DNA of 64,000 bases. Source: Alphaproteobacteria bacterium (GTDB lineage: Bacteria > Pseudomonadota > Alphaproteobacteria > RF32 > CAG-239). The notes beneath the pieces were generated by a model, which was not told where the DNA came from, searched no databases, and saw nothing but the letters and a program-made list of their open reading frames with translations. This document shows, piece by piece, positions 1-64,000 of this stretch; position 1 is the first letter of the stretch; every line of letters begins with the position of its first letter. The stretch lies in the NCBI GenBank assembly GCA_017528205.1, contig JAFXPE010000004.1:15079-79078 (forward strand), given 5' to 3'. A program made the translations under genes and the position numbers.

Positions 1-360
1 AACTTAAACTCGGACACCAATTATCAAACAGATACCCAAAAAGATTATGTAACAATAAAAATAGACGGCGGGGATTGGCATACCGGCGATATGGTCAAAG
101 GAGGTTCACAACTGTTTCGTCTGACCGGCATTGCCACAAAAGGCAGAGAACCTTTCACAGTGCATCAAGGTAAAACGGTATTAAGTGATGAATGGCAAAA
201 TATCGTTACGGCAACTTATGACTATCTGTTCGGCAAAGGCTATATGGAACGCAATCCGTTACGTCAGAAGAGAAGGAAAACGGCCAAAATACTGAATATT
301 GAGCCATCTAACGATATATTAACCAACGCGGTTGTATCTAATTTAACAAAAACAAAATAG
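1..360 (+). CDS. 3'-end of a CDS that begins upstream of the window; hypothetical protein. The frame is open from nt 1 with no stop.
   Basis: The frame containing ORF 91..360 stays open back to nt 1 (NLNSDTNYQTDTQKDYVTIKIDGGDWHTGD-MVKGG...). The next gene starts 10 nt downstream with an AGGAG-like RBS. Confidence 0.35.
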   Translation, partial: NLNSDTNYQTDTQKDYVTIKIDGGDWHTGDMVKGGSQLFRLTGIATKGREPFTVHQGKTVLSDEWQNIVTATYDYLFGKGYMERNPLRQKRRKTAKILNIEPSNDILTNAVVSNLTKTK

Positions 361-369
361 GAGCAAATC

Positions 370-1296
370 ATGCGGATCTATAAAGAAAACATCAATATCG
401 GTCAAACCCCGATGGGAAATGAGTTAAGTATTCTCAAATATACCATAGACAGTGGTAATTCTGGTAAAACAATTTATATTCAAAGTGGTACACATGGCGG
501 AGAAATTACTCAATGGGTTTTACATGAATTATTCAGCTATCTCCAAAACAACTTAAAACGAGGAAAAGTAATTTTAGTGCCTAATGCCAATCCAGTATCT
601 TGGTTACAGCGGAATTATTTTTCCACCAACGGCAAATTTGATATGTACATGGGAAAAGATTGGAACCGTAATTTTCCGGGAAATGAGCAAGGTTCGCTCG
701 GAGAACGTATAGCCTCTGTATTATTTGCACAAGTCCGTCAGGCTGATTTTGTTTTAGATTTACACACATCACGTCTGAGTTTGCCTTTTTCAATCCACTT
801 TAACAAAGAAATGCGGAAATATGCCGAAGTTTTTGGTCTTGAATATAATCAATTTATTGATACAACAATAAAAACATCTTATAAAGATACCATAAATGCT
901 TCTTTATTTGCAGTCGATGTACCGAGTTTGTGCATAGAGTGCGGCAGTCATGATGCTTATGAACCGGAAAATATCAATCTTGCGCTTGATGGTATAAAAC
1001 GGATTTTGCAACACTTTAACCAGATTGAAGATATTTCTGTTGCACAGATTTGTAAAAAGCAAATTTTCTATGATAAAACCATAACATATTATGCCCAAAC
1101 CGGAGCACTGCTTCGTTTCAAGAAAAATTTGGGAGATATAGTGCATATCGGTGATGAACTGTATGAAATATATGACAACAATGATTTGGGTAAAAAGCAA
1201 ATAGTGTTTGCAAAGCATAATGGCATCTTATTTAAAATCTCTCCTACCCATATCTACTGGAGTGGCGATGAGATTCTGCAACTGATAAACACTTAA
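370..1296 (+). CDS. Succinylglutamate desuccinylase/aspartoacylase-family (M14-like zinc deacylase) protein
   Basis: The H-x-x-E zinc motif context (GTHGGEITQW), then ...DWNRNFPG... and ...DLHTS... in the order typical of the AstE/AspA family. An RBS (aggag) precedes the ATG. Confidence 0.55.
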   Translation: MRIYKENINIGQTPMGNELSILKYTIDSGNSGKTIYIQSGTHGGEITQWVLHELFSYLQNNLKRGKVILVPNANPVSWLQRNYFSTNGKFDMYMGKDWNRNFPGNEQGSLGERIASVLFAQVRQADFVLDLHTSRLSLPFSIHFNKEMRKYAEVFGLEYNQFIDTTIKTSYKDTINASLFAVDVPSLCIECGSHDAYEPENINLALDGIKRILQHFNQIEDISVAQICKKQIFYDKTITYYAQTGALLRFKKNLGDIVHIGDELYEIYDNNDLGKKQIVFAKHNGILFKISPTHIYWSGDEILQLINT

Positions 1297-1348
1297 CCGG
1301 TTTGTTTTAAGTTAATCCTGTATGGTATAGCCAGTCATAGCAGATAAG

Positions 1349-1372
1349 CCACCTTTTGAGGTGGTTTTTTTC
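1349..1372 (+). terminator. Rho-independent terminator (ccacct-tttg-aggtgg followed by T7)
   Basis: A perfect 6-bp GC-rich stem and a 4-nt loop, followed by a run of 7 T's, directly after the stop of the 370..1296 gene. Confidence 0.5.
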
Positions 1373-1738
1373 TTTATTTTGCAAGGCTTTCGGCTGGTCC
1401 GTGTTGTTCGCATCAAAAAACAGCCTTCCCGACAATTTACACGGACCAATTATAATGACTATCCTTATTTTTCAAGCATTTATGAAATTTCAGCTCCCAA
1501 ATGATATAAATCGGGATTTCGGGATAGCAACAACCTCATTTCCTTGAGGGAAAGAAGTTGTTTATTCAAAATGTGATATAAAATCTATATGTTTGCAGTA
1601 ACTATCTTTGAATTGCTCTTTATCAAAATTTCTGTTTTTTAAAACATCGTATGTATTGATTGCGTCATGCTGGAATAACCATACATCAGGACTGCTTATA
1701 TAGAATCTATCTACATTAGATTATAACATTAAGATTAC

Positions 1739-4700
1739 TCAGTTAGATGCCCATTGGTGGAATAAGCCCTTGTTCATGTAGCGCTCGGTAATCTTTGTTG
1801 CCACAGACCTTGGCAAGTCAAGGAACATAACCTGTGCAATACCGTTTTCAGCTTTAATAACTTTGCATTTAGCTACCACATCAACACCGTCAAATGCTAT
1901 GGAAAATTCCATCTTATCTCCGACTTTCCAATGATTTTCGTTAACAATGGTAGCACCCTCCCTATGCAATCTTAAGATTTTTACGCTCGATTTCAGGTCT
2001 TTATCGCCCGTAACATCATAACCGTAACCCATATTGTTGTTTAAGGCATAATCAACTTCCGGTTCGTTAGAGTTCGCCGGAATCAAATCACTTAAGTCAT
2101 TTTCATCCATAAATTCTCTGCCGAATATAAGACCGTTATTGGTTTCGTTGCCCAGGCTGTAGGTGGTCAAATTCCCGTCTCTGAGTATAATCTGGCCGGC
2201 CATAATCAAGTTACCGAACACATCTTGTTGATTTAGGCTCAGATTGCCTTTATCTATATGAATTTGAGAACCTTTTGCCAACAATAAATCGCCTTCACGG
2301 GCTGTCATTGAAACATCTCCGTCGACGCTGTGTATTTTGCCGAAAAGAGATATTCCGTCAGAGCCGTATAAGTTGGTGTTACCTTTTTTATTGGTAATAT
2401 TGCCGTAAATATTCAGCGCTCCGTTTTGAGTGTTGGCAATATCAATCAGTCCGCCGGCCGTTATTGCATCGTATGTTTGATGTTTGGCTATATCAATGCC
2501 GTTCTTTGCTTTCACGGTCAATTCACCGTCTTCTGACGGAGTGCCGATCTTAGCGTCAATACCATTGACTATCTTACCGTTTAGGGCAACTTTGCCTTCT
2601 GATATAATGTCGGTCTTGGCCTTAATAGCTTTCTGTGTGGTTAAATTTGCCTTTGAGGTTGCTCCGCCTTCAACGGAATATGCGCCGTCAATTGACGTAT
2701 TGGCTATATCACCCACAATCAAAGGTTTATCGGTTTCGTTATTTATTTCTATAGTCTGAGGACCGGTAGAAACAGTCATTACGCCTTTAACCGTGCCTTT
2801 GTTTGCCACGATTTTGATACCGTTGTCGGCCTCAAGTTCCGGTAAGTTGTATACATATATCTGACCGTTTTTATAAATGGCCTTGATATTTCCTTTTATC
2901 ACGCCGTCGTTTAAGTTCGGGCTTAACCGGTTTCCGCCCAAGTCGAGGAGATTTTTTTCACCGGTTGTCGGATCAACAATCAGATTTTCTTCTTTCAGCA
3001 TATTATCCGTGATTTTAATGCCTCGCAAAGAATATCCTGTCTGAATATTTGAACCCGATTTAATATCAACTTCATCAGCAGTTATATTCAGACCGTCGGC
3101 AGCAAAAATTTTACTGCCTGCATTCAGCGTGAATTTTGCATTATTTTCATCATTATGTGTTTCAATGTCAATCTGTCCGTTTGTTGCAAACAAATTCAAA
3201 TTGCCCGTATCTATATTGCTGCTTTGAATAGCAATATTACCGCTTTCGTTAAGGATATTCAGCACTCCGGTATTTATGTCTCCGTTAATCGTAATATCCG
3301 ATGCAATGGTCGAATTCGGAATATCAAGCGTATCGGCAAGCGGGTGATTATTGTCGTAATAATTGTTTATGGTTGTTCCGACAAATTTCGTATTGCTTAC
3401 GGTAAAGTGAACACCTGTTGTCGGAAGACTGTCAAATGAAGGGCGTTCATTATTCTGCTTCCATATACTTGAACTGCCATAGAAATATTCATTTGCCTTC
3501 TGCCCGCTTATTGCCTGCGGTTTATTGGCAAATTCGGTTTGCTCCTTATCATTAATAATCAAACTGCTATTTGCGGTTTCCGTGTTGATGTTTATGTCGT
3601 TAAATACCAGTGAACGAGTAGAATAATTATCTATTTGCAAACCGGATTTGGCTATATCAAATACCCCGTTACCCGTGATATTTGCATTGGTTAACCCGTG
3701 AACATTTATCTCGGCACCGTTAGGATTGATACGAATATCATTGAAGACCAGCGAATAATCTTCACCGGAATAACTGTATTCATCAGCCGGTGTTTCCCAT
3801 ATGGCATTATATTCGGCCGTAAGTTTTGCTCTTTCGTCTCGCAAATCCTCCAACAGGGCTGTACCATTGGCTTTTATGTATTGAATTGATTTAATTTGGT
3901 TTGCAATATCTTCTATTTTGCTGTTCAAATCAAGCATATTCTTGCAAGATTGAGCCGCACCTTCTCCGGTTGGGTTTAGGGCGGCAAGGTAGGTTATACC
4001 GTCTTTACCGATATATTTTGCAAAGCCGTGTAGCGTAATCGACAGTCTGCTCTTAACATCGTTGTATCCTTTTACAATATTGTTTTTCTGGGCATTTGAA
4101 AAGCCATAATCAGATGCGTTCAAAAACTCCGCCATTGTGAGATTTGGATTATTGTTAAGCGCAGTGGTATAATCCTGCATCAGCGTATTGTATTCTGCCT
4201 GGGTTATTTTGCCGGCATATCCCGGATCTGTATTGGTTTGTCGGACACACCCCATGTCTTTTTGCATTTTCAAATCAAAAGCACTAATTCCGGCATAAAT
4301 TCCGCTGTTACCGGTTTTGGACTCAAGCAAAACCGCACCGTTTTCGATAAAAGCGGTAAGCTCATTAAGGGTTGCCTCGGCATCGGCTTTTTGCTGATTA
4401 AGCTTGGCGACCAGAGTATTATAATTTGCTATTGTATTTTCATACTCGTTAATCGTTCCGTTAACATTTTCCAATTCAATATCAATCTCGGACAGTTTTT
4501 GTTCCTTTATCTTTGCGCCGTCAATTATTGCGCCGTCATTTAAGATATAATCGCCGTCATGGAAACCTTTCAAAGTTGTCTTATCAACAGAGCCGTCACG
4601 GTTGATTTTCATGTATTTTGAATTATTTACAGCGGCCGTAATTTTGCCGTTATTATTCAGGTTATGCTTGCTGCTCAAATCATATTTTGACGATTGACCG

Positions 4701-7700
4701 CTATCTGTTATAACTCCCCAACCGCTTTTGGTTACCCAATAAATTACGGAATTGGTTTCGCCTATACCGTTTGAATAGTTAATATCAATATCTTTGCCCG
4801 ATGTAATATCAGCATTCGCTTTGTTATCGAGTTTATTATTAATTGTTCTGGTTAATTTGCCGTCTTCTGCGGTAGTCGCAATTGCAGCTCGGCTCACGGC
4901 TTGGGCAAACTGAGTTAACGTGTTTGTCGAACTGTTCATGAAATTAATATCCATCAAATTACCGGCTTGCAGAGTTCCGCTGTTTTCCAGCGTGTTGTTA
5001 ATCGTCAAATTAAGATATGATTTTGCCACAGGTTCACCTCCGATATTTACCACATCGGAAACCACGCGTGACACCAAGGTATTCGAGGAATTAAAATCAA
5101 TTTCAAGTTCATTATTTGCCAATATTGTTGATTTGTTGTCGATGGTAATTTTGTTGTTATTGGTTACATTCAAGTTTGATGTTCCTTTGGCTACGGAAAC
5201 AAATCCGTCTGCCTCATTTTCTATTTTTTGTTTGAAGTACGAACCGGTAATCGCTTCAAGAACCGCATTGTGTGTTGCTTCCAATGCCGAATTTTGAATA
5301 TTTATCTCACTTGTATTCGTAATGTTATTGGTAACGTTGATAGCTCCGATGGCCACAAAACCTCCCGTATCCCCCGTGTAACTTATATCTTTCAAATCCT
5401 TTGCGGTTACGCTGGAATCTGCCTGCAATTTCAAATCTTTTGCTTTTATGTTTGAATTTTTAATATTTATTTTGGCTGTGGACGAATAACTATTATTTGC
5501 CTTGTCGCCCACATACGAAATAAATAATCCGCCACCGGCATTTGAAGCGTTATCTTCAATAGCGGTTGTGTCCTGAGTGAGCATACTAAAGTCAGATTGC
5601 GAATTAACATCGGCGTTTTCAATATTTGTTTCGGTTGAGGTATTAAATGTTGAGGTTGCAGAAGTATCCGAGACATTGATAAATCCGCCCGAACCGTCGG
5701 TAGTTTTTACCTGATAAGTGTTAATGGACCTGTTATTTATGAAAAATCTGTTTTTGTCTTGTTTATCATCTGTTTTTAAATTGGTAAGATTTAGGATTGA
5801 TTTTCCTTTAAGGGTATTAGACATACCTGTATCGGCAATATTAATAAGTCCGCCGGTTCCCGATGTTTTATCAAGTTTAGCGTTTCTTATTGTGTCGATA
5901 TTGATATTGATGTTATTATCCTTAACATTGAAGTTACCGCCGATATTGGCAAAGGTGTCGGCTTCCATATCGCTGTCAACTCTTATTCTTGAACCGGCAA
6001 CCAACAACCCGAGATTAAATGCCTTTAAGTCCGCTTCTGTGGTAGCGTTATGCTTTAAGTTGATGTGAGACGGAGTAATAATGGTATTATTACCGCCGAC
6101 ATCGAGTGTCATCTTGCTTTTATCGGTTGCTGCGGCCGCAACTGCATACACTCCGGCTACGGTTACCTTTGTGCCGTTGGCATCGGCTTTGGCTTTGGAA
6201 TTCAGATATTGATCTAGATTCAGCTTGTTTGAAGTATGGTTTTTAACCTTTAATACGGTAGCTGACGTCGCATTGGTTTCGGCATGGGCGAATGTTCCGG
6301 TATATATTCCCGCAAGTTGAACGGAAACATCGTGCGTTCTGCCGTATGCCGACACATCTTTTTGATTGTTTCCTCTGGCGGTTATAATATTGGTTGTGCC
6401 CGTATTTTTCAAAGTGAGTCCGTCTAAACTGTCAATACCGGATTTGAAATAAGCGTTCATAAATGCACCGGAATCATTATATTCGGCAACGCTTATGGCC
6501 TTAACCGAAACAATGTTTGACCTTGCGGTTACGCTCATATTGTCGTAATCGGTTATGATATCAAGACCGTTTGTCTTGATTGCTCCGTTAACATTTTCAA
6601 TAATCGCTTTAGATATTGTATTGGCGGTTGCATCGTTTTTCATAACCGAAACAAGGCTTGCGCCGGCAATCGGAACCGACAGTTTCAGCGATTGCAAATC
6701 CGTATCAACCGTTGAATGAAGGATTAATTTATCCTTGGCATTAATATTGGTATTGCCGGTGATAAGCGAAACCGTTTTATTGGTATCGTTCGCTTCAACC
6801 AAATCCACATTTACCACACTGCCGATAGCACCTGCAATATGAGTGGTATCAATTGTTGCATGGCTCTTTGATTTTGAATTAACACCTATGCTGTGGGCAT
6901 TAACCGTTGCATCTCTAATCTGCGCCAATGTTTCGGAAGAATTCTCGTATATATCCGAACCGCCGGAAACTTGCAAGCCTGACACCTCCGCTCTCATATT
7001 CGTCATTTTAACCTTTGAAGCTGATTCGGCTTTCAGCGCAACATCGCCGTCGGTGCTTTCAACTTTTCCGCCTTTGATTTCCGCAATGGTATTATTGGCT
7101 ATTTGCACATCTCTGACTCCGACGCTGGCCGAACCAAGCGCTCCGACCAAAGTGAAGCTATTTAAATCCAACTCATCGGTCAGAACATCTTTTCCGTTCT
7201 GTTTAGCCAAACCTCTTATGCGGCTTTTAGCGTTGATATTGGTATCAAGTGCGGTCTTAATATTACCGTTGACGCTTGAAATTGCACCGGTTTGCAGATT
7301 GTTGCTTGGTGTCGTCGGTGTTGGTAAGCCTTGCGGAATCATTGAAAAGGCCGTATTCAGATACTTCTTAACATCGCTGACTTGCTCGGCCTTAGAATAT
7401 GTATTTGTCTTCTGACCGATTTTTATGACCTGAACATCAATCGGAACCGCCGCCAGTCCTAAGGATAAATCTACCTGCGTGTTATCAAGTGCATTGGTAA
7501 GTTCCGAATTCATATTTACGGAACCGGCGTTAACTTGTCCGGCGGTTGCCGACAAAATCTCTGATTTTACCAGATTGTTTGCGTTGTATAAATTGATATT
7601 CAAACCGACGGTTCCACCCAAACCGGCAAGACTTCCCATAACAACGCTGTTTCTTGCTGCCGCCGTATCATTTGATTTTACATCTAAATTGCGCTCAACA

Positions 7701-10700
7701 TTCAATGTCTTTGATTTGGTGTCAACATAAGAACGTGTTGTTGAGTTAATATCATTAACCAAGGCGTTTGCCGCCAAACCCGCACCCTGACCGGTAACAA
7801 TCAGACCGAAGTTGATGTTGTTTGTTCGTCTGTCTGAATTTGCTATAACTTCAAGAGAGCCTATCTCTGCGGATTTTGTATTATCAACATATGATGTTAC
7901 GGAATTTGTAAAATCATTTTTAATCACATTGACAATGGCGCTGGCTCCCTGTCCGGCAAGAGCGGCGGCAATGGCATTATTGTCGAAGCTGTCGGTTTTA
8001 TCCTTATTGGTATTGATGCTGATAACGTCGGCATTTTCAATTTCAGAGTTCTTTATTCCGGCTTCAAGGGTTGTATCAACATTGTTTAATAAGGCATTGA
8101 CCGTAATACTTGCGCCCTGTGCCGCGGCACTTCCGCCCACAACCCAGTTATTGGCATTAATGACCGAATTGGCATCAATATCTATGTTTTGCTTTGTATC
8201 TATCACCGCATTATCAATATAAGATTTGATATTGCCCGTATAGTCATTCTTAATGGCAACCCCAACACCGGCAAAACCTTTGGCCACACCGGCAACACCG
8301 GCCGAAACATCTAAAGAGTCAATTTTGCTTTGTGCCTTCAGGGCAATCGCCGCATCTTTGAGGTTAGCCTTTTTGACAGCGGCTTCAACCGTGGCATCAT
8401 AGGTGTTAACAATCGGATTGACATCAAGAACCATATTTGATGCGCCGCCGCCCGAGACCACAATGTGCGCGGCATTTATGTCCTCATTTGCATTAAGATT
8501 GATATTTCCGGCATAAATTTCTTTATTTTTTGTTTGGTTATCAATTACTGCAAAAACCTTATCTTCAACATTATTTATGGCAATATTGGCGTTAATAGAG
8601 CCTTTTATGGCGCCCGAACCGGTAATCAATATTTGATGATTATCTTTTTTGTTGGCGGCATCTAGCGTAAGATTACGCAGTATATCAAGCTCCGAACCGT
8701 TACCGATTAAAGCGCTGGTCGTCGATTTATCTTTGGTATAAAGCACCGACAAACCGGCCGCACCTTTGAGCGAACCGCTGATTGTGCCGGCAATGATATT
8801 TTTGATTGAATAGTCATCAGCCAAAACATATAAGTTATCGGCCTTAATTGCGGAATTGGAAATCTCTGCGGTTACAAAATTTGCAATAACTTTGCCGATA
8901 CCGGCACCGGCCACGGCGATATTTGAGCCGCCGGCAACATCAAAAAACATATTCCAGTTCACAAAATCACTGTCTTGGTCTAAGGCAACACCGTTTTTCA
9001 TTTGCAAACCGTCATACAAACCGCTGGTATCTTTGTGAAGCAATTTTTCTCGGTATTCTTTACTTGTTACATCATCTCTTGAGTATTGATTATTATCATT
9101 TTTGGTACCGCCCAACGAATTAACGGAAGCAGCCGTTGCGGTAACATCACCGCGAGCATTAACATCGGCATCGATTATTTTTGCTTCAACGTTTTTAGTC
9201 AGCTTATCAACATTCACCGAACCCGCAATTACTGTTGCAGCTTCTTGGCTTGCGGCCGCGCTGACAGTTGCCCCACGCGTGTAAATTGTTGTTTCATCAT
9301 ATGCGGCAACATTAAGGCCGTTTATAAAGTTAGTGCTTCTGCCAATTCCGAAATTACCCGAAACATATGCTTTTACGGCATTATCAACCAAGTTAACATT
9401 AACGTTGGCGGCCGCCATTAAATATGAACCGCCGGTTGAAACGGCCGCGCCGGCCAAAATGTTATTGACCTTTTCGGTTGACGTTGCCGCAACATTTATA
9501 TCTTTTGCCCGCAAAATATCGGTTTGTTGATCGGTTACAGGAACCAAATTGGCGCCAACCTTATATGAATCGCCGATTTCTGCCGTTACATCGTTTGCAA
9601 ATAAATTGATAACAACATCTCCGTTAACCCCGGCTCCGCTACCGGTCGTTAAAATATCAATCGTACCCGCGGCATCAAGGTTATTACTGTTTGAATTTGC
9701 TTTAACCGTAATGTCTTTCTTTGCCGTTATGGTTGAGCCCATAATTTTGGCTTTAACCGTGTCATGAACATAGTTGATATCGGCGCTGCCGTCAAAAGCC
9801 CAACCTGTTTCGGCACCGGTAACCAAAGAACCGGCAATTGCAAAATCGTTCATATTGTTATCGGCATCGGCCAAAACACTTAAATTGTTTATATTTTCCA
9901 AGGTTGAATTGGCAATATAGGCGGATATATTATTTTTGATATTATTATAATTAACGGCAGCTCCAGCACCAACACCATTTGAACCGTTTCCCGACAGATA
10001 AGCTCCGCCGCCGGCAATATTATAAACATCTACTTTATTTTTGGCCTTTATATCAACATCAACATTTTTGGCATAATCGTCAGTCCCAATGGAGGAATTT
10101 TCAATTGCCGCCACAATTTCCGGTTCTAACGTATTAATATTCAAGGAACCTCCGACAGCTGATTGAAAACCTTTATTTTCTTCATCACTGTTGACAGAAG
10201 CGCCGGCACCGATTGAAATATTAAGTAGCCAATTCTTGTTATCGGCATTCAAAACCAATTGGGAATTGCTGTCCGCAAATTCAATATCCGAATTGTTGAT
10301 TAGGGATTTTACCGAACCGGATTGGTTATTGTATGCAACAGCGGCACCGGCACCGTTTTTGTTTGACTTTGCAACTGCCCCGCCGAGCAGAATATTTTTT
10401 ACCCCCCTCACAGCATTAATTTCTAAGTCTTTTCCGATAGTTAATTCAGAATCATTAACCGAAGCTTCAACTTTTGTATCATCTTGTGTAACATCAACCG
10501 CTCCGGCAACGGAAAGAGAAAACTGGTCTAATATTTTATCTATAATACTATCATCATCGTCATCTTCGTTGTTATTATTTTTTTTCTTTTTCAGTAATTC
10601 CCTAAAATAGGTTTCATCATCGACACTTTCGTCATCATCATCATCTTTAGGCGCCTCCGATATGGAATTATCAACAGATTTATTATCTGCTTTATCTTGG

Positions 10701-13700
10701 GCATTATCCATATTTTGCGGAACATCTCCGGCATCTTGCTGCTTTTGCTTTACTCCTCCCGAAAATGCAGCGGCGCCTTCAATATCAACTTTCTGATTAT
10801 AAGTAGTGGCATTAACGGCCAAATTTGTTGCCTCAATGTCAGAATTTTCTATGCTTGCTCTGACATTTCGGTCAATTGAGGTTGTGTTTACACTTGCGCC
10901 AACGGCTATGCCTGAAGAACTTTGTTCGCCGTCTTCAACCTCTTCTTTTTGTTGCGCCAAGGAACCCTGAACAATTATATTGGTGATTTCATCTTTAGCT
11001 TCTCTTGGATAGGTTATTGCGGGATCAACTTGCTGTTCTTTTTCCTCCGGAGTTAACTCTCTTTGTTGTTTCCACTTTATCTCATCGGTTTTATCATCTC
11101 TTTTGAGGTTTCCACCGGTTGTTCTAATGGTTGCTTTTCCGGCATTTACTTCAATATTATCGGCAACAACCGTATGGTTGTCTTTAATATTTGATATCTT
11201 GGCAATGGTATCTCCGCTGATTTTTTGAATATGAATAGAGCCGTCAACCCCGATTTTTTCCGATTTACCGCCGGTTATAATGATGTTCATATACGACTGC
11301 TCGGTTGCACTGTCAACGTTTATATTGCCCTCTTCGGCTTTAACCGTTGAGTTATCAATCATGGCTGTTGCATGATTGGTATAGTTATCAAACACAAAAT
11401 TGGCTCCGATACCGGCTTTGCCGCCCTCAACAGTCGGCTCATATTCCCAATCTTGTTGCCCCGGAAGTTTATAGTTGAGTTTTTTTATTAAAATATCAAC
11501 GAGTCCGGCGCCGTTATATCCGATAACCGAATTAACCGCATTAACAACAACATCGCCGTCTACCGTGATATCGGAATTGTTTTGAATGGCCGCTATGGTA
11601 TTGGTATTAACCTCGTTATACACCACCGCCGCCGAAGCCGATGCGGTGCCGCCAACCGAATTTGTTTGGGCAAGGTTATTAAAGAAACCCGCCATTTTGA
11701 ATTTCGGTTTCAGTCCGGAATAACTTGCTATAATATTTTGTTCGGCTAATCCGGATACTTCAAAAACAGGTGCTGTATCATCGGCTTTCGGTGTTGCCGG
11801 AGAAACGCTCCACTTTCCGTTAGCTTCGGAAGCAAATCTGCCGCCCACAAAAAAGCTGTCCATCCCCATAATCTTGAAAGGAAACCGCATTCCGAAAGTA
11901 AGACTTCCGACATTCATCGGCAGTTCGGTGGTTGCGTCGACCGTAACATTTTCCGCCTCAATTTTTGACTTATCGATAATCGCTTTTGTGGTATTGTTTT
12001 GTTCACTTAAAATAAGGGCAACCGAAACGCCGAACTTGGCCTCGCCTTGCGTATCCGATGTAGCGGTATTGGTAAGCAAATCAACCGCATTCGCTCTGAT
12101 GATTACATCACCGTCTGCCTTAACTTTAGAATTTTCAATGGTTGCGGTTGTATTATTATTGGTATTGTTGTGAACAACGGCACCGCCGAGTTCAAGCGCT
12201 GCATTGTCGCCTTCTTTGCCAACAACAGGTGTTTTGCCTTTTATTTTGTTGAATATATTAAGTTTGAAGAATTTACCTTGCAATTCCTTTAATTTTTTAT
12301 TCATTGCGGCATCAAAGGTTTTCGGTTTTTGCACCATCATATCAAGAACGCTGCCGTCGGGGGCGTTTTCGGTTTTATGCAAACTTTGCGCCAGAACGGT
12401 CGTATCTTCCGCGGTTGTAATTTCGCTGTCTTTTATACGAGCGGTTACGTTATTATTTGAACGATTTAATACAACGCCGGCCGAAGATGCACTGTTGGCG
12501 GCATCATCAGGTTTATTCGGGTCTTTTTCGCCGGCAACTGCTTCTATGGAAATTTCCGCGTAACTGTCGGATAAATTTGTGGCAAACACGCTCAAATTGT
12601 CAGCCTCAACCGTTGATTTTATGATTGATGCCTCGGTATCGGTTTTAACCGTATTGTTTAAGAACATCAAAAAGAAACCTTCTTCCAGCTTTATCGAAAA
12701 AAGGCTGTCCGAGGTGATAACCGTTGAATTTTCGTTTGTGGAAACGGCGGTTACATCAATATCGCCGTTAACAGCGTTCAAAACAGAATCTTTGACGATT
12801 GCTTTTGACACCGTTTCGGTGCCAACCGCGTAAATACCGACCGGCAATATAAAGGCCAGCAATCTGTTATTGGCATCTAAACTTGATGAAGCCTCGGTTG
12901 ATATTTCAATATTTTTAGCAGCATCTCCAACGGCATTAATGGTGGAACCTTCAACATTAACAATCGCCGAACTTTTGGCTCCCTCAAAATGTTTATAAAT
13001 CTCAGAACTGAAATATTCTGCAAAATAAGAATCTCCGCTGAATATGTAATCAATTATCGTCGGGGTTAAAAAGTTTGCATTTTCGCTGGTTTCACTTGAC
13101 GCTTCAGCATGAATGAAAACGGATAAATCAGGATTTTCCGCATCAGACGCGGTTGCTTTCAGGGCATTTATAATTGAATACCTTACATTTACTTCAGCTT
13201 CGGCTTTACCGGCCACTCCCCAAAGCGATGTTACCGGAGGGATATCGGAATCCGGCGATAAAACAAGATCTTCCAGAGTGTTGATAATAAATTCAACATC
13301 ATCAACCGGATTGGCGGCATCAAAATCCTTTTTCTGTGTGGCTGTTGCAACCAAAGAAACCGTATCTCCCGTTATATTGGAATTTACAACATTAACGCTG
13401 GCTTTTGCCAAATCCACTTTCTGTTGTCTGTCCACCTCTGAGTTTGCGGAAATATCAATTTCATTGGCAGCAATATCGGCCTGATTAATGTCCACTTTGG
13501 TTGTTAATTGTTTGTCATTTCCCGAATCAAAGCCATATCTTTTATTGGCTACAATCTTTATCTTTCCGCCTTCCAAGCTGAAACCGTCGGCATCGGTAAT
13601 ATTATTTGCTACCAAACTGTCAAAAACTTGTTTGGCTTGCTGCTGTGTCATAACCTTTTTTGGGTTCTTCACGCCGGCAACAATTCCGGCTCTGGAGCCG

Positions 13701-14356
13701 TATTCTCCGGCGACTGCAACATCTTTACCGTAAAGTTCCACATCTCCTTTGGCCATAATTTTACCTTTTACGGTAATGACGCCTTCCGAATTTTTCAATA
13801 GCTCATTATATTTTTCGGCTCCGTGTTCATAGTCAGACAGATGATAGGATAAATCGCCGTCATAAGCGTGCTTTAAATCGTTATATTTACCCAGTGTTGG
13901 TGTAGCCATTGTCAGCGAGCCGACGTTCAAAACGCCCGAAGCTCCGACCACAATGCCGTTTGGCGAAACAAAAATCGCATGCCCGTTATAAAAATTGTTG
14001 CCCTTAACCGTGTTGACAATACCGTTAATATTAACCTGATTGTCTACCATATTTACAAATTTATTATAGCCCTGATCAAATTTTAAGTTTGCCACATCGC
14101 CGTTATCCAGAGTAAAATCCGTATACTGTCTGAAACCCGTGTTACCGGAAACTTTCGCCGCATCAATATTATAAACCCCGTTATTGCCCGAAACTCCGGT
14201 AATGTTTGTGGCAAACACCGGGGTAACATCTAAAAACATCATACTGTATGCCGTTATAAACGACACAATCTTGCGAAACAATGACGGCTGTTTAAACACA
14301 ATTTCCTGCGATTTTTTAATATGGATTTTCTTTAAACGTTTAGTGGCTTTAGACAT
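1739..14356 (-). CDS. Giant two-partner-secretion exoprotein (TpsA / filamentous-hemagglutinin-like adhesin), 4205 aa
   Basis: The N-terminus has a signal-like segment and a TPS secretion domain: N-x-x-G-x-x-x-N-I... then ...FVSPNGIVVGASGVLNVGSL, which is the NPNG-type motif. Thousands of residues of Gly/Asn/Ser/Thr/Val-rich beta-helical repeats follow. There is an acidic D/E plus K/N low-complexity insert mid-protein and a distinct ~90-aa C-terminal domain. Confidence 0.85.
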   Translation of the reverse strand: MSKATKRLKKIHIKKSQEIVFKQPSLFRKIVSFITAYSMMFLDVTPVFATNITGVSGNNGVYNIDAAKVSGNTGFRQYTDFTLDNGDVANLKFDQGYNKFVNMVDNQVNINGIVNTVKGNNFYNGHAIFVSPNGIVVGASGVLNVGSLTMATPTLGKYNDLKHAYDGDLSYHLSDYEHGAEKYNELLKNSEGVITVKGKIMAKGDVELYGKDVAVAGEYGSRAGIVAGVKNPKKVMTQQQAKQVFDSLVANNITDADGFSLEGGKIKIVANKRYGFDSGNDKQLTTKVDINQADIAANEIDISANSEVDRQQKVDLAKASVNVVNSNITGDTVSLVATATQKKDFDAANPVDDVEFIINTLEDLVLSPDSDIPPVTSLWGVAGKAEAEVNVRYSIINALKATASDAENPDLSVFIHAEASSETSENANFLTPTIIDYIFSGDSYFAEYFSSEIYKHFEGAKSSAIVNVEGSTINAVGDAAKNIEISTEASSSLDANNRLLAFILPVGIYAVGTETVSKAIVKDSVLNAVNGDIDVTAVSTNENSTVITSDSLFSIKLEEGFFLMFLNNTVKTDTEASIIKSTVEADNLSVFATNLSDSYAEISIEAVAGEKDPNKPDDAANSASSAGVVLNRSNNNVTARIKDSEITTAEDTTVLAQSLHKTENAPDGSVLDMMVQKPKTFDAAMNKKLKELQGKFFKLNIFNKIKGKTPVVGKEGDNAALELGGAVVHNNTNNNTTATIENSKVKADGDVIIRANAVDLLTNTATSDTQGEAKFGVSVALILSEQNNTTKAIIDKSKIEAENVTVDATTELPMNVGSLTFGMRFPFKIMGMDSFFVGGRFASEANGKWSVSPATPKADDTAPVFEVSGLAEQNIIASYSGLKPKFKMAGFFNNLAQTNSVGGTASASAAVVYNEVNTNTIAAIQNNSDITVDGDVVVNAVNSVIGYNGAGLVDILIKKLNYKLPGQQDWEYEPTVEGGKAGIGANFVFDNYTNHATAMIDNSTVKAEEGNINVDSATEQSYMNIIITGGKSEKIGVDGSIHIQKISGDTIAKISNIKDNHTVVADNIEVNAGKATIRTTGGNLKRDDKTDEIKWKQQRELTPEEKEQQVDPAITYPREAKDEITNIIVQGSLAQQKEEVEDGEQSSSGIAVGASVNTTSIDRNVRASIENSDIEATNLAVNATTYNQKVDIEGAAAFSGGVKQKQQDAGDVPQNMDNAQDKADNKSVDNSISEAPKDDDDDESVDDETYFRELLKKKKNNNNEDDDDDSIIDKILDQFSLSVAGAVDVTQDDTKVEASVNDSELTIGKDLEINAVRGVKNILLGGAVAKSNKNGAGAAVAYNNQSGSVKSLINNSDIEFADSNSQLVLNADNKNWLLNISIGAGASVNSDEENKGFQSAVGGSLNINTLEPEIVAAIENSSIGTDDYAKNVDVDIKAKNKVDVYNIAGGGAYLSGNGSNGVGAGAAVNYNNIKNNISAYIANSTLENINNLSVLADADNNMNDFAIAGSLVTGAETGWAFDGSADINYVHDTVKAKIMGSTITAKKDITVKANSNSNNLDAAGTIDILTTGSGAGVNGDVVINLFANDVTAEIGDSYKVGANLVPVTDQQTDILRAKDINVAATSTEKVNNILAGAAVSTGGSYLMAAANVNVNLVDNAVKAYVSGNFGIGRSTNFINGLNVAAYDETTIYTRGATVSAAASQEAATVIAGSVNVDKLTKNVEAKIIDADVNARGDVTATAASVNSLGGTKNDNNQYSRDDVTSKEYREKLLHKDTSGLYDGLQMKNGVALDQDSDFVNWNMFFDVAGGSNIAVAGAGIGKVIANFVTAEISNSAIKADNLYVLADDYSIKNIIAGTISGSLKGAAGLSVLYTKDKSTTSALIGNGSELDILRNLTLDAANKKDNHQILITGSGAIKGSINANIAINNVEDKVFAVIDNQTKNKEIYAGNINLNANEDINAAHIVVSGGGASNMVLDVNPIVNTYDATVEAAVKKANLKDAAIALKAQSKIDSLDVSAGVAGVAKGFAGVGVAIKNDYTGNIKSYIDNAVIDTKQNIDIDANSVINANNWVVGGSAAAQGASITVNALLNNVDTTLEAGIKNSEIENADVISINTNKDKTDSFDNNAIAAALAGQGASAIVNVIKNDFTNSVTSYVDNTKSAEIGSLEVIANSDRRTNNINFGLIVTGQGAGLAANALVNDINSTTRSYVDTKSKTLNVERNLDVKSNDTAAARNSVVMGSLAGLGGTVGLNINLYNANNLVKSEILSATAGQVNAGSVNMNSELTNALDNTQVDLSLGLAAVPIDVQVIKIGQKTNTYSKAEQVSDVKKYLNTAFSMIPQGLPTPTTPSNNLQTGAISSVNGNIKTALDTNINAKSRIRGLAKQNGKDVLTDELDLNSFTLVGALGSASVGVRDVQIANNTIAEIKGGKVESTDGDVALKAESASKVKMTNMRAEVSGLQVSGGSDIYENSSETLAQIRDATVNAHSIGVNSKSKSHATIDTTHIAGAIGSVVNVDLVEANDTNKTVSLITGNTNINAKDKLILHSTVDTDLQSLKLSVPIAGASLVSVMKNDATANTISKAIIENVNGAIKTNGLDIITDYDNMSVTARSNIVSVKAISVAEYNDSGAFMNAYFKSGIDSLDGLTLKNTGTTNIITARGNNQKDVSAYGRTHDVSVQLAGIYTGTFAHAETNATSATVLKVKNHTSNKLNLDQYLNSKAKADANGTKVTVAGVYAVAAAATDKSKMTLDVGGNNTIITPSHINLKHNATTEADLKAFNLGLLVAGSRIRVDSDMEADTFANIGGNFNVKDNNININIDTIRNAKLDKTSGTGGLINIADTGMSNTLKGKSILNLTNLKTDDKQDKNRFFINNRSINTYQVKTTDGSGGFINVSDTSATSTFNTSTETNIENADVNSQSDFSMLTQDTTAIEDNASNAGGGLFISYVGDKANNSYSSTAKINIKNSNIKAKDLKLQADSSVTAKDLKDISYTGDTGGFVAIGAINVTNNITNTSEINIQNSALEATHNAVLEAITGSYFKQKIENEADGFVSVAKGTSNLNVTNNNKITIDNKSTILANNELEIDFNSSNTLVSRVVSDVVNIGGEPVAKSYLNLTINNTLENSGTLQAGNLMDINFMNSSTNTLTQFAQAVSRAAIATTAEDGKLTRTINNKLDNKANADITSGKDIDINYSNGIGETNSVIYWVTKSGWGVITDSGQSSKYDLSSKHNLNNNGKITAAVNNSKYMKINRDGSVDKTTLKGFHDGDYILNDGAIIDGAKIKEQKLSEIDIELENVNGTINEYENTIANYNTLVAKLNQQKADAEATLNELTAFIENGAVLLESKTGNSGIYAGISAFDLKMQKDMGCVRQTNTDPGYAGKITQAEYNTLMQDYTTALNNNPNLTMAEFLNASDYGFSNAQKNNIVKGYNDVKSRLSITLHGFAKYIGKDGITYLAALNPTGEGAAQSCKNMLDLNSKIEDIANQIKSIQYIKANGTALLEDLRDERAKLTAEYNAIWETPADEYSYSGEDYSLVFNDIRINPNGAEINVHGLTNANITGNGVFDIAKSGLQIDNYSTRSLVFNDININTETANSSLIINDKEQTEFANKPQAISGQKANEYFYGSSSIWKQNNERPSFDSLPTTGVHFTVSNTKFVGTTINNYYDNNHPLADTLDIPNSTIASDITINGDINTGVLNILNESGNIAIQSSNIDTGNLNLFATNGQIDIETHNDENNAKFTLNAGSKIFAADGLNITADEVDIKSGSNIQTGYSLRGIKITDNMLKEENLIVDPTTGEKNLLDLGGNRLSPNLNDGVIKGNIKAIYKNGQIYVYNLPELEADNGIKIVANKGTVKGVMTVSTGPQTIEINNETDKPLIVGDIANTSIDGAYSVEGGATSKANLTTQKAIKAKTDIISEGKVALNGKIVNGIDAKIGTPSEDGELTVKAKNGIDIAKHQTYDAITAGGLIDIANTQNGALNIYGNITNKKGNTNLYGSDGISLFGKIHSVDGDVSMTAREGDLLLAKGSQIHIDKGNLSLNQQDVFGNLIMAGQIILRDGNLTTYSLGNETNNGLIFGREFMDENDLSDLIPANSNEPEVDYALNNNMGYGYDVTGDKDLKSSVKILRLHREGATIVNENHWKVGDKMEFSIAFDGVDVVAKCKVIKAENGIAQVMFLDLPRSVATKITERYMNKGLFHQWASN

Positions 14357-14509
14357 GGGCGTAATCCTTAATATGCGCTTGCTGTCTCATAACATTTGCA
14401 ATGTTTGAGCACAGATGATAATCATTATGTGTTTTTTTACCATTTTTTTCGCCCGAAAGCAATATTTTTTAATAAGCTGTTAAGAATTTATAATGAACAG
14501 TTAATTTTA

Positions 14510-14538
14510 TTGAATTTTGTAAAATTTGTTTGTATCAT
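14510..14538 (+). promoter_or_regulatory. Candidate sigma70-type promoter (TTGAAT-17-TATCAT) for the transporter gene
   Basis: A near-consensus -35/-10 pair with 17-nt spacing lies about 115 nt upstream of the ATG at 14654, in the AT-rich divergent intergenic region. Confidence 0.3.
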
Positions 14539-14653
14539 CAACAATTGTCGGATTGTAGCGGATTATCAAGATGAAAAGAAATCGAGAATCAAAGTAAAAA
14601 CGGGAATTTCTTGAAGTTGAACGACTTTGCCAAGAAAAAGAAAGAGGTATAAA

Positions 14654-15589
14654 ATGAAAATAATCAAAGACTTTTTTATTAAATACATGGCGCTGATTGT
14701 GCTGGTTATCGCCTTGGTGTCCCTTTTTGCCCCACAGAGCGCTTTATGGATTTCGACCTCGTGGATAAATTATCTGCTGATGGTGGTGATGTTCGGCATG
14801 GGCCTGACCTTAAAGCCGGAAAGCTTTGTTTTGGTTTTCAAGCGCCCGAAGGATATCCTTTGCGGCATTTTTGCTCAATTTACGATTATGCCGCTGCTGG
14901 CTTTTGGCTTAAGTCGCCTGTTCGGGCTTGATGCCGCCCTGACCGCCGGTGTGATTTTGGTCGGAACCTGTCCGGGCGGAACGGCCAGCAATGTGATTAC
15001 CTACTTTTCCAAGGGCGACATTGCGCTTTCGGTTTCCATGACCAGCGTGAACACCCTGCTCGCCCCGCTCTTGACGCCGCTGGTGACTTATTTGCTGCTC
15101 AATACAACCGTTGAAGTGAACATGGCGAGTATGCTGTTGGCGATAGTCAATGTGATTTTAATCCCGATTGTGCTGGGTTTTGTTATCAATCGTTTCTTTG
15201 CGACCGCAACGCAAAAAATGGTGGATTTGTTGCCGGTGATTTCAGTGGTGGCGATTTGTATGATTGTGGCAACTGTGGTGGCGCACAATGCCGAAAAAAT
15301 CTACACTTGCGGATTTTTGGTTTTGAGCGTGGTCGTGTTGCATAACCTTTTGGGCTATTTATGCGGCTTTACGCTCGGGAAGTTGCTCAAAATGGAACCG
15401 GCGAAAGTTAAGGCGTTTTCTATTGAAATCGGCATGCAGAACTCCGGATTGGCCACGAGTTTGGCCGCCACCTCATTTCCGACACTCGCCATGGCCACCG
15501 TACCGGGAGCGATTTTCTCGGTATGGCATAACATTTCCGGCGCAATTTTGGCCGAAATCTACCGACATTGGCACACTGAGGAGAAATAA
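14654..15589 (+). CDS. Bile acid:sodium symporter (BASS/SBF) family transporter
   Basis: A polytopic membrane protein with the BASS-family signature region (...GTCPGGTASNVITYFSKGDIALSVSMTSVNTLLAPLLTPL...). The start was moved to the internal ATG at 14654, which is preceded by an agaaagagg RBS. Confidence 0.7.
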   Translation: MKIIKDFFIKYMALIVLVIALVSLFAPQSALWISTSWINYLLMVVMFGMGLTLKPESFVLVFKRPKDILCGIFAQFTIMPLLAFGLSRLFGLDAALTAGVILVGTCPGGTASNVITYFSKGDIALSVSMTSVNTLLAPLLTPLVTYLLLNTTVEVNMASMLLAIVNVILIPIVLGFVINRFFATATQKMVDLLPVISVVAICMIVATVVAHNAEKIYTCGFLVLSVVVLHNLLGYLCGFTLGKLLKMEPAKVKAFSIEIGMQNSGLATSLAATSFPTLAMATVPGAIFSVWHNISGAILAEIYRHWHTEEK

Positions 15590-16030
15590 ATGAAAAAGGC
15601 TCTGTTAATCATCGATGCGCAGAAAGCGGCGGTTGTTAAGCCGGAAATTGTGCGAAACATTGAAAAGTTGCAGTATGAATATGACGTGGTCTATGTCTCG
15701 AAGTTTACCAACACCGGCTCGCCGTTGCTAGAGATAATGGATTGGGCGGGTTATGATGACGAAACGCTCGCTTTTGAGCCAAAAAAAGATGCGATTGTGT
15801 TCACCAAGACCGGCTATACCTCATATTTGCCGGAGATGAAGGCGTTTGATGAAATTCACCTTTGCGGATTTGATACCGAGGCCTGCGTTTATAAAACGGC
15901 GTTGGACTTGGTGGAGATCGGGGTGCGACCTATTGTCTTAAAGGATTATTGCTATAGCTCCGACGAACAAATGCACGCCATAGGCCTCAAGATATTGGAG
16001 AAAAATATCGGGAAGAAGAATATGATATAG
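15590..16030 (+). CDS. Isochorismatase-family cysteine hydrolase (short form)
   Basis: It begins MKKALLIIDAQ... and has the C-terminal ...HLCGFDTEACVYKTALDLVEIGVRPIVLKD... typical of the isochorismatase/CSHase fold. It is start-stop coupled to the transporter gene. Confidence 0.6.
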   Translation: MKKALLIIDAQKAAVVKPEIVRNIEKLQYEYDVVYVSKFTNTGSPLLEIMDWAGYDDETLAFEPKKDAIVFTKTGYTSYLPEMKAFDEIHLCGFDTEACVYKTALDLVEIGVRPIVLKDYCYSSDEQMHAIGLKILEKNIGKKNMI

Positions 16031-16161
16031 TTTTTCTTTAACAATCTCAAATGTTAACATTTAAGATTTTCTCGTAAAAGCCGGGAAATACTATAAATAG
16101 CTAAAATGCCGCACACAAAGGAAATGCCCCTCAAAAGAAGCGTTTTTCCATTAAGCCTCTG

Positions 16162-16875
16162 TTAATAGAACTTCCATTCTATTGAAGCAGTAGCCCCATT
16201 GGAACCCCTAGCGGTCTTACCGCAGCTAGAAGTCGCACTAGCCACAGAAACTGGAAAGCCTTTCGCTCCGTCGTTAGGTCCTTGATTTTTGTTAACCATG
16301 CAGTGAATACTTCCCCAGACTTCACTTTGACCTGTACACGCATTTACATATTTATTCGCCACAGAAACGGCTTTAGTCCTCGCAGCAATACTCATAGCAA
16401 TCAAACCACCGCTTTTAGTTGTTCCTCCCCAGTCAACCAAAGCCAATGCAATACATGCCTCAATCGGAATATCATCAAACGATATGTGGAATGCATCTTT
16501 ACGTGTTGTTTTTTTATAATTTTTCTCAGATGCATTGAAACGAACAGGTGTACCCCATGGAGTTTGATATGTATTTGTTCCGTTACCATCCTTGCTGGCA
16601 TACATATCATCCGGTACAATATTGAATTTATCAATAATTTTACCACCTATTCCCGTACCATCACCCAATGAAGAATAGTCTTTTGAGTTTCTGAAAGCCC
16701 TACGCATATTGCTGACAACTAGAGTGATTTGTTCAATCGCCTTATTGGTCTTATACCTATTCATAGCTTTAGAATAACCGGCAAGACCACCAACGGACAG
16801 TACACCGATAATAGCCAAAACGCCAAGCATCTCAATCATCGAACGACCTTGTTCTAAATTTTTATTATTAATCAT
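16162..16875 (-). CDS. Type IV pilin-like protein (prepilin-type N-terminal cleavage/methylation domain)
   Basis: The N-terminus QGRSMIEMLGVLAIIGVLSVGG matches the class III signal (G/xxxE followed by a hydrophobic helix) of type IV pilins and pseudopilins. The Gly/Thr/Ser-rich C-terminal half has Cys residues. Confidence 0.7.
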   Translation of the reverse strand: MINNKNLEQGRSMIEMLGVLAIIGVLSVGGLAGYSKAMNRYKTNKAIEQITLVVSNMRRAFRNSKDYSSLGDGTGIGGKIIDKFNIVPDDMYASKDGNGTNTYQTPWGTPVRFNASEKNYKKTTRKDAFHISFDDIPIEACIALALVDWGGTTKSGGLIAMSIAARTKAVSVANKYVNACTGQSEVWGSIHCMVNKNQGPNDGAKGFPVSVASATSSCGKTARGSNGATASIEWKFY

Positions 16876-17004
16876 TGAAATTCTCCTGTATTGTCTTTCT
16901 ATACCTTAACTTTGACCGCGAAATATCTGTTATTTTGAATTTAGCAAGATTCCTACATCAAGTTAAATAACGATTTTACTTAGCGCTGTGGTGTCACTTT
17001 ACCG

Positions 17005-17019
17005 AAAAAAAAAAAAAAA
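17005..17019. repeat. A15 homopolymeric tract (T15 on the pilin-gene coding strand), ~130 nt upstream of the pilin-like gene start
   Basis: Counted directly: 15 consecutive A's at 17005-17019. Confidence 0.9.
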
Positions 17020-17194
17020 TCAAGAATAAAATAGTGTTTTTTGATAAAGGATAGCAAAATAATTAACGGCTCATTGCAATTCGGTAACGGTCGGAGTAAC
17101 GGCATGTTGCTAACCGGGGCATTATTTGGACCAGTTCTAAGCCGTCTGAATGCATTTACTTAAATGCCCGACTAGGAAATAAATGTAATTTAAA

Positions 17195-17234
17195 GAAAAA
17201 GGAACCCGCCGGCTTAGCCGGCGTTTCCTTTTGG
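17195..17234 (-). terminator. Bidirectional hairpin terminator (ggaacccgccggc-ttag-ccggcgtttcc flanked by A- and T-runs)
   Basis: A GC-rich stem-loop with an A-run 5' and a T-run 3'. It lies immediately downstream of the stop of the minus-strand GNAT operon. Confidence 0.5.
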
Positions 17235-17238
17235 ATGC

Positions 17239-17658
17239 TTATGCTCCCCACTGCATCAGGAATTCTTTTTCGCAGGTATCGGGGTCGGTTTGGTCGGAAA
17301 TGGCGATAAATCCGTTTTGCTTATAAAACTCGACAGCGGATGCGTTCTTTTCATAAACCATCAGTTGCAGACGATGCTTTTGCTCCTTTACAAAATCCAG
17401 CAATTGCCGCCCTACTCCCAACCCTCGACAATCTTGCCGCACAAAAATGCCGGCGATAAAGTCGTCTTGTAAGCCGATAAAGCCCTTTATTTGCCCGTCT
17501 TCATAAACATAAACCGTGCTTTGCGGCAGAATTTTCTTCACAAAATCATAGTTTTTCCGCCAATATTCGGGCGCTATAAAGTCATGCGCCTGCAAATTGC
17601 CCTCGAGCCATATCTGCATTACCGTATCTAAATCGGCTATTTTGAGCGGTCGTATCAT
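17239..17658 (-). CDS. GNAT-family N-acetyltransferase
   Basis: GNAT motif A region ...GIFVRQDCRGLGVGRQLLDFV...; 139 aa. Confidence 0.75.
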   Translation of the reverse strand: MIRPLKIADLDTVMQIWLEGNLQAHDFIAPEYWRKNYDFVKKILPQSTVYVYEDGQIKGFIGLQDDFIAGIFVRQDCRGLGVGRQLLDFVKEQKHRLQLMVYEKNASAVEFYKQNGFIAISDQTDPDTCEKEFLMQWGA

Positions 17659-18098
17659 TTTGCGAGCCTCATATACAACAGCGGAAAAGGTCTGCCCTGT
17701 TCGTCCGTTGCGGTGCGTTTATAGGTTTTAAAGCCGAGATGTTCGTAAAATCCGACGGCCTGAGGATTTTGCTCATTTACAGTCACTTCGCTGATTTGAT
17801 ACTTTTGGGCGCCGTATTCCATCAGTTTGCGCCCTATTCCCTGCCCGATATACTGCGGGTCCAAAAACAACATTTCCAACCGGTGCTGTTCCACCCCCAT
17901 AAAGCCGAGATAATCGCCGTTGTTCTGCGCCACCACGAGATGCGCCACTCCTTTCAGCGCCTGCGGCACATAATTCTCAATTTCCGCGATGTCTTTGCCG
18001 GTTAAAAATGTATGCGTTTTGCTAACCGACCGCCGCCACAGAGCAGTCAGTTCCTTAATTACATCAGAGTTGCGATCTATAACATCAACAATTTCCAT
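17655..18098 (-). CDS. GNAT-family N-acetyltransferase (second, distinct paralog)
   Basis: ...LFLDPQYIGQGIGRKLMEYG... acetyl-CoA binding motif. It overlaps the downstream GNAT gene by 4 nt. Confidence 0.75.
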   Translation of the reverse strand: MEIVDVIDRNSDVIKELTALWRRSVSKTHTFLTGKDIAEIENYVPQALKGVAHLVVAQNNGDYLGFMGVEQHRLEMLFLDPQYIGQGIGRKLMEYGAQKYQISEVTVNEQNPQAVGFYEHLGFKTYKRTATDEQGRPFPLLYMRLAK

Positions 18099-18739
18099 TA
18101 CTTACATCTCTTTTTAATTTCGGCTTTGACTTTTTTCAAATCGCCGGAGGTCAAAAGCGGTATCAGTTCGTTGATTTCCTCAACGCTTTTATCCCACCAT
18201 TTGAATTTCAGTAGCAACTGTATCAATTCGTCATCAAATCTTTTGCGCACCGGTTTTGCCGGATTTCCGACCACAATCGTATATGGCTCGACATTGCTGC
18301 CGACCACACTGTTGGCACCGATTATTGCCCCATCGCCGATATGCACGCCGGGCAGAATTGTCACGTTTTGCCCTATCCACACGTCATTGCCGACAATCGT
18401 ATCGCCCTTAAGGGGTAAATCGGTCTCAGCCGGCGGCTCTTGTTCAAAATCTTCCATAATATAAAACGGAAACGTGGAAACGGCATTCATCTGATGATTG
18501 GCGCCGTTCATCACAAACTCAACCCCTGCCCCGATTTGGCAGAATTTGCCGATAATCAGCTTGTCGCCGATAAAATCATAGTGATGAGTGACGTGCTTTG
18601 CAAAATCAACATCGGCAAAATAGCTAAAATCCCCGACTATAATGTTCGGATTTTTCAGCGTCGGCTTGATATAGGTTACCGTTTTGATATTCGACACCGG
18701 AAAAATTGCATTCGGGTTAGGTTTCGTTGCCTTTGTCAT
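18098..18739 (-). CDS. Hexapeptide-repeat xenobiotic acetyltransferase (XAT family; Vat/CatB-like)
   Basis: Left-handed beta-helix hexapeptide repeats with a Vat/CatB-like N-terminus (...IKPTLKNPNIIVGDFSYFAD...GAGVEFVMNGANHQMNAVSTFPF...). The start was set to the internal ATG (MTKATKP), which overlaps the stop of the upstream kinase gene. Confidence 0.7.
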   Translation of the reverse strand: MTKATKPNPNAIFPVSNIKTVTYIKPTLKNPNIIVGDFSYFADVDFAKHVTHHYDFIGDKLIIGKFCQIGAGVEFVMNGANHQMNAVSTFPFYIMEDFEQEPPAETDLPLKGDTIVGNDVWIGQNVTILPGVHIGDGAIIGANSVVGSNVEPYTIVVGNPAKPVRKRFDDELIQLLLKFKWWDKSVEEINELIPLLTSGDLKKVKAEIKKRCK

Positions 18740-19254
18740 CAGAATTCTCCTATATCCAAGTTGTATTCTTCCTCTATCAAATGATACGGCAGTCCATGCT
18801 TTTGGCACTGTTGCAAAATGTGCTCGTTATCCTTTAGAGCCATATCTTGCGTAAAATCGCCATCATCCAGCCGCTTTTCGATAACGTTGGCATGGTTTTT
18901 GATGTCCGCAAAGCGATTTAAAATATAGTTTTGGCTCATAATCAGGCAAATGTATTTGATTTCCGCCAGATAATTTTCGCTAAAATCCTGCCGCCAAGCA
19001 AACGGAATATAACAGCCCTCAACGATTAGATTTTGCTTGTTTTCGATGGCGGTTTTAATCATTTCACGCACAATCGGCCACAAATAGTCCGTCAGCTTAT
19101 CATCATCAAGAGCGGTTAAGGCGGTCTGCTTGCTGCGGATCAGCCCCATTTTCAGCAAATCCAACGACAAGAGCGGAAAGTGATACTTTTCCAGCATTTT
19201 TTGTGCCAGCAAAGTCTTTCCCGTATGCGATGCCCCTGTGATTAAAATTATCAT
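18739..19254 (-). CDS. P-loop NTPase / small-molecule kinase-like protein
   Basis: An N-terminal Walker A (MIILITGASHTGKTLL). Its size and architecture resemble CPT/gluconate-kinase-like small kinases. It is first in a 4-gene overlapping operon with the XAT and GNAT genes. Confidence 0.5.
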   Translation of the reverse strand: MIILITGASHTGKTLLAQKMLEKYHFPLLSLDLLKMGLIRSKQTALTALDDDKLTDYLWPIVREMIKTAIENKQNLIVEGCYIPFAWRQDFSENYLAEIKYICLIMSQNYILNRFADIKNHANVIEKRLDDGDFTQDMALKDNEHILQQCQKHGLPYHLIEEEYNLDIGEF

Positions 19255-19343
19255 AAACCCTCACTTGTTAAAAGCGAGAATAAAACGTTTTTGGTTAAAA
19301 AGCAATATTTTCAAACGCTTTGTTTTTATCATGTTTTTACACC

Positions 19344-19994
19344 TCAGCGACTGACAAATGCTACGATTTCTTTTTGCAAGAGGCGGAACACATTGGCCAC
19401 CAGATATCCGTCGGCAATTGCGTGATTTAAGCGAACGCTCACCGGCATAACCAGTCTGCCGTTTTCTTCGCGATATCGTCCCCAGTTCACGATGGGCGCA
19501 AAGAACAAATAGCCGTCCGGCAACTCAATATTCAACGAATCATACGAAAGCCACGAAATGTATGAGGCATCAAACCAATTCGGATGATTTTCCATATCCA
19601 ACCCGTAATCACGCGTTTGCTTTGCCGTCTCCATATCTTTCAGCGCGCCGGCATAAAACGTGTCATAGTCCTCGTAATATTGCGTGTAAACCGGCGTACA
19701 GGTTTCCGTATCTTCATGAAATACATATTGCGTGGGGTTGACCATATCATAGCAGATAAGCTCGCCCGTCTGCCAAAGATAGCCCATGCGATAATCTTCA
19801 CGCGAATTCATTACTTTGGCAAGGATATACAGAAAATTCAAATAGAATTTCGAACTCGTCCGCTTTGACCAGGCTGCAAGCTCGGTCACATCTATTCTGG
19901 CAGTCATAGAAGTGGAGCATTTGCAGTCTTCCGAAAAGTGACGAAACACACCCTTGCGATAATACGTTTCTTTATCAATGACCTTGTAGTTCAT
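19344..19994 (-). CDS. cat: Chloramphenicol O-acetyltransferase, classic (type A) CAT fold
   Basis: Colinear similarity to CAT_I along the whole protein, including the catalytic-His region ...SVRLNHAIADGYLV... (compare MAIQVHHAVCDGFHV) and ...LFFAPIVNWGRY...; 216 aa. Confidence 0.8.
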   Translation of the reverse strand: MNYKVIDKETYYRKGVFRHFSEDCKCSTSMTARIDVTELAAWSKRTSSKFYLNFLYILAKVMNSREDYRMGYLWQTGELICYDMVNPTQYVFHEDTETCTPVYTQYYEDYDTFYAGALKDMETAKQTRDYGLDMENHPNWFDASYISWLSYDSLNIELPDGYLFFAPIVNWGRYREENGRLVMPVSVRLNHAIADGYLVANVFRLLQKEIVAFVSR

Positions 19995-20110
19995 ATTTCA
20001 AAAAACTCCCGAATTTTTATTTTAACCGCAGATTACAGCAGACAATTCGGAATGTCCAGTATTTAATGACGGATTTACGCGGCATTTACGCCCTTCCCGC
20101 GTATATTTTT

Positions 20111-20467
20111 TCACTTCTCTTGTCGGCGTATCAAAATACCTTTCATATACGGAGTTCTGTTGTGTGTTTCATAAATAATCTTTTTTTCGTCTTCCGTACA
20201 ACCGAGCAATATTTTAATTTCGGAATCTTTTTTCAGCAAGTCAACAATGCACATAACGGCGTCAATTTGCTTTCCGCGGCTTCCCAACCACACGTCTATG
20301 CCGGCACCGTCCATTGAAGATGTATCTTTTAAATAACCGTAATCAACTCTGTATACAAAGTCGGGAAATTTCGGGTGTATCGTTCCCTTTGGACGATCAA
20401 TAATCACTTCCGATTTGCTTACCAATTCATCTAATGCTTTCCAAAATTCGCTATTATATTCATTCAT
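20111..20467 (-). CDS. Hypothetical protein (weak resemblance to the inorganic pyrophosphatase core: DYGY...DGAGIDVW)
   Basis: An ORF with reasonable coding character; no confident family assignment. Confidence 0.35.
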   Translation of the reverse strand: MNEYNSEFWKALDELVSKSEVIIDRPKGTIHPKFPDFVYRVDYGYLKDTSSMDGAGIDVWLGSRGKQIDAVMCIVDLLKKDSEIKILLGCTEDEKKIIYETHNRTPYMKGILIRRQEK

Positions 20468-20479
20468 TTCTGTATCTCC

Positions 20480-20668
20480 TTACACTCCCGTTTTCACAAT
20501 CCCGCGACCGTATTTGGCTTTGGCCTCTTTGGCACGAGAGATTATCCCCTTGTTGCCACCACCGGTCATCACGCATACGGGTTTGCCCTGCAATAAAGGA
20601 TTATCCTTCCGTTCGCACGAAACGAAAAAGCAATCACAATCCACCAATGCAATAATATGCTGCCGCAT
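20480..20668 (-). pseudogene. Remnant (first ~60 codons) of a Y-family DNA polymerase gene (DinB/UmuC-like)
   Basis: MRQHIIALVDCDCFFVSCERKDNPLLQGKPVCVMTGGGNKGIISRAKEAKAKYG matches the conserved N-terminus of the DinB/UmuC palm domain (IALVDCDNFF.S.E...L.GKPV.V.SNNDG.VIARS.EAK). The ORF stops after 62 aa, and no continuation is present downstream. Confidence 0.6.
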
Positions 20669-21109
20669 TTTGCCCTCTCAATGTTCTATTTCTGTTCTAT
20701 TTGCAACACGAATTTTTATTAAGTCAATCACAATGTTATAATTGTTCCACAGGCAATTTGAAAGATAAATTTTCGTGTGGTGGATTCCTGCTAATATTCT
20801 TTTCAACAATAAATTTCATTATAATGTGCTACCGGATGGCCGGTCGCATTTTGCCACAAAAAATAAGATTTTTCATTTTATATATAGGTCTATTTTTATA
20901 TTTTTCTTATTTTAAACTTGATAATCATCCTGTTTTATGTTAATAGATATATTACCAAAATAGTATATTTTTAAATAGATTGCAACGGTTTTAACACTTC
21001 TGCAATTTAATTATGCGTCCGCGTATAATAAGAAATATATGATTTTTGTGCGATTTTAACAACAAAATATGGAGATAAAAGATGAAAAAATTAAAAATAG
21101 GAGGCCTAA

Positions 21110-22267
21110 ATGGATATTTGGGACGAAATTAAAAAACTGTCCGGCTACCAATCCGGTCACGGCGGAGTGGATAGTTACGGTGTTGACCACAGCGGATTTT
21201 CAACGCGTGATGAGTTGGAATATCAAAGCGCACGATTAGCCAGAGAAAATCAACTGGCGGAAGGTTTTGCTAAGCAAGGAATTGCCGAAGAAAACTATCC
21301 GCAGTTCGGCACAAACTTTTGGGAAGGAACGCCTGAAAATAACTACGGCTTCGGCACTTCAAACATTAAGCAAAATATCGAAAATGTTACAAATCAGTTG
21401 AATAACAGCGGATTTGGTGGCGGAGTGAATAATAGCGGATTTAACGCCAGCGCAAATAACGGACAAGTCACTACAAATTCCGACTATACGGTCAACACCG
21501 AAAGTCTAGTCGGCAAACCGAGCAGTTATTTTCAGAATAATAGTGCAAGCAATACTTTGGGAGGCAATGCAAGTGGAGCATTGAATCAAAATGGTAGCGG
21601 TAACAGTATCAACTATGATAATTATGCAATGCGACAGGACTTAGAAAATAATATCAAACGAGAACAGGAAAGAGCGCAGCGACAAAGCTTAATACCTCCT
21701 TCTAACAATTCTCAGATAACGCCTATTCCTTCAGGAAAACCACTAACTTCGCAAGAAGCGTCCTATATGTTCACACCGACACACCCTGATTATGGCCAAA
21801 TAGGTTCATTGGAATTTGATGGGCAAAATTTGGTTTGGTTGCAAAATGGTCAACCGGTAAAGTATTATCCGGCACAATCCGGTCATAATGATTATCAAAG
21901 CGCTAAATATACCAATGTCTCTAATGAGGGGCCAATACCAGAAGGTGATTATCAGCTTAATCAAGGAACCGGACAGGATTATGAGGAAAGTTTATGGTAT
22001 AAAATCAATAGGAACATGTGGCCTCGTCCTATCAGAAAGAATTGGACGGTCACGCCTGCTGGTTGGGGACATCAACGTATTCCTATCCAACCATTACCAA
22101 GCACGAACACTTTAGGGCGGCATAGTATGTATGTTCATGGAGGAGATAACGGATTTGGCTCTGCGGGCTGTATAGATTTAGAAAGAGGTATGCCTAATTT
22201 CTACGACGACTGGCTAAAATATAACGGGACTTTACCTCTTAAAGTCAAATACAAGAAAGGTTGGTAA
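21110..22267 (+). CDS. DUF2778/Tlde1-like L,D-transpeptidase-fold protein (putative peptidoglycan-targeting toxin) with a Gly/Asn/Ser-rich N-terminal region
   Basis: The C-terminal ~130 aa contain ...GPIPEGDYQL... and the catalytic-type motif ...YVHGGDNGFGSAGCIDLE... (H-G-G...G-S-x-G-C) of the YkuD/Tlde1 family. The N-terminal 250 aa are low complexity. There is no signal peptide. A strong RBS (aggagg) precedes the start. Confidence 0.55.
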   Translation: MDIWDEIKKLSGYQSGHGGVDSYGVDHSGFSTRDELEYQSARLARENQLAEGFAKQGIAEENYPQFGTNFWEGTPENNYGFGTSNIKQNIENVTNQLNNSGFGGGVNNSGFNASANNGQVTTNSDYTVNTESLVGKPSSYFQNNSASNTLGGNASGALNQNGSGNSINYDNYAMRQDLENNIKREQERAQRQSLIPPSNNSQITPIPSGKPLTSQEASYMFTPTHPDYGQIGSLEFDGQNLVWLQNGQPVKYYPAQSGHNDYQSAKYTNVSNEGPIPEGDYQLNQGTGQDYEESLWYKINRNMWPRPIRKNWTVTPAGWGHQRIPIQPLPSTNTLGRHSMYVHGGDNGFGSAGCIDLERGMPNFYDDWLKYNGTLPLKVKYKKGW

Positions 22268-22279
22268 TTAAAATAATAG

Positions 22280-22315
22280 GCAAGAGTTGAAATATACTCT
22301 TGCTCTTTTTTATTT
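22280..22315 (+). terminator. Rho-independent terminator (gcaagagt-loop-actcttgc followed by a T-run)
   Basis: An 8-bp stem and 8-nt loop followed by tcttttttattt, immediately after the toxin-like gene stop. Confidence 0.5.
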
Positions 22316-22357
22316 ACACTGTATTATATTCTTAATTCAACTTAAAATGGTGCAATT

Positions 22358-22714
22358 ATGCTTAAAAATTTACTTCTGATGATGAAAAATAATAAAGCAA
22401 GAATATTTCCGTTTGCGGTCAGTTTATACCTATATGCCTTGTATTCTCGGTGTATATATCTGTTGGGTAAAGATATAATAAAGCGAATTAATGAGGATTA
22501 TTACAGTTATCTGTTGCATAAATGCCGGTGGTTGTGGGCAAACGAAAATGTTCGCAACGAAGCGGCTCTCGTTGTGTTGTTATCGGCCGTGCTTTTGCTT
22601 TCTTTTTATTTGCTCTATCGCAGAAGTTATTATTTTTACGCCGTAATATTGGCGCCGATATATATCTTTTTGTTTGTTACGGTTTGCAGCGCAATACTAG
22701 TACGTTGGTTTTAA
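22358..22714 (+). CDS. Small polytopic membrane protein (candidate immunity protein)
   Basis: 118 aa with 3-4 hydrophobic helices and no recognisable family. It lies directly downstream of the Tlde1-like gene. Confidence 0.4.
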   Translation: MLKNLLLMMKNNKARIFPFAVSLYLYALYSRCIYLLGKDIIKRINEDYYSYLLHKCRWLWANENVRNEAALVVLLSAVLLLSFYLLYRRSYYFYAVILAPIYIFLFVTVCSAILVRWF

Positions 22715-22723
22715 GGAGAAAAA

Positions 22724-23080
22724 ATGTCGGTCAAAGATTTATGTATTAAAATCATCAGAAACCGCAACAGAATAGCGGCTCATTTGTGTTTTTGGGGAAT
22801 GCTGTGTTTCAATTTATTATGTTTGAGTTTGACAATTTATACTATGTTCACCTATGACGGCGGAACGGAAGATGCGAAAGTTTATTATGAAATTCGTGAT
22901 ATAAATATGGCACACGATACATTTTCCGGTTTTATGTTGCGGGAATATTTATTAGGATTATTGTTTGCATTTCCTTTGCTTATATCCTTGCTGTTTGTGC
23001 GGAAAATTACATTAAATGCGGTTATGTTACAACTCTTGCCGATTTTAGTTATGCTCGGTCAAATAGTGTTTTTTGATTAA
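22724..23080 (+). CDS. Small polytopic membrane protein (candidate immunity protein)
   Basis: 118 aa and hydrophobic. An RBS (aggag) precedes the start. It is unrelated in sequence to the preceding one. Confidence 0.4.
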   Translation: MSVKDLCIKIIRNRNRIAAHLCFWGMLCFNLLCLSLTIYTMFTYDGGTEDAKVYYEIRDINMAHDTFSGFMLREYLLGLLFAFPLLISLLFVRKITLNAVMLQLLPILVMLGQIVFFD

Positions 23081-23104
23081 ATTCATAAACAACGGAGTTG
23101 TAAA

Positions 23105-23677
23105 ATGGTAACAAAAGATAGAATATATATGACATTTAAATATCTCGGGTGTTTTCTTGCATGCAATATTTTATTGTGGGCCGTGATATGGCTCATTGCC
23201 GAATTAGACCAAGACAAACTTGAGCTGATTGATTGTTTTGCGTTTGAATACGGATACATTACAAAAACACTCAGTTATCAAAGTTATTTGCAAGGAGCTT
23301 GCACCTACCCTCAAATATGCACATGTGCCGTAAATGCCGAATGGATATTGTTTTTCTATATTTGGGCTTTGCCGATTTTTGTTTTTTATGAAGTTTTTCG
23401 GCGCAAAATCATTCTGCAACAATATCAATACTTGTGCGTTTTGGGCGAAATTGCTTTTGGGGTGGTTATATGTTTTTTATGCCAAGACAATGCACCCTTT
23501 TTATGGTTTCCGCTCGGTAATACTTACAAAATCATCGCACCGATGGCGATTATTATGCTTGCATTACACAGCTTGCCGCCCAAAGTGCTTAAAGTGCTGT
23601 CTATAATTATCGGCACGATTTACGGGTTATATTTTGGGTTTTGTATAGCAATGATTATTCTTAACTTTTTCCATTAA
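23105..23677 (+). CDS. Polytopic membrane protein, 190 aa
   Basis: Multiple predicted TM helices with Cys/aromatic-rich loops; no family assignable. Confidence 0.45.
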   Translation: MVTKDRIYMTFKYLGCFLACNILLWAVIWLIAELDQDKLELIDCFAFEYGYITKTLSYQSYLQGACTYPQICTCAVNAEWILFFYIWALPIFVFYEVFRRKIILQQYQYLCVLGEIAFGVVICFLCQDNAPFLWFPLGNTYKIIAPMAIIMLALHSLPPKVLKVLSIIIGTIYGLYFGFCIAMIILNFFH

Positions 23678-23706
23678 AAAAGGAGGTCTTGTGGCCTCCT
23701 TTTTTT
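23676..23706. terminator. Bidirectional terminator (A5-aggaggtc-ttgt-ggcctcct-T6)
   Basis: A stem-loop flanked by A5 and T6. It sits between convergent genes 23105..23677 (+) and 23771..24223 (-). Confidence 0.55.
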
Positions 23707-23770
23707 AACGAATATTACAACCAAATCTATCCGATATATTTTGAACATTCACGAAGTATTTGGCATATCC

Positions 23771-24223
23771 CTATTTCAAGCGAGGCTTTTTCGGAACCGG
23801 ATTTTCGCTGGTTTCCGGCTTAAAGGTTGTGTTCGGCTCCCAAGTTTGATTGCGTCCGATAAAAGCTATTTTTCCGCGCACAATCAACTTATCGCCTTCA
23901 CGCCACAGGTCGCAATCATAAACCTTGCCCTTTTTCGGGTCCAAAATTTCGCCGTTGGTATATTTATCGTCCTTTTTTTCCATATCCCAAATAATATCCA
24001 ACCCCTTAATTAAAGGCTCGTCCGGCAACTTTGCCACCGCTTGCTTGTTTTGGAACAATTCCACTACCCGTCCGTAAACTTTTCCTTGATATTCATAGAT
24101 TTGCACAACGCTTTTGGCTGTATTTGTTTCATCGTCAATCGTGGTCCAATAGCCCACAACATCGCCATCGGCCCAAGCCAAGCCAGGCATACACATCATC
24201 ATTAAAAACAGCAATTTTTTCAT
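23771..24223 (-). CDS. Secreted DUF2147-like protein
   Basis: A signal peptide, then ...GYWTTIDDETNTAKSVVQIYEYQGKVYGRVVEL...DPKKGKVYDCDLWREGDKLIVRG..., which is characteristic of DUF2147. Confidence 0.5.
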   Translation of the reverse strand: MKKLLFLMMMCMPGLAWADGDVVGYWTTIDDETNTAKSVVQIYEYQGKVYGRVVELFQNKQAVAKLPDEPLIKGLDIIWDMEKKDDKYTNGEILDPKKGKVYDCDLWREGDKLIVRGKIAFIGRNQTWEPNTTFKPETSENPVPKKPRLK

Positions 24224-24333
24224 ATGTTTTCCCCTAAATTATCTCCGGACACCGTCAGTATAGCAAGCCCGTTGCCGCTGTCAATAAAATAAGCGCGCTT
24301 ATAAAATAAAACCGTGGTTGATTTTAATTTCTG

Positions 24334-24537
24334 TTATTTTTTGCTTTTTTCCATGGCTCTGCGGATTACTTTTTCTTTTACCTGATTATCCCAGCTATAA
24401 GAAGATTTATTTAAAATACCGAATATAACTGCCAACACCAAAAAACCGAAAATAAGAGGCCAGATTTGCTCGGTGAAAATATCTATAAACCGCGCCAAAA
24501 GCCATATGCCGACCATTATCTGCAATCCAATGGGCAA
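24334..24537 (-). CDS. Small membrane protein (67 aa)
   Basis: Two hydrophobic helices; weak support. Confidence 0.3.
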   Translation of the reverse strand: MPIGLQIMVGIWLLARFIDIFTEQIWPLIFGFLVLAVIFGILNKSSYSWDNQVKEKVIRRAMEKSKK

Positions 24538-24613
24538 TCATTGCATTTGTTTAAGCTTGATTAAAAGGAAGTCCTGTTTTTATAACAGGGCTTTTTTTGT
24601 GCCGAAATCACCG

Positions 24614-25126
24614 TCATTCTTGCGGCTCATTTTCATCATATTTTGGAGCTTCCGCCGCGGCCAGCAATTCATAAAAATACTCAATGTCCGCCTTGTTTAA
24701 CCCTGCCTCACACATAATGCTGTAATAGCCGGTTTCGGCGGCAAAGTTCACGACTTTATAGCTGTTATCTTCGCCCCTAACGCTGAATTTTACGCCGTTA
24801 TCCAGCGTAACCGTTGTGTTGACCGGATATTGATTGTAGTCGCCGGAAATGTCGATAATGCCGTTTTCATCGGCCTTGCCGGCAAAGTCTAAGGCCTTGC
24901 GGACAATAACCTTGCGCCCGTCATTCAGCGGAAAGCGCAACTCCAGCATGCCCTCCATCGCTCGAACCGTGTAGTTTTCAACCTTCAGCGGAAAGTCAAA
25001 TCCGGCTTTTTGCGCACCGCAACCGATGTCGTTTCCGCAATCAATCCACGGATTTATCATACTTTGCGCCGAATAAGCACTTAAAACGCCTATCGCCAAA
25101 CAAACTATACAAACAACTTTTTTCAT
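24614..25126 (-). CDS. Secreted protein / lipoprotein, unknown function
   Basis: N-terminal signal peptide (MKKVVCIVCLAIGVLSAYSAQS). No family recognised. Confidence 0.45.
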   Translation of the reverse strand: MKKVVCIVCLAIGVLSAYSAQSMINPWIDCGNDIGCGAQKAGFDFPLKVENYTVRAMEGMLELRFPLNDGRKVIVRKALDFAGKADENGIIDISGDYNQYPVNTTVTLDNGVKFSVRGEDNSYKVVNFAAETGYYSIMCEAGLNKADIEYFYELLAAAEAPKYDENEPQE

Positions 25127-25162
25127 GATTTACCTCTCTTTTGCGCTCACAATACGCCGGTT

Positions 25163-26374
25163 TTAATTTTTCGGGAAAAATACCGAGTGCAACAAATTTA
25201 CGTCTTCCGGACTTCTGGTGATTTTTATTTTGCCCGATTTATAAATGTGGCAAACCACAAACGGAGCATATCCCCAAAATGTGGAATAAACATCGGTATA
25301 AGCACCAGCACCGCCGATTATTATATCATCGCCGATTTGTACCGGCTGACTGATATGTGTATTTTCAACAATGTTATTGGCACCGCTGGTGATGCCGTCC
25401 GTAATTCCGATATTTTCGCCCCCATCGCTCGGAAGCGGGTGCAAAAGTTCATAACGCGCGTTTTGGTTCGGAATAAGAACATTGGTGCCGATGTCCGTAA
25501 TCAGCCATTTTTTGTTTTTTATCTGTTTAATATCAATCACTTTACCCAAAACATATCCGGCGGAAGCGGATAAAAAACGCCCCGGTTCCAGCACCAATTT
25601 CTGAGGCGAGAACAGCTTGGCAAATTCATCTGCCACGGCGGTAAATAACTTCTTCAGTTTATCTTCACGGTTTGCGGAATAAACCTCAATGCCGCCGCCC
25701 AAGTCAATTCTTTGCGGCATAATAGCGTATTTTTGCTTTATGTCGGCCAAATGCTCTCGCAAAATTTTCATTGCCGCGATATAGGGTTCGGAACACAACT
25801 CGTTGATTGTAAAATGCATATGAACAATATCCCATTTTGCCCGTTTTTCATTTTGAATGAGCGCGATAAACTCTTTATAAACCTCTGAATCGACATAATT
25901 TCCCAGTTTATTTTTTTGGTTTGAATAAGGAGTGGCAACCTGCAATCCGCCGGCATCAAAACGCAACCTTATTCCCAATTGACAGCTTGCTTTAGGGTGT
26001 GCGGCCAAATAGTTTTTGACAATGCCCAAATCGCGCAATGTATCCACAATAAGCGTTGTGTTCTTTTGCTTTAGAGCCTTCATCAAACATGCCTCCGAAC
26101 GCCCTAAACCGTTGAGAATGATTTTTTTGAATTTGGCTCTCTGCGCCAAATCAAGCTCAAGCTCCGACATAACTTCCGCACCCAAACCGCGCCGCGCAAA
26201 ATAGCGCAACAAGTTGAGGTTATAACAACTCTTGACCGCAAAATAAATATCGGAATTTTTTAAATATTCGGATATCAGAGCAACTGCTTTTTCCGCCTCA
26301 TTCTCATCATAGAACATAACCGGTGTATTCAAGTTATGAGCAACAAGAAAGTTTTTTAAGGCCGAAATGTTCAT
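25163..26374 (-). CDS. PLP-dependent decarboxylase, fold type III (Orn/DAP/Arg decarboxylase family 2)
   Basis: PLP-lysine motif YFAVKSCYNLNLL, glycine-rich phosphate loop IDLGGGIEV, and the C-terminal EPGRFLSASAG motif. It overlaps the upstream Dcd-like gene by 4 nt. Confidence 0.75.
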   Translation of the reverse strand: MNISALKNFLVAHNLNTPVMFYDENEAEKAVALISEYLKNSDIYFAVKSCYNLNLLRYFARRGLGAEVMSELELDLAQRAKFKKIILNGLGRSEACLMKALKQKNTTLIVDTLRDLGIVKNYLAAHPKASCQLGIRLRFDAGGLQVATPYSNQKNKLGNYVDSEVYKEFIALIQNEKRAKWDIVHMHFTINELCSEPYIAAMKILREHLADIKQKYAIMPQRIDLGGGIEVYSANREDKLKKLFTAVADEFAKLFSPQKLVLEPGRFLSASAGYVLGKVIDIKQIKNKKWLITDIGTNVLIPNQNARYELLHPLPSDGGENIGITDGITSGANNIVENTHISQPVQIGDDIIIGGAGAYTDVYSTFWGYAPFVVCHIYKSGKIKITRSPEDVNLLHSVFFPKN

Positions 26375-26889
26375 TTAAAATCCTCACTTGTTTTTGAAAT
26401 TTGCGGCCCATGGCTGTGTTGATATTTGCCGTTGTACAACACAATTTCTCCCTTGGGAACCCAAAAGCTCACCTGAGCAATTTTCATACGCGGATATACA
26501 ATAACCGGCAAGGTTGAATATAATTGCAAGGTTAAGTTGCCCACCGAGCCGATATCAATTAAATCGGCCGTGATATGCACAAACAATCCCGAGCGCGCCG
26601 TTCCGGATTTTGCGTGCAATATCGGCACAAAATGTTCGCTGCCGATTTCTTCTACGGTGCTCCCCAAATAAAATTCGTTTTTTTCAATCAAAAAGCCTTC
26701 CGGAGGAATATCGATAATTTCAAAATTGGGCTTTTTCTTAGGATCCAGCACTTCGTCGGTATAGCGTATCAGTTTATCGGCCAGACAAACGTCATAAGAG
26801 TTGGTTGTGACCTGTTCTTCGTTAAACGGCGAAATAGTGATGTTGCCGTTTAAGGTTTCTTTGATTATTTCATTACCGCTCAAAATCAT
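26371..26889 (-). CDS. dCTP deaminase/dUTPase-fold protein, paralog 1 (predicted catalytic Glu replaced by Gln)
   Basis: Colinear with Dcd: MILSGNEIIKETLNGNITISPF...SYDVCL... and ...ARSGLFVHITADLIDIGSVGNLTLQLYS... (compare Dcd [26 protein letters not shown]). It is 172 aa. Confidence 0.7.
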   Translation of the reverse strand: MILSGNEIIKETLNGNITISPFNEEQVTTNSYDVCLADKLIRYTDEVLDPKKKPNFEIIDIPPEGFLIEKNEFYLGSTVEEIGSEHFVPILHAKSGTARSGLFVHITADLIDIGSVGNLTLQLYSTLPVIVYPRMKIAQVSFWVPKGEIVLYNGKYQHSHGPQISKTSEDFK

Positions 26890-27392
26890 AGCTTTTCAAC
26901 CTTCAATTGCTGTGTCGGGAGGTTATATTTGGCATAAGTAAAAGCATGCTCATATATTTCTCCGTAATTATCCCAAAACGTTACCTGCCCTATAATCATT
27001 CCCGCATACAACCGGATAGGTTTTGCGGCAACAAGTTCCAAGGTCCATTGGTGGAAAGACTTTGTATGCCCCAAATTTGCCGAAACTTGCAAAAACAGTC
27101 CCAAACGTCCCATAGAGCTACGCCCGATTAAAGACATGGCATATTTTTTGCTACCGATAATTTCTTTGGTGTGTCCTAAATATAAAACATGAGGCTTGAG
27201 AACATAACCTTCGGGCGGAATAGTCACATCTTCGAAAACCGGCTGACCGTCTTGCATTTTTTGAAAAACTTTGAGCATACTCCCCAAGCGATAATTATAA
27301 CTGTTGGGGTTGACTTGATTTTCATAAAAAGGTACCAGCGATATATTACCTTTTTTTTGCTCAGAAATTATTGCTTTTCCGGTCAGAATCAT
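26886..27392 (-). CDS. dCTP deaminase/dUTPase-fold protein, paralog 2 (Glu retained: ...WTLELV...)
   Basis: MILTGKAIISEQKKGNISLVPF...SYNYRLG... and ...GRLGLFLQVSANLGHTKSFHQWTLELV...; 168 aa. It overlaps both neighbours by 1-4 nt. Confidence 0.7.
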   Translation of the reverse strand: MILTGKAIISEQKKGNISLVPFYENQVNPNSYNYRLGSMLKVFQKMQDGQPVFEDVTIPPEGYVLKPHVLYLGHTKEIIGSKKYAMSLIGRSSMGRLGLFLQVSANLGHTKSFHQWTLELVAAKPIRLYAGMIIGQVTFWDNYGEIYEHAFTYAKYNLPTQQLKVEKL

Positions 27393-28198
27393 CAGAACAA
27401 TTCCACAAAACGATTAGGATAAACATTTTTACGATATCTTAAAACCAAAACGGCATAAGATTGATACGGACGCAATTTATTAGACATTTCTTTGATTTTA
27501 TACAATCTATCAAACATTGCCTGTTTCAGCGCAATATCGGTTATATTTCTGATTTTACAAGCACGGTCGATGGTGCAGCGGCAATAATATTGCAACTCGT
27601 CTTCCGTTTCCGGATACAAGTCATTCCGGTCCTCATAAATAATTTCCAGCTTGTTGAACATGGACATAATGTCTTTATATCCGGCCGTAGTTGGAGATAT
27701 ACCGAATACTGTCTTAAATTCTTCAATCAACTCGCCTGGTATCGGTTGTTTGATATAAAACGGAGAAGCCAATAAATATCCGCCGTCTTCGATAAATTCC
27801 ACCGTTTTTTTTATGGCTTCCTGCGGATTGGCAAAAAATTGATATCCTGCTCCTATGATAACATGTGAGAATTTTTCATCTAACTTGAGTTTGGTGCCGT
27901 CGGCAACAAAATAATCTATTTTTGCATTCGGCGCATAGTGCTGCAAATTATAATTTGCCATTTCTATTGCCTCAGACGATAAGTCAAACGCCTTGCCCGA
28001 GCATCCGGTAAGCGTGGCAAGTTCGCGAGATTGAAAACCGGTGGTGCAGGCAAATTGCAAAATTCGCGAATTGGCATTCATACGCGAAAAAGTTGCCCAT
28101 TTCGACAGAGTAACATACGATCCGGGTAAAACATTCCATTGATTAATATATCCGACAAAATCAGGATAAGACATTTCATTCAATTGCCTAATATCCAT
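27392..28198 (-). CDS. Class I SAM-dependent methyltransferase
   Basis: Motif I-like region ...VLQFACTTGFQSRELATLTGCSGKAFDLS... within a Rossmann-like pattern. The start was set at the internal ATG (MDIRQL) preceded by a GGGGAGA RBS. Confidence 0.6.
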   Translation of the reverse strand: MDIRQLNEMSYPDFVGYINQWNVLPGSYVTLSKWATFSRMNANSRILQFACTTGFQSRELATLTGCSGKAFDLSSEAIEMANYNLQHYAPNAKIDYFVADGTKLKLDEKFSHVIIGAGYQFFANPQEAIKKTVEFIEDGGYLLASPFYIKQPIPGELIEEFKTVFGISPTTAGYKDIMSMFNKLEIIYEDRNDLYPETEDELQYYCRCTIDRACKIRNITDIALKQAMFDRLYKIKEMSNKLRPYQSYAVLVLRYRKNVYPNRFVELF

Positions 28199-28342
28199 CT
28201 TTTTCTCCCCGTAAAAAAGCAAATTTACAATATTTCATCAGCACGTCTTATACCATTCATCATCGCAATTTTCAAGAATTTTTTCTTGATTTATTTAATT
28301 ATCCGTGATAGCTTGTTTTGTAATGTATTTTGGGGATAAAAT

Positions 28343-29284
28343 ATGCACAAAATTCAAAGAGTAAATTTCAATATTTTTCCTGAGAAACTGTTTGCGTTTG
28401 CAAAGTTTGACGAATTTTTGGTTGACGATACTTATTTATACCTCAGAACCTACGGGCACGAAGGAAAATATGAATTTGACAGCGCCATTTCTCCTTTTGA
28501 AAATATGATACAAGCCACAATACGCTTTATAAATTCGGTTCTGACGCCGGAGCGAATGCAATTGTTTGCCCAAACCGTAAATCCGTCGGCCATAATTTTA
28601 CCGGTTCACGGTTTTCATTATATCGGTTGTTCAAACAAAGTTTATACCTTTGAAACCGATAACACCAGCTCAAATTTAATGACCGTATTGACCACCATCA
28701 AACTTCATCATGCGCTGGGCATGGATTATTCTTTCAGCTGTCGACAGTTGGAAAAAGTTTCGCGCAATGCCTCGTCTTTAATTCATCGCATTGCCAACCC
28801 TACTCCGCTTGATGCCGATATTGTTAAGGGCAAAGAATATATTGCCTTTGATGACCATATCCATTCCGGCAGCACGGTGGCAAATTTGCTGGGAGTTATT
28901 GCGGCCAAGCAAGGCCAATGCAACACTATAATGTGTTTGGCCACCAATCCCATTGTTAAAAAACTGAAGTTGCGGCAATCCACATTGGATAAAATCAGAA
29001 CAAATCCGCTGTATTCTTCTTTAGAAAGCAAGTGGGCGGACTTATTCGGGTTTGATTTTGCGGGCTTAACCGAGGTTGAAGCGAAGTTACTGCTGAATAA
29101 CTACGTTAAAAAGAATATTGACGTTATCGCCGAAATCAAAAAATATAATCCGGCCGAATATGTCCCGACTTACGATAAATCCCTGTGGCCAGTTCTTACG
29201 GCCAAAGAAACTTATAACAGCCTGAGCGAACTCGGAATGCCCGGCTATGGAATTAAACTTATCAATACGGCACAAAAAATATGA
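28343..29284 (+). CDS. Hypothetical protein with a type-I phosphoribosyltransferase-like PRPP-binding motif
   Basis: ...KEYIAFDDHIHSGSTVANLLG... matches the hydrophobic-x4-D-D-x-x-x-S/T-G-x-T PRPP loop of type I PRTases. The rest of the protein is not classifiable by eye. Confidence 0.35.
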   Translation: MHKIQRVNFNIFPEKLFAFAKFDEFLVDDTYLYLRTYGHEGKYEFDSAISPFENMIQATIRFINSVLTPERMQLFAQTVNPSAIILPVHGFHYIGCSNKVYTFETDNTSSNLMTVLTTIKLHHALGMDYSFSCRQLEKVSRNASSLIHRIANPTPLDADIVKGKEYIAFDDHIHSGSTVANLLGVIAAKQGQCNTIMCLATNPIVKKLKLRQSTLDKIRTNPLYSSLESKWADLFGFDFAGLTEVEAKLLLNNYVKKNIDVIAEIKKYNPAEYVPTYDKSLWPVLTAKETYNSLSELGMPGYGIKLINTAQKI

Positions 29285-30057
29285 ATCACCGGCAACACAT
29301 AACCGATATTTTGAATGCTTACAGAAAGAAAAGTATTGTTCCCGACAGCAATTTTTCGGTTGCTTGCGTTATTGAAGACACCAACCGCAATCTTTACCCC
29401 GGCGCCAACATAGAATTTATCGACCGCACGCTCGGAATATGCGCCGAAGGAGCCGCTATTTGCAAAATGCTTGCGGAGCGCGGCTATCAGGTTATTCAAA
29501 ATATTTGGCTGATGGGAGGTGACGCTCAACCGGCCGCGGATATGCCGGAAGATATGCTTTTTCCTTGCGGCATCTGTCTGCAACGGCTGGGTGAATTGGC
29601 GGCAAAAGATGCGAAAGTAAAGATAATATCCCCTATCGATAATCATCTCACCGATTTCAATTTGAGTGATTTGTTACCTCATATCAATAAGTTTACCGAC
29701 TATTTTGATTTTAAACCTTATGATTTATGCGGAGAGCTTGATTTTAACGATATCCCCTCCGCGTTGCAAATGCTTAAGGCCAGAAGTTTTATTCCGGACC
29801 GTAAAAAAAACGAGGCGGTGATTTTGCAAACTCAAGGCAATCACTTTTGTTATGGCGTATATTTTGCAACCTGTTGCTACAAGGCCGATATTCCCGCCAT
29901 AAATATGGCCATGTATAATTATTTGTTGTCGGATTATGCGACGGAAAAAATCTCGCGGGTATATTATTCTGCCGAAAATTCTTTGTTGCAAATTCATCCG
30001 GAATTTTCTAAACTCTTAAAAGATGCGGTTTTGACGGAGATAAAAATTGAAAACTGA
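29281..30057 (+). CDS. Cytidine/deoxycytidylate-deaminase-fold (CDA) zinc enzyme, two-domain architecture
   Basis: Zinc-ligand motifs C-A-E (...RTLGICAEGAAICKM...) and P-C-x-x-C (...LFPCGICLQRLGEL...) in the N-terminal ~125 aa. A second degenerate CDA-like half follows, as in dimeric two-domain Cdd. It overlaps the upstream gene by 4 nt. Confidence 0.65.
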   Translation: MNHRQHITDILNAYRKKSIVPDSNFSVACVIEDTNRNLYPGANIEFIDRTLGICAEGAAICKMLAERGYQVIQNIWLMGGDAQPAADMPEDMLFPCGICLQRLGELAAKDAKVKIISPIDNHLTDFNLSDLLPHINKFTDYFDFKPYDLCGELDFNDIPSALQMLKARSFIPDRKKNEAVILQTQGNHFCYGVYFATCCYKADIPAINMAMYNYLLSDYATEKISRVYYSAENSLLQIHPEFSKLLKDAVLTEIKIEN

Positions 30058-30496
30058 GTGCAATGACATTTATTCTTTGATTTTATTTAAGCCCGATGTT
30101 TATTCGCGAAACCTCAGCGATGCCATTTTGCAAGAATTTCATAACAACGGTTTGGAAGTCGTTTATCATAAAAAAATGCAACTGACCGAAAAAATGTTAC
30201 GCGCCTATCAACCTTTGCTCAACGAGCCCGACGATTTTGGCGAAACGGCATGGCAGTATGACATTATAAACGCATATACCCGCGTGCCGACCGATGTTTT
30301 TTTGTTAAAAGGGCCGAATGCCCTTGAAAAAACCAATGAAATCAAACAATATTTGCGCGATAAGTATATTCCCGGCGAAAATAAGTATATCATCTATAAT
30401 TTGCTGCATACGGCTGATGATGCGGCTGATTTGGAACTTAATGTCGGTGTGCTTATTCCGGAAAAGCTGGATTTGCTTAAAAAAAGGAGAGATTGA
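30047..30496 (+). CDS. Divergent nucleoside-diphosphate-kinase (NDK)-fold protein
   Basis: ...LILFKPDVYSRNLSDAILQEF...GLEVV... (NDK: [25 protein letters not shown].LV) and an active-site-His-like motif ...YNLLHTADDAADLE... (NDK: NIIHGSDSVESAEKE). Confidence 0.55.
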   Translation: MKTECNDIYSLILFKPDVYSRNLSDAILQEFHNNGLEVVYHKKMQLTEKMLRAYQPLLNEPDDFGETAWQYDIINAYTRVPTDVFLLKGPNALEKTNEIKQYLRDKYIPGENKYIIYNLLHTADDAADLELNVGVLIPEKLDLLKKRRD

Positions 30497-30497
30497 G

Positions 30498-31505
30498 ATG
30501 GAAAATTACGAGAAAATCAAAGAAATAAGAGACAGTTTTCTGTCGTTTTATATGATGGCCGGATATAAGTGTGTTGATCCGGCGCCGCTCATTCCCGAAA
30601 ATGACGACACCATTTATTTTTCAAATTCCGCCATTGTGCCGTTCAAAAAATATTTGCAAACCGACTGTCCGAGACTGACCGTTGCGCAAAAGTGTTTACG
30701 CTTTAGGGGCGGCAAAAATTTGTATGATTTGAACGAGCACCCTTATGTGCCTTATTTTAATATGGTCGCCTCAATAACCAACGCCAAACATTGTCAAGAA
30801 GTTGCGGAATTAACGCAGGATTTTTTGTTAAACTCGTTGAATATTCCGGAAAATAAATTATATGCCGATGTTTCTTCTCAAGACCCGGTTATTATCAAAA
30901 ATTTTGAAAAATATTTTGATTTGCACGTTGATAAATTGGAGCAAGACGAATATCGTTGGGGTTTCGGCATAAACGGGGTACACGGCAGAGGGTTGTGCTT
31001 TTCCATGCGTTACGGCGACAACAAAACCGGAGATTTGGGGCAAATTATTCAAATTAACTCCGACAACAACAAAACCAACTATGCCTTTGGGTTCGGAATT
31101 GAAAAGTTTATAAAGATGTCCGAAAATCTTGACCATTTTTACGAAGCCACCTCTATTTACGAAATTACAAAAGATATCCAAGGGCCTTTGGCTTGGCGCT
31201 ATATGAGTTCGTTGTCGTCTTTGTGTTATTTATACAGTCAGAATATTGATTTTGAGGACCCGAAGCATAAAAAACAAAATAAAATTGTCTCGTCATTATT
31301 GCATCAGGTGGCGGTTGTTTCCGAGCTTATGGACATTCCGCTTTCTAAAATTAACGCCGATGCCTACAAATTTTCGATGGTTGAGCTGAACAAAAAAACA
31401 AACGTAGATGCCCTGTTGCGTGATATAAACAACAGAAAGCAAACAACGCGGCACGACAAAGAGTTTCAGCAAATCAGCCGACAATTATCGAGCAAGACGT
31501 ATTAG
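30498..31505 (+). CDS. Stand-alone alanyl-tRNA-synthetase catalytic-core paralog (class II aaRS-like amino-acid ligase, ~335 aa; no tRNA-binding, editing or C-Ala domains)
   Basis: Colinear with the AlaRS N-terminus: [44 protein letters not shown] ~ [63 protein letters not shown] ~ [36 protein letters not shown] ~ W..[26 protein letters not shown] ~ TGMGLERIAAVL. The start is set at MENYEKI, with an aaggaga RBS and a 1-nt gap after the NDK-like stop. Confidence 0.65.
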   Translation: [335 protein letters not shown]

Positions 31506-31647
31506 ATACGCGGGTAATTTTTGCGCATTGTGACGGCACTTCTTCTGCCGTTATTCTCGGCTTGACCGAGTGTCTTTAGAAAACCGGCCATTCTTTCCGC
31601 CGGAATGAACAGCGCCGTAAGTGTTGCAACAACTTTAATGTTAACAG

Positions 31648-31665
31648 TTGTCAGATTGTGACATT
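31648..31665. promoter_or_regulatory. Candidate operator: dyad TGTCA-N5-TGACA within an 18-mer that recurs at 33378-33395
   Basis: ttgtcagattgtgacatt lies about 85 nt upstream of the cupin gene. The same 18-mer with one mismatch (g for a) occurs about 80 nt upstream (divergent) of the minus-strand gene starting at 33301. Confidence 0.35.
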
Positions 31666-31748
31666 GATATTCTAAATAATCACAACCGAGATATTTCTGT
31701 TTTACTTTTGGATAAAAATCCCCTACACTATGGCAGAAAAGTTATTTT

Positions 31749-32165
31749 ATGAAGGAAATCAATATGTATAAATATTTAATTGCTCTTTTTGTTTGTTGTT
31801 TTGCGTTCAACGCCTCGGCCGCCACTTCGGAGATTTTGCAAAAATCGCAAAGTTCTTGGAACAACGCCCCGATTAAGCAGATGAATTTAACCGAGCCGGA
31901 AGTGACAGTTGTGCGTATTCAAATTCCGCAAGGCGAAAAATTGCCGCTGCATCAGCACCCGATTTTGAACGTCGGCTATCTGACCAAGGGCGAGTTGACC
32001 GTGCATACCGAAGCCGGCGATGTTTTGATTTTGAAGGCCGGAGATCCGATTATCGAGGTTATCGACACTTGGCACTACGGCGAAAGCACCGGCAATGAAG
32101 ATGCCGAAATCGTGGTGGTTTATGTGGGCAATAAGGGCGATACCTTTACCGAAACCAAAGAATAG
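31749..32165 (+). CDS. Secreted cupin-domain protein
   Basis: A signal peptide, then ...PQGEKLPLHQHPILNVGYLTKGELTVHTEAGDVLILKAGDPI..., which is a cupin two-His motif pattern. Confidence 0.5.
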   Translation: MKEINMYKYLIALFVCCFAFNASAATSEILQKSQSSWNNAPIKQMNLTEPEVTVVRIQIPQGEKLPLHQHPILNVGYLTKGELTVHTEAGDVLILKAGDPIIEVIDTWHYGESTGNEDAEIVVVYVGNKGDTFTETKE

Positions 32166-32207
32166 CCCTACCTTATTCTGCGCGCATAAATTTTGAGGAA
32201 TATCCAA

Positions 32208-32909
32208 ATGAAGACAATTGTTGCCATCGGCGGCGGAGAAACCGGTCGTGTCATAAAATCAGAAGACGGTACGGAATATCAAACGCCGCTGGAAACTACA
32301 CCTATCGACAAATTGATTATTCGGTTGGCTAACAAGCCGCACCCAAAGGTTTTGTTTATTGGTACGGCAACGCACGATAAACCCGCGTATCCGGAGTTTA
32401 TACGCCGGCAATATGTTGGAAATTTGGGCTGTTCCTCTCTTGAAACTTTGTGTATAGAAACCGAACACCTGTCTTTTGACGAGATAAGAAACAAGGTGCT
32501 TGCCGCTGATATAATTTATGTCGGCGGGGGCGATACGACGCATATGCTGAAAGTGTGGAAAGAGCAGCAACTCGACGTGATTTTGCGCGAGGCTTACGAA
32601 AAAGGTGTTATTTTGGCGGGCATATCCGCCGGAGCCATTTGTTGGTTTGAATGGTATGATAATATGGATGACATCGACACCATTGATGATTTGGCGTTGG
32701 TGCCGGGGCTCGGTTTTGTAAAGGAATTCGGCGTTCCGCACTATAATTGGCTCAGCAAAGAAGAGCGAGACAAAATAAATTTGCTGCTGAAGGCAAAGAA
32801 TATTTCCGGCATTGCCATAGACGATTGCGCGGCCGTTGTTTTTAGGGATAATAACATCGAGTTTATCTCTGATGCCGATTATGGCTCAACCGTCAGATAC
32901 ATTCCGTAA
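32208..32909 (+). CDS. Peptidase S51 (dipeptidase E / cyanophycinase-like) family protein
   Basis: MKTIVAIGGGE...VLFIGTATHD...IIYVGGGDTTHMLKVWKE...ILAGISAGAICWFE... (the Ser-nucleophile GxSAG context). The start was set at ATG 32208, with a gaggaa RBS. Confidence 0.65.
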   Translation: MKTIVAIGGGETGRVIKSEDGTEYQTPLETTPIDKLIIRLANKPHPKVLFIGTATHDKPAYPEFIRRQYVGNLGCSSLETLCIETEHLSFDEIRNKVLAADIIYVGGGDTTHMLKVWKEQQLDVILREAYEKGVILAGISAGAICWFEWYDNMDDIDTIDDLALVPGLGFVKEFGVPHYNWLSKEERDKINLLLKAKNISGIAIDDCAAVVFRDNNIEFISDADYGSTVRYIP

Positions 32910-32917
32910 TTTCCATC

Positions 32918-33301
32918 TTATATTCCAAGTCCGCGCAAGCAAACCAAAACGAAGGCCGCGATTAACGCCACAACGGCCAAAACGCAAGCCATAATTGCCA
33001 TCCATTTGAAGATATTTTCAGATATTTTATCAAGTAGCGGCGTTTCCAAAAAATCTTTGGGCAAAGCGCCTTTTTCCTGAAGCAAAATTATAAAAATCAG
33101 CAAGGCCATACCAATCAAGCCACCGCGTTCTTCCACGCCAATTCCGAGTGCCGCAGTGATGCAATATCCGCATACGGCAAAGGCGAATATAAGACAAACG
33201 AGGATAAATTTGCTGATTATCCAAGCTTTAATTTCCTGCTCGGTTATGTCTGAAGGCTTGTTTTTCATAATTTGCCTCACGGTTAACATCTCTTTTATCA
33301 A
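32918..33301 (-). CDS. Small membrane protein (127 aa)
   Basis: Three predicted TM helices; no family. Confidence 0.4.
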   Translation of the reverse strand: MIKEMLTVRQIMKNKPSDITEQEIKAWIISKFILVCLIFAFAVCGYCITAALGIGVEERGGLIGMALLIFIILLQEKGALPKDFLETPLLDKISENIFKWMAIMACVLAVVALIAAFVLVCLRGLGI

Positions 33302-33388
33302 AATATGGCATTTTTTCCGTTATCTTGCTCTATTATACACCATATTCGCGGGTGCTCAAGCAAAATCGGATTTAGAATTGTCAGATTG

Positions 33389-33436
33389 TGGCATTTATTT
33401 CGAAATATTATAAACCCGCCGTGTTTCCGTGGCGGT
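33389..33436. repeat. 48-bp direct repeat, copy 1 (tggcatttatttcgaaatattataaacccgccgtgtttccgtggcggt), contains a ccgcc/ggcgg hairpin
   Basis: Identical to 34964-35011 except for one position (t versus g), by direct comparison. Confidence 0.85.
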
Positions 33437-33552
33437 CTAAAGTAAAAGCCGAGCGTTCAACCCGGCTTGTATTGTTACAAAACTATATCTTTCTAAATAA
33501 GTCTTTGCAAATCATCTAAAACATCAGCTAATTTCATTAAAGAAAAGAATGT

Positions 33553-34830
33553 TTATTCCCCATCTACAGGATGAAAAATTCCATCCTCGACGTATCCATA
33601 TTTTCCATTTTCATAATGATAGAAGCGATTGTCCATATTTTCTTTATGAATAATTACAGGTTTTTGAGAAACAACGACTGAATCATCCGGCACATCAATA
33701 GCTACAGCACATCCTGCACCAATTCTGACATTATTTCCTATTCTTATCTTTCCTATAATTGTAGCACCCGCTCCTATAAGTACATTATCTCCTATTTCAG
33801 GCGATCCATTTTTAGAAGAACCTTTTGTCGTATTTGAACCAATAGTAACATTTTGATAAATAACGCAACGCTTTCCTATTTTGGCCCCTCCTGATACGAA
33901 AATACCATGAAATCCATGTGGAAGCGTTGGAATTGTTGCCCATTTTGACCCACTACCAATCCAACATCCTTTACTATTACACAATTCATTATAAACTCGT
34001 TCATAACGAATTTTTTCATCTCCTGACTTTTTCATAACAAGATCTTTTAATACCCATAAATTATTATGAACTTCTTTTAAAATATCATTGTCATTCACTT
34101 GTTTAGTATAAATTGATCCACTTTTATTTTCATTTGGTAGCATACTGTTTAATAATAATTCGAATTTATTTAGTCTATTTTCTAATGCATCACAATATTG
34201 GGTGAGAAGCTGATTTTGCTTCAATAAATTATCTGCGGTAATTCTATCAACTATCTTATCAATATTTGATATTATTTCATCACATGAGTAAATCGGCTGA
34301 GATAAGATAAATTCTTTCAACTCTGTCTTATCATAGCTATACGGACATATTTTTAAATTAAGTACTATTTTATCTCCTTCCTTAACAGATTTTTCATATT
34401 TAAAAGGTTCATCATGCCATGCAGTAACGGGCTTTGTTAATATTTCTTCACCATCTATTTTAAGAGATGTATAGCATATTTTCAGAGGAAATCTTTTGCC
34501 ATTTATACGTTTATCTTTTCCTCTAAAATCTATTTTAAGTCTACCTGCCTGAGAAATGCCCATAACCAATTCTCGTTCGCATGTATCTCCCTCTATTAAA
34601 ACCCCTTGCCCACGTTCATTTTTGAACCACTCCGGATAAGATATTTTAAGATTTTCTCCTTCAACAGTTATTGTTCCATTTTGTGCGTCATAAATTTTTG
34701 CATCTATCCTAAAAGATAACAACTCCTTTTGTATTTTGGGAAGTATATTATTAATAACTGATGTTATATCACTCATTCTGCTCTCCATTGTTGGAATAAC
34801 ATTCTCCATATTATTAGTATAATGGCACAA
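33553..34830 (-). CDS. Two-domain protein: uncharacterised ~250-aa N-terminal domain fused to a serine-acetyltransferase-like hexapeptide (LbH) acyltransferase domain
   Basis: The C-terminus ...GIFVSGGAKIGKRCVIYQNVTIGSN...GSPEIGDNVLIGAGATIIGKIRIGNNVRIGAGCAV... is colinear with the CysE/SAT C-terminal domain. The N-terminal part has no recognisable motif. The gene looks more AT-rich than its flanks. Confidence 0.55.
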   Translation of the reverse strand: MCHYTNNMENVIPTMESRMSDITSVINNILPKIQKELLSFRIDAKIYDAQNGTITVEGENLKISYPEWFKNERGQGVLIEGDTCERELVMGISQAGRLKIDFRGKDKRINGKRFPLKICYTSLKIDGEEILTKPVTAWHDEPFKYEKSVKEGDKIVLNLKICPYSYDKTELKEFILSQPIYSCDEIISNIDKIVDRITADNLLKQNQLLTQYCDALENRLNKFELLLNSMLPNENKSGSIYTKQVNDNDILKEVHNNLWVLKDLVMKKSGDEKIRYERVYNELCNSKGCWIGSGSKWATIPTLPHGFHGIFVSGGAKIGKRCVIYQNVTIGSNTTKGSSKNGSPEIGDNVLIGAGATIIGKIRIGNNVRIGAGCAVAIDVPDDSVVVSQKPVIIHKENMDNRFYHYENGKYGYVEDGIFHPVDGE

Positions 34831-34963
34831 ATGCTAATATTTCAATAAAATTTAAATAATGTTCATTGAAATATTATACAAGATATAGAATACTCTTCTT
34901 CAACCTTATTATTCCTTTCATCTCACTTTATACAAGAACTAATTTTACACTTATGACAAATAT

Positions 34964-35011
34964 TGGCATTTATTTCGAAATATTATAAACCCGCCGGGTT
35001 TCCGTGGCGGT
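34964..35011. repeat. 48-bp direct repeat, copy 2
   Basis: tggcatttatttcgaaatattataaacccgccgggtttccgtggcggt; see copy 1. Confidence 0.85.
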
Positions 35012-35030
35012 TTGACGGATGAATTACAAA

Positions 35031-35573
35031 TTAAAGTAATTTGATTATCTTTGCTTCAACTTCTTTCATATCCGCAGTAGGTTCAAAGCGTTCTATCACA
35101 ACTCCATCGCGGTTTATCAAAAACTTGGTAAAATTCCATTTGATATCCGGCTTTTTATCCCAATCCGGATCTGCCTTGCCAAGCATATCCGCCAAAAGTG
35201 CGGCTAATTTATGTTCGCCAAATCCCGCAAAACCTTTCTCAGATTTCAAAAAGGTATATAACGGCAGCTCATTTGCACCATTCACATCAGATTTTTTCAT
35301 TTGCGGAAATTTTGTGTTATAGTGTAATTGGCAAAACTCGTGCACTTCAGCGTCAGTTCCCGGTGTTTGGTGTCCGAATTGATTGCAAGGAATATCTATT
35401 ATTTCCAATCCATTATCGTGATATTTTTCATAAAGAGTTTCTATTGCCTCGTATTGCGGGGTAAAACCACAACCGGTTGCCGTATTCACAATCAGCAACA
35501 CTTTGCCTTTTAAGTCAACCAGATTCAGTTTTTCTCCGTTTGGTTTTGGTACATTGTAGTCATAAATGCTCAT
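35031..35573 (-). CDS. gpx: Glutathione peroxidase
   Basis: ...VNTATGCGFTPQYEAIETLYEKY...IPCNQFGHQTPG... matches the GPx active-site and FPCNQF motifs. Confidence 0.85.
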   Translation of the reverse strand: MSIYDYNVPKPNGEKLNLVDLKGKVLLIVNTATGCGFTPQYEAIETLYEKYHDNGLEIIDIPCNQFGHQTPGTDAEVHEFCQLHYNTKFPQMKKSDVNGANELPLYTFLKSEKGFAGFGEHKLAALLADMLGKADPDWDKKPDIKWNFTKFLINRDGVVIERFEPTADMKEVEAKIIKLL

Positions 35574-35589
35574 TTGATTTCTCCTTTAT

Positions 35590-36216
35590 TTATTTTCCGT
35601 CCGGAAAGCTGGTAAATATTATTGGTTCATATTCCGGTCGGGTAATACCGTTTTTACGACCAAGTTCAATGCATTTTAACAGCCAAGCCATATTGTGCCC
35701 CAGCGTGCGCATAGTCTGTAAGCCTTCTTTATCTTTTTTGACATCATCAGAGGTAAAACCGTGCACCATATTCCAATACTGCGAACCGACAACCTGCATT
35801 TTGCTGATTGTAAAATATTTGTTCAAGCGATCAAAAGATGCGCTTGCCCCGCCCCTACGGCACGAAACAACAGCGGCGGCCAATTTTCCGGCCATTTTGG
35901 GTGCATAAGTGAAGAATAAGCGGTCGCAGAATGAACAAATCTGACCTGAAGGCCCGGCGTAATACACCGGTGAACCGAGGATAATACCGTCAAACTCATC
36001 AAGTTTGGCACCGATTTCGTTTACACCATCATCAAACACACATTTGCCGTTTTCTCTGCACTTTTGACAAGCGATACAACCCGCAATCGGCTTTGTTCCT
36101 ATATGATAAATTTCCGTTTCAATTCCGTTTTTATTCAAAGTGTTTGCAACCTCGCTAAGGGCAGTATAAGTACACCCTTCTTTATGAGGTGAACCGTTAA
36201 TAAGTAATACTTTCAT
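35590..36216 (-). CDS. NADPH-dependent FMN reductase / iron-sulfur flavoprotein-like (flavodoxin fold)
   Basis: MKVLLINGSPHKEGCTYTAL... and a Cys cluster (CIACQKCRENGKC), typical of the Isf/NADPH-FMN reductase family. Confidence 0.65.
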   Translation of the reverse strand: MKVLLINGSPHKEGCTYTALSEVANTLNKNGIETEIYHIGTKPIAGCIACQKCRENGKCVFDDGVNEIGAKLDEFDGIILGSPVYYAGPSGQICSFCDRLFFTYAPKMAGKLAAAVVSCRRGGASASFDRLNKYFTISKMQVVGSQYWNMVHGFTSDDVKKDKEGLQTMRTLGHNMAWLLKCIELGRKNGITRPEYEPIIFTSFPDGK

Positions 36217-36358
36217 TGATTTTCTCCTTATTGCTTTAGATATGGTATCAGCTGGGGGGATTTTAACGCAACTGTTTTTTAGAGTTATTAAGAATATAAA
36301 TCAAGGCCGCCATAAAAGCTGTGGCGGGTTTGGAGTAAGCAGAAACCGAATTAAACGG

Positions 36359-36559
36359 TTAGCATCTGATTTTACCTTCTTCATTGATGCGACAATCTTC
36401 AACAATGTATTCGACGGCCTTTCTGAACTCGCGGTCTGACCTTAACATTTTATGATCCATTCCCGCAACTTCGGCCATTGCCGGCAACACCGTGTTGTTT
36501 ACGATAATTCCGCAGATTAAGCCCAATACAAATATAGCCGCGACATAAACTTTTTTCAT
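36359..36559 (-). CDS. Small secreted protein (66 aa)
   Basis: A signal-peptide-like N-terminus; weak support. Confidence 0.3.
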   Translation of the reverse strand: MKKVYVAAIFVLGLICGIIVNNTVLPAMAEVAGMDHKMLRSDREFRKAVEYIVEDCRINEEGKIRC

Positions 36560-36670
36560 TATTTTTTCTCCTTTTTCATCTTGGTTATTCCGTTTTTTTG
36601 AGCATAAAACAACATTCTGCTTATATCAAGTTAAATCTAATCTTTGTGCGCCAAAGTTTGGCTCAAAGCC

Positions 36671-37327
36671 TCAGCCGGCCAAAACGCAGCCGAATAAAAT
36701 GGAGAAAAAGTGCATAATCGTGCCGCATAAAACAAATGCGTGCCACACGGCGTGGGTGAATCTTTTGCTTTTCCACATATAAAAAGGTATGCCCAAGGTA
36801 TAAAACAGGCCGCCCAAAATCAAAAACACCAAGCCGATTGTGTTCAGGTTGGCAATTAACGCCTTAGAGGCAAACACAATCAGCCAGCCCATAATTAAAT
36901 ACAGCAAAATAGACCACAGTTTGGTGCCGTTGGCCGGAGTAACCAGCTTTAAAACCGTGCCGAGAATGGTTAAGCCCCAAATAATTCCAAAAATCGTCCA
37001 ACCGATGACACCGCGCAAATTAACCAGCAAAAACGGCGTGTATGTGCCAGCTATCAAATAATAAATGGCGATATGGTCAAACTTTTTCATAATTTTTTTG
37101 GCCCGCTGATTTGTCAGGGCGTGATAAACGGTCGAGGTGGAATACAAAATAATCATCGACGAAGCGAAAATGGCGCTGGAAACAATTTTCCACGGATCTC
37201 CGGTTATTGAGGCAAAAGCCGTTAAAACCGCCAAAGCGGCAATTCCCAAAATAATCCCCAAACCGTGGCAGGAACAAGAGGCTATTTCTTCAGGGATTGT
37301 GTATGGTCGTTGTTCTTTTTGTTGCAT
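36671..37327 (-). CDS. Hemolysin III / PAQR-family membrane protein
   Basis: Seven TM segments with a conserved His-rich C-terminus (...HAVWHAFVLCGTIMHFF...). Confidence 0.7.
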   Translation of the reverse strand: MQQKEQRPYTIPEEIASCSCHGLGIILGIAALAVLTAFASITGDPWKIVSSAIFASSMIILYSTSTVYHALTNQRAKKIMKKFDHIAIYYLIAGTYTPFLLVNLRGVIGWTIFGIIWGLTILGTVLKLVTPANGTKLWSILLYLIMGWLIVFASKALIANLNTIGLVFLILGGLFYTLGIPFYMWKSKRFTHAVWHAFVLCGTIMHFFSILFGCVLAG

Positions 37328-37376
37328 TTTCTGTGCTCCGTAGATTTTATTCAGGGGTAGTTTACAGCATGGTGTT

Positions 37377-38459
37377 TTAAATTACAACAAAAAACCGCCG
37401 CAAAAGTTTTTGATAGGTTTCCAAATCATCAATGCTGATGTGTTCGTTTTCCGAATGAGCCTGCTCTATGCTTCCGCAACCGCACAAATAAACGTTTTGC
37501 CCGATTTCGGCCAAATATCCCGCCTCTGATGTGTAAGAAAGCTTTGTCGGCTTTATTTGCAGTTTGGCGCAAAAATCACTTATCTGCTTTTTATCATTGG
37601 CCTGATAACCCAAAAACTCGGCAGTTTTAATTGTTTCAATGCGCGCGGCCGGATATTGTTTGATGACGGCCGCAGTTTTTTGCTGATATTCTCGAACAAT
37701 TTTTTTTGCGCTTTCTTCACTTGTGTAGCGGAAACCCCATTCAATTTCCGCCTTGTCCGGAATTACGGCAATGTTGCCGCCGCCCGATAACGAGCCGACA
37801 TTTAAGTATATTTCATTCCCCAGAGCTTTTTGCGCAATCTTTTCCAGTTCTTGCACAATTTTCGCGGCAATAAACAAGGCGTTTATCCCCTTATTGGGCA
37901 CAGAAGAATGTGCGGATATACCATTAATAATCGTTTTATAGCTTTTTATCCCTGTGCTTTGAATCCCCAACTGATTGGCAGTCGGTTCGCCTAGAATTGT
38001 GAGCTGCGGCCGAATGTTTTGTTTTTGCAAAAAGGCGCACACGTCTTTAATGCCTTGCATTTCGCTTTCTTCGTCGCAGGTAAAACACAAAATTATCGGC
38101 ATTTTCAATGTATTAAAGTATGATATTAAATTTAAATAGCAAGCTATAGCACCTTTCATATCGGTTGTGCCGCGGCCATAGATTTTCCCGTCGGCAACAG
38201 TCGGCTTAAATTGCCCTGCTTTGCCGCCAACAACATCCAGATGACCGCAGAGCATAACTCCCGAGCGAATATCTTTCAACTCGGCAACGTTAAGTCCTAT
38301 AAGCAAATTATCCTTGCCGTTTGTCGGAATACATTGGATTATGCATTGCGGGCTTTGATGCCGAATGTAGTCTTTGATATATTGCACACATTGCAGATGA
38401 TTGGCAGCATTTCCGTCGGTTTTTAGGGAAATCAGGTCGTTTAATATCTTATGCAACAT
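37377..38459 (-). CDS. M20-family metallopeptidase/deacylase (ArgE/DapE-like)
   Basis: ...LCGHLDVV...GRGTTDMKG...E..E motif order of M20. The start was set to the internal ATG (MLHKILND), with an aaggagag RBS, rather than the longer ORF. Confidence 0.7.
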   Translation of the reverse strand: MLHKILNDLISLKTDGNAANHLQCVQYIKDYIRHQSPQCIIQCIPTNGKDNLLIGLNVAELKDIRSGVMLCGHLDVVGGKAGQFKPTVADGKIYGRGTTDMKGAIACYLNLISYFNTLKMPIILCFTCDEESEMQGIKDVCAFLQKQNIRPQLTILGEPTANQLGIQSTGIKSYKTIINGISAHSSVPNKGINALFIAAKIVQELEKIAQKALGNEIYLNVGSLSGGGNIAVIPDKAEIEWGFRYTSEESAKKIVREYQQKTAAVIKQYPAARIETIKTAEFLGYQANDKKQISDFCAKLQIKPTKLSYTSEAGYLAEIGQNVYLCGCGSIEQAHSENEHISIDDLETYQKLLRRFFVVI

Positions 38460-38767
38460 TTTTCTCTCCTTAAAGTTAAAATCAAAACCAACCTTTAAAG
38501 AGAGCAAAAAATAAACCCATCGATAACGACAGGCTCTGAAATTCGCCCATCGTTCAAGCTTTAGCACCGTGCATTTTGTCGGTTGCTGTGTGGTCAAAGG
38601 GCTTGTCCCTCGCACACTCTTTATAGGTTGCTTGCAATTTACAACAGAATTTTTCTTTTTTCAAGCAAAATCGGCCGAATTGTTGTCTGATTACGGCATC
38701 ACTTCATGATATTATAAAACCGCCGCAAAAGTTACGGCGGTTGTTATAAATTCTGCTCGTTTTCCGC

Positions 38768-39238
38768 TTATAATATCACGCAGATGCCAAACAACAGCAA
38801 GAAACCGACCAACATCATAATCGGCGTATCCATGGAATGAGGTGCGGAAGCCTCAGCCACGGTCATTATCGGCGGAAACAGTATCACCGCGGTCCAAAAT
38901 TCTTGCGGATTTTCAAATTGTCCCCGATATAAAATCAAAAATAAGAGCGCAAACAAATAAACACAGGCGCTTCCGGCATAAGAACGCACATATCTGTTTT
39001 TCAAATTCCACGAAGGAACAACATATTTTTTCTTACCCCAATACGTTCCTACCGGCTCAGCCAATCCGTCACCTATGGCAACGGTAAAAACAACAACAGA
39101 CGCCAACTGCGGCAAATTCAAATATGTTTCAAAAACCTGCTTAAATATCGTAATCAGCAACAACCCCGACAGCATATTGCCCAAAACAATCATTTTAACG
39201 TCGGCAAACGTAGCGACCTCGGCCGAAAAATTATTCAA
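38768..39238 (-). CDS. Polytopic membrane protein (possibly a CTP-transferase/dolichol-kinase-like fold); the 5' end is unclear
   Basis: Hydrophobic throughout, with an ...AIGDGLAEPVG... motif. The N-terminus may be truncated. Confidence 0.35.
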   Translation of the reverse strand: MNNFSAEVATFADVKMIVLGNMLSGLLLITIFKQVFETYLNLPQLASVVVFTVAIGDGLAEPVGTYWGKKKYVVPSWNLKNRYVRSYAGSACVYLFALLFLILYRGQFENPQEFWTAVILFPPIMTVAEASAPHSMDTPIMMLVGFLLLFGICVIL

Positions 39239-39372
39239 ACCGAGGCCGATGCCTTTATTTTCAGTAATATATCCGACGGTAAATTTTTAAGCTTCAGTTG
39301 CGTCAACTTGTATTCAAATTTAATCTCTTTGCATTAAAGTGAAACGTTATATTAAAGCTTAGGTGATTTTGC

Positions 39373-40560
39373 TTAATCAGCGTTTACCATTTTAATTGCT
39401 GATTTCGGGCAAAGATGCGAACACAGCGAGCAACCGACGCAAGCCTTCGGATTAAGCACTATTCCGGAGGCGGTCAAGCTCAATGCACTGTGTTCGGATT
39501 CAGCGCAAATCGTTGCACATTTGCCGCATTTGCCGCACAATTCGCGGTCAATCTGCGGATATACCTGTTTTTGCTTGTTTAAACTTCTGTGTGCCGAAAG
39601 CTTGTCAATCGCCTTATTTTTCAAATCTGCCGGGCTGTTAAAGCCTTTGCTACTCAAATAGTTGAACAGGCCTTTTTTCATTGTTTCGATAACACCGTAA
39701 CCGTTAATCATAACTTCGGTGCAAACCTGCACCACGTCGGCGCCCACACACATATATTCCGCCGCATCGCGCCAAGAGGAAATGCCGCCGATGCCCAAAA
39801 TCGGCAACTTGCTGTTTTGGCGAAGTTGAGCCACACAACGCAGACCTATCGGCTTTATGGCAATGCCGGAATATCCGCCGAAAGTGGATTGGCCGTTAAC
39901 ATTCGGTTGTGGCTCAAATGTATCCAAATCAACCCCCATTAAAGATTGCACCGTGTTAATGGCAGCAAGACCGTCGGCACCGGCCATTTCCACCGCCTTA
40001 GCTATTTCCGCAATATTGCTGACATTCGGCGAAAGTTTTACAAACACCGGTTTTTCCGCCGCTTCCTTTACCCATTCGGTTATCATGGCCGAAGCCTCGG
40101 CGCTGGTGCCGATGGCCATACCGATATCCTTTTCCGGCATACCGTGCGGACAGGAAAAATTAAGCTCAAAGGCGTCAATTGCGGCATTGTTTAAGGCTTT
40201 TACCAATTTTTGCCATTCTTCTTTGAAAACCGGCGCCATAATGCTGGCAATTTGCACTTTTGTCGGATGTTTTTTGCGCAAAAAAGCAATGCCGTCAATC
40301 CATTGTTGCACGGTAAGATGGCTCAGAAGTTCAATATTTTCAAAACCGCAAACTCTGTTGCCCATTTTCCAAGAAGCATAACGCGGCGATGCATCAATCA
40401 TTTCCAAATCGTCCGGCGTAATGGTTTTGAGCACCGCACCGCCCCAACCGAGCGAAAAGGCTTTATCCAAGCTCTCGATTTTGGCCGTCGGCGGCGCCGA
40501 AGCCAAAATAAACGGATTTTCAAAATCAATACCCAAAACGTTGGTGGCTAATGTCGTCAT
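39373..40560 (-). CDS. Dihydroorotate-dehydrogenase-family flavoprotein with a C-terminal 2x[4Fe-4S] ferredoxin domain (PreA-like dihydropyrimidine dehydrogenase subunit)
   Basis: An N-terminal DHOD class-1 TIM-barrel (...GIDFENPFILASAPP...) and a C-terminal CGKCGKCATICAE...CVGCSLCSHLCP. Confidence 0.65.
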   Translation of the reverse strand: MTTLATNVLGIDFENPFILASAPPTAKIESLDKAFSLGWGGAVLKTITPDDLEMIDASPRYASWKMGNRVCGFENIELLSHLTVQQWIDGIAFLRKKHPTKVQIASIMAPVFKEEWQKLVKALNNAAIDAFELNFSCPHGMPEKDIGMAIGTSAEASAMITEWVKEAAEKPVFVKLSPNVSNIAEIAKAVEMAGADGLAAINTVQSLMGVDLDTFEPQPNVNGQSTFGGYSGIAIKPIGLRCVAQLRQNSKLPILGIGGISSWRDAAEYMCVGADVVQVCTEVMINGYGVIETMKKGLFNYLSSKGFNSPADLKNKAIDKLSAHRSLNKQKQVYPQIDRELCGKCGKCATICAESEHSALSLTASGIVLNPKACVGCSLCSHLCPKSAIKMVNAD

Positions 40561-40736
40561 GCGTTTTCTCCTTTTTGATTTTTATAATAAATAATGTTGA
40601 GGATAAAACGATTTTTGTTGAAACACAATATTTTTTTGCTCTTCAAAATCTGCTTGACTTTTACCATTCAAAACAGTACGTTATCGACAAATATTATAGT
40701 TCTCTGCAACTATGGACTACGTTTTGAGAGGTTACG

Positions 40737-42131
40737 ATGATAGTATTTTTAGCGGCGCTGTTTGCTTTAATTCTCGGTTATCTGATTTACGGCAAAATCG
40801 TGGAAAAAGTTTTTTGCATCAACGAAAAAGCCGTAACGCCGGCAATTGCCAAGCAAGATAATGTTGATTTTATGGTGTTGCCGAAGTGGCGTGTGTTTCT
40901 CATTCAGTTTTTGAACATTGCCGGATTGGGGCCGGTTTTCGGGGCCATTTTGGGCGCTTTATACGGTCCGGTTGCCCTGATTTGGATTGTCTTAGGCTCG
41001 ATTTTTGCCGGCGGCGTGCACGACTATATGGCCGGTATGATATCGGTGCGTCACGAGGGTAAATCTTTGGTGCCGCTGGTCGAAAAATACTTGGGTTCCA
41101 AAATCAAAATACTGTTTTTGATTTTTATGGTGTTCTTTCTTGCGTTGCTCGGCTCGGTATTTGCCATGAGTCCGGCACAAATGCTCTCTAATTTAACGCA
41201 AACCCCGTTTATTTGGTGGATTGTGATTATTTTCGGCTATTATTTTTTGGCCACCCTGTTGCCGATTGATAAAATTATCGGCAAGTTGTATCCTATTTTT
41301 GCGCTGTTGCTGATTGTGGTTTCCGTAGCTATGATTGTGGTTTTGTTTGTCAGCGGCGATACTTTTTATCCGCAATTGACCTTTTCTAACCAGCATCCGA
41401 AAGGATTGCCGATATTTCCGTTGATGTTTGTAACCATTGCCTGCGGGGCCGTCAGCGGTTTTCACGCCACGCAATCTCCGCTTATGGCTCGCTGTTTGGC
41501 CAACGAAAAGCAAGGCCGCTCCATTTTTTACGGCGCCATGATAACCGAAGGCGTGGTGGCCTTGATTTGGGCAACGCTGGGAATTGCCTTTTATCAAGGT
41601 AGCGAAGGCTTGAATCAGGTGATTACGCAAAGCGGTCCGGGCGGAGTGGTTTCCGGCGTGGCTAACGGTTATTTGGGCTCAATCGGTGGAATGCTGGCGG
41701 TGTTATCCGTGGTTTTGCTGTCCATAACTTCCGGTGATACGGCGTTTCGCTCGGCCAGACTGACCATCGGCGACTATTGGCAAAAAGAAAATACTTCTTT
41801 GAAAAAGCGTCTGTCCATCAGCGTGGTTGTGCTTTCGGCCGGAATTGCCTTGAGTTTCTTTGATTTAACCACCATTTGGGTATATTTCGGTTGGACCAAC
41901 CAGTTGCTGGCAACAATCACTTTATGGATGGCAACGTTTTATCTGCATCGCGAACACAAGTTTTATTGGCTGACTTTGTTGCCGGCCGGATTTATGACTT
42001 CGGTTTGCACCACCTACATAATGTATGATAAAATCGGCTTCAATCTGCCGCTTGATTTGTCTGCAATTGTCGGCGCAATCGTGGCCCTGCTTTTGGTGCT
42101 AACTTTCGTTTTTATTCACCGCAAAAAATGA
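40737..42131 (+). CDS. cstA: Carbon starvation protein CstA-family transporter
   Basis: The N-terminus ...LILGYLIYGKIVEKVF...FMVLPKWRVFLIQFLNIAGLGPVFGAILGALYGP... is diagnostic of CstA. It has a GAGAGG RBS. Confidence 0.8.
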   Translation: MIVFLAALFALILGYLIYGKIVEKVFCINEKAVTPAIAKQDNVDFMVLPKWRVFLIQFLNIAGLGPVFGAILGALYGPVALIWIVLGSIFAGGVHDYMAGMISVRHEGKSLVPLVEKYLGSKIKILFLIFMVFFLALLGSVFAMSPAQMLSNLTQTPFIWWIVIIFGYYFLATLLPIDKIIGKLYPIFALLLIVVSVAMIVVLFVSGDTFYPQLTFSNQHPKGLPIFPLMFVTIACGAVSGFHATQSPLMARCLANEKQGRSIFYGAMITEGVVALIWATLGIAFYQGSEGLNQVITQSGPGGVVSGVANGYLGSIGGMLAVLSVVLLSITSGDTAFRSARLTIGDYWQKENTSLKKRLSISVVVLSAGIALSFFDLTTIWVYFGWTNQLLATITLWMATFYLHREHKFYWLTLLPAGFMTSVCTTYIMYDKIGFNLPLDLSAIVGAIVALLLVLTFVFIHRKK

Positions 42132-42266
42132 TTTTACGGATTTTGCGCATAAAATAAAACGGCAGATACAAAATCCGCCGCTTTATTTATGAATGAATCA
42201 GTTTTATTCTTTTGTTCTGTATATTACTTGTGAAAATTTTGTCAATTGTTTTCGATAAAGTAAGGC

Positions 42267-42449
42267 CTATTTAAACGTGTCGTCGAAATCGCCGAGGTCG
42301 GTGTTAAAAAGCTCATCATCTTCGCTTTCCGCCTTGCCGGCAGAGGTTTTACCCGGCGTCTTTGCCCCGCAAGTATTTTGCTTTTGCTCGTCTTTGCTGA
42401 GGTAATAATAAACGACAAAAGCCGCCAATATCAATAAAAGCAACAGCAT
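42267..42449 (-). CDS. Small membrane-anchored acidic protein (60 aa), speculative
   Basis: One N-terminal TM helix and an acidic tail; weak. Confidence 0.25.
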   Translation of the reverse strand: MLLLLLILAAFVVYYYLSKDEQKQNTCGAKTPGKTSAGKAESEDDELFNTDLGDFDDTFK

Positions 42450-42484
42450 TTCAGCCTCCGAATCGTATTAAATTAAATCAACGC

Positions 42485-43603
42485 TTAGCTTTTGCCGAAT
42501 ACTTCGTTTAACTGGCGATTTACCCGATAAAATGTGGTGCATTTGGAAATATCTTTCAACTCTCGCGCCCCGATATAGGTCATAGCCGAGCGCACGCCGC
42601 CCAAAATTTCCTGAATTACGTTTTCTATACTGCCTTTATACGGCACTTCCACCACTTTTCCTTCCGAAGCCCGATAGCAGGCCATGCCTCCGAAGTGCTT
42701 TTCTTGTGCCAACTGCGACGACATGCCGTAAAATTGCTTGAACTTTTCGGTTTTCAACACATGGCGCAACTCGCCGTTTTGCTCGACCACTTCGTTGGTT
42801 TCAACGGTTCTTTCGATAACCTCTCCCGCCGCTTCATCGGTGCCGGCAAACATTCCGCCCAACATCACAAAGTCGGCACCGGCACCGTAGGCTTTAGCCA
42901 CATCGCCGGCACAAGTGCAACCGCCGTCGGCACAGATAAAGCCGTCAACGCCGTGCGCCGCGTCGGAACATTCCAAAATAGCCGAAAGTTGCGGACGTCC
43001 GACTCCGGTCAGCTTACGGGTGGTGCAAACCGAGCCCGGTCCGATACCCACTTTAACGATATCGGCACCGCTTAAGAGCAAATCTTGCGTCATATCTCCG
43101 GTTACGATATTGCCGACCATAATCAGCAAATCCGGAAACTTCTCCCGCACCTCTTTCACAAAATCCGTCAGCTTCGGAATATAACCGTTGGCAATATCGA
43201 TACATAACTTATCAATTTTAAAGTTTTTATCTTTCAGCAAAGCGAACAGTTGCTCTTTATCGTCGCGTAAGCCGGTTGAAATAAAAGTATAGGCATTATA
43301 CGCGCTTTCCGGTTTGTCATAATTTTGTTCGATATACCGATAATTTTCCGGATTTTTGAAATCGTAATGCTTGTGCAAACAAGTAATAGCCTGATATTTT
43401 TGCAACACGTCGTTAATGGCAAAAGTTCCGGTAGTGGCCATATTAGCAGCCATTATACCGCAAGACATCAGCGTTTGCGGATAATACTTAAACTTGTACT
43501 TTCTGATTACGTTGGCTTCGCGGCGCGAGTTGAGCGTCGTTCTTTTCGGCCGAAACAAAACGTCGCAAAAATCCAATTCAATACTGTCTCTGATGCGTGT
43601 CAT
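42485..43603 (-). CDS. guaC: GMP reductase
   Basis: Near full-length colinearity with GuaC, including ...IVKVGIGPGSVCTTR...GVG.PQLSAI.EC.DAAHG...DGGC...GDVAKA.G.GADFVMLGGM.AG... Confidence 0.85.
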   Translation of the reverse strand: MTRIRDSIELDFCDVLFRPKRTTLNSRREANVIRKYKFKYYPQTLMSCGIMAANMATTGTFAINDVLQKYQAITCLHKHYDFKNPENYRYIEQNYDKPESAYNAYTFISTGLRDDKEQLFALLKDKNFKIDKLCIDIANGYIPKLTDFVKEVREKFPDLLIMVGNIVTGDMTQDLLLSGADIVKVGIGPGSVCTTRKLTGVGRPQLSAILECSDAAHGVDGFICADGGCTCAGDVAKAYGAGADFVMLGGMFAGTDEAAGEVIERTVETNEVVEQNGELRHVLKTEKFKQFYGMSSQLAQEKHFGGMACYRASEGKVVEVPYKGSIENVIQEILGGVRSAMTYIGARELKDISKCTTFYRVNRQLNEVFGKS

Positions 43604-43674
43604 TAAAATATCCTTACAAAAATATCGTTAAAACCGGCTCTATTTTAGCCGCAATATTTTTTTGGTGCAAGCAT

Positions 43675-45429
43675 TTATTTTAGGGTAGCCAGCGCGTCTT
43701 CAACAATAAGCTCCGGTGTTAAGCGATAGCGACGATAAAGTTCATTAAGATCGGCGCGGTCGGTAAATTCCTTAAACGAGCCGTAATTCAGCACCTTCAT
43801 TTCGCTTGCGCCGTAAAAACGGGTAACCTTTTCGCCGAAACCGCCGTCCAACTCGCCGTCTTCTAAGGTTATTACCAACCGGTGAGCGGCTTTTAAGCTT
43901 TGCAAACATTCCTTATCCACACCGCTTAAATAGCGTGGATTAATCAAGGTTGGTTTAATGCCGCGCTTTTGTAATTCTGCGGCAACGTTTTCTCCTAGTC
44001 TGAAGAAACTGCCTGCGGCAATAATCGCCACCTTATCTCCCTTTTCTTCAATTTTATAAGTGTTAAGGCGACTGTAATCCTTATCTACCGGCTTATCCGA
44101 ATGAAGCATCTCTTTCGGTTGGCGAATAATAACCGGATGCTTGTTTTGTTCCACCGCCCAATCCAGCATTGCCATATATTCTTCAGCTGTTGTCGGGGCC
44201 AAATACACCAAATTCGGAATGTTGCTCGTCATCGATATATCAAATGAGCATAAGTGCGTCATATCCGCGCCGGAAATACCGCCCCACGCCACCAAAATTA
44301 CCGCCGGATTGTTGTTTAAGGCCAAATCTTGCGAAAGTTGGTCATAAGTGCGCTGAATAAATGAGCTCATCACCAAATAAATCGGCTTAGCCCCACCTTT
44401 GGCCAAGGCCGAGCTGAACGCCACCGCGTGTTCTTCGGCAATTCCGACATCAACAAAATGCTCGCCCAAAACTTTACGACGTTCCGCATTTAAGCCGAAC
44501 ACGCCAGGAGTTCCGGCATTTATCGCCACAATGCGCTTATCCTGTTTGATTTTTTCCAGCAAATAATTATAGGTCAAATCGTTGATATTTTCACCTGATA
44601 AATCCCATTTGCAACTACCGTCGGCAATATTAAACGGAAGATTCCAATGCCACGGTTCTTTGTCTTCTTCCGCCGGTTTATAGCCTTTGCCTTTTAAAGT
44701 ATGAATATGCAAAACCGTCGGTTTATCCGTATTCTTAAGCGCCTGTAATGCCTCTATCATATCTTCTACGGAATTACCGTCTGCCACGTAGCGATATTCA
44801 AATCCCCATGCCTTGAACATATTGCACTCGGCTTTGCCGTTAGTATCGCGAAGCAGTTGCAGATTATTATAAATACCGCCGTGGTTTTCGGCAATCGACA
44901 TTTCGTTGTCGTTCAAAATAATGATAATGTTCGAACCCAAAACCGCGGCATTGCTAAAGCCTTCCAAAGCTTCGCCACCGGAAAGCGAACCGTCACCGAT
45001 AACCGCAATCACATTATGCTTTTGCCCCTGCAAATCACGCGCTTTAGCTAAACCGCAAGCCAAACTGACGGAAGTTGAAGTATGCCCGACTTTGAAGAAA
45101 TCGTGCTCGCTTTCGTCCTGATTGCTGTAACCGGATATTTTTTTCATACCGGCCTCGGTTATGAACCCTTCTTGACGACCGGTTAAAAGCTTATGCGGAT
45201 AGCATTGGTGCGATACGTCCCACACAATTTTGTCATTTGGTGAATTAAACACATAGTGCAGAGCAATAGCTGTTTCCACAATGCCTAAATTCGGTCCCAC
45301 ATGGCCACCAACCGTACAATCACGATTTAATACGGCGGCGCGGATTTCTCCGGCCAGATTTTTTAATTGTTCCGCACTCAATTTTTTAACGTCTTTCGGA
45401 CCGCTGATTGTTTGCAAAATTTCATACAT
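43675..45429 (-). CDS. dxs: 1-deoxy-D-xylulose-5-phosphate synthase
   Basis: ...GGHVGPNLGIVETAIALHYVFNSPNDKIVWDVSHQCYPHKLLTGR... (Dxs: [45 protein letters not shown]); a TPP-binding GDGS motif. Confidence 0.85.
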   Translation of the reverse strand: MYEILQTISGPKDVKKLSAEQLKNLAGEIRAAVLNRDCTVGGHVGPNLGIVETAIALHYVFNSPNDKIVWDVSHQCYPHKLLTGRQEGFITEAGMKKISGYSNQDESEHDFFKVGHTSTSVSLACGLAKARDLQGQKHNVIAVIGDGSLSGGEALEGFSNAAVLGSNIIIILNDNEMSIAENHGGIYNNLQLLRDTNGKAECNMFKAWGFEYRYVADGNSVEDMIEALQALKNTDKPTVLHIHTLKGKGYKPAEEDKEPWHWNLPFNIADGSCKWDLSGENINDLTYNYLLEKIKQDKRIVAINAGTPGVFGLNAERRKVLGEHFVDVGIAEEHAVAFSSALAKGGAKPIYLVMSSFIQRTYDQLSQDLALNNNPAVILVAWGGISGADMTHLCSFDISMTSNIPNLVYLAPTTAEEYMAMLDWAVEQNKHPVIIRQPKEMLHSDKPVDKDYSRLNTYKIEEKGDKVAIIAAGSFFRLGENVAAELQKRGIKPTLINPRYLSGVDKECLQSLKAAHRLVITLEDGELDGGFGEKVTRFYGASEMKVLNYGSFKEFTDRADLNELYRRYRLTPELIVEDALATLK

Positions 45430-45514
45430 TTTATTTCTCCGTTTAATATTTATTTTTGTGCATCGTACGCTTTAAAGCATCATTGAAAGCAAACTTTTTT
45501 TAAATTATTATGCC

Positions 45515-46345
45515 TCATTTGATAAACTCGCTCACCGTATTGTATAAGTCGTCTAAATTTCCCTTATTTTCAAAATTGTGACCGCTATGCGGAACTATCT
45601 CCAACTTATCTTCGGACGACATATATGCGGATAAACCGGATATTGCTTCCGGATTTACCACCTTGTCATCTTCTCCGGCTACCAATAAAATCGGCGTTTT
45701 AATTGCCGGCAGAATTTCCTTGGCGTCATAAGACTTAGCGTCTTCCACAGTTTGATACGAAATTGTGGCCTGTTTACCGAACGGTTTATATTCGTAGTAA
45801 CCGTTTTGTTTCCAGTTGCGGCAAAAATCGGGCATATTCTGCATACAGGTATCCTCCCAATTTTGGCCGCTAACCACCGGCGTTACCGGTATGGTTAAGC
45901 TGACCTTTTCCGGATGTTCATAAGTATATACCAACACCGCCGCCGCGCCGAGCGAATGTCCGGCCAGTGCAAACGGCTGATGATAAAATTCTTGAGTTTC
46001 GGCCCACTCAATCACGGTGTTTAAATCTTCGTCAAAAGTTTTGAGCCTCGCGTTTTCAACCCCGCCGAAACTTTTGCCGATGGAAAAACGGCTGTCAAAC
46101 AAAACCACCGTATAACCCTTATCCAAAAATGCTTGCTTAAGCGTTTGCACCACGGTATGTTCCTTATCGGCGGCCAAACCGTGCTGAATAAACGCCAACT
46201 GATTGCCGGAAGTATCCGACGGCTTGAAAACCTCTACAGCAATATCTTGGTTGTCGGCGTTTTTAATTTGTACTTCTTTGGCGTTGTAGGCCGTAGAACA
46301 AGCCGTTATCACTACCAGAAATATAACACACAGCCACTTTTTCAT
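45515..46345 (-). CDS. Secreted alpha/beta-hydrolase (lipoprotein-like signal)
   Basis: A signal peptide with Cys (...VVITACST...) and the nucleophile elbow GHSLGAA. Confidence 0.6.
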   Translation of the reverse strand: MKKWLCVIFLVVITACSTAYNAKEVQIKNADNQDIAVEVFKPSDTSGNQLAFIQHGLAADKEHTVVQTLKQAFLDKGYTVVLFDSRFSIGKSFGGVENARLKTFDEDLNTVIEWAETQEFYHQPFALAGHSLGAAAVLVYTYEHPEKVSLTIPVTPVVSGQNWEDTCMQNMPDFCRNWKQNGYYEYKPFGKQATISYQTVEDAKSYDAKEILPAIKTPILLVAGEDDKVVNPEAISGLSAYMSSEDKLEIVPHSGHNFENKGNLDDLYNTVSEFIK

Positions 46346-46379
46346 CTCTGTTCTTAGTTTACAAACCGTCGGTGATTAT

Positions 46380-48974
46380 TTAATACTTTCCCTCATAAGC
46401 ATCCAAATAAATCTGTTTCATGTCGCTCATCAGCGGATATACCGGATTGGCGCCGGTGCATTGATCATCAAACGCTAAGCGCACCAGTTTATCCAAATTT
46501 GCCTTAAAGGTCTTTTCAGCAATACCCCATTCGCGAATAGACTTTGGAATACCGATTTTAGCCTTTAAATCAGCAACGGCTTCTATTAGGCGATCTACCT
46601 TTAAATCCGCCGGATCATCTTCATTTACCAAATACAGATTGTGCGCAATCTGTCCATAGCGCTTTTTGGCTTCCGGCGCCTTATATTGTGGGAAAGCAGT
46701 TTGTTTTTTCGGACAATCTGTCGCATTAAAACGTATAACCTGGCAAATCAGGAGCGCATTGGCAATTCCGTGCGGAATATTATACATAGCTCCGAGTTTG
46801 TGCGCCATCGAATGGCAAATTCCCAAAAACGCATTGGCAAACGCCATACCGGCAATAGTCGCGGCATTGTGCATTTTTTCGCGCGCTTTCGGATTTGCCG
46901 CACCTTCGGCATATGCTTGCGGCAAGTAGCGGAAAATCTGCTTAATGGCTTCCAAAGCCAGAGAATTGGTATAATTGGTTGCCATAACCGAAACATAAGC
47001 CTCCAAAGCGTGAACCAAAGCGTCAATACCGCCGGCCGAAGTCAATCCCTTTGGCATACCGTCAACAAAATTGGCGTCAATAATGGCCATTTTCGGGGTT
47101 AAGGCATAATCGGCAATAGCATATTTAACGTGCGTTTCATCATCGGTAATAATCGAAAACGGTGTAACTTCCGAACCGGTACCCGAGGTAGTCGGAATAC
47201 ATACCAAATCAGCCTTTTTGCCCAGTTCCGGAATCGAACAAATACGTTTTCTGATATCCATAAAGCGCATGGAAATATCTTCAAAATCGGTATCCGGCTG
47301 TTCGTACATCAACCAAATGATTTTGCCGACATCCATCGGTGAGCCGCCACCCAAAGCAACGATTAAATCCGGCTGATACGCATTAACCATAGTCATCGCC
47401 TGTTTGGCTGTGGAAAGTGTCGGGTCCGGCTGAACATCAAAGAATATCTGATAATCAATATCCATAGCTTCAAAAGTGTCGGTAATCGTGCGCACTGCAC
47501 CGGAATCAAACAAAAATCTGTCGGTTACGATAAAGGCGCGTTTTTTGCCGGCGTATTCTTGTAATGCCAACTCGGTTGAACCGCGCTTGAAATAAATTTT
47601 TGGAGGTACTCTGAACCACAGCATATTTTCTCTCCTTTCTGCAACTGTTTTATAATTTACCAAATGTTTTACGCCCACGTTTTCGCTCACCGTGTTACCG
47701 CCCCACGAACCGCAACCCAAGGTTAATGACGGTTCCAAGCGGAAATTATACAAATCGCCGATACCTCCTTGCGATGCCGGACTGTTGATTAACACCCGGC
47801 CGGTCGGCATTTTTTGCGCATAAATATCAATGCGGGTTTGGTCTCTTTCATCGGTATAAAGCACCGAAGTATGCCCCAAACCGCCCAAGTTAATCAATGC
47901 ATAGGCAATATCCGTGGCTTTTGCGAAATTATCGGCCTTATACATAGCCAAAATCGGCGAAAGTTTTTCGTGTGCATACGGATTGCTTTCGTCATAAGAA
48001 GTTTGCTCAGCCAGCAAAATTTTGGCGTCTTGCGGAATTTTAAAACCGGCCAATTCGGCAATTTTGCTCGCCGGCTGTCCGACAATGGCCGCATTCACCC
48101 CCTTATCGGTTAAAATGATTTTCTTTAATTTTTCGGTTTCGGTTTTATTCAACAAATAGGCACCGCGATATACAAACTCTTTTTTTACGGCCTCATACAC
48201 ATCTTTTACCACAATTACTGATTGCTCGGAAGCACAAATCATACCGTTATCAAAAGTTTTAGACATCAAAATCGACGACACCGCGTTCACAATATCAGCT
48301 GTTTCGTCAATCACCGCCGGAGTATTACCGGACCCTACACCCAACGCCGGTTTTCCGCTGCTGTAAGCGGCCTTCACCATTCCCAAACCGCCGGTAGCCA
48401 AAATGGCCTGTATCTTCGGATGCGTCATCAAATATTGAGTTAATTCCAAAGACGGCTCATCAATCCAGCCGATAATATCTTGCGGAGCACCTGCCTTAAC
48501 CGCCGCATCAAGCACAACTTTGGCCGCCGCCACGGTACATTTTTTGGCGCGCGGGTGCGGCGAAAAGATGATGCCGTTGCGGGTTTTCAAACAAATCAAA
48601 GACTTAAATATGGCGGTTGAAGTCGGGTTAGTGGTCGGCACCACGCCGGCAATAACACCCAATGGCGAAGCCACGATTTTGGTGCCGTTTATTTTGTCGC
48701 GGCTGATAATGCCGCAAGTTCTTTTGTTTTTATGCTTATTATATATATATTCTGCCGCAAAATGGTTTTTGATGATTTTATCTTCCAAAACTCCCATACC
48801 GGTTTCGGCTACCGCAAACTCGGCCAAATCTATGCGCATTTTGTTGGCTGCCATGGCCGCGGCCTTGAAAATGGCATCAACTTTTGCTTCGGAAAAAGTC
48901 GCAAACTGATTTTGCGCAACATGGACTCTTTCTATTAAAGCATCCAAATCTTTGATTGTTTTGACTTCACTCAT
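46380..48974 (-). CDS. adhE: Bifunctional acetaldehyde-CoA/alcohol dehydrogenase
   Basis: 864 aa: an N-terminal ALDH domain and a C-terminal Fe-ADH domain (...GGGSPMDVGK...), colinear with AdhE. Confidence 0.9.
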   Translation of the reverse strand: MSEVKTIKDLDALIERVHVAQNQFATFSEAKVDAIFKAAAMAANKMRIDLAEFAVAETGMGVLEDKIIKNHFAAEYIYNKHKNKRTCGIISRDKINGTKIVASPLGVIAGVVPTTNPTSTAIFKSLICLKTRNGIIFSPHPRAKKCTVAAAKVVLDAAVKAGAPQDIIGWIDEPSLELTQYLMTHPKIQAILATGGLGMVKAAYSSGKPALGVGSGNTPAVIDETADIVNAVSSILMSKTFDNGMICASEQSVIVVKDVYEAVKKEFVYRGAYLLNKTETEKLKKIILTDKGVNAAIVGQPASKIAELAGFKIPQDAKILLAEQTSYDESNPYAHEKLSPILAMYKADNFAKATDIAYALINLGGLGHTSVLYTDERDQTRIDIYAQKMPTGRVLINSPASQGGIGDLYNFRLEPSLTLGCGSWGGNTVSENVGVKHLVNYKTVAERRENMLWFRVPPKIYFKRGSTELALQEYAGKKRAFIVTDRFLFDSGAVRTITDTFEAMDIDYQIFFDVQPDPTLSTAKQAMTMVNAYQPDLIVALGGGSPMDVGKIIWLMYEQPDTDFEDISMRFMDIRKRICSIPELGKKADLVCIPTTSGTGSEVTPFSIITDDETHVKYAIADYALTPKMAIIDANFVDGMPKGLTSAGGIDALVHALEAYVSVMATNYTNSLALEAIKQIFRYLPQAYAEGAANPKAREKMHNAATIAGMAFANAFLGICHSMAHKLGAMYNIPHGIANALLICQVIRFNATDCPKKQTAFPQYKAPEAKKRYGQIAHNLYLVNEDDPADLKVDRLIEAVADLKAKIGIPKSIREWGIAEKTFKANLDKLVRLAFDDQCTGANPVYPLMSDMKQIYLDAYEGKY

Positions 48975-48976
48975 TT

Positions 48977-50440
48977 TTATTCCTTTCTATTTTCCAATGA
49001 TTGTCCTTTTGCCCCGTATTCCTTAACTTTTTTAGTTGCGTCTTTAAGCGCTCCCAAGCAGGCATTTCCGGCCACACAGCCCCCCGGACAGCACATAATT
49101 TCTAACAAATTTCCGGCCGGACATTGGCCGGTTTTGGCATACATTTTCAAATCGCGTATTGACGTTTTATCTAAGCCGTTGACAATAACCGGTTTGATGG
49201 CATCTTTTTCGCCGCGCCATGCCGCCTGAACGGATTTTGCCACACCGCCGGAAACGGCAAATTCCCTTGCCTCGGTTGAGCTTTGATATGCAAATTCTTT
49301 ATCTGCGCAAGTTTCAATTTCAATACCCAAAGCAATCAACACCGCACCCAATTCTTCAAAGTTCAACAAATAGTTAACGTTCGGATTATCCAAAACTTCG
49401 CGCCGCTTGGCAAAACACGGGCTGATAAACACCGTAACGGCATCCGGATGCTCTTTTTTAACGATTTCGGCCGTATAATAAAGCGGTGTGTGGGCGTCGG
49501 AAACATATGGCTGTATTTCCGGCAGGTGTTTTTTCACCAATTCGTTGTACGCGGCACAACACGATGTAGTCATAAACGGAGCCCCGTTTTTCAGACGCTC
49601 TTGAAAATCTTTGGCCTCGGTAGTGGCGGTTACATCGGCGCCTTGGGCAACTTCATATACCTGACTGAAGCCGATTTTGAGCAACGCATCTTTAATTTGC
49701 CCCGCCGAACATGGCAAATGACCGACCAACGCCGGCGCAAACATAGCAATTACTTCTTTGCCGCTTTTGATTTGTTTCAATATATCAATCACCTGTGATT
49801 TGGCGTGAACAGCGCCAAACGGACAAGCCGAAACGCATTTGCCGCAAGAGATACATTTTTCGGTATCTATACGGGCAAAACCGCGTTCATCTTTAACAAT
49901 TGCACCCACCGGACAGGCATTTTCGCACGGAACCACGGTCTTTACGATTGCACCGTACGGGCAGGAGCTCATACACATACCGCATTTTTTGCACTTATCC
50001 GGATCAATAGATGCTTTACCGTTAACGTGCGAAATGGCACCGAAACGACAAGTGTTCATACACGGACGCGCTACGCATCCTTGACATAAATCGGTAACAT
50101 AAATTCTGGCAGCCTGACAGCTGTGGCAAGCACTTTCTACCACGGTCAACGGATTTGAATCCGGCTTTTGGCGTTGCAACGCTCTTTGCGCATATTCGGA
50201 TAGCAAAGTCTTTTCATCATCATCTTCAATGGAAAAACCCAATCCGGCCAAAGTTCTGGCACGCAATATACCACGTTCTTTATAAACGCAACAGCGAAAC
50301 GGGACATCAGAATATTTCGGACGCATATCATACGGGATAAGCCGCGTATTTTCAGCAAAATTATCAGATAAAAAAGCGCGAATTAAGCGCACTAAAACTT
50401 CTCGTTTTAATCTTTTGGTTTCTAATTCAGAACTAATCAT
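48977..50440 (-). CDS. [FeFe]-hydrogenase-like protein with ferredoxin-type clusters and non-canonical H-cluster motifs (HfsD/sensory-type)
   Basis: Two 4Fe-4S motifs (CKKCGMCMSSCP, CISCGKCVSACP) and H-cluster-like motifs: TSCCAAY (canonical TSCCPxW), SPCFAKRRE (PCxxKxxE) and EIMCCPGGCVAG (MACPGGC). Confidence 0.6.
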   Translation of the reverse strand: MISSELETKRLKREVLVRLIRAFLSDNFAENTRLIPYDMRPKYSDVPFRCCVYKERGILRARTLAGLGFSIEDDDEKTLLSEYAQRALQRQKPDSNPLTVVESACHSCQAARIYVTDLCQGCVARPCMNTCRFGAISHVNGKASIDPDKCKKCGMCMSSCPYGAIVKTVVPCENACPVGAIVKDERGFARIDTEKCISCGKCVSACPFGAVHAKSQVIDILKQIKSGKEVIAMFAPALVGHLPCSAGQIKDALLKIGFSQVYEVAQGADVTATTEAKDFQERLKNGAPFMTTSCCAAYNELVKKHLPEIQPYVSDAHTPLYYTAEIVKKEHPDAVTVFISPCFAKRREVLDNPNVNYLLNFEELGAVLIALGIEIETCADKEFAYQSSTEAREFAVSGGVAKSVQAAWRGEKDAIKPVIVNGLDKTSIRDLKMYAKTGQCPAGNLLEIMCCPGGCVAGNACLGALKDATKKVKEYGAKGQSLENRKE

Positions 50441-50693
50441 TTTTTAACCTTTTCTCTATTGCGGCATAAACTTTTTCAATATCGGCCGCGGAAATTATTT
50501 CATCTTCGACCAGAACGTATGGAGCCTTGGAAAAAGAATCCGCGTGATTACAAGCCCCTAAGCATCTTGCCGACACAATTTCAATTCTGGCCGCATATCT
50601 TTGTGTTAACGCGGTCAAAACCGGCTTAATGGTTCCGCCGCCCATCACAAAACAGGTCGTTCCCTCGCATATCTTTACGGTTACTTTTTCCAT
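50433..50693 (-). CDS. Thioredoxin-like [2Fe-2S] ferredoxin (small HydC/NuoE-like protein)
   Basis: Four-Cys pattern C-x4-C...C-x3-C (...KICEGTTCFVMGG...ARCLGACNHAD...). Confidence 0.5.
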   Translation of the reverse strand: MEKVTVKICEGTTCFVMGGGTIKPVLTALTQRYAARIEIVSARCLGACNHADSFSKAPYVLVEDEIISAADIEKVYAAIEKRLKND

Positions 50694-50702
50694 TTGCCTC
50701 TC

Positions 50703-51863
50703 CTATATATAACTGATTGTTACTTGTTTAAAATATTTATCTTCTAATAATTTTTTCATTTTTTTTATTACCGTGCGACGAACTTCAATTTCTACCGGTA
50801 AGGCTGGATCATAATGCGCCTGATTCAGCATCGCCCCGACCATAAATTCGATAATATCTGACTCCAACAAGAACTTTACCAACAATCCGGCGGCATCTTT
50901 GTGTTGCAGTTCTTCGCGTTCCAAATACTCCGCCGCTCGTGTAAGCGTCAAAATACCTTCGGTTACCAAATCAACACCGTCCATTGCCGCAACCGGCGGC
51001 AAATCTCCGCATTCTGTTTGCGGAATATTAACAATTTCGCGCCTTAACTCGCGAGAAATCATATTTGCAGTTGTCCCACCGCATATAGCTTTTTTACCGC
51101 CGAAAAATCCAAAAGACAAGCAATATTCGCGATCTTTGGATTTATTGTATGGCGGACCGGTAAAAATTAGGGATTTTCGCGGATTTCTGAAGTAGAGAAC
51201 GCTACACGATATATCATCGCCGGCGTGTTGCTCCGGTTCAACCGATAGTGCTTTCTCAATTACCCATTTGGCTAATTCCGAGCTGGATTCTTTGGGATAT
51301 AATTCCAAGTGTGATTTTAAAGCGGTCAGCAAACCCCGGCGCTGAAAACCGAGAGGATATTCCCTTGTACCGATACCGGCCTGAGTTACTCCGTCAGAAC
51401 AAAAAATAATACGGTCACCGACTTCTGCCTGAAAACGATATAAGCGTAAATGTCGATCCGGATATTGCGGTGAGGTAAATTCTTTGTATGCAAGCGGCAA
51501 TTCTTCATTTTTACGCATTAAAACAAACGCCGGATTACCTTCTTCTACCACCCAGACACTGCCATCATTACGGCAATCCACAGCAGAAAAAGTTGCATAG
51601 CTGATTTTGCGAATTTGGCAAATCGGCAGAGAATCCATTATGATTTGTGCCGCCTTACGAATTGAAATATCTTCCTCAATAAACCGCGCCAACATAGTTG
51701 CCGTCATGCATGACAAAATATTGGCTTTAATACCGCTTCCCAAACCGTCTGACAACACGGCAATAAGACGTTTCTGATTGTCAGAACGCTTAGATATGAA
51801 ATAATCACCAAAGGCATTCTGTCCGAACTTTTTGATTTGTGCGCAATCTATATCAATGAACAT
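50703..51863 (-). CDS. PP2C-type (SpoIIE/RsbU-like) serine phosphatase with a C-terminal uncharacterised domain
   Basis: ...FGDYFISKRS...LIAVLSDGLGSGIKANILS... and ...IIFCSDGVTQAG..., the PP2C metal-binding motifs. Confidence 0.7.
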   Translation of the reverse strand: MFIDIDCAQIKKFGQNAFGDYFISKRSDNQKRLIAVLSDGLGSGIKANILSCMTATMLARFIEEDISIRKAAQIIMDSLPICQIRKISYATFSAVDCRNDGSVWVVEEGNPAFVLMRKNEELPLAYKEFTSPQYPDRHLRLYRFQAEVGDRIIFCSDGVTQAGIGTREYPLGFQRRGLLTALKSHLELYPKESSSELAKWVIEKALSVEPEQHAGDDISCSVLYFRNPRKSLIFTGPPYNKSKDREYCLSFGFFGGKKAICGGTTANMISRELRREIVNIPQTECGDLPPVAAMDGVDLVTEGILTLTRAAEYLEREELQHKDAAGLLVKFLLESDIIEFMVGAMLNQAHYDPALPVEIEVRRTVIKKMKKLLEDKYFKQVTISYI

Positions 51864-53576
51864 TTATTCCTCTTCTTCCGGATCATATTCATTGGCAATG
51901 GTGTTTAAAATGCTTTCCGTTTGCACCATGTGTTCACCCAACAAGCAAGCAATCTGCTGAACTGTGGCAATATTTTTATCAATGACTTCCTTAGCCTTTT
52001 GAGCAACCAATTCATGCGAACGATTAACATTCGTCATATCCGTAATCGTTGCTCCGATGCTGATGTTTTCTTCAATCGGGAAAACATGCAAATCGTAAAA
52101 CTTACTATTAAAACGATGATTTTCTTTATGTATCTCTTTATTGCCCGACAAGGCCGAAGCAAACACTTTTTGCGCGTCAAAAAAGTTTTCAATCGGATAA
52201 CCTATTAACTTTTGCGGATCGGATAAATACATTTCCTTATCTGCTTTGACGAACATTTTTATAAAAGCTTCGTTAGCTTCTGAAATTTGCATATTTTTAT
52301 CCAAAATCACCATCGCTGACGGAATATTCTTCAGCAAGGCATCGGCTTTTTTGGTTGCCAACTTACGCATATACGATACACACATCGACGGCTCAGCATC
52401 TCCTTTAAGTAAGGCAATCGCCATATCGTGACAGGTTTGATAACCGCAACCGGCGCAATTGAGTTCGTCTTCCGGTGTATATTTACCGATTTTATGCAGT
52501 GCATTGCGAATATCATCAAGCGAATAAGTTTTAACCTCAATCGGCTGCGGGGTATATTCCTCCATTACCACAACTTCCGGTGCGGTAGGTATTGTATCAC
52601 GATGTTTGATATGTCGCAAAATACGGGAAATATTGTTGGTATCCGAAACGTCTGTCGAAATGCACGGACCATGAATACAGCCGCCGGCACACGCCAAGGC
52701 TTCCACAAAAATCGGATTTTTTATTTCGTCTTCCGTAAAGGAATTAACCGCCAAATCAAATGCTTCCAAAGAACAAACTTGATAAAGCTGGACATTACCG
52801 TTAATACCTACCTTCTTAATGGTTTCATTCATACCGCCATCCATCGGATACAGATTTCCCTCATAAGCGATTTCAGGCACAAAAAACTCGTTGGCACACT
52901 CGCCTTCTTCGGTTTTGCGATCAAGTTCTTTGAGCCAAATTTTCAGCTCTTCAAATGTCAACGCGTAATTCATCAAATTCGGATGGGCATCTGCCTCTTC
53001 TTTTTTGGCGATACACGGACCGACAAATACAACTGCAATATCTTCTCCCAAAGTTTTTCTTAAATATTTGGCATGTGTTAAAGCCGGAGAAGCAATCGGT
53101 ACAATATATTTTGCCAATTCAGGTTTATATAAACGGATATATTTTACAATCACCGGACAGGCACTGGAAATCATCAATCCACGCTCTTTTTGATTTAGAA
53201 GACGTGCCGTTTCTATGGAAACCTCCTGCGCTCCGATTGCCGTTTCGCTCACACCGGCAAAGCCCAATTTTTTCAAGGTGGCAATCATTTGTTTCGAGGT
53301 GCAAGCAAAAGATGCCCGCCAACTCGGTGCCAACGACACATAAACTTTTTTTCCGCTTGCCAGCAACTTGCGCACCGGTTCCAAATCGCTTCTAACCCTT
53401 TTGGCATGGCTCGGACACGGAGCTACGCAACGACCGCAAGAAATACACTTATCGGCCAGAACACGAGCGTGCCCGTCCTGAATCCGAATTGACTTTACCG
53501 GACAACGGCGCACACATTTGTAACAATCTTGGCATTCATTATATAAAGTATATACCGTTCCTGTTATTTCACTCAT
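51864..53576 (-). CDS. Sensory [FeFe]-hydrogenase (HydS/HfsB-like) with a C-terminal PAS domain
   Basis: An N-terminal 4Fe-4S (CQDCYKCVRRCP...CISCGRCVAPCP), an H-cluster-like domain with altered motifs (SSACPVIVKY, GPCIAKKEE, EALACAGGCIHGP), then a PAS-like segment (...SAMVILDKNMQISEANEAFIKMF...). Confidence 0.7.
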   Translation of the reverse strand: MSEITGTVYTLYNECQDCYKCVRRCPVKSIRIQDGHARVLADKCISCGRCVAPCPSHAKRVRSDLEPVRKLLASGKKVYVSLAPSWRASFACTSKQMIATLKKLGFAGVSETAIGAQEVSIETARLLNQKERGLMISSACPVIVKYIRLYKPELAKYIVPIASPALTHAKYLRKTLGEDIAVVFVGPCIAKKEEADAHPNLMNYALTFEELKIWLKELDRKTEEGECANEFFVPEIAYEGNLYPMDGGMNETIKKVGINGNVQLYQVCSLEAFDLAVNSFTEDEIKNPIFVEALACAGGCIHGPCISTDVSDTNNISRILRHIKHRDTIPTAPEVVVMEEYTPQPIEVKTYSLDDIRNALHKIGKYTPEDELNCAGCGYQTCHDMAIALLKGDAEPSMCVSYMRKLATKKADALLKNIPSAMVILDKNMQISEANEAFIKMFVKADKEMYLSDPQKLIGYPIENFFDAQKVFASALSGNKEIHKENHRFNSKFYDLHVFPIEENISIGATITDMTNVNRSHELVAQKAKEVIDKNIATVQQIACLLGEHMVQTESILNTIANEYDPEEEE

Positions 53577-53803
53577 AATTCCTCCAGTATTTTCAATAAT
53601 TCTTCCGGAGTCAGCTTTGAATATTTCTTATTATCAATAAAAACATTCGGACCATCCTGACACGCATCGCTACAACGACATCCGATAAGTTCCAAAGAAT
53701 GCTCTTTTCGATTTTTTTGAATGTAGTCATCTATTAAAGCCAATGTCTTATCGTTGCCGCGCACATAACAAGAACTTCCCAAACATACTTTTATAACAGC
53801 CAT
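53573..53803 (-). CDS. Small thioredoxin-like [2Fe-2S] ferredoxin (HfsA-like)
   Basis: CLGSSCYVRG...CRCSDACQDGP four-Cys pattern; 76 aa. It overlaps the hydS-like start by 4 nt. Confidence 0.5.
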   Translation of the reverse strand: MAVIKVCLGSSCYVRGNDKTLALIDDYIQKNRKEHSLELIGCRCSDACQDGPNVFIDNKKYSKLTPEELLKILEEL

Positions 53804-53951
53804 TTACTCATCCTTTTTTGATTTTTTTATAGCATATTTAACCTGTTCCGTGTTGTCAAGAGCAAATCGCCTGATATCATTTTCAGTAAAAATACCCCCT
53901 TAAACCAGAATTGTGTACTGATTTAAGGGGGTATTTTATCTTGATACTCTT

Positions 53952-55721
53952 TTATTTTTTATATAAAGGACGTTTGCTGTATTTGGTGTGCAACAAGTGG
54001 TGCGATTTTTCGCCACCGGCCGTTCCCAAATAATCGGCATACAGCTTTTTAATCGACTCGTTTTTGTGCGACAAGCGATTTTTGGCTTCTTCATCTTCCG
54101 AATTCAAGCCTTTAGAGCGCAATTTACGAATTTCGTCGTTGATACCCCATGGTTTATCAAACGTTGCGCCCATCACGCGCGGTTGGCCGCCACCGGCAAT
54201 GCAACCGCCCGGACAAGCCATAACCTCAATAAAGTGATACGGCAATTCCGTACCCTCGGCTTTGGCCTTGTTGATGGCCTCCATAACCGGAGCCACATTG
54301 CCAATGCCGTTAACAACAGCTATGCGTACCTTGGTGCCTTTAATATCTATTTCGGCAACTTTAACGGCATCTAAGCCTTCAATTTGCTTAAAGTTGAGAG
54401 CGCCGAGCTCCTCGCCGGTAATATAGAAGTAAGCCGTGCGCAAAGCCGCGGTCATCACCCCGCCGGTTACGCCGAAAATGGTTGCCGCACCGGAATATTC
54501 GCCCAGCGGATTGTCCGCTTCTTCATCCGGAAGTTTTTTGAAGTTGATACCGGCGGCCTTAATCATTTTAGCCAGCTCACGAGTGGTAATCACTTCATCA
54601 ACATCTTGATAACCCGACGAGCTCATAGTTTCGTTGCGCACGTTTTCCCACTTTTTAGCGGTACACGGCATAACCGAAACCACTTTTACTTTAGAGGCAT
54701 CAACACCGGCTTTTTCTGCCCAATAAGTCTTGGCAATCGCGCCTACCATTTGATGCGGCGATTTGCAAGAAGACAGGTTTTCTATATTATCCGGATAATA
54801 TTTTTCCAGATAATCAACCCACGCCGGACAGCATGAAGTAAACATCGGCATACGGTCGTTGCCCGTAAAGCGTTTTACAAACTCGGAAGCTTCTTCAATA
54901 ATCGTCAGATCGGCGCCGAAGTTGGTGTCAAACACTTTGGTAAAACCTAAGCGACGCAATGCAGCATAAATCTTTCCGGTTAAGTTGGTACCGAAATCAA
55001 AACCGAACTCTTCGCCTAAAGCCACACGTACGGCCGGAGCAATCTGCACCACCGTTACGTTTTCCTTGTCATTGAGCAAAGCCGCAACTTTTTGCGTATT
55101 ATCATAGTCGGTAATGGCACCTGTCGGGCAGTGAGCTGCGCATTGTCCGCACTTAATGCACGGAGAATCCATCAATTTAGTATCGTTAGAACCGGTGATT
55201 TTGGTAACAAAACCGCGGTGCAAATAACTCAAAGCCCAAACATTTTGCACGTTTTGGCAGATATTGACGCATCTGCCGCAAACAATACATTTTGCCGGAT
55301 CTAAAACAATCGCCTTGGTAGAATCATCTTTCGGCTCTTGCGAAACCAGTTTGATGATTTCGTTTTGGTCAATTCCCAGCTCAGCAGTAATATCTTGCAA
55401 TTCGCAAGAACCGCTGCGCGAACAATTCAAACAATCATTCGGGTGGTTGCTCAAAATCAGCTTCAGCACGGTTTTTCTGATTTCTTTTAATTCCGCATCC
55501 GAAGTAACAACTTCCATACCCTCAGAAACCGGCGTACAGCAAGAACGCATGATTCTGCCGCCAACTTTTACGATACACATACCGCAACCGGCACTCGGAT
55601 CAACGTCCGGGTGTTTACAAAGTGTCGGAATGTTTATTTGCACTTTTCTGGCGGCGTCCAATATGCTTGTACCGGCTTCAACTTCAACTTCTATATTGTC
55701 AATTTTCAATTTAACCATCAC
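53952..55721 (-). CDS. hydA: [FeFe]-hydrogenase catalytic subunit HydA (trimeric/bifurcating type)
   Basis: An N-terminal 2Fe-2S and ferredoxin-like clusters plus canonical H-cluster motifs: FTSCCPAWVDY, MPCTAKKWE, EVMACPGGCIAGGGQP. Confidence 0.9.
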   Translation of the reverse strand: MMVKLKIDNIEVEVEAGTSILDAARKVQINIPTLCKHPDVDPSAGCGMCIVKVGGRIMRSCCTPVSEGMEVVTSDAELKEIRKTVLKLILSNHPNDCLNCSRSGSCELQDITAELGIDQNEIIKLVSQEPKDDSTKAIVLDPAKCIVCGRCVNICQNVQNVWALSYLHRGFVTKITGSNDTKLMDSPCIKCGQCAAHCPTGAITDYDNTQKVAALLNDKENVTVVQIAPAVRVALGEEFGFDFGTNLTGKIYAALRRLGFTKVFDTNFGADLTIIEEASEFVKRFTGNDRMPMFTSCCPAWVDYLEKYYPDNIENLSSCKSPHQMVGAIAKTYWAEKAGVDASKVKVVSVMPCTAKKWENVRNETMSSSGYQDVDEVITTRELAKMIKAAGINFKKLPDEEADNPLGEYSGAATIFGVTGGVMTAALRTAYFYITGEELGALNFKQIEGLDAVKVAEIDIKGTKVRIAVVNGIGNVAPVMEAINKAKAEGTELPYHFIEVMACPGGCIAGGGQPRVMGATFDKPWGINDEIRKLRSKGLNSEDEEAKNRLSHKNESIKKLYADYLGTAGGEKSHHLLHTKYSKRPLYKK

Positions 55722-55723
55722 GA

Positions 55724-57403
55724 TTACTCCTTCTCTTTACCGTCAAGCAATTTGTTTGTGTATTCTTCTTCATAGAAACGAAGCGTGGATAATACCGGAT
55801 TTGGTGCGGTTTGGCCCAAGCCGCAAAGCGAAGCTTTCTGCATAGCAAAGGCAATTTTCTTTAATTGTTCCAAATCTTTCTTTTTGCCGCGACCACGATT
55901 GATTTTATCGAGCAAAAGCAACATCTGCTTGCCGCCGATACGACACGGAGCACATTTGCCGCAAGACTCATCAACCGTAAAGTCCAGATAGAATTTGGCC
56001 AAAGCAACCATATCCGACGAATCGTCAATCACGATTAAACCGCCGGAGCCCATAATTGAGCCGATTTTTTTCAATTCTTCATAGCAAACCGGCATATCCA
56101 TCAACTTGGCAGGAATAAGTCCGCCCGACGGACCGCCCGATTGTACGGCTTTCAGCGTTTTGCCTTCCGGCACGCCGCCGCCGATTTCGTTAACAATCTC
56201 GTTAATGGTGGTTCCCATCGGCACTTCGATCAAACCGGAATGTTCAACTTGACCGGTAAGCGCAAACACTTTTGTCCCTTTGGAAGTTTCGGTTCCGAAA
56301 GAAGCAAACCAATCGGCGCCTTTCATCAAAATCTTCGATACGTTGGCTAGCGTTTCCACGTTGTTAACGCAAGACGGTTTGCCCCACAAACCTTTGTTGG
56401 TCGGATACGGCGGACGCGGACGCGGTGTACCTCTGGCGCCCTCAATGGAGTGAATCAAAGCGGTTTCTTCACCGCAAACAAACGCGCCGGCACCCAGACG
56501 AATGTCGATATTAAACGAAAAATCCGTACCCATAATGTTTTTGCCCAAAAGCAAATTCTTGCGGCAAGCTTGAATTGCCTTTTGCAATCTTTCCACCGCC
56601 AACGGATATTCGGCACGAACATAAAACCAACCTTCGGTAGCCCCGATGGCATAAGCGGCAATCATCATACCTTCGATAACCGCGTGCGGGTCACCTTCCA
56701 AAATGGAACGGTCCATGTATGCGCCCGGGTCGCCTTCATCGCCGTTACAAATAATGAATTTTTCATCAATTGTCGGCACTTTGGCTGCCAATTCCCATTT
56801 CATACCGGTAGAGAAACCGCCACCGCCGCGACCGCGCAAGCCGGATTTTTTAATTTCTTCCACCACCTGTTGCGGTGTCATAGTTTTCAAGGCCTTTTCC
56901 AAAGCCAAATAACCGCCTCTGGCCATATATTCGGAAATATCTTCCGGATCAATGTGACCGGCGTTTTTCAAAACCACTTTTTCCTGCTTGGTAAAGAACG
57001 GCAAATCCAGCGACAGAACGTAAGATTTAAGCTCGTCTGCCAACACCATATCGCCGGTATTACCTAAAGCCGGAATAACATATTTTTCCATAATTGTCCG
57101 CGTGGCATCAAGGTCTACGCGCTTAAACAAAATATCCTTACGGCCTTTAATTTCAACTCTGATAAGCGGACCATGTGCGCAAAGGCCCATACAACCGGTG
57201 GCAACAACGCGAACCTTATCGGTTAAGGAATTTTCTTCCAAAATTTTTTGAATGAGTGCGATTAAATCGTCACTGCCCGAAGACTTACAGCCGGTTGAAT
57301 GGCAACAATAAATGCTGCATTCATATTTTTCGATTTCGGCAAGTTTGTTTTTCGCGATTGTGTGAATATCAAACTTTTTGCGGATTTCTTCCATATCTAC
57401 CAT
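55724..57403 (-). CDS. hydB: NADH-binding flavoprotein subunit HydB (NuoF/51-kDa-like)
   Basis: ...GRGGGGFSTGMKWE... FMN/NADH motifs, NuoF colinearity, and C-terminal 4Fe-4S clusters. Confidence 0.9.
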   Translation of the reverse strand: MVDMEEIRKKFDIHTIAKNKLAEIEKYECSIYCCHSTGCKSSGSDDLIALIQKILEENSLTDKVRVVATGCMGLCAHGPLIRVEIKGRKDILFKRVDLDATRTIMEKYVIPALGNTGDMVLADELKSYVLSLDLPFFTKQEKVVLKNAGHIDPEDISEYMARGGYLALEKALKTMTPQQVVEEIKKSGLRGRGGGGFSTGMKWELAAKVPTIDEKFIICNGDEGDPGAYMDRSILEGDPHAVIEGMMIAAYAIGATEGWFYVRAEYPLAVERLQKAIQACRKNLLLGKNIMGTDFSFNIDIRLGAGAFVCGEETALIHSIEGARGTPRPRPPYPTNKGLWGKPSCVNNVETLANVSKILMKGADWFASFGTETSKGTKVFALTGQVEHSGLIEVPMGTTINEIVNEIGGGVPEGKTLKAVQSGGPSGGLIPAKLMDMPVCYEELKKIGSIMGSGGLIVIDDSSDMVALAKFYLDFTVDESCGKCAPCRIGGKQMLLLLDKINRGRGKKKDLEQLKKIAFAMQKASLCGLGQTAPNPVLSTLRFYEEEYTNKLLDGKEKE

Positions 57404-57404
57404 C

Positions 57405-57881
57405 TTACGCCTCCTTAAACACTTCGCGCCATTCGTTTAAAATTTCCGGCACCTGTTCCGGTGTCATACGACCGTAAGTTTTGCCGTTTACAACGCAAAC
57501 CGGAGCCAATCCGCAACAACCTACGCAACGCACGCATTGCAGATGGAAGAGTCCGTCAGGAGTACTCTCGCCCTCTTTGATATGCAGTTCCGATTTAAAT
57601 TTTTCCAAAACCTTGTCGTTACCTTTCAAAAAGCAAGCAGTACCCGTGCATACGGAAATTACGGCCTTACCCGGTGCAACCAGCTTAAAAAAGTTATAAA
57701 ACGTCAGCACTTCGTAAATGCGTGCCAATGGTATTCCCATGGTTTGAGCCAAATCCACGGCATCTTTCCAATCAACATAGCCCTTAACGCCTTGTATTTC
57801 ATGTAAAGCCATAATCAGAGAACCGCGTTTCTTGCGCCATTTCTCACCGACACGGCAACCTAAGCAAGGTTCATTATCCAT
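57405..57881 (-). CDS. hydC: [2Fe-2S] subunit HydC (NuoE/24-kDa-like)
   Basis: ...CTGTACFLKGNDKVLEKF... and ...CVRCVGCCGLAPV..., the NuoE thioredoxin-like ferredoxin motifs. Confidence 0.85.
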   Translation of the reverse strand: MDNEPCLGCRVGEKWRKKRGSLIMALHEIQGVKGYVDWKDAVDLAQTMGIPLARIYEVLTFYNFFKLVAPGKAVISVCTGTACFLKGNDKVLEKFKSELHIKEGESTPDGLFHLQCVRCVGCCGLAPVCVVNGKTYGRMTPEQVPEILNEWREVFKEA

Positions 57882-58057
57882 TTTTATCTCCTCAGACTAA
57901 AGTTTAAGTTCAATTTTTCTGTACGCATTATAGAGTTAATTTTTTATATTGCAATTGATTTTAGCATATTTTCAAAATATTTTTAGCCGGACAATATATT
58001 TAAGACTTTAAGCGCTTGTCTACCATACTTTAGCTCTATATCAACCGCGATCAACGC

Positions 58058-58092
58058 AAAAAAAAACATCGAGCCTCGGCTCGGTGTTTTTT
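58058..58092 (-). terminator. Bidirectional rho-independent terminator (A9-hairpin-T6) downstream of glyS
   Basis: aaaaaaaaa-catcgagcctcggctcggtg-tttttt. On the minus strand it gives a hairpin followed by T9. Confidence 0.55.
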
Positions 58093-58109
58093 ATTGCAAA
58101 TCAGATATT

Positions 58110-60173
58110 TTATGCCACAAAGCGGTGCATCAACGCCGAAATATCACTCAACAGAGCCACACGGTTCTGCCGCTCGGCCGCATCCGGCGAAAGCACCATA
58201 TTGTTGTCAAAAAACGTGTTAATCAAAGCACAGCACTCAGCAACCGTGTTTACAAACGTCTTATAATCATTTGCTTGCAAATTGCTCTCCGCTTTATCCT
58301 TTATTTGCGCAAAGCATTCCACAACCGCGCTTTCGTCTTTGTTTATAACCAAAGACTTGTTAAATTCGGCAGTTTTCTTTTCTTTGCCGAGCAAATTGTC
58401 CATACGTTGCAAGGTCTGATTAAAGCTCTGAAAAGCTGCATCGGTCTGAAGTTCAGAAATAGCCTGCGCCTTGTTTTCCGTTCTAATCACGTTCAGCGCC
58501 GACATATCTATGCGATTTATTACATCGGTAATCGAATAATGCAAGTCTTCATTCAGCATAATGGAAAAACGCTGTTTTACAAAGTTAATCACATAGTCGG
58601 CAAACTCTTCTCTGGTAGTATTTTCCGCCGTATAATAGGCTTTATACAGCTCCGATACCGAGTTGATAAAGTCGGTCAAAGAAAAATCAAAGCCGAATTT
58701 ACCGATAATTGCCAAAATGCCGATGGTTTGACGACGTAATGCAAACGGGTCTTGCGAGCCGGTCGGCCGCAAATTTACCGCACACAAGCCCATAACCGTA
58801 TCTAACTTATCGGCAATGGCAATAATCGCACCCAAAATCGTTTCCGGCAACTTATCGCCGGCATAACGCGGTAAATATTGCTCGGCAATGGCGCGCGATA
58901 CCTCGTCGGAATATCCCTCTTCTTTGGCATAAATAGCGCCCATAATACCCTGTAATTCCGAAAATTCGCCCACAACCGCCGAAACTAAATCGGCTTTCAG
59001 CACCGGAACAACCGTCTTAATTTCTTTTTCCAGATTCAAATTCAGCTTATTTGAAAGAGCCGAGGCAATTTGCGCCACACGCTCCATCTTTTGCACATAA
59101 TTGCCCAGTTTGGTTTGAAATACCACATCCTGAAGTTTTTTCGCCTTATCCGCCAAAGTGGTTCTTTTATCCTCAGCATAGAAAAACTCGCCGTCTTTCA
59201 AACGTGCGGTCAATACCCTCTGATTGCCTTTGGTTACGCCGTCGATGCAATAATCGCCACCATTGCGTACAAACACAAAGCAATTCGCCAATCTACCGTT
59301 TTTATACACCGGAAAATAGCGTTGATGATCTTTCATCGGTGTAATGATAATCGGATCAGGCATAGAAAGGAAATTTTCATCAAAAGTTCCTATCGCCGCT
59401 GTCGGATATTCTACCAAGTTCACAATTTCATCCAGTAAACTTTCGTCAATCGGTACTTCAATATTGTGCTTTTGCTCCAAGTCGTGAATCTGCTTCAAAA
59501 TAAAATCGCGGCGTTCGTTTTGATCAATAATCACAAATGCGTTATGCGCCTTTGCAAAATAGTCATCAACCGAAGTCACAGTAAATTTGCCGTCGGCCAA
59601 CATACGGTGCCCCATGGTATAATCGGAAGAAGCCAAAAACTCTAAGGCAAAATTCAACTGTTTAGCGCCCAAAAAGGCCAACAACCAACGTATCGGGCGA
59701 ATATATTTGCCCACAAAAACATTCCAGCGCATCGGGTTCGGCTGATATACCGACATAATTACATTCGGTAAAATTTCTTCCAAAATCTTGCCTGTGTCTT
59801 TAGTTTCCGTCTTTTGGGTGGCAAAAATATAATCAACACCTTTAATATCCTTAATAAAGGTATCGGCAATACTCAATTTTCTGCCGGCCAAAAATCCCTC
59901 CAAGGCCTTGGTCGGTTTGCCGTTTTCATCATAAGCGCTTTTTTGCGCCGGTCCTTTAACTTCAACCTCTTGTCCTTCTACTTGCAAAGCGATGCTGTTG
60001 ATATAAACTATCAAGCGGCGCGGGGTGTGAAATACCTCGATACCGTCAAAAGCAACGGCGTTTTCGGTTAAGGCCTTTTGCATATTTTCCAACAGGCTGG
60101 AAGCCATTTTTCTGACATATTGTGCCGGAATTTCCTCTATGCCGATTTCCAATAAAAACTTATCATTCATCAT
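58110..60173 (-). CDS. glyS: Glycyl-tRNA synthetase beta subunit
   Basis: 687 aa; colinear with GlyS (MMNDKFLLEIGIEEIPAQYV...). It immediately follows glyQ. Confidence 0.9.
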   Translation of the reverse strand: MMNDKFLLEIGIEEIPAQYVRKMASSLLENMQKALTENAVAFDGIEVFHTPRRLIVYINSIALQVEGQEVEVKGPAQKSAYDENGKPTKALEGFLAGRKLSIADTFIKDIKGVDYIFATQKTETKDTGKILEEILPNVIMSVYQPNPMRWNVFVGKYIRPIRWLLAFLGAKQLNFALEFLASSDYTMGHRMLADGKFTVTSVDDYFAKAHNAFVIIDQNERRDFILKQIHDLEQKHNIEVPIDESLLDEIVNLVEYPTAAIGTFDENFLSMPDPIIITPMKDHQRYFPVYKNGRLANCFVFVRNGGDYCIDGVTKGNQRVLTARLKDGEFFYAEDKRTTLADKAKKLQDVVFQTKLGNYVQKMERVAQIASALSNKLNLNLEKEIKTVVPVLKADLVSAVVGEFSELQGIMGAIYAKEEGYSDEVSRAIAEQYLPRYAGDKLPETILGAIIAIADKLDTVMGLCAVNLRPTGSQDPFALRRQTIGILAIIGKFGFDFSLTDFINSVSELYKAYYTAENTTREEFADYVINFVKQRFSIMLNEDLHYSITDVINRIDMSALNVIRTENKAQAISELQTDAAFQSFNQTLQRMDNLLGKEKKTAEFNKSLVINKDESAVVECFAQIKDKAESNLQANDYKTFVNTVAECCALINTFFDNNMVLSPDAAERQNRVALLSDISALMHRFVA

Positions 60174-60185
60174 ATTTCAAACTCC

Positions 60186-61028
60186 CTAGCATTCTTTGGT
60201 CAGATATAATTTGGCAATTTCTTTCATCAGGTTGCGAATACGCGCAATGTAATTTGCGCGCTCAGTCACGCTGATGGCCCCTTTGGCATCCAAAACGTTA
60301 AAGGTGTGCGAACATTTCAAAGCAAAATCGTAAGCTGTATAAATATTCTCTAAGCTTACCAAACGCTTTGATTCCCGCTCATAGTTATTGAAATCTTCCG
60401 CTAACTGCTTTTCGTCGCACAATTCAAAGCAATATTTGGAATGGTCGTACTCGCGATGATGATATATGTCGCCGTATTTTTCCGCCTCGCTGTATTGCAA
60501 TTCGTAAACATTTTCAACATTTTGCAAATACATGGCTATTCTTTCAAGTCCGTAGGTTATTTCCGCCGTAATCGGCTTGCAGGTCATACCGCCGATTTCT
60601 TGGAAAAACGTAAATTGCGTAATTTCCATGCCGTCAAGCCACACTTCCCAGCCCTTGCCGAAAGCGCCGAGCGTCGGAGATTCCCAGTTATCTTCCACAA
60701 AACGAATATCGTGCTCTTTTTTGTTAAACCCGATATATTCCAAGCTTTTGATGTATATATCGACAATATCGATAGGCGAAGGTTTGATAATCACCTGAAA
60801 TTGGTGATGCTGATACAAACGGTTCGGATTGTCGCCGTAGCGCCCGTCGGCCGGACGTCGCGACGGCTCAACATAAGCACGTGCCACCGGCTTTTCACCC
60901 AAAGCACCGAAAAACGTCATCGGATTCATTGTACCGGCGCCTTTTTCCACATCATAAGGCTCACATATCGTGCAACCCTGTTGCAACCAAAAATCTTGTA
61001 ATTTTCGTTTTAATTCTTGAAAGTTCAT
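60186..61028 (-). CDS. glyQ: Glycyl-tRNA synthetase alpha subunit
   Basis: [21 protein letters not shown]... and ...[28 protein letters not shown]... are near-universal GlyQ motifs. The start was set to the internal ATG. Confidence 0.9.
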
Positions 61029-61125
61029 AGTTTTCCTCACCATCAAATAATTCTGCGCGATAGTAGCTAAAAAAAAGTATGCTGTCAATAACTATTTCCT
61101 TGTTGCCGCAAATTTGCGCGCATAT

Positions 61126-61152
61126 AAAAACAGCCGGCTTTTACACCGGCGG
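61126..61152 (-). terminator. Candidate terminator downstream of the flavodoxin gene
   Basis: A gccgg/ccggc stem. On the minus strand a T-rich run follows it. Confidence 0.35.
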
Positions 61153-61186
61153 TTTTAGCATTATTCCAACGCAAATTAACTGAAAA

Positions 61187-61747
61187 TTACAGCCATTTTG
61201 CGGCCCATTCTTTCAACTCTTCGGCCGAAACGCCGGCAGAAAAACGCTTGCCGGAATCGACCTTAGCACCTGGAGCCAGCTTTTGCATATTGGCTCCGGA
61301 ATTGCCCATCGGGCTACCGCCGGATGTTGCAAACGGAATGACCGTTTTGCCGCTGAAATCGTAGGCTTCCATAAAGGTATCGATAATTGACGGCTCACGA
61401 TACCACCAAATCGGAAAACCGACAAACACCACCTGATATTTTCCCATATCTTCCACTTTGGAAGCAATTTCCGGCCGCGAAGCCAAATCGTTCATTTCAA
61501 CCGAGCTGCGACTTTGCTTGTCACGCCAATCCAAATCGGCGTCGCTGTAAGGCTGTTGCGGCTTTATTTCAAACAAATCGGCACCGATTGAGGTTGCCAA
61601 TCTTTCTGCCACACCGGCCGTGGTTCCGGTGGCGCTAAAATAAGCCACCAATACTTTTTTGTTTGCCATATCACTCTCCTCTGCTTGAACTTTATTCGGG
61701 GTTAAAAACGCCAACCCCACCAAAATTAAAGATAATATCTTTTTCAT
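61187..61747 (-). CDS. Flavodoxin-domain protein with an N-terminal signal peptide
   Basis: A signal peptide (MKKILSLILVGLAFLTPNKVQA), then ...KVLVAYFSATGTTAGVAERLA..., the flavodoxin FMN-binding loop. Confidence 0.65.
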   Translation of the reverse strand: MKKILSLILVGLAFLTPNKVQAEESDMANKKVLVAYFSATGTTAGVAERLATSIGADLFEIKPQQPYSDADLDWRDKQSRSSVEMNDLASRPEIASKVEDMGKYQVVFVGFPIWWYREPSIIDTFMEAYDFSGKTVIPFATSGGSPMGNSGANMQKLAPGAKVDSGKRFSAGVSAEELKEWAAKWL

Positions 61748-61802
61748 TTAATCCTCCGTTTTATCATAATTTACTGCAATATAATTTGTTATTTTATTGA
61801 TT

Positions 61803-62456
61803 TTATTCGTTTTTTACATCTATCAAAATCAATATAGTATGCTTTAGCAAACCTACTGCCCACTTAATAATCAAGGCACCGCCCAAGGCTCCGATTGCGG
61901 CATCAAGCCAAACAATATCAAAAAATTTGCCGATAATTAAGGCAACAATGGCCAAAATTGAAGTCAGCACATCGGCCAAAATATGATAATATGCCGCCTG
62001 AAAATTATAGTCCGTATGCGAATGCTCTTCGCCACGTTCCATAATTGCAATACAGGCCAAATTAATCGTCAAACCGATAACGGCCACCGTTATTGCCTCG
62101 TTAAACTCGATAGACAGCGGGTTAAAAAAGCGATTTAGCGCCTCAATCACAATCCAAATTCCGGTCAATCCCAGAAAAATTGCACTGGTATACGCCGCCA
62201 AAACCCCTATTTTTTCTGTTCCGCACGGAAACTTTGCCGAACCGGTGCATTTACGCATTAAGATATATGCCGCAAAAGTAAGCCCTAAAGCCAACGCATG
62301 CGTGCCCATATGATAACCGTCGGCCAGCAACGCCATGGAATTTGTCCAACAGCCGTAGGCAATCTCCGCTATCATAGTGATAAGCGTTAAAACTATTACC
62401 CAAAGTGTTTTACGCTCGTTTGCTTCGGTAACGCGATGTTCATGATGATGCGACAT
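61803..62456 (-). CDS. Cation diffusion facilitator (CDF) family metal transporter
   Basis: An MSHHHEHR His-rich N-terminus and TM helices with ...LADGYHMGTHALAL... and ...HILADVLTS..., the CDF metal-site motifs. Confidence 0.75.
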   Translation of the reverse strand: MSHHHEHRVTEANERKTLWVIVLTLITMIAEIAYGCWTNSMALLADGYHMGTHALALGLTFAAYILMRKCTGSAKFPCGTEKIGVLAAYTSAIFLGLTGIWIVIEALNRFFNPLSIEFNEAITVAVIGLTINLACIAIMERGEEHSHTDYNFQAAYYHILADVLTSILAIVALIIGKFFDIVWLDAAIGALGGALIIKWAVGLLKHTILILIDVKNE

Positions 62457-62550
62457 ATATTACTCCGTATTTTAAGCAAATATTGCACGGCGAGCCCGAG
62501 ATTTTGCATCTTATTTGCCGTGCAATATTTCGATATTCTGCCCGATAAAA

Positions 62551-62985
62551 TTACTTTATCTGCGAAGTGCAGTGTGGGCATCTGGTTGCTTCAATGGCTA
62601 CATCAGAACAACAATATGGGCACTTTTTGGTAGTCGGAGCAGCTTCGGCTTCTTCCTTAATCATTTTAGCTTGCAGAGTATTTATGGCCTTAATCAGGAT
62701 AAATACGGCAAATGCCACGATGATAAAGCTGATAACCGTATTTAAAAATGCACCGTATTTAATGGCAACTTCTTCGGCTTCTGCCGACTTCTGTACCAAA
62801 ATCAATTTCAAATCGGAAAAATCAACATTGCCCAAAACCCAGCCTATCGGCGGCATAATTACATCTTCAACCAAAGAGCTGACGATTTTGCCGAAAGCGG
62901 CACCGATGATGATACCGACGGCCATATCCATAACATTGCCGCGCATGGCGAATGTTTTAAATTCATTCAAAAAGTTTTTAATCAT
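62551..62985 (-). CDS. mscL: Large-conductance mechanosensitive channel MscL with a C-terminal CxxC-x11-CxxC zinc-ribbon-like tail
   Basis: MIKNFLNEFKTFAMRGNVMDMAVGIIIGAAFGKIVSSLVEDVIMPPIG... is canonical MscL. The C-terminus ...CPYCCSDVAIEATRCPHCTSQIK is unusual. Confidence 0.85.
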   Translation of the reverse strand: MIKNFLNEFKTFAMRGNVMDMAVGIIIGAAFGKIVSSLVEDVIMPPIGWVLGNVDFSDLKLILVQKSAEAEEVAIKYGAFLNTVISFIIVAFAVFILIKAINTLQAKMIKEEAEAAPTTKKCPYCCSDVAIEATRCPHCTSQIK

Positions 62986-62997
62986 TTTTGTTCCTTT

Positions 62998-64000
62998 CTA
63001 TTGATAAATTGGAAAATCGCGGCACAAAGCCACAATTTTTTCTTTGGTTTGAGCAATCACCTCATCGGCATTACCCGACTGAGCCAATGCGTCAATCACA
63101 TCGCCGATGCAATTGCCTATCAACTCAAATTCTTTTTCTTTAAATCCGCGTGTGGTACCGGCAGGAGTTCCCAAGCGCACGCCGGAAGTTATCTTCGGCG
63201 GCTGCGGATCAAACGGAATGGCGTTTTTGTTGCAGGTTATGTGCGCCTTTTCCAGCGCGGTAGTCACCACATCGCCGGTTAGCCCCTTCGGGCGTAAATC
63301 CACCAACACCAAATGTGTATCCGTGCCGCCGGAAACCAAGGCCAAACCACGCTTAACCAGCGTTTGCCCCAAAACTTCGGCGTTTTTGATAACCTGTGCG
63401 GCATAAACCTTAAACTGCGGGGTTAAATCTTCTTTGAAACATACTGCTTTTCCGGCGATAACATGTTCCAACGGCCCACCTTGAGTGCCTGGGAACACCG
63501 CCGAATTTACCTTTTTATAGATATCTTCGTTGTTGGTTAAAATCATGCCGCCGCGAGGTCCGCGCAAAGTTTTATGGGTAGTGGTAGTAACTACATCGGC
63601 CCAGTTCAGCGGATTGGGATGTACACCACCGGCCACCAGACCGGCAAAATGCGCCATATCAACCATCAAATAAGCCCCTACGCTGTCGGCAATTTTGCGA
63701 AAACGAGCAAAATCTATTTGGCGCGGATATGCCGAGCCACCGGCCACAATCACTTTCGGCTTATATTCCAAAGCCATTCTTGCGGCCGCGTCATAATCAA
63801 TCAGACCGCTGTCTTTACACACACCGTATTGCACAGCTTTATACGCCTTACCGGAAAGTGAAACTTTTGAGCCGTGGGTTAAGTGTCCGCCGGCATCCAA
63901 ACTCATTCCCATCAACGTATCGCCCGGATTCATCAAAGCAACATAAACTGCCATATTAGCTTGACTGCCGGAATGCGGCTGAACGTTGACATATTTGGCG
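62998..64000 (-). CDS. glyA: Serine hydroxymethyltransferase, 5' end beyond the window
   Basis: ...[44 protein letters not shown]... and ...[16 protein letters not shown]... are SHMT signature segments. The frame stays open to nt 64000. Confidence 0.9.

Follow-up and report, generated by a model that had tools for sequence, protein, structure and literature searches.

A short AlaRS-like protein in a gene cluster with microcin-C-like tailoring and immunity genes: a candidate aminoacyl-nucleotide-forming transferase

The window, by which we mean the whole 64-kb stretch of DNA analysed here, contains a gene for a protein resembling alanyl-tRNA synthetase (AlaRS), which we call AlaL. It lies among the following features, given with their positions in the window and their strand.

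25163..26374 (-), fold-type III PLP decarboxylase, 403 aa (Pfam Orn_Arg_deC_N, 3e-20)
26371..26889 (-), dCTP-deaminase-fold protein DCD2, 172 aa (Pfam DCD, 1.1e-33; NCBIfam dCTP_deam, 98 bits; PDB alignment)
26886..27392 (-), dCTP-deaminase-fold protein DCD1, 168 aa (Pfam DCD, 2.2e-27; PDB and five-locus alignments)
27392..28198 (-), MccD-like SAM-dependent transferase, 268 aa from the ATG at 28198 (the listed open reading frame runs to a TTG at 28222)
28343..29284 (+), 313-aa protein (p313), weakly phosphoribosyltransferase (PRTase)-like, with the PRPP-loop-like sequence YIAFDDHIHSGST
29281..30057 (+), two-domain cytidine-deaminase-like protein (CDA), 258 aa (Pfam dCMP_cyt_deam_1/2; NCBIfam cytidine deaminase, 4.6e-20)
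30047..30496 (+), NDK-like protein, 149 aa (Pfam NDK, 1.2e-08), active-site His context NLLHTAD kept
30484..30489 (+), AAGGAG, Shine-Dalgarno-like, 8 nt 5' of the AlaL ATG (read directly from the sequence)
30498..31505 (+), AlaRS-like protein AlaL, 335 aa, with an aminoacylation-domain fold (residues 1-204) followed by a shortened helical domain (205-335) that in the model resembles the tRNA-recognition domain
32193..32909 (+), S51 peptidase of the PepE/cyanophycinase/MccG family, 238 aa (NCBIfam cyanophycinase/PepE; PDB S51 peptidases)

The 335-aa open reading frame reported in an earlier note on this DNA is real, with start, stop and ribosome-binding site intact and an identical protein at NCBI (MBR3675667.1, exact match over all 335 aa). 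The frame itself extends back to 30318 and ends at 31505; the ATG at 30498 is supported as the start by the family alignment, in which the equivalent Met opens all homologues. The NDK-like gene stops just 5' of this ATG (TGA, 30494-30496), and because AAGGAG sits within the end of that gene, the two appear to be translationally coupled. The suggested embedding of AlaL in a nucleotide-enzyme operon is borne out by this arrangement and by the CDA-like and NDK-like genes upstream. In public annotation, the family goes under 'hypothetical protein'.

Residues 1-204 of AlaL form a class II aminoacylation fold with AlaRS-type motifs 2 and 3. Three peptides quoted in the earlier note lie at residues 64-80, 154-172 and 197-207 and, as claimed there, align respectively with AlaRS QRCVR (motif 2), a further AlaRS segment and DTGMGLER (motif 3). 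Comparison of the structural model with AlaRS, which the note had also proposed, confirms a free-standing AlaRS-derived enzyme: 313 of the 335 residues align to AlaRS 9jc7, against at most 203 for other class II synthetases. Against the NCBIfam alaS equivalog TIGR00344, AlaL scores 58 bits (cut-off 457).

The protein had further been described as stopping before the tRNA-recognition, editing and C-Ala domains and ending in a basic, low-complexity tail. The editing and C-Ala domains are indeed absent, the protein ending at residue 335. The tail, by contrast, is no tail: residues 205-335 are conserved through the family and modelled as five helices (pLDDT about 85-97), with the final 10-15 residues alone being variable and of low confidence. 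These helices superpose on the AlaRS tRNA-recognition domain, and in the model a shortened helical domain resembling it makes up the C-terminal ~130 residues. We base this assignment on the predicted structure because the sequence profile comparison is not significant (hhalign of the C-domain profile alone against the tRNA-recognition domain, E 0.19). The C-domain is basic in 12 of 13 family members (pI 8-9.3), a charge that would be as expected for RNA binding, and the N-domain is acidic to near-neutral in 10 of 13 (pI 5.2-6.4). The G3:U70-reading Asn/Asp pair has been lost: in an alignment that is of low confidence at this point, the family ends before the Asp-bearing segment and has His, Tyr or Lys at the Asn position.

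Homologues of AlaL form 13 clusters (334-348 aa, 45-99% identity) that are conserved to the C-terminus, and their alignment contains 79 invariant columns, with constraint over the whole length. These family data refute the idea that AlaL is a fragment of a degraded full-length alaS, to which its mere 335 aa and missing domains might point and to which we assign next to no probability. An alaS pseudogene is likewise ruled out by the intact start, stop and ribosome-binding site and by tblastn, which finds no AlaRS remnant or other second AlaRS-like sequence in the 64-kb window; the cluster context is, moreover, identical in unrelated flanks. The view of the earlier note that AlaL is not a decayed alaS is thus supported. 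Its view of an Ala-type core as unusual gives way to a different picture: AcmF of ascamycin biosynthesis is already known, and short AlaRS-like proteins make up at least 137 clusters in metagenomes, which corrects the idea that free-standing cores of the Ala type are absent. Relatives of AlaL occur in only two GTDB species genomes; a JGI metagenome scan found none, and they are absent from IMG/VR, on which ground a phage origin was rejected.

AcmF is the one characterised truncated AlaRS-like enzyme. This 370-aa Streptomyces protein is an AlaRS-like aminoacyl-tRNA-dependent transferase (Zheng et al. 2024, reviewed in PMC12945691). It lacks the residues for ATP/Ala activation and does not activate alanine, its donor Ala-tRNA(Ala) being made by AcmD (PMC12945691; PMC4257720), and its essential Glu232 occupies the position of AlaRS Asp235 (D232E) (PMC12945691).

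For the active site of AlaL, residues were mapped onto an E. coli AlaRS reference sequence that reproduces the published numbering. On this map R69, F90, GxGxE and G237 are kept, and R68, F69, R70, G71, K73, F87, G163, R164, S169 and Y172 of AlaL are invariant around the old active site, as are Y195-G200, E202 and K203. Several of the Ala-binding residues, whose conservation the earlier note had wished to see checked, are changed: Asp235, which anchors the alpha-amino group, is an invariant Ala (Ala196 in AlaL) in all 13 family clusters, the Glu183 position is Cys or His, and the motif-3 Arg is Lys in the AlaL subfamily. Gln or Lys stands at the Asn212 position. Because of the first three changes, canonical ATP-dependent alanine activation by AlaL is doubtful as judged from sequence. 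The wider family of short AlaRS-like proteins has Glu at the 235 position in 113 of 137 members (compare AcmF D232E), as do the AlaL proteins of loci L020 and L021, and Thr at the motif-3 Arg position. The motif-2 loop (RxRGGK) and motif-3 Lys of the AlaL subfamily are closer to AlaRS than those of the wider family, so some residual NTP chemistry is possible.

The earlier note had favoured an ATP-dependent ligase. In the general form of this model, AlaL would use ATP or another NTP to turn a small carboxylate or an amino acid into an acyl-nucleotide, or would couple it directly to a nucleotide, in either case without tRNA. Retention of the motif-2 Arg, the stacking Phe and GxGxE fits such an enzyme, as do the conservative Arg-to-Lys change in motif 3 and the AlaRS-like GGK of the motif-2 loop; the window and loci L004 and L011 encode no partner AlaRS, and the loss of Asp235 could simply reflect a substrate that has no free alpha-amine. 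Nevertheless, we regard this reading as unlikely in view of the Cys/His and Ala at the Glu183 and Asp235 positions, the Thr at the motif-3 Arg position in the wider family and the canonical AlaRS paired with AlaL in close sister clusters. It would also be hard to see why a small-molecule ligase should retain a basic helical domain that, in the model, overlays a tRNA-recognition domain, and AcmF is tRNA-dependent and inactive in activation (PMC12945691).

The genes upstream of AlaL point to nucleotides. Orthologues of the NDK-like gene occur in L011, L005, L020 and L021, and the CDA-like protein has intact zinc/catalytic motifs (CAE...PCGxC, read from the translation). p313 has no Pfam, NCBIfam or PDB sequence match; its AF2 model (pLDDT 75) finds type I phosphoribosyltransferases as all of its best Foldseek matches, weakly (E about 3e-3, TM 0.2-0.46), so that a PRTase-like fold is tentative. 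Its only 4 homologues are all in AlaL clusters. Neither DCD protein has a full catalytic set, and their losses are complementary and the same in five loci: DCD1 has retained Ser-Ser/Arg and the Glu of TLEL and is missing the IDPGF Asp, and DCD2 keeps the LIDIG Asp and has Gln for the catalytic Glu (TLQL).

Other neighbours recall microcin C, a context that the earlier note captured incompletely, missing the MccD-, MccE-NTD-, MccF- and MccG-type genes. The sole PDB match of the MccD-like protein at E<=1e-3 is MccD (5FCD, 8e-29); it aligns with plasmid MccD over its full length (blastp 1.5e-33, 28% identity), and in plasmid tblastn its best matches lie inside mccBCDEF operons. The window cluster accordingly includes a homologue of the MccD aminocarboxypropyl transferase, an activity that is predicted for it. 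The decarboxylase, which is placed relative to the MccD-like gene as is the N-terminal domain of MccE, matches MccE residues 48-321 (blastp 2e-16) and Y. pseudotuberculosis MccE (83% coverage). It also has a lysA-like NCBIfam match (5e-39, below cut-off), and by score it is nearer LysA-type enzymes than MccE, which counts against a microcin-C-type scheme. The S51 peptidase carries the nucleophile motif GISAGA and shares 35-36% identity with its S51 counterparts beside AlaL in all type B loci; it is a candidate self-immunity hydrolase that may replace the S66 gene of sister loci. A secreted cupin gene lies between AlaL and the S51 gene, which is in a variable region. The window has no remnant of an S66 gene, including between the NDK-like gene and AlaL, no homologue of MccB (blastp and tblastn with plasmid MccB) or MccC, and no MccA precursor or exporter, and Rfam and ARAGORN detect no structured RNA, T-box or tRNA in the cluster.

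A peptidase of the MccF-like (S66) or MccG-like (S51) kind is found at most a few genes away from AlaL in every lineage examined, an association that extends to three further AlaL lineages (L015/17, L018 and L020/21). The two peptidases are complementary: six sister loci have S66 (L004, L005, L006, L011/12, L020 and L021), and the window has S51, as do all type B loci whose sequence reaches far enough (L001-L003, L007-L009). The S66 proteins of L011 and L004 match MccF at 1e-22 and 1e-25 and the B. anthracis MccF-like protein at 2e-92. The methyltransferase is MccD-like wherever it was compared with MccD, that is, in type A loci, L015 and L017. Type B loci contain no MccD-like, DCD or decarboxylase gene; their own methyltransferases were rejected as MccD homologues (no blastp match), and no domain is detected in their 182-aa protein. 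L020 and L021 share the modules p313-CDA-NDK-S66 and MT-DCD-DCD, and in both a canonical enzyme adjoins a diverged AlaL, namely a mini-AlaRS (436 aa) in L020 and an AlaRS without C-Ala (604 aa) in L021. No cluster-encoded AlaRS was found in the window (tblastn), L004 or L011; no related locus has a ThiF gene, and no locus an exporter.

The missing alpha-amine anchor and the PRTase-like gene in the operon would suit a non-catalytic AlaRS mimic, acting either as a decoy that sequesters an AlaRS-directed aminoacyl-nucleotide or as a HisZ-like subunit. HisZ is a class II synthetase paralogue that serves as regulatory subunit of a PRTase, and self-resistance copies of synthetases are common in inhibitor clusters. 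We consider such a role very unlikely, given the dense invariance about the old active site (the residues listed above), the presence of AlaL without a PRTase-like gene in L004 and L006, and an immunity already covered by dedicated S66/S51 hydrolases. The minimal cluster, furthermore, offers no other candidate for forming the aminoacyl bond.

Since the cluster has microcin-C-type tailoring and self-protection genes, the most likely role of AlaL is to join an amino acid to a nucleotide rather than to charge tRNA. The earlier proposal of a small amino acid transferred onto a non-tRNA acceptor is supported as very probable, the acceptor being a nucleotide. More specifically, we see about an even chance that the small, mobile cluster at about 25.1-32.9 kb makes a non-hydrolysable aminoacyl-nucleotide, with AlaL as its signature enzyme and an AcmF-like transferase. 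By this analogy AlaL is probably aminoacyl-tRNA-dependent, and we infer that it would build a microcin-C-like aminoacyl-nucleotide without MccA or MccB. The product would be an aminoacyl-adenylate mimic and thus a synthetase inhibitor. The absence from AlaL of the AcmF-type Glu at the Asp235 position counts against the likeness to AcmF. Window-type loci without an AlaRS of their own, the loss of the G3:U70 pair, the missing exporter, MccA and MccB, and the separation of the S51 gene from AlaL also count against this reading.

In the mechanism that we propose, AlaL would, like AcmF, make no adenylate. It would bind the nucleotide acceptor in the former adenylate pocket, its helical domain would hold an aminoacyl-tRNA, probably Ala-tRNA(Ala), and the aminoacyl group would move onto the amino group of the acceptor. 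The most plausible acceptor would be the NH2 of a pyrimidine nucleoside 5'-phosphoramidate, isosteric with the sulfamate of AcmF. This nucleotide might come from DCD1 and DCD2 acting together, assisted by the products of the PRTase-like, CDA and NDK genes; speculatively, NH3, either free or released by a deaminase, would attack the alpha-phosphate at a site of the dUTPase type. Next, an aminopropyl group would be added to the phosphate by the MccD-like enzyme and the decarboxylase, in the manner of microcin C. Cleavage of the aminoacyl-N bond by the S51 peptidase, or by the S66 peptidase in sister loci, would protect the producer. Given the gene content of type B loci, which have no MccD-like gene, DCD genes or decarboxylase, the phosphoramidate/aminopropyl scheme cannot be general. 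We think it improbable, as a whole, that the system makes a microcin-C-like warhead independently of the ribosome, combining a phosphoramidate made by a heteromeric DCD pair, P-NH2 acylation by AlaL from aminoacyl-tRNA, MccD/MccE-like aminopropylation and MccF/MccG-like protection; the at least 137 clusters of short AlaRS-like proteins would in that case point to a large unexplored class of aminoacyl-nucleotide toxins, built by synthetase-like enzymes of uncultured bacteria.

The same chemistry could instead serve an intracellular toxin/immunity or anti-phage module that makes a toxic nucleotide upon infection, rather than an exported antibiotic. The loci sit in variable islands, near Cas9 (L011), a type III-like R-M system and an SNF2 helicase (L007-L010) or phage tail genes (L007); dCTP-deaminase-fold proteins are known defence effectors, and the lack of an exporter in all loci would fit. 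We judge this decidedly unlikely, as PADLOC gives no defence match for the cluster proteins except a spurious Cas8, IMG/VR is without the family, and MccD, MccF and MccG homologues have so far been tied to antibiotic maturation and immunity. A known defence system was rejected as the identity of the cluster on the empty PADLOC result.

The best natural leads for inhibiting aminoacyl-tRNA synthetases are aminoacyl-adenylate mimics, of which, to our knowledge, only a handful are known from nature (microcin C, ascamycin, agrocin 84, albomycin and SB-203208). The AlaL locus unites two known logics, an ascamycin-type synthetase-like transferase and microcin-C-type tailoring and immunity, without a precursor peptide or MccB, and the openly accessible literature searched describes no cluster of the same type. 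If the transferase reading is true, it would reveal a new enzymatic route to N-acyl phosphoramidate (or related) nucleotides and a second functional class of AlaRS-derived transferases, in which Ala replaces the catalytic Glu. A short AlaRS-like gene together with S66/S51 and MccD-like genes would then provide a handle for genome mining.

Compared with microcin C (mccABCDEF), the AlaL cluster shares an MccD homologue, a PLP decarboxylase that may fill the role of the MccE N-terminal domain, an MccF-type S66 or MccG-type S51 peptidase and a location in variable or mobile DNA; its pyrimidine theme recalls the cytidine of the microcin C variants of Yersinia and Bacillus. MccG, of the S51 class, cleaves processed McC at its carboxamide bond, with a preference for aminoacyl-cytidylates (PMC9239234). 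Unlike microcin C, the cluster lacks the MccA precursor, the ThiF-like MccB, the MccC exporter and the GNAT domain of MccE. The aminoacyl-nucleotide bond, made by MccB in microcin C, would here be made by a synthetase-like enzyme, and the product would therefore be non-ribosomal.

With AcmF as described in the literature, AlaL shares the reduction to aminoacylation and tRNA-recognition domains at similar size (370 versus 335 aa), degenerate activation residues with the motif-2 Arg kept, the loss of the G3:U70 Asn/Asp pair and a place inside a nucleoside-antibiotic-type cluster. A search of the retrieved proteins for the AcmF residue fingerprint, using published residue numbers, gave no match. 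AcmD beside AcmF has its counterpart in the canonical AlaRS beside AlaL in L020 and L021, whereas the window has no such partner. The essential Glu232 of AcmF contrasts with the invariant Ala196 of AlaL, whose helical domain is cut short ahead of the YGFP segment. In place of the sulfamate-pathway genes of the AcmF cluster, the AlaL cluster has MccD/MccE-type tailoring, the DCD pair and MccF/MccG-type peptidases, and its host is an uncultured gut/rumen-type alphaproteobacterium rather than Streptomyces. From canonical AlaRS, including its catalytic fragments (E. coli AlaRS441, A. aeolicus 1riq, 9jc7) and the natural mini-AlaRS, with which it has the fold in common over 313 residues, AlaL differs in Asp235 to Ala, Glu183 to Cys/His, motif-3 Arg to Lys and a trimmed tRNA-recognition domain without the G3:U70 readers. 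Like AsnA, EpmA/GenX/PoxA, HisZ and the amino acid:carrier-protein ligases, it would be a synthetase core recruited for a non-translational job.

Window genes referred to in what follows:
30498-31505, plus strand: AlaL, the 335-aa protein resembling alanyl-tRNA synthetase (AlaRS)
28343-29284, plus strand: p313, a 313-aa protein
26371-27392, minus strand: DCD1 and DCD2, dCTP-deaminase-fold proteins encoded in tandem

The AlaL reading frame ends at 31505, and its longest in-frame version begins at 30318, within the upstream gene. We place the true start at ATG 30498, because AAGGAG lies 8 nt upstream, the stop codon of the NDK-like gene occupies 30494-30496, and the same first Met recurs in all AlaL homologues of the family alignment. 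NCBI lists an identical 335-aa protein, MBR3675667.1, which is annotated 'hypothetical protein' and assigned to an 'Alphaproteobacteria bacterium' assembled from a metagenome. The earlier note had described a free-standing paralog of the AlaRS catalytic core, and profile searches bear this out: AlaL matches Pfam tRNA-synt_2c at 1.7e-18 (profile positions 1-167) and A. aeolicus AlaRS at 1.8e-15, while the family profile reaches AlaRS in the PDB at 1.2e-19, a kinship well beyond chance. The three peptides quoted there were found and align to AlaRS motif 2 (QRCVR), a 13-residue strand segment, and motif 3 (DTGMGLER). The observation is real and significant, with one structural detail to correct.

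A search of 5.8 billion proteins returned 13 AlaL homologue clusters of 334-348 aa (45-99% identity), whose alignment is conserved through the C-terminus with 79 invariant columns. That AlaL is a fragment of a degraded alaS is ruled out by these full-length-conserved clusters, together with the lack of downstream-domain remnants and of any second AlaRS-like sequence in the 64 kb window. The family alignment yielded a confident AlphaFold2 model (pLDDT 89, pTM 0.88), which Foldseek places on AlaRS catalytic fragments, with query TM-scores mostly of 0.72-0.77 among the top AlaRS-fragment matches. In this model, residues 205-335 correspond to a shortened AlaRS tRNA-recognition domain; they comprise five conserved helices, so the supposed low-complexity tail is the detail to be corrected. 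This C-domain has a pI of 8-9.3 in 12 of the 13 members (6.7 in P0004), and the N-domain one of 5.2-6.4 in 10 of 13 (maximum 8.3). Taken alone, the C-domain showed no significant similarity to AlaRS by profile comparison; the family stops before the segment with the Asp that reads G3:U70, and the Asn that works with it is not conserved.

Searched exhaustively with HMMER, 1.84 billion representatives yielded 151 matches below 1e-10, nearly all of 300-450 aa, the few named ones being called 'hypothetical protein'. At 50% identity the wider short family falls into at least 137 clusters (proteins P0014-P0162), all unannotated; its motif-3 consensus, YEFGFGxET, has Glu where AlaRS has Asp235. Pocket residues were numbered on an E. 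coli AlaRS N-terminal sequence that reproduced the published numbering of R69, W170, N212, V214, D235 and G237; hhalign and a 154-sequence MAFFT alignment agree on the residue map.

Pocket positions (E. coli AlaRS numbering) in the AlaL subfamily (n = 13) and the wider short family (n = 137)
R69: Arg kept in AlaL; Arg kept in the wider family
F90: Phe kept in AlaL; Phe kept in the wider family
G237 and GxGxE: kept in AlaL; mostly kept in the wider family
D235 (alpha-amine anchor): Ala in 13/13 AlaL; Glu in 113/137 of the wider family
Glu183: Cys or His in AlaL; mostly Thr in the wider family
N212: Gln (type A loci) or Lys (type B loci) in AlaL; Asn or Gln in the wider family
Motif-3 Arg: Lys in AlaL; mostly Thr in the wider family

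The pocket is partly retained in AlaL: R69, F90, G237 and GxGxE persist, and D235, Glu183 and the motif-3 Arg have become Ala, Cys/His and Lys. Given the changes at D235, Glu183, N212 and the motif-3 Arg, canonical alanine activation by AlaL is unlikely, and the ATP dependence assumed previously is probably wrong. The dense invariance around the altered pocket nevertheless argues for an enzyme.

In the window, AlaL is the last gene of an operon (p313, a cytidine-deaminase-like gene (CDA), the NDK-like gene, AlaL) with overlapping or 1-nt junctions, and a divergent operon carries an MccD-like methyltransferase, DCD1, DCD2 and a PLP decarboxylase. This type A gene set recurs amid unrelated flanks in L011/L012, where it adjoins Cas9, and in L004, L006 and L005. 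L004 and L006 share a colinear order (methyltransferase, DCD, DCD, decarboxylase, S66 peptidase, AlaL). Since L004 entirely lacks p313, CDA and NDK, that module is dispensable, and the minimal conserved set comprises the methyltransferase, DCD1, DCD2, decarboxylase, peptidase and AlaL. L006 has no p313 or NDK match, and its split CDA-like gene spans two reading frames (4911-5619, minus strand; possibly a pseudogene). Type B loci (L001-3, L007-10) also encode AlaL, here alongside two methyltransferases other than the MccD-like one, a pair of radical-SAM enzymes, a protein of 180 aa and a peptidase of family S51.

CstA (window 40737-41453) is 83% identical to its L011 counterpart (12140-12856). 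Its distance from the cluster is 9 kb in the window but ~1 kb in L011, so the stretch from 31.5 to 40.7 kb of the window, with its cupin and S51 genes, is a variable insertion beside the cluster. Variable-island or defence-island-like neighbourhoods occupy 1-3306 of L011/L012, 1-6600 of L007-L010 and 16306-21023 of L007; the L007-L010 flank holds a type III-like restriction-modification system with an SNF2 helicase, and L007 also phage tail genes. Such surroundings at several loci make a role in defence or as an intracellular toxin possible, although PADLOC gave no match.

Further window genes were observed:
1739-14356, minus strand: a giant 4205-aa ORF with no Pfam match within its first or last 1200 residues
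17655-20467: a resistance-type run of GNAT, hexapeptide acetyltransferase, 171-aa AAA kinase, chloramphenicol acetyltransferase and 118-aa InPase-like protein, the kinase and InPase-like protein resembling genes that flank AlaRS-like clusters (33% identity in L015 and 44% in L001)
33553-34830, minus strand: a protein of 425 aa that ends in a serine-O-acetyltransferase-like hexapeptide domain and has no family match over its N-terminal 300 residues

The genes inherited with AlaL point to microcin C (McC). At E<=1e-3, the sole PDB match of the methyltransferase is MccD (5FCD, 8e-29); its best plasmid matches are mccD of mccBCDEF operons, with 28% full-length identity to plasmid MccD. MccD and the PLP-decarboxylase domain of MccE place an aminopropyl group on the McC phosphoramidate (PMC10491745). 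The window decarboxylase matches MccE residues 48-321 at 2e-16, yet its scores are those of a generic LysA-type enzyme, so its link to MccE is mainly positional. The S66 proteins of sister loci belong to the MccF family (1e-22 and 1e-25 against E. coli MccF; 2e-92 against a B. anthracis MccF-like protein), and MccF hydrolyses the carboxamide bond of the aminoacyl-nucleotide (PMC9239234). The window contains no S66 gene or remnant; 0.7 kb downstream it encodes an S51 peptidase, 35-36% identical to those of all type B loci. MccG (S51), which prefers aminoacyl-cytidylates, is the other known type of McC-immunity hydrolase. With S51 in the window and type B and S66 in sister loci, the two are mutually exclusive and jointly universal among loci extending far enough.

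The peptidase association extends to other AlaL lineages. L015/L017 combine AlaL with an S66 peptidase (54-55% identical to type A S66), a methyltransferase found MccD-like in these two loci, a small AAA kinase and a class II synthetase core of Asp/Lys type that is truncated; in L018, AlaL is fused to an HGTP_anticodon domain beside ThrRS, S66 and an aa-tRNA-transferase-type LPG_synthase_C gene. Equivalents of MccA, MccB and MccC were not found in the window, nor an exporter at the loci. In the searchable literature, no report was found in which an AlaRS-like enzyme occurs together with tailoring and immunity genes of the microcin C type.

The DCD proteins show complementary, conserved losses in the window, L004, L011, L020 and L021: DCD1 has the Ser/Arg motif and the deaminase Glu but not the dUTPase-type IDPGF Asp; DCD2 has that Asp, with Gln in place of the Glu. 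These losses suggest an obligate heteromer whose chemistry is split or novel, and which separates or couples deamination and alpha-phosphate chemistry. Among 5.8 billion proteins p313 has just four homologues, every one inside an AlaRS-like cluster; it carries a PRPP-loop-like motif (YIAFDDHIHSGST), and its fold weakly matches type I phosphoribosyltransferases, the ShosT defence toxin among them. CDA has intact motifs and NDK retains its His; with the weakly PRTase-like p313, they would fit a cytosine nucleotide being built or detoxified.

The closest precedent comes from the Streptomyces ascamycin cluster. AcmF (370 aa; PMC4257720) is AlaRS-like, truncated to the aminoacylation and tRNA-recognition domains, and lacks the ATP/Ala activation residues; it alanylates dealanylascamycin on its sulfamate NH2, taking the Ala from Ala-tRNA(Ala) that the cluster AlaRS, AcmD, supplies, and Glu232 is essential (PMC12945691). 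The earlier idea of a core repurposed to acylate a non-tRNA acceptor is right in spirit, though probably wrong on ATP dependence and overtaken by this precedent. By analogy, AlaL may use the former adenylate site to bind an amine carried on a nucleotide and acylate it from an aminoacyl-tRNA; the MccD-like enzyme and decarboxylase would decorate the phosphate, the peptidase would detoxify the product, and, more speculatively, the DCD pair could supply a nucleoside 5'-phosphoramidate. Several features do not fit the AcmF model: Ala is invariant where AcmF has Glu232, the motif-2 loop is more AlaRS-like and motif 3 carries Lys, and window-type loci lack a partner AlaRS. They leave room for a different donor and would allow acylation of the alpha-amine of a preformed aminoacyl-nucleotide (peptide extension) or residual NTP chemistry. 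As type A and type B share only AlaL and S51, the acceptor in type B must differ.

Two further clusters, L020 and L021, were reached through p313 homologues and share the p313-CDA-NDK-S66 and methyltransferase-DCD-DCD modules with the window. Each has two AlaRS-type genes: a diverged AlaL (391 or 411 aa) with Glu at position 235, and a candidate dedicated or resistant AlaRS. In L020 (6558-7868, minus strand) the latter is a mini-AlaRS of 436 aa whose motifs are fully canonical and which lacks both the editing and the C-Ala domain; in L021 (322-2136, plus strand) it is a 604-aa AlaRS without C-Ala. AcmF carries Glu for Asp at the D235 position (D232E), the identical substitution to that of the wider short family. 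AcmD and AcmF likewise pair a canonical AlaRS with a diverged copy, the same arrangement as in L020 and L021, a likeness that ties the pathway to alanine and tRNA(Ala) through donor supply, a resistant target, or both.

Follow-up and report, generated by a model that had tools for sequence, protein, structure and literature searches.

A strain-specific gene islet at a terminator hairpin of an uncultured gut/rumen alphaproteobacterium, with one module between direct repeats

We show that a 64-kb stretch of DNA from an uncultured gut/rumen alphaproteobacterium (hereafter, the window) carries, relative to sister strains, a two-module islet at the spacer between a 66-aa ORF (orf66) and the gene for a 116-aa membrane protein (mem116). 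This spacer, here called R, is a terminator-to-promoter spacer native to the recipient locus. Module A encodes an FMN reductase and a glutathione peroxidase (gpx), and module B, which lies between two direct copies of R, carries a single gene (the cargo). Our data support that the cargo gene is a recent, strain-specific and compositionally foreign acquisition, and the history that we hold to be probable, with some reserve, is the addition of both modules at R, module B by Campbell-type recombination. The islet would represent a base-resolved case of accessory-trait gain in such an organism without a visible mobility gene, here a gene pair against oxidative stress and an enzyme that probably O-acetylates surface glycans.

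Table 1. Coordinates of the islet, the R copies and the neighbouring features (window numbering)
Feature	Position	Strand	Details
mem116, downstream flank gene (lineage-specific 116-aa membrane protein)	32918..33268	-	promoter-like TTGAGC-16-TATAAT, 33359..33332
R copy 1	33379..33436	-	58 nt; core 33389-33436; hairpin 33435-33416
Strain-specific insertion relative to sister strains	33436..36320	-	2,885 bp, two modules
Cargo intrinsic terminator (predicted)	33446..33468	-	9-bp stem, -12.7 kcal/mol, z -4.2; then UUUUACUU
Cargo gene, 407 aa (likely start)	33553..34776	-	ORF open back to 34830
Cargo promoter-like site TTGAAA-18-TATACT	34845..34816	-	region 34816..34876
R copy 2	34954..35011	-	core 34964-35011; hairpin 35010-34991
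Module A	35012..36320	-	FMN reductase 35590-36216, glutathione peroxidase 35031-35573, own upstream region
Hybrid hairpin, left junction	36307..36327	-	5' arm AAACCCGCCAC from ancestral R
orf66, upstream flank gene (66-aa ORF)	36359..36559	-	terminator in sister strains is R
R4, older R paralogue	38670..38750	-	hairpin 38740-38720, -18.4 kcal/mol

The first-pass annotation had drawn attention to two 48-bp direct repeats with one mismatch, each containing a CCGCC-N10-GGCGG hairpin and together flanking exactly one gene. A repeat search of the window returned the same pair at the same coordinates, the hairpin is present in both copies, and a single ORF of at least 50 aa (33553-34830, minus strand) lies between them. 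Similarity continues past the 48-nt core on both sides, reaching 91% identity over 58 nt, with CAAAC upstream of copy 2. The lone core mismatch, T against G on the plus strand (33422/34997), falls in the hairpin loop; copy 1 has the ancestral base and copy 2 the variant, GGAAACCC in place of GGAAACAC, which lets copy 2 form a different hairpin, AAACCC-GGC-GGGTTT, with a T-rich tail behind it. The ancestral R hairpin has a perfect 9-bp stem (AAACCCGCC/GGCGGGUUU, -15 kcal/mol, z -3.6), and folding of R yields only a 5-9-bp stem with a 10-nt loop, the other ~30 nt being unpaired. Copy 1 runs on into ancestral downstream sequence and, starting at CCGCCAC, does not differ from the one R that the sister strains have, and copy 2 begins 20 nt past the gpx stop codon. 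Sub-patterns of 32 and 24 nt each occur twice in the window with up to three mismatches permitted, against a chance expectation of 0 (100 shuffles), and the window holds four CCGCC-N10-11-GGCGG hairpins, all inside one 5.4-kb segment. An older paralogue, R4, is found in every strain lineage, ~5 kb from R; its homology to R spans ~120 nt, reaches 38661 and includes the -35 box, and the neighbouring operon lies between R4 and R, which share one orientation. The common ancestor of the strains already had this one duplication of R, as R4.

The arrangement without the islet is seen in two sister lineages, represented by about nine contigs from several independent metagenomes and 94-98.5% identical in DNA, namely L091-L095 at 94-96% and L099-L101 at 97-98.5%, where the gene order is M20-HlyIII-orf66-R-mem116 with one R between orf66 and mem116. 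The empty site anticipated by the first-pass annotation is there in the form of this single R; the sisters lack not only the hexapeptide gene, as it had expected, but also the FMN reductase and glutathione peroxidase genes. When the window up to 36321 is joined to the sequence from 33428 onwards, the result matches L099 with 0 differences over 150 nt spanning the junction, and in-silico removal of the islet restores the perfect stem of the ancestral R. In its anatomy the locus resembles a site-specifically integrated element: a single R in the empty genomes, two R copies bracketing module B and an empty site that is precisely rebuilt. The insertion is bounded by a 7-nt direct repeat, CCGCCAC (36327-36321 and 33435-33429), a duplication that sits in the 5' arm of the R hairpin, and the left junction, the module A/copy 2 boundary and the module B/copy 1 boundary all fall at the same position of R. 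At the left junction only 7-11 nt are shared with R; the loop, the 3' arm (TGGCGG) and the tail of the hybrid hairpin come from the incoming DNA, with the donor's own terminator/promoter region making up the rest. Gain is favoured because L099, which is nearer to the window, and L091 are both empty, and parsimony prefers a single gain to the same loss occurring twice.

Strains with module A and no module B, or the reverse, were absent among those compared, and no other cargo was observed at the orf66-mem116 site. The region is generally prone to indels, with 192 nt deleted in L099 and an indel of 326 nt in L091; the single-gene indel near the locus in L091 (a 73-aa ORF) is bracketed by an unrelated 20-nt repeat. 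In a gpx-based scan of species-representative genomes, synteny was not conserved between species, and therefore no empty site was obtained; gpx is followed directly by a cupin gene in L025. The sole gpx variant at 90% identity or more (P0031) sits in an unrelated redox locus. The R-cargo-R arrangement is confirmed not to be an assembly artefact: both R/cargo junctions occur at 100% identity in an independent assembly (L002 corresponds to window 34375-35777 and L088 to window 33715-31835), the same arrangement is found on three further long contigs, and it is implied by the locus tags (IKN71_*) of an NCBI MAG. Populations with the occupied state include SRR12529319, SRR31077520 and those underlying ERZ27256869 and ERZ28653799.

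The composition of the two modules differs. The DNA of module A has a GC content of 0.40, which is ordinary for the genome, and is 81-83% identical to L096-L098, loci in which the FMN reductase and glutathione peroxidase genes are separated by a flavodoxin-like gene of 222 aa. The unit between the R copies (33437-34963) has a GC of 0.308, against 0.421 for the window, and the cargo gene itself has both the lowest GC (0.318, z -2.9) and the lowest GC3 (0.195, z -3.5) of the 51 putative genes in the window. The marked AT-richness claimed for this gene from a first look is borne out by these values; as to its supposedly different codon usage, the log-likelihood is low only to a mild degree (z -1.0). 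The alternative that the first-pass annotation had entertained, of a high-copy REP element next to a gene of ordinary composition, differs from what was found, which is an R of two copies in the window and a gene at the bottom of the GC and GC3 ranges. Module B is, as judged from its predicted signals, a self-contained transcription unit with its own promoter-like site, ribosome-binding site (RBS) and terminator, and a 20-nt inverted repeat (34835-34854/34857-34876) overlaps the promoter-like site. The true start of the cargo gene is likely the ATG at 34776, preceded by the RBS GGAGA; the resulting 407-aa form is P0001 in public assemblies and the only one recorded, and exact-protein look-ups for forms of 425 aa (TTG start), 418 aa (first ATG) and 411 aa returned nothing.

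The cargo protein is alone in its 90% cluster, 15 billion sequences containing no variant at or above 90% identity, whereas the flanking genes, including that of the membrane protein (P0025, P0029), do have variants in other strains. The FMN reductase cluster holds 14 variants. Its nearest homologues (72% and 62%) lie in unrelated contexts on AT-rich contigs. No donor with an R-like site beside the cargo gene was found, and homology to L085/L086 ends at the ORF.

In the history that we favour, foreign DNA would have entered R at a single exact position, which lies in the 5' arm of its terminator hairpin, either at CCGCCAC or inside it. Module A, of ordinary composition, would have come from a related rumen alphaproteobacterium, and module B would have arrived as an AT-rich unit encoding the putative glycan O-acetyltransferase. 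A circular DNA carrying an R-like segment would recombine once with the chromosomal R and leave module B between two R copies, that is, with the attL/attR-like direct repeats expected from a Campbell-type integration; the circle junction of the R-bracketed unit would read CTTTTACTTTAGA-R-AATATTTGTCAT. The pattern of the loop SNP is the one predicted if just one crossover took place in the first ~13 nt of R. Since no recombinase is encoded locally, the reaction would depend on host general recombination or on a recombinase encoded elsewhere. The former would have to act on ~48 nt of identity, which is close to the lower length limit of RecA-dependent recombination, and on 7 nt of microhomology at the outer junction, and repeated use of one breakpoint is seen more typically with a site-specific or structure-directed process than with general recombination. 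The attL/attR-like duplication proposed in the first-pass annotation agrees with the coinciding breakpoints and the loop SNP, and may be correct, although R carries no att signature of a known family. The cassette-type acquisition it put forward holds as regards a recent foreign gain; in contrast to that proposal, R is a resident spacer that was not brought by a cassette, and what differs between the strains is the whole islet. As a single case, the islet is a fairly ordinary instance of strain-level variation in gene content, a clean gene gain on a small scale. If such one-point hairpin junctions recur across genomes, terminator hairpins would become candidate preferred entry points for small modules.

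It is also conceivable that R genuinely serves as the attachment site for a dedicated site-specific recombinase whose gene lies in another part of the genome or on a helper element, and that the locus is an accretion array, assembled from recombinase-less modules integrated one after another, in the manner of integron cassettes/CALINs, CIMEs or Xer-dependent dif modules. Such an enzyme would account for three junctions at one hairpin-arm point with CCGCCAC as a shared core, for two tandem modules with R between them, for the bracketing of the neighbouring operon by R4, for the confinement of all four hairpins to 5.4 kb, and for a near-identical 48-nt core followed by weakly similar flanks, as is often the case in attP/attB pairs. 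We nonetheless consider it unlikely, in view of the mobility functions and sites that we searched for. No integrase or transposase was found in the annotated 8 kb on either side of the cargo or in the scanned ORFs of at least 100 aa elsewhere in the window, in agreement with the earlier annotation, and no scanned ORF of the window contains a tyrosine recombinase domain. The attC cores RYYYAAC and GTTRRRY are absent from both strands of copy 1, copy 2 and R4, and an attC/CALIN site was rejected on these grounds and for the small hairpin, the lack of IntI and the promoter-like site of the cargo itself. Scored against what we take to be the E. coli dif and Acinetobacter pdif consensus sequences, R matched at best 11-12 of 22 arm positions, where random 91-nt pieces of the window average 11.6-11.8; a dif-like site was rejected with this match at chance level. 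The small share of R at the left junction also speaks against a dedicated enzyme, as does the L091 indel on an unrelated 20-nt repeat, which argues for a sequence-independent process.

Further copies of R were likewise missing from the other loci fetched and from public collections. A 22-nt core had 0 matches in 185,579 genomes and JGI metagenomes, and a 31-nt core had 0 in IMG/VR viral contigs; no R member was present in 23 related-species loci, and a covariance model of R and R4, run on the window and on 38 loci, brought up no additional true member, its one 22-bit match (31635-31709) sharing only an 18-nt tail motif without a hairpin. An Rfam scan of the stretch 32500-39500 returned no family for R, and a SAM riboswitch is the only match above the gathering score in that stretch. 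The bolder idea that R-type terminator spacers are the attachment sites of an undescribed cassette-like system of gut/rumen Alphaproteobacteria, served by a trans-acting recombinase, strikes us as improbable. If it were true, self-expressed modules of one or a few genes would be stacked at the 5' arm of terminator hairpins, the R4-operon-R arrangement would reflect an old event and the FMN reductase-gpx and acetyltransferase units recent ones, and the 73-aa ORF of L091 with its 20-nt repeats would possibly be a related event. To our knowledge, Alphaproteobacteria are reported to lack integrons (IntegronFinder survey).

Were the window state ancestral, the sisters would have lost 2.9 kb by microhomology-mediated deletion between the CCGCCAC heptamers. 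A 7-nt boundary repeat is a classic footprint of slipped or illegitimate deletion, and the outer repeat is equally expected from such an event, in a region that the L099 and L091 indels mark as prone to change. This explanation is improbable: it requires an identical junction in two separate lineages, of which the nearer, L099, groups with the window; it would have happened to produce a terminator with a perfect 9-bp stem, which exceeds every hairpin of the occupied state in strength; and it leaves unexplained the 48-nt repeat, the foreign composition of the cargo and the contrast between a cargo without variants and flanking genes that vary. A shade less credible still is that the recipient's own R gave rise to both copies by duplicative insertion, with neither brought by incoming DNA, the repeat being a long target-site duplication produced by fill-in of widely staggered breaks at the hairpin or by template switching at a stalled fork. 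The copies do differ at only 1 of 48 nt, similar to the divergence between strains, the breakpoints lie within structure-forming sequence, and the L091 indel is likewise bracketed by a duplication, of 20 nt and different sequence. On the other hand, the similarity that persists beyond the core on both sides and the presence of the variant loop base in the upstream copy are at odds with such an origin, and we know of no bacterial process that routinely gives target duplications of ~50 nt, CRISPR repeat duplication excepted. Finally, the reading of R as a dispersed REP/MITE-type element, or of the arrangement as a metagenome mis-assembly across the repeat, which the short, intergenic, hairpin-bearing sequence and the breaking of Logan unitigs at the repeat (L001, L084) might suggest, is effectively refuted by copies that are internal to the locus, by the 0 matches in three public collections, by unitigs that end exactly at the edge of the shared sequence, whose exact stretches reach the short assembly k-mer length (k = 31 in Logan), and by the junctions recovered in the independent assembly and on the three further long contigs.

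Two classes of element were rejected as well. REP/BIME elements do not fit an R whose two near-identical copies and single old paralogue share 5.4 kb of the 64-kb window, nor single-copy sisters and the empty collection searches, and the recombination between REP-like elements suggested at the outset fails with them, R not being dispersed in the window, the genomes, the metagenomes or the viral contigs searched. An insertion sequence, MITE or transposon was discarded since neither the whole insert nor module A or module B ends in terminal inverted repeats (13-14/40 matches), with no transposase domain and a 7-nt duplication that is not accompanied by element ends.

The islet shares traits with several known systems. 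Like integrase-less elements flanked by att sites (CIMEs, of the ICESt1/ICESt3 literature, in which integrative elements accrete in tandem at one att site), it has direct repeats that are copies of the chromosomal target, no integrase inside and an adjacent second module sharing the middle repeat. The att sites of CIMEs originate in a known ICE/integrase system and are mostly found at the 3' end of a tRNA gene or a conserved gene, whereas the islet has no known cognate element or integrase, occupies a terminator spacer and shares only 7-11 nt at its outer left junction. Phage morons are autonomous promoter-gene-terminator units of deviant composition inserted between genes, and module B resembles them in its promoter-like site, RBS, ORF, strong terminator and a GC 11 points under its surroundings; unlike a moron, it has no prophage context, and its full-length architecture is absent from viral contigs, where the generic beta-helix part alone matches. 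With integron cassettes and CALINs the locus has in common single-gene units split by similar hairpin repeats in the same orientation and no adjacent integrase; unlike attC, R is a resident terminator without the core motifs or a long imperfect hairpin, and the cargo has its own promoter and terminator, as predicted, whereas integron cassettes are usually promoterless.

Neisseria minimal mobile elements (MMEs) are described, in the passage of PMC1797815 that cites Saunders & Snyder 2002, as small strain-specific gene sets with conserved flanks and no mobility genes. The islet corresponds to them in part, with 1-3 accessory genes between conserved neighbours (orf66 and mem116), empty and occupied syntenic states and no recombinase, and spread that presumably relies on the flanks recombining homologously. 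What defines MMEs is conserved flanks with alternative cargo, not bracketing direct repeats, whereas no alternative cargo was seen here, and the 48-58-nt duplication of the target spacer and the base-exact hairpin breakpoints point to a distinct primary insertion. The Xer-dependent dif modules of Acinetobacter plasmids have 28-bp sites and no recombinase of their own, form arrays and are presumed to use the host recombinase in trans (PMC6449649, PMC13141974). They too are small units of one or a few genes bounded by short sites; R differs in lacking the 11-6-11 XerC/XerD architecture, with its arm match at chance. The sites flanking dif modules lie in inverse orientation, whereas the R copies are direct and the locus is chromosomal and alphaproteobacterial.

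The cargo protein begins with a beta-sandwich domain, followed by a long helix and, at the C-terminus, by a left-handed beta-helix O-acetyltransferase domain of the CysE/EpsC/WcaB type; the product is probably a surface-glycan O-acetyltransferase. It had initially been annotated as a 425-aa fusion with a SAT domain, of which the beta-helix part stands, while the N-terminal part is a beta-sandwich and the likely length is 407 aa. A full-length serine O-acetyltransferase (CysE) was rejected: TIGR01172 scores 69 bits (cut-off 210.65) and EpsC 75 (cut-off 150), both alignments are confined to residues ~285-380, and the N-terminal beta-sandwich differs from the helical domain of SATases. Pfam detected only Hexapep on the protein, and when viral and metagenome contigs were scanned with the protein-family alignment, the matches were confined to the generic C-terminal ~175 residues. 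The beta-sandwich domain (~160 residues) had no match in the Pfam and NCBIfam scans run; it is widespread (683 representatives), occurs in glycan-biosynthesis enzymes, accompanies glycosyltransferases elsewhere and could be described as a new family.

We show that the window strain carries a clean, strain-specific addition of 2.9 kb at one definite position within a terminator hairpin, and that the target spacer, here called R, is duplicated around an AT-rich unit. A repeat search of the window returned the two copies of R as a 58-nt pair with 91% identity, whose inner 48 nt differ at a single base in the hairpin loop; each copy has a CCGCC-N10-GGCGG hairpin, and the pair brackets one ORF only, as the first-pass annotation had described. 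R sub-patterns of 32 and 24 nt each occur exactly twice in the 64-kb window with at most three mismatches, where shuffles expect zero. All local genes are transcribed from the minus strand and, in gene orientation, copy 2 starts 20 nt past the stop codon of the glutathione peroxidase gene gpx, while copy 1 lies between the terminator of the bracketed acetyltransferase gene (the cargo) and the following gene's promoter-like site. Because an independent second assembly and additional long contigs contain both junctions at 100% identity, the arrangement is not an assembly artefact.

Positions of the islet, R-family elements and neighbouring features (window coordinates unless a contig is named)
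Feature	Position	Strand	Remark
Islet (modules A and B)	33436-36320		
R copy 1	33379-33436		48-nt core 33389-33436
R copy 2	34954-35011		48-nt core 34964-35011
R4	38670-38750; L091 3410-3490; L099 4411-4491	- (window)	hairpin 38740-38720
Hybrid hairpin	36327-36307		
Module A	35012-36320		
FMN reductase-gpx spacing	35573-35590		16 nt
Corresponding region in L096	L096 1545-2310		with 222-aa flavodoxin-like gene
Cargo ORF	33553-34776	-	407 aa
Cargo N-terminal beta-sandwich	33994-34776	-	residues ~15-180
20-nt inverted repeat	34835-34876		
SAM riboswitch	38514-38629	-	RF00162
Segment sharing copy 1 tail motif	31635-31709	-	especially 31648-31665
326-nt segment	L091 6355-6681 (= window ~32909-32918)		73-aa ORF
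192-nt segment	38919-39110		within 156-aa membrane ORF, 38768-39238
Acetyltransferase genes	17239-19994	-	four genes in ~2.8 kb
Giant ORF	1739-14356	-	4,205 aa
Hydrogenase cluster	48977-57881	-	

Among species-representative genomes, the nearest are MAGs of uncultured rumen Alphaproteobacteria; their gpx is 75-86% identical, and synteny with the window is not conserved. At 90% identity the cargo protein clusters alone, and the cluster of mem116, the 116-aa membrane protein encoded downstream of the islet, includes variants from other strains; the genomic contexts of two of these provided the sister-strain comparison. The resulting contigs, which come from several independent metagenomes, fall at 94-96% (L091-L095) and 97-98.5% (L099-L101) DNA identity to the window, and all carry an M20 peptidase gene, HlyIII, the 66-aa orf66, one R and mem116 in that order, without the cargo, FMN reductase or gpx genes. 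In base-level alignment the sister sequence passes from window position 36321 straight to 33435, with a 7-nt overlap (CCGCCAC), and thus the window strain has 2,885 extra bases; joining the window flanks in silico reproduces L099 with zero differences over 150 nt around the junction. The single-repeat empty site that the first-pass annotation had envisaged therefore exists, although FMN reductase and gpx are missing there too, and its inserted cassette holds as a foreign, recombinase-less unit but underestimates an insertion larger than one gene. A search for a strain in an intermediate state found none, and the sole other gpx at least 90% identical belongs to another redox locus.

In the sister strains the single R directly follows orf66, opens with a perfect 9-bp stem (AAACCCGCC/GGCGGGUUU; -15 kcal/mol, z -3.6) and a U-rich tail, and extends to the promoter-like site of mem116. 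R4, whose hairpin is the fourth of this type, is found in all strain lineages and is homologous to R over ~120 nt (alignment score 62; highest score among shuffles, 43). This homology starts at the hairpin, takes in TTTATAATAT and AATC.GACAA, and reaches CCGATTTTGCTTGA, the -35 region of the next promoter. This anatomy and homology indicate that R is a resident terminator-to-promoter spacer that had been duplicated once already in the common ancestor; with R4 in all lineages, the M20-HlyIII-orf66 operon is bracketed by R-family elements in direct orientation. Hence the repeat did not arise from an inserting cassette, being the recipient's own spacer and single-copy in sister strains. Nor does the proposed REP-like origin stand: the R core had no match in 185,579 genomes or JGI metagenomes (22-mer) or in IMG/VR (31-mer), no Rfam family matches R, and a covariance model of R and R4 has as members only these three elements within the window and none among 23 related-species loci. 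A dispersed repeat was rejected on these grounds, and R lacks the defining properties of REP elements.

Immediately 3' of R4, and 5' of the M20-HlyIII-orf66 operon, is a SAM riboswitch (65 bits; gathering score 44.4). The intergenic segment beyond the cupin gene has 17 of 18 nt (AATG.CACAATCTGACAA) in common with the copy 1 tail, as well as TTTAGAATAT, for which the R4 counterpart is AATCAGACAA; it has no hairpin, scores 22 bits with the covariance model and may represent a shared regulatory motif. The 20-nt inverted repeat overlaps the cargo promoter-like site and carries the 9-mer TAATATTTC in both arms; this 9-mer is also present in both R copies, beside a 12-nt perfect palindrome (TATTTCGAAATA), once inside the cargo ORF (34438) and at just one other position of the window (10223).

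In gene orientation, orf66 is followed by a hybrid hairpin, module A (FMN reductase, gpx), copy 2, module B, copy 1, a promoter and mem116; module B comprises the promoter-like site with its inverted repeat, an RBS, the cargo ORF and a strong terminator of its own. The 5' arm of the hybrid hairpin (AAACCCGCCAC) is ancestral, while its loop, 3' arm (TGGCGG) and tail are incoming DNA, homologous to the sequence 5' of FMN reductase in L096 and L097, where an upstream gene's terminator likewise precedes it. Module A has an ordinary GC of 0.40. Its DNA is 81-83% identical to the closest other loci (L096-L098), in which a flavodoxin-like gene separates FMN reductase from gpx; in the window that junction resembles a fusion of two similar RBS regions, suggesting a deletion between short similar sequences. 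Module B has a GC of 0.308. Three junctions (ancestral DNA/module A, module A/copy 2 and module B/copy 1) fall at one R position, at or within CCGCCAC. The loop base is ancestral in copy 1 and variant in copy 2, the ancestral stem is weakened in both (-9.3 and -10.4 kcal/mol), and the copy 2 variant base allows a second fold behind gpx, the hairpin AAACCC-GGC-GGGTTT, which a T-rich tail follows.

Module B probably entered when the chromosomal R underwent one reciprocal exchange with an R-like stretch carried by a circular intermediate, an event that would leave attL/attR-like repeats; the loop-base pattern is exactly what one crossover in the initial ~13 nt of R predicts. Module A probably joined at that position by way of 7-11 nt that are identical in two terminator stems. 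As the first-pass annotation noted for integrases and transposases, the 64-kb window contains no recombinase. The coinciding breakpoints, the tandem modules and the older R4 duplication would suit a site-specific recombination system acting in trans on R, which we nevertheless consider unlikely: R has neither attC nor dif architecture, the inserts have no terminal inverted repeats, no additional R sites appeared in any data searched, and a single-gene indel in L091, 500 nt away, uses an unrelated 20-nt repeat. For these reasons, we prefer recombination by the host, or a single illegitimate event, to a dedicated system. That the islet is ancestral and was deleted from the sister lineages is very doubtful, since both sister lineages are empty even though L099 stands nearer the window than L091 does, which makes a gain in the window lineage more parsimonious than two identical losses, and since a deletion would have had to create a perfect terminator and leaves the 48-nt repeat and foreign composition unexplained. 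In its behaviour the insertion resembles small genomic islets or 'minimal mobile elements' (PMC1797815), and it shares att-like bracketing with the integrase-less CIMEs, unlike integron cassettes or CALINs, Xer dif modules (PMC6449649, PMC13141974) and IS or MITE elements, whose defining features it lacks. It is a well-resolved but ordinary case of strain-level gene gain.

The cargo most likely starts at the ATG at 34776, behind the RBS GGAGA, yielding the form present in public assemblies. Its GC (0.318, z -2.9) and GC3 (0.195, z -3.5) are the lowest among 51 putative genes, bearing out the reported AT-richness; a likelihood score for synonymous codon choice is only slightly depressed (z -1.0). 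Family matches are limited to residues ~285-380, all far under family cut-offs, and are to left-handed beta-helix O-acetyltransferases of the CysE/EpsC/WcaB type. The AlphaFold model has a confident N-terminal beta-sandwich (residues ~20-147, pLDDT ~90) and a long helix (172-212); as a monomer, its beta-helix is modelled poorly. A Foldseek search of the PDB gave no significant match. The beta-sandwich region is widespread yet lacks any Pfam or NCBIfam match. As a query, the N-terminal region retrieved 683 cluster representatives (E <= 1e-3), in which the domain often occurs in two or three tandem copies within large proteins and alongside GT2, GT8, GT61, PMT_2, TupA-like ATP-grasp or CotH domains. 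At one cargo-homologue locus (L085), the neighbouring gene encodes this domain, 37% identical over 152 residues, joined to a glycosyltransferase of the GT-D type. The domain is a candidate new domain family of glycan-biosynthesis enzymes. From the weak beta-helix matches and this domain company, the cargo is best read as a putative O-acetyltransferase that would act on a glycan, either a surface polysaccharide or a glycoconjugate, and that has the beta-sandwich as an accessory module. A role as the serine acetyltransferase that serves cysteine synthesis was rejected, so that the initial 'SAT-domain fusion' label survives only for the CysE-type beta-helix. The cargo's closest homologues, at 72% and 62%, are on AT-rich contigs, where their surroundings are unrelated.

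Further differences and gene clusters were noted in the window and its sister contigs. The L091 segment, whose ORF has no Pfam match, lies between the mem116 gene and the S51 peptidase gene and is bracketed by the 20-nt direct repeat GGAAAGC[T/C]ACGTTGAAATTA; the window and L099 are without it and keep only GAAATTA. The 192-nt segment is missing from L099 and L100, another strain-level indel near the islet. The four clustered acetyltransferase genes comprise a pair of GNAT genes, a hexapeptide-repeat gene and a member of the chloramphenicol-acetyltransferase family (CAT, E 9e-45), and the L091 counterpart of the giant ORF is annotated at 4,223 aa with no Pfam match. Finally, three genes that resemble the [FeFe]-hydrogenase large subunit, one of which has a PAS domain, cluster with NuoF-like, thioredoxin-like [2Fe-2S] ferredoxin and SpoIIE-type phosphatase genes. 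This gene content indicates that the alphaproteobacterium lives by fermentation and produces hydrogen.

Follow-up and report, generated by a model that had tools for sequence, protein, structure and literature searches.

The closest described relatives of the locus reported here come from several bacteria. In Ruminococcus albus 7, the cluster on plasmid pRUMAL01 (Zheng et al. 2014; Greening et al. 2019, PMC6776011) has the order rex, adhE, kinase, fdx, fdx, hydS, PP2C and hydA2; it is down 111-fold once a partner organism removes H2 (PMC6776011), and hydABC lies on the chromosome of the same species, apart from this plasmid-borne sensor cluster (PMC10838669). In the hfsABCD operon of Thermoanaerobacterium, HfsB is a PAS hydrogenase, HfsC a phosphatase and HfsD a HydA2-like hydrogenase (PMC11837493), and deletion of hfsB increases adhE expression and ethanol, an effect that requires hfsC and hfsD (PMC5707799, PMC11837493). 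Group C [FeFe]-hydrogenases are recognised by having lost the proton-relay Cys299 and the E279/E282 proton pathway (PMC8163306, PMC10055695). One of them, TmHydS, keeps measurable residual catalytic activity (PMC10055695), and a sensor-only role is therefore not proven for any member of the HydS family. Group B enzymes are active by experiment (PMC12578642).

We analysed a window of 64,000 nucleotides (the whole stretch of DNA to which all coordinates refer) from an uncultured gut alphaproteobacterium, which is neither a firmicute nor a member of Thermotogae. The first-pass annotation had recognised an Hfs/HydS-type module in it, and this identification holds: HydS bears the group C signature, a PP2C gene comes directly after it, and HydS, PP2C and the group B hydrogenase each align over their full length with R. 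albus HydS, PP2C and HydA2. The kind of system is already known and its mechanism is not new, and the host is.

Layout of the locus and its conservation

Nine ORFs from hydC to adhE are all located on the minus strand, with the gene positions and the order hydCBA, sensor genes, adhE that had been read from the sequence beforehand, and the domain annotation proposed at that stage was carried out with Pfam and NCBIfam. Outside the sensor operon, hydC (57405..57881) encodes the NuoE-like [2Fe-2S] subunit of a bifurcating hydrogenase (PF01257, E 1e-45), hydB (55724..57403) the NuoF-like flavin/NAD subunit (PF01512 and PF10589; TIGR01959, 476 bits), and hydA (53952..55721) the catalytic subunit (NF040763, group A6, 788 bits against a cutoff of 765). 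Gene callers place the start of hydA at 55718, giving a called gene of 588 aa, and the alignment shows its motifs TSCCPAW, MPCTAKKWE and MACPGGC to be canonical. NuoE-like, NuoF-like and group A6 catalytic subunits stand side by side, as is characteristic of electron-bifurcating HydABC (group A3/A6).

The hydCBA genes are a unit separate from the sensor operon: hydA is parted from the sensor genes by a terminator and a promoter, and the two units are not consistently neighbours in relatives, where they lie apart or differ in orientation. The intrinsic terminator 3' of hydA (53885..53937, minus strand) has a 20-bp stem and a U-rich tail, and its minimum free energy of -30.2 kcal/mol (z-score -8.6) was equalled by none of 200 shuffles; it had escaped a simple scan because its loop is longer than 8 nt. 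The sigma-70-like promoter of the sensor operon (53831..53859, minus strand) reads TTGACA-17 nt-TATGCT, with 10 of 12 consensus matches. Its -35 element is found as CTTGACA at the corresponding position in 10 of 11 sister alphaproteobacterial loci, and as CTTGAT in L004.

Six genes, all on the minus strand, make up the hfs/HydS-type operon, and their junctions overlap or are 0-9 nt apart: the stop of fdx76 overlaps the hydS start (ATGA), fdx86 runs 8 nt into the group B hydrogenase gene, and adhE (46380..48974; NF010378, 1368 bits), which encodes a bifunctional acetaldehyde-CoA/alcohol dehydrogenase, starts 2 nt past the stop of the latter. In the explanation that we consider likely as a whole, 46380-53859 (minus strand) forms a single compact operon with translational coupling, consisting of the promoter, fdx76, hydS, pp2c, fdx86, the group B hydrogenase gene and adhE. 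An alpha/beta hydrolase gene (45515..46345, minus strand) follows after a gap of 34 nt in which no terminator was seen, and is possibly co-transcribed with the operon.

This hydrolase gene occupies the slot of rex in sister genomes. Sister alphaproteobacteria have rex 3' of adhE, and their promoter bears a Rex box (both are found in lineages L006, L007, L010-L013 and L018), and the window has neither. At the position of the Rex operator, where sister genomes have TGTGAAAAAAATCACA, the window has CTATAAAAAAATCAAA (53817..53832, minus strand), a decayed remnant according to the comparison of upstream sequences. No match to the Rex operator with at most one mismatch was found anywhere in the window, nor one with at most two mismatches in either promoter region.

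The arrangement is conserved in about 80 genomes. The HydS-PP2C pair is present in 80 of 80 loci, fdx76 upstream of HydS in all 77 with enough sequence, fdx86 in 76 of 79, the group B hydrogenase in 54 of 61, and adhE in six of the seven alphaproteobacterial loci. The host and Gastranaerophilales have the core fdx-HydS-PP2C-fdx in common, in most cases with the group B hydrogenase after it. Some loci of Gastranaerophilales, L067 and L068, carry fdx-HydS-PP2C beside HydABC and lack the group B enzyme; the regulatory target may therefore differ between lineages.

Two hydrogenases, a phosphatase and two [2Fe-2S] proteins

HydS (51864..53576, minus strand; 570 aa) is a group C (M2f) putative sensory [FeFe]-hydrogenase. 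It consists of two N-terminal 4Fe-4S motifs (C15/18/21/25 and C44/47/50/54), the H-domain, a Cx2Cx4Cx16C motif (C374, C377, C382, C399), a probable PAS domain and a conserved C-terminal helix; Pfam matches are Fer4, Fe_hyd_lg_C (149 bits) and PF04060 (35.5 bits, cutoff 23). The PAS domain is probably genuine, judging from profile matches: PAS_9 matches weakly, at 23.1 bits (E 9e-5) and under its gathering score of 27, residues 412-515 are matched by four PAS models, and PAS_9 matches at E values up to 0.001 in 10 of 15 HydS orthologues, the best at 5e-7. Across 81 sequences the H-cluster ligands C140, C188, C296 and C300 are invariant and, in CpI numbering, so are the substitutions of Cys299 by Ala (A139), Met353 by Gly and Met497 by Leu. 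HydS also keeps K358. The Glu279 position is Thr in 63 of the 81 (T123 here), and the Glu282 position is always hydrophobic (I, M, L or V; L126 here). The proton-relay cysteine and the E279/E282 pathway are thus both lost, and the residue signature matches that published for TmHydS and group C enzymes (PMC10055695, PMC8163306), in agreement with the earlier description of this PAS-type homolog as having degenerate H-cluster motifs.

The same description had been extended to the second hydrogenase (48977..50440, minus strand; 487 aa), and there it fails. The quoted motifs are present, TSCCAAY at 292-298, SPCFAKRRE at 340-348 and MCCPGGC at 449-455, but the protein scores 517.5 bits on TIGR04105 (cutoff 450; R. 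albus HydA2, 577 bits), as a group B (HydA2/HfsD-type) monomeric ferredoxin-dependent [FeFe]-hydrogenase, and is 34% identical to R. albus HydA2 over the full length. In 67 sequences (its own and 66 orthologues) the proton-relay cysteine and all four cysteines of the cluster are conserved, as are the equivalents of E279, E282, R286, S319, K358 and E361; that of M497 is conserved in 66 of the 67, and only M353 is substituted, by Ser. Judged by its residues, the 487-aa protein is a catalytically complete group B enzyme of the HydA2 family. Only HydS, then, is degenerate, and alignment and profiles assign the two proteins to group C and group B, neither being an ordinary catalytic group A hydrogenase.

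Domain matches also agree with the presence of a PP2C phosphatase and two small 2Fe-2S proteins between hydA and adhE. The HfsC-type phosphatase (50703..51863, minus strand; 386 aa; PF07228, SpoIIE, 50.8 bits) has a phosphatase part (residues 1-226) and, fused to it, a conserved alpha/beta domain at the C-terminus (227-386) that has no match in Pfam or the PDB. Its AlphaFold model (pLDDT 88.6) matches 3pu9 (E 2e-14), SpoIIE, RsbU and RsbX in Foldseek, which confirms the PP2C fold, and none of the metal-binding motifs GD, DGLGSG, SDG and DD varies, R. albus and Monoglobus included. Similarly, the thioredoxin-like [2Fe-2S] proteins encoded by fdx76 (53573..53803, minus strand; 76 aa; PF01257, 45 bits) and fdx86 (50433..50693, minus strand; 86 aa; PF01257, 29.9 bits) share the pattern C-x4-C...C-x3-C, with all four cysteines of the former and the cysteines of the latter invariant.

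Of an RsbU/RsbV/RsbW partner-switching module only the PP2C is found, and no kinase, HATPase, STAS or Rex is encoded by the scanned window ORFs of at least 150 aa or intergenic ORFs of 89-147 aa (a scan of all but the 4205-aa ORF at 1739-14356, with four ORFs at 61187-63954 judged from existing Pfam annotation of contig L001, which is of the same species). Searching the window by tblastn with R. albus Rex, the R. albus kinase and a sister-lineage Rex gave no match, and no phosphoprotein substrate for PP2C was found in the window. The first-pass annotation was right, for the scanned ORFs, that a kinase is absent, but this is normal and not notable as it supposed, as hfsABCD and the 80 related loci also have none: clustering of neighbour ORFs at these loci, in which three recurrent families have no Pfam match, revealed no recurrent kinase family adjoining the module. 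The APH-like Ser/Thr kinase is absent from Monoglobus as well.

Proposed function and its alternatives

By analogy with the R. albus transcriptomics and the Thermoanaerobacterium hfs genetics, which suggest H2 sensing, the coupling of HydS to PP2C, and the direction and target of regulation, we think it likely that the operon represents a high-H2 fermentation branch with its own sensor, HydS acting through PP2C. When H2 accumulates, the neighbouring bifurcating HydABC could no longer shed NADH electrons as H2; ferredoxin would then be re-oxidised by the group B hydrogenase, yielding H2, and NADH by AdhE, yielding ethanol. HydS would be a slow sensor-type [FeFe]-hydrogenase whose H-cluster reacts with H2, and the signal may pass from the H-cluster by way of the C-terminal [4Fe-4S] cluster, the probable PAS domain and the conserved terminal helix to the co-translated PP2C, which would dephosphorylate a putative phosphoprotein and so set the expression or activity of the hydrogenase/AdhE branch. 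The products of fdx76 and fdx86 probably serve HydS and the group B enzyme as dedicated redox partners.

HydS might instead report the redox state of ferredoxin or NAD(H), rather than H2, through its accessory Fe-S clusters and a small [2Fe-2S] partner. Two dedicated [2Fe-2S] proteins belong to the module as invariant components, the extra C-terminal [4Fe-4S] cluster of HydS adjoins the probable PAS domain, and a possible response to shifts in intracellular redox potential has been ascribed to HfsB (PMC11837493). We nevertheless regard this as unlikely, since the full set of H-cluster ligands, for which a plain Fe-S redox sensor would have no need, is invariant under purifying selection, and in sister lineages this operon already has Rex for NADH sensing. 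Also improbable is that the two ferredoxins, HydS, PP2C and the group B enzyme are together the subunits of a single catalytic Hfs hydrogenase, in which HydS would be a second catalytic or electron-transfer subunit instead of a signalling sensor. Such a complex would fit the translational coupling along the operon, the near-universal co-occurrence of the five genes and the residual activity of TmHydS (PMC10055695); moreover, the first description of the hfs operon presented it as the main hydrogenase, and deletion of hfsABCD lowers hydrogenase activity (PMC5707799, PMC11837493). However, hfsD alone restores the phenotype of that deletion (PMC11837493), deletion of hfsB raises rather than lowers hydrogenase activity (PMC5707799), HydS has no proton relay, fdx-HydS-PP2C occurs without the group B enzyme in L067 and L068, and a purely catalytic complex gives the phosphatase no role. 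The single supraoperon of hydCBA, sensor genes and adhE with two degenerate sensory hydrogenases, as first suggested, is very improbable: although all genes are contiguous on one strand and terminator read-through is always possible, the -30 kcal/mol hairpin with its U-rich tail and then the promoter separate hydA from fdx76, relatives, sister genomes among them, lack this adjacency or show it in another orientation, R. albus has hydABC on the chromosome and the sensor cluster on a plasmid (PMC10838669), and the second hydrogenase is complete and of group B.

Comparison with known systems

Regulation by HydS through PP2C, the reading that we favour, can be compared with several systems. The R. 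albus cluster has the same protein families, two small thioredoxin-like [2Fe-2S] proteins included, and the same order of hydS, PP2C and hydrogenase, with identities of 32% for HydS, 31% for PP2C (with the same C-terminal domain), 34% for the group B enzyme and 59% for AdhE. It differs in having rex and an APH-type kinase, both absent from the window, in carrying adhE upstream rather than downstream of the module, and in the place of the second ferredoxin gene, which lies here between PP2C and hydrogenase; R. albus HydS retains the proton-relay cysteine (SSCCHS) where the host's clade has SSACPV, and the cluster adjoins hydCBA here and is on a plasmid there.

The hfs operon of Thermoanaerobacterium, by its description, matches the order hydS-pp2c-group B hydrogenase with HfsB, HfsC (a Ser phosphatase) and HfsD (a HydA2-like ferredoxin hydrogenase), likewise has no kinase, and is tied by genetics to the expression of adhE and the yield of ethanol (PMC5707799, PMC11837493). 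It lacks adhE, which the operon in the window includes, and its hosts are thermophilic Firmicutes, not gut alphaproteobacteria. TmHydS of Thermotoga maritima is described with the same domain order and Cx2Cx4Cx16C motif and with a PAS domain, which is probable here (PMC10055695, PMC8163306); both proteins have Ala for Cys299 (A131 in TmHydS, A139 here), Gly for Met353 and no proton pathway, and the Met497 position is Leu here and Ser in TmHydS. The group B enzymes of Bacteroides (PMC12578642) and C. pasteurianum (CpIII) share TIGR04105, the extra ferredoxin-like domain and the complete H-cluster site; M353 is replaced by a small residue in CpIII too (Gly, PMC10055695; Ser here). Unlike these, the group B enzyme here sits in a sensor operon, behind a dedicated [2Fe-2S] protein. 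Finally, the [NiFe] system HoxBC-HoxJ-HoxA of Cupriavidus necator follows the same logic, in which a crippled hydrogenase serves as H2 sensor and acts through a phospho-signalling protein on hydrogenase genes (PMC5707799), although its proteins are unrelated and a histidine kinase and response regulator take the place of PP2C.

Gene content and transcription units

All genes claimed by the first-pass annotation from hydC to adhE are real, and they lie on the minus strand in the claimed order. The NuoE-like hydC (57405-57881), the NuoF-like hydB (55724-57403) and hydA (53952-55721) encode a bifurcating hydrogenase, whose HydA falls in group A6 (NADH-dependent; NCBIfam NF040763, 788 bits against a cutoff of 765) and bears the canonical motifs TSCCPAW, MPCTAKKWE and MACPGGC. 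These are followed by a 76-aa thioredoxin-like [2Fe-2S] protein (fdx76, 53573-53803), a 570-aa [FeFe]-hydrogenase homologue (HydS, 51864-53576), a 386-aa SpoIIE/PP2C phosphatase (50703-51863), an 86-aa thioredoxin-like [2Fe-2S] protein (fdx86, 50433-50693), a 487-aa [FeFe]-hydrogenase (48977-50440) and adhE (46380-48974). From fdx76 to adhE, neighbouring genes overlap or are 0-9 nt apart: the first two junctions read ATGA and TAAATG, the third is a gap of 9 nt that holds a ribosome-binding site, the fourth an overlap of 8 nt and the last a gap of 2 nt. Judged from sequence, this compact operon joins a hydrogenase of sensor type, a PP2C that is apparently active, two dedicated [2Fe-2S] proteins, a catalytically complete ferredoxin-dependent hydrogenase and AdhE.

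It had also been proposed that hydCBA, the sensor genes and adhE form a single operon. Between hydA and fdx76, however, there is a hairpin with a 20-bp stem and a U-rich tail (53885-53937; -30.2 kcal/mol, z-score -8.6), followed by a promoter for the sensor operon, TTGACA-17-TATGCT (53859-53831). The hydCBA genes have promoter-like sites of their own at 57954-57927 and 58022-57993, and upstream of these a terminator-like hairpin follows glyS (58083-58070). Because of the terminator hairpin and the separate promoters, the HydABC genes and the sensor operon are most likely separate, independently transcribed units, and a single operon is unlikely.

Rfam gave no match in the locus. Elsewhere in the window, a SAM riboswitch (RF00162, 38514-38629, minus strand; 65 bits, E = 8e-13) lies upstream of an M20 peptidase-like ORF (37377-38615). 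The minus strand also carries a giant single ORF of 4205 aa (1739-14356), an ORF matching Bundlin, a type IV pilin (PF05307; 16162-16875, E = 8e-12), and a segment (25163-28222) with two tandem dCTP-deaminase-like genes, an Orn/DAP-type decarboxylase and a methyltransferase.

Two hydrogenases and a phosphatase

By its residues, the 570-aa homologue belongs with the sensory-type hydrogenases of group C (M2f). Two 4Fe-4S motifs lie at its N-terminus, its H-domain retains K358 and each of the four cluster cysteines, and C374, C377, C382 and C399 form a Cx2Cx4Cx16C motif (PF04060, 35.5 bits). In an alignment of the window protein with the orthologues of 80 related loci, Cys299 is replaced by Ala, Met353 by Gly and Met497 by Leu (CpI numbering) in all 81 sequences; Glu279 is Thr in 63 of the 81, and Glu282 is hydrophobic in every one. 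TmHydS and group C are defined by these features (PMC10055695, PMC8163306). The proton-relay cysteine is gone from residues 137-142 (SSACPV), a motif that the HydS clade of Alphaproteobacteria and Gastranaerophilales shares with TmHydS, whereas HydS of R. albus keeps this cysteine (SSCCHS); group C sensors therefore vary at a key relay residue. As for the PAS domain claimed earlier, residues 412-515 are a PAS-like region that four PAS models hit, but its PAS_9 score of 23.1 bits falls under the Pfam gathering score of 27; PAS_9 matches 10 of 15 orthologues (best E = 5e-7). Beyond this region, the protein has a C-terminal helix (about residues 522-561, with the sequence LLGEH) whose conservation extends as far as R. 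albus HydS.

The 487-aa protein does contain the motif strings quoted in the first-pass annotation (TSCCAAY, SPCFAKRRE, MCCPGGC), from which it had been taken for another degenerate H-cluster protein. These motifs are non-canonical only when judged against group A. On TIGR04105 ("monomeric [FeFe] hydrogenase, group B1"; cutoff 450) the protein reaches 517 bits, and R. albus HydA2, a ferredoxin-dependent hydrogenase that is 34% identical to it over the full length, reaches 577 bits. When the window protein is set beside 66 orthologues, all 67 sequences keep the four cluster ligands, the cysteine of the proton relay, and residues equivalent to E279, E282 (D or E), R286, S319 (T), K358 and E361; the M497 equivalent is kept in 66. 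The sole replaced catalytic-site position is M353, which is Ser in this set and is also replaced in CpII and CpIII (PMC10055695). Group B enzymes bind the H-cluster, produce H2 and re-oxidise ferredoxin (PMC12578642). The 487-aa protein is accordingly classed as a group B [FeFe]-hydrogenase, predicted to be catalytically complete and not a second degenerate sensor. Searches by sequence found no solved group B or group C structure, and matched group A enzymes only.

Residues 1-226 of the phosphatase adopt a PP2C fold in the AlphaFold model (pLDDT 88.6), for which Foldseek returned 3pu9 (E = 2e-14), SpoIIE, RsbU and RsbX. Its metal-binding motifs GD, DGLGSG, SDG and DD are invariant as far as Firmicutes, and the phosphatase is presumably active. 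Residues 227-386 (50703-51185, minus strand) make up a second, separate domain of alpha/beta type (pLDDT 87 in the model), in which the motifs GGTT, TEG and N-x-AH are invariant, R. albus and Monoglobus proteins included. This domain has no Pfam match at E ≤10 in the window, R. albus or Monoglobus proteins and no PDB match by Foldseek at E ≤0.001; all that appeared was a weak resemblance to the methylglyoxal synthase and flavodoxin-like folds (TM-scores about 0.4). A profile search of 1.84 billion representatives recovered the domain in 944 clusters, and provided no functional clue to it. Among the 150 of these clusters that were listed, all full-length proteins (about 385-400 aa) have the architecture of PP2C plus C-terminal domain, and the shorter matches look like fragments. 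At its N-terminus the PP2C lacks a regulatory domain, so that a different protein would have to supply its input, and the conserved stop-start junction of hydS and PP2C fits a stoichiometric complex of the two products.

Distribution of the module, Rex and the kinase

Proteins identical to those of the window come only from metagenome contigs and from an NCBI MAG that bears the label Alphaproteobacteria bacterium. To compare the locus with its relatives, we drew on GTDB contigs with one genome per species and assigned locus ORFs to the window proteins by blastp, taking counts over loci with sufficient flanking sequence. The closest HydS relatives (58-76% identity) are from uncultured Alphaproteobacteria of gut and rumen, recorded as "Azospirillum sp.", Rhodospirillales or UBA3637, and the next ~70 loci (52-57%) are mostly from MAGs labelled Gastranaerophilales or Melainabacteria. 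Upstream of HydS, fdx76 is present in 77 of 77 loci; PP2C follows HydS in 80 of 80 and fdx86 follows PP2C in 76 of 79, and the group B hydrogenase is in the cluster in 54 of 61. Of the alphaproteobacterial loci, 6 of 7 include adhE in the cluster, but only 3 of 38 others do. Gut Alphaproteobacteria (L004-L013 and L018) and Gastranaerophilales (Melainabacteria; L014-L083) share the five-gene core from fdx76 to the group B hydrogenase in synteny and at 52-57% identity, whereas the R. albus and Monoglobus proteins are just ~30% identical to those of the window. The high identity and synteny between gut lineages, set against the distant Firmicutes versions, suggest lateral transfer of the module between Alphaproteobacteria and Gastranaerophilales.

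The hydCBA genes lie co-directionally upstream of the module in the window species only; they are convergent and downstream in L004, the closest sister, and divergent and upstream in 7 of the 38 non-alphaproteobacterial loci with wide flanks. In two loci (L067 and L068, 9630-12867), fdx-HydS-PP2C stands beside a divergent hydCBA and is accompanied by neither the second ferredoxin nor the group B hydrogenase, and thus the sensor pair can pair with the bifurcating enzyme alone. Three ORFs that recur within or close to the modules of Gastranaerophilales have no Pfam match: one of 232 aa that separates fdx86 from the hydrogenase in 4 loci (L069:13711-14409), one of 145 aa in 4 loci (L019:13419-13856), and one of ~241 aa in 27 loci (L035:7478-8203).

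A 200-aa protein of Rex architecture (PF06971 and PF02629), 35% identical to R. albus Rex, is encoded directly after adhE in seven sister loci (L006, L007, L010-L013 and L018), and rex lies between adhE and fdx76 in four Gastranaerophilales loci. All seven alphaproteobacterial rex loci have a conserved CTTGACA promoter with the palindrome TGTGAAAAAAATCACA, or a near variant of it, immediately downstream of the -10 element; this palindrome agrees with the Rex operator TTGTGAA-W4-TTCACAA (PMC2883068). The same arrangement is found in L005 and L008, whose contigs stop short of the rex position. Across these nine loci the palindrome, a near-perfect operator match, spans about 12-30 nt upstream of fdx76; in the five loci with a placed fdx76 start, 12-14 nt separate its end from that start. 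In the window, an alpha/beta hydrolase occupies the rex slot, no rex homologue was found, and the operator position (53817-53832) has decayed to CTATAAAAAAATCAAA. Neither the hydCBA nor the sensor-operon promoter region has a Rex-like box; no box with ≤1 mismatch exists anywhere in the window, and the number with 2 mismatches (25 observed against 22 expected) is at chance level. Both rex and the operator are likewise gone from L004. At the level of sequence, this is a lineage-specific loss of Rex control in the window and L004.

Similarly, the window yielded no homologue of the APH-type kinase of R. albus (PF01636), and no kinase, HATPase or STAS protein among the scanned ORFs of ≥150 aa, the 4205-aa ORF left out, or the intergenic ORFs of 89-147 aa; four ORFs at 61187-63954 were judged by the precomputed Pfam annotation of a same-species contig (L001). 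The lack of a kinase had been singled out as notable, but it is not so: no kinase family recurs beside the module among related loci, and hfsABCD has no kinase either. The four-gene core fdx-HydS-PP2C-fdx is carried without a kinase in Firmicutes, in gut Alphaproteobacteria and in Gastranaerophilales, and both the kinase and Rex are dispensable add-ons to it.

Proposed function and comparison with known systems

R. albus physiology and hfs genetics lead us to a model in which HydABC would be unable to oxidise NADH at high H2, and the sensor operon would then provide other sinks, from ferredoxin to H2 and from NADH to ethanol. From HydS, the H2 signal would run over the C-terminal cluster, the PAS domain and the terminal helix to the PP2C, and H2-free HydS would restrain the phosphatase, consistent with the finding that adhE expression and ethanol yield rise when hfsB is deleted, an effect for which intact hfsC and hfsD are required (PMC5707799). 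A bolder proposal, which we consider rather improbable, is that the fdx-HydS-PP2C-fdx core is a self-contained switch converting H2 into phosphatase activity, with its real output exerted through the PP2C C-terminal domain, for example by phosphometabolite binding or by direct action on the group B hydrogenase or AdhE, without a classical kinase/phosphatase cascade, and acting as the sole local control of the ethanol/H2 branch in this rex-less lineage.

The hfs/HydS module is now placed in uncultured gut Alphaproteobacteria and Gastranaerophilales, beyond the studied Firmicutes and Thermotogae. There it would decide whether H2 or ethanol is made, with a bearing on interspecies H2 transfer in gut and rumen. 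The comparison of ~80 loci sharpens the core to two [2Fe-2S] proteins, HydS and a PP2C with its C-terminal domain, and this definition, together with the dispensable kinase and Rex, is of use for working out the signalling step.

The assignment to the Hfs/HydS family was right. In R. albus 7, pRUMAL01 is annotated in the order rex, adhE, phosphotransferase, two (2Fe-2S) proteins, HydS, SpoIIE phosphatase and HydA2; the window has the same families in permuted order, but lacks rex and the kinase. This eight-gene cluster is down-regulated 111-fold once Wolinella removes H2, and for R. albus it has been proposed that the group C enzyme, together with its phosphatase, senses H2 directly (PMC6776011). 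In hfsABCD, HfsB is a PAS hydrogenase, HfsC a Ser phosphatase and HfsD a HydA2-like ferredoxin hydrogenase, not a kinase (PMC11837493); the B-C-D order is identical to that in the window. The first-pass annotation was correct in its observation and largely so in its family assignment, with three over-readings, and the hfs/HydS module of gut Alphaproteobacteria is a known kind of system in an unexpected host, with no new mechanism.
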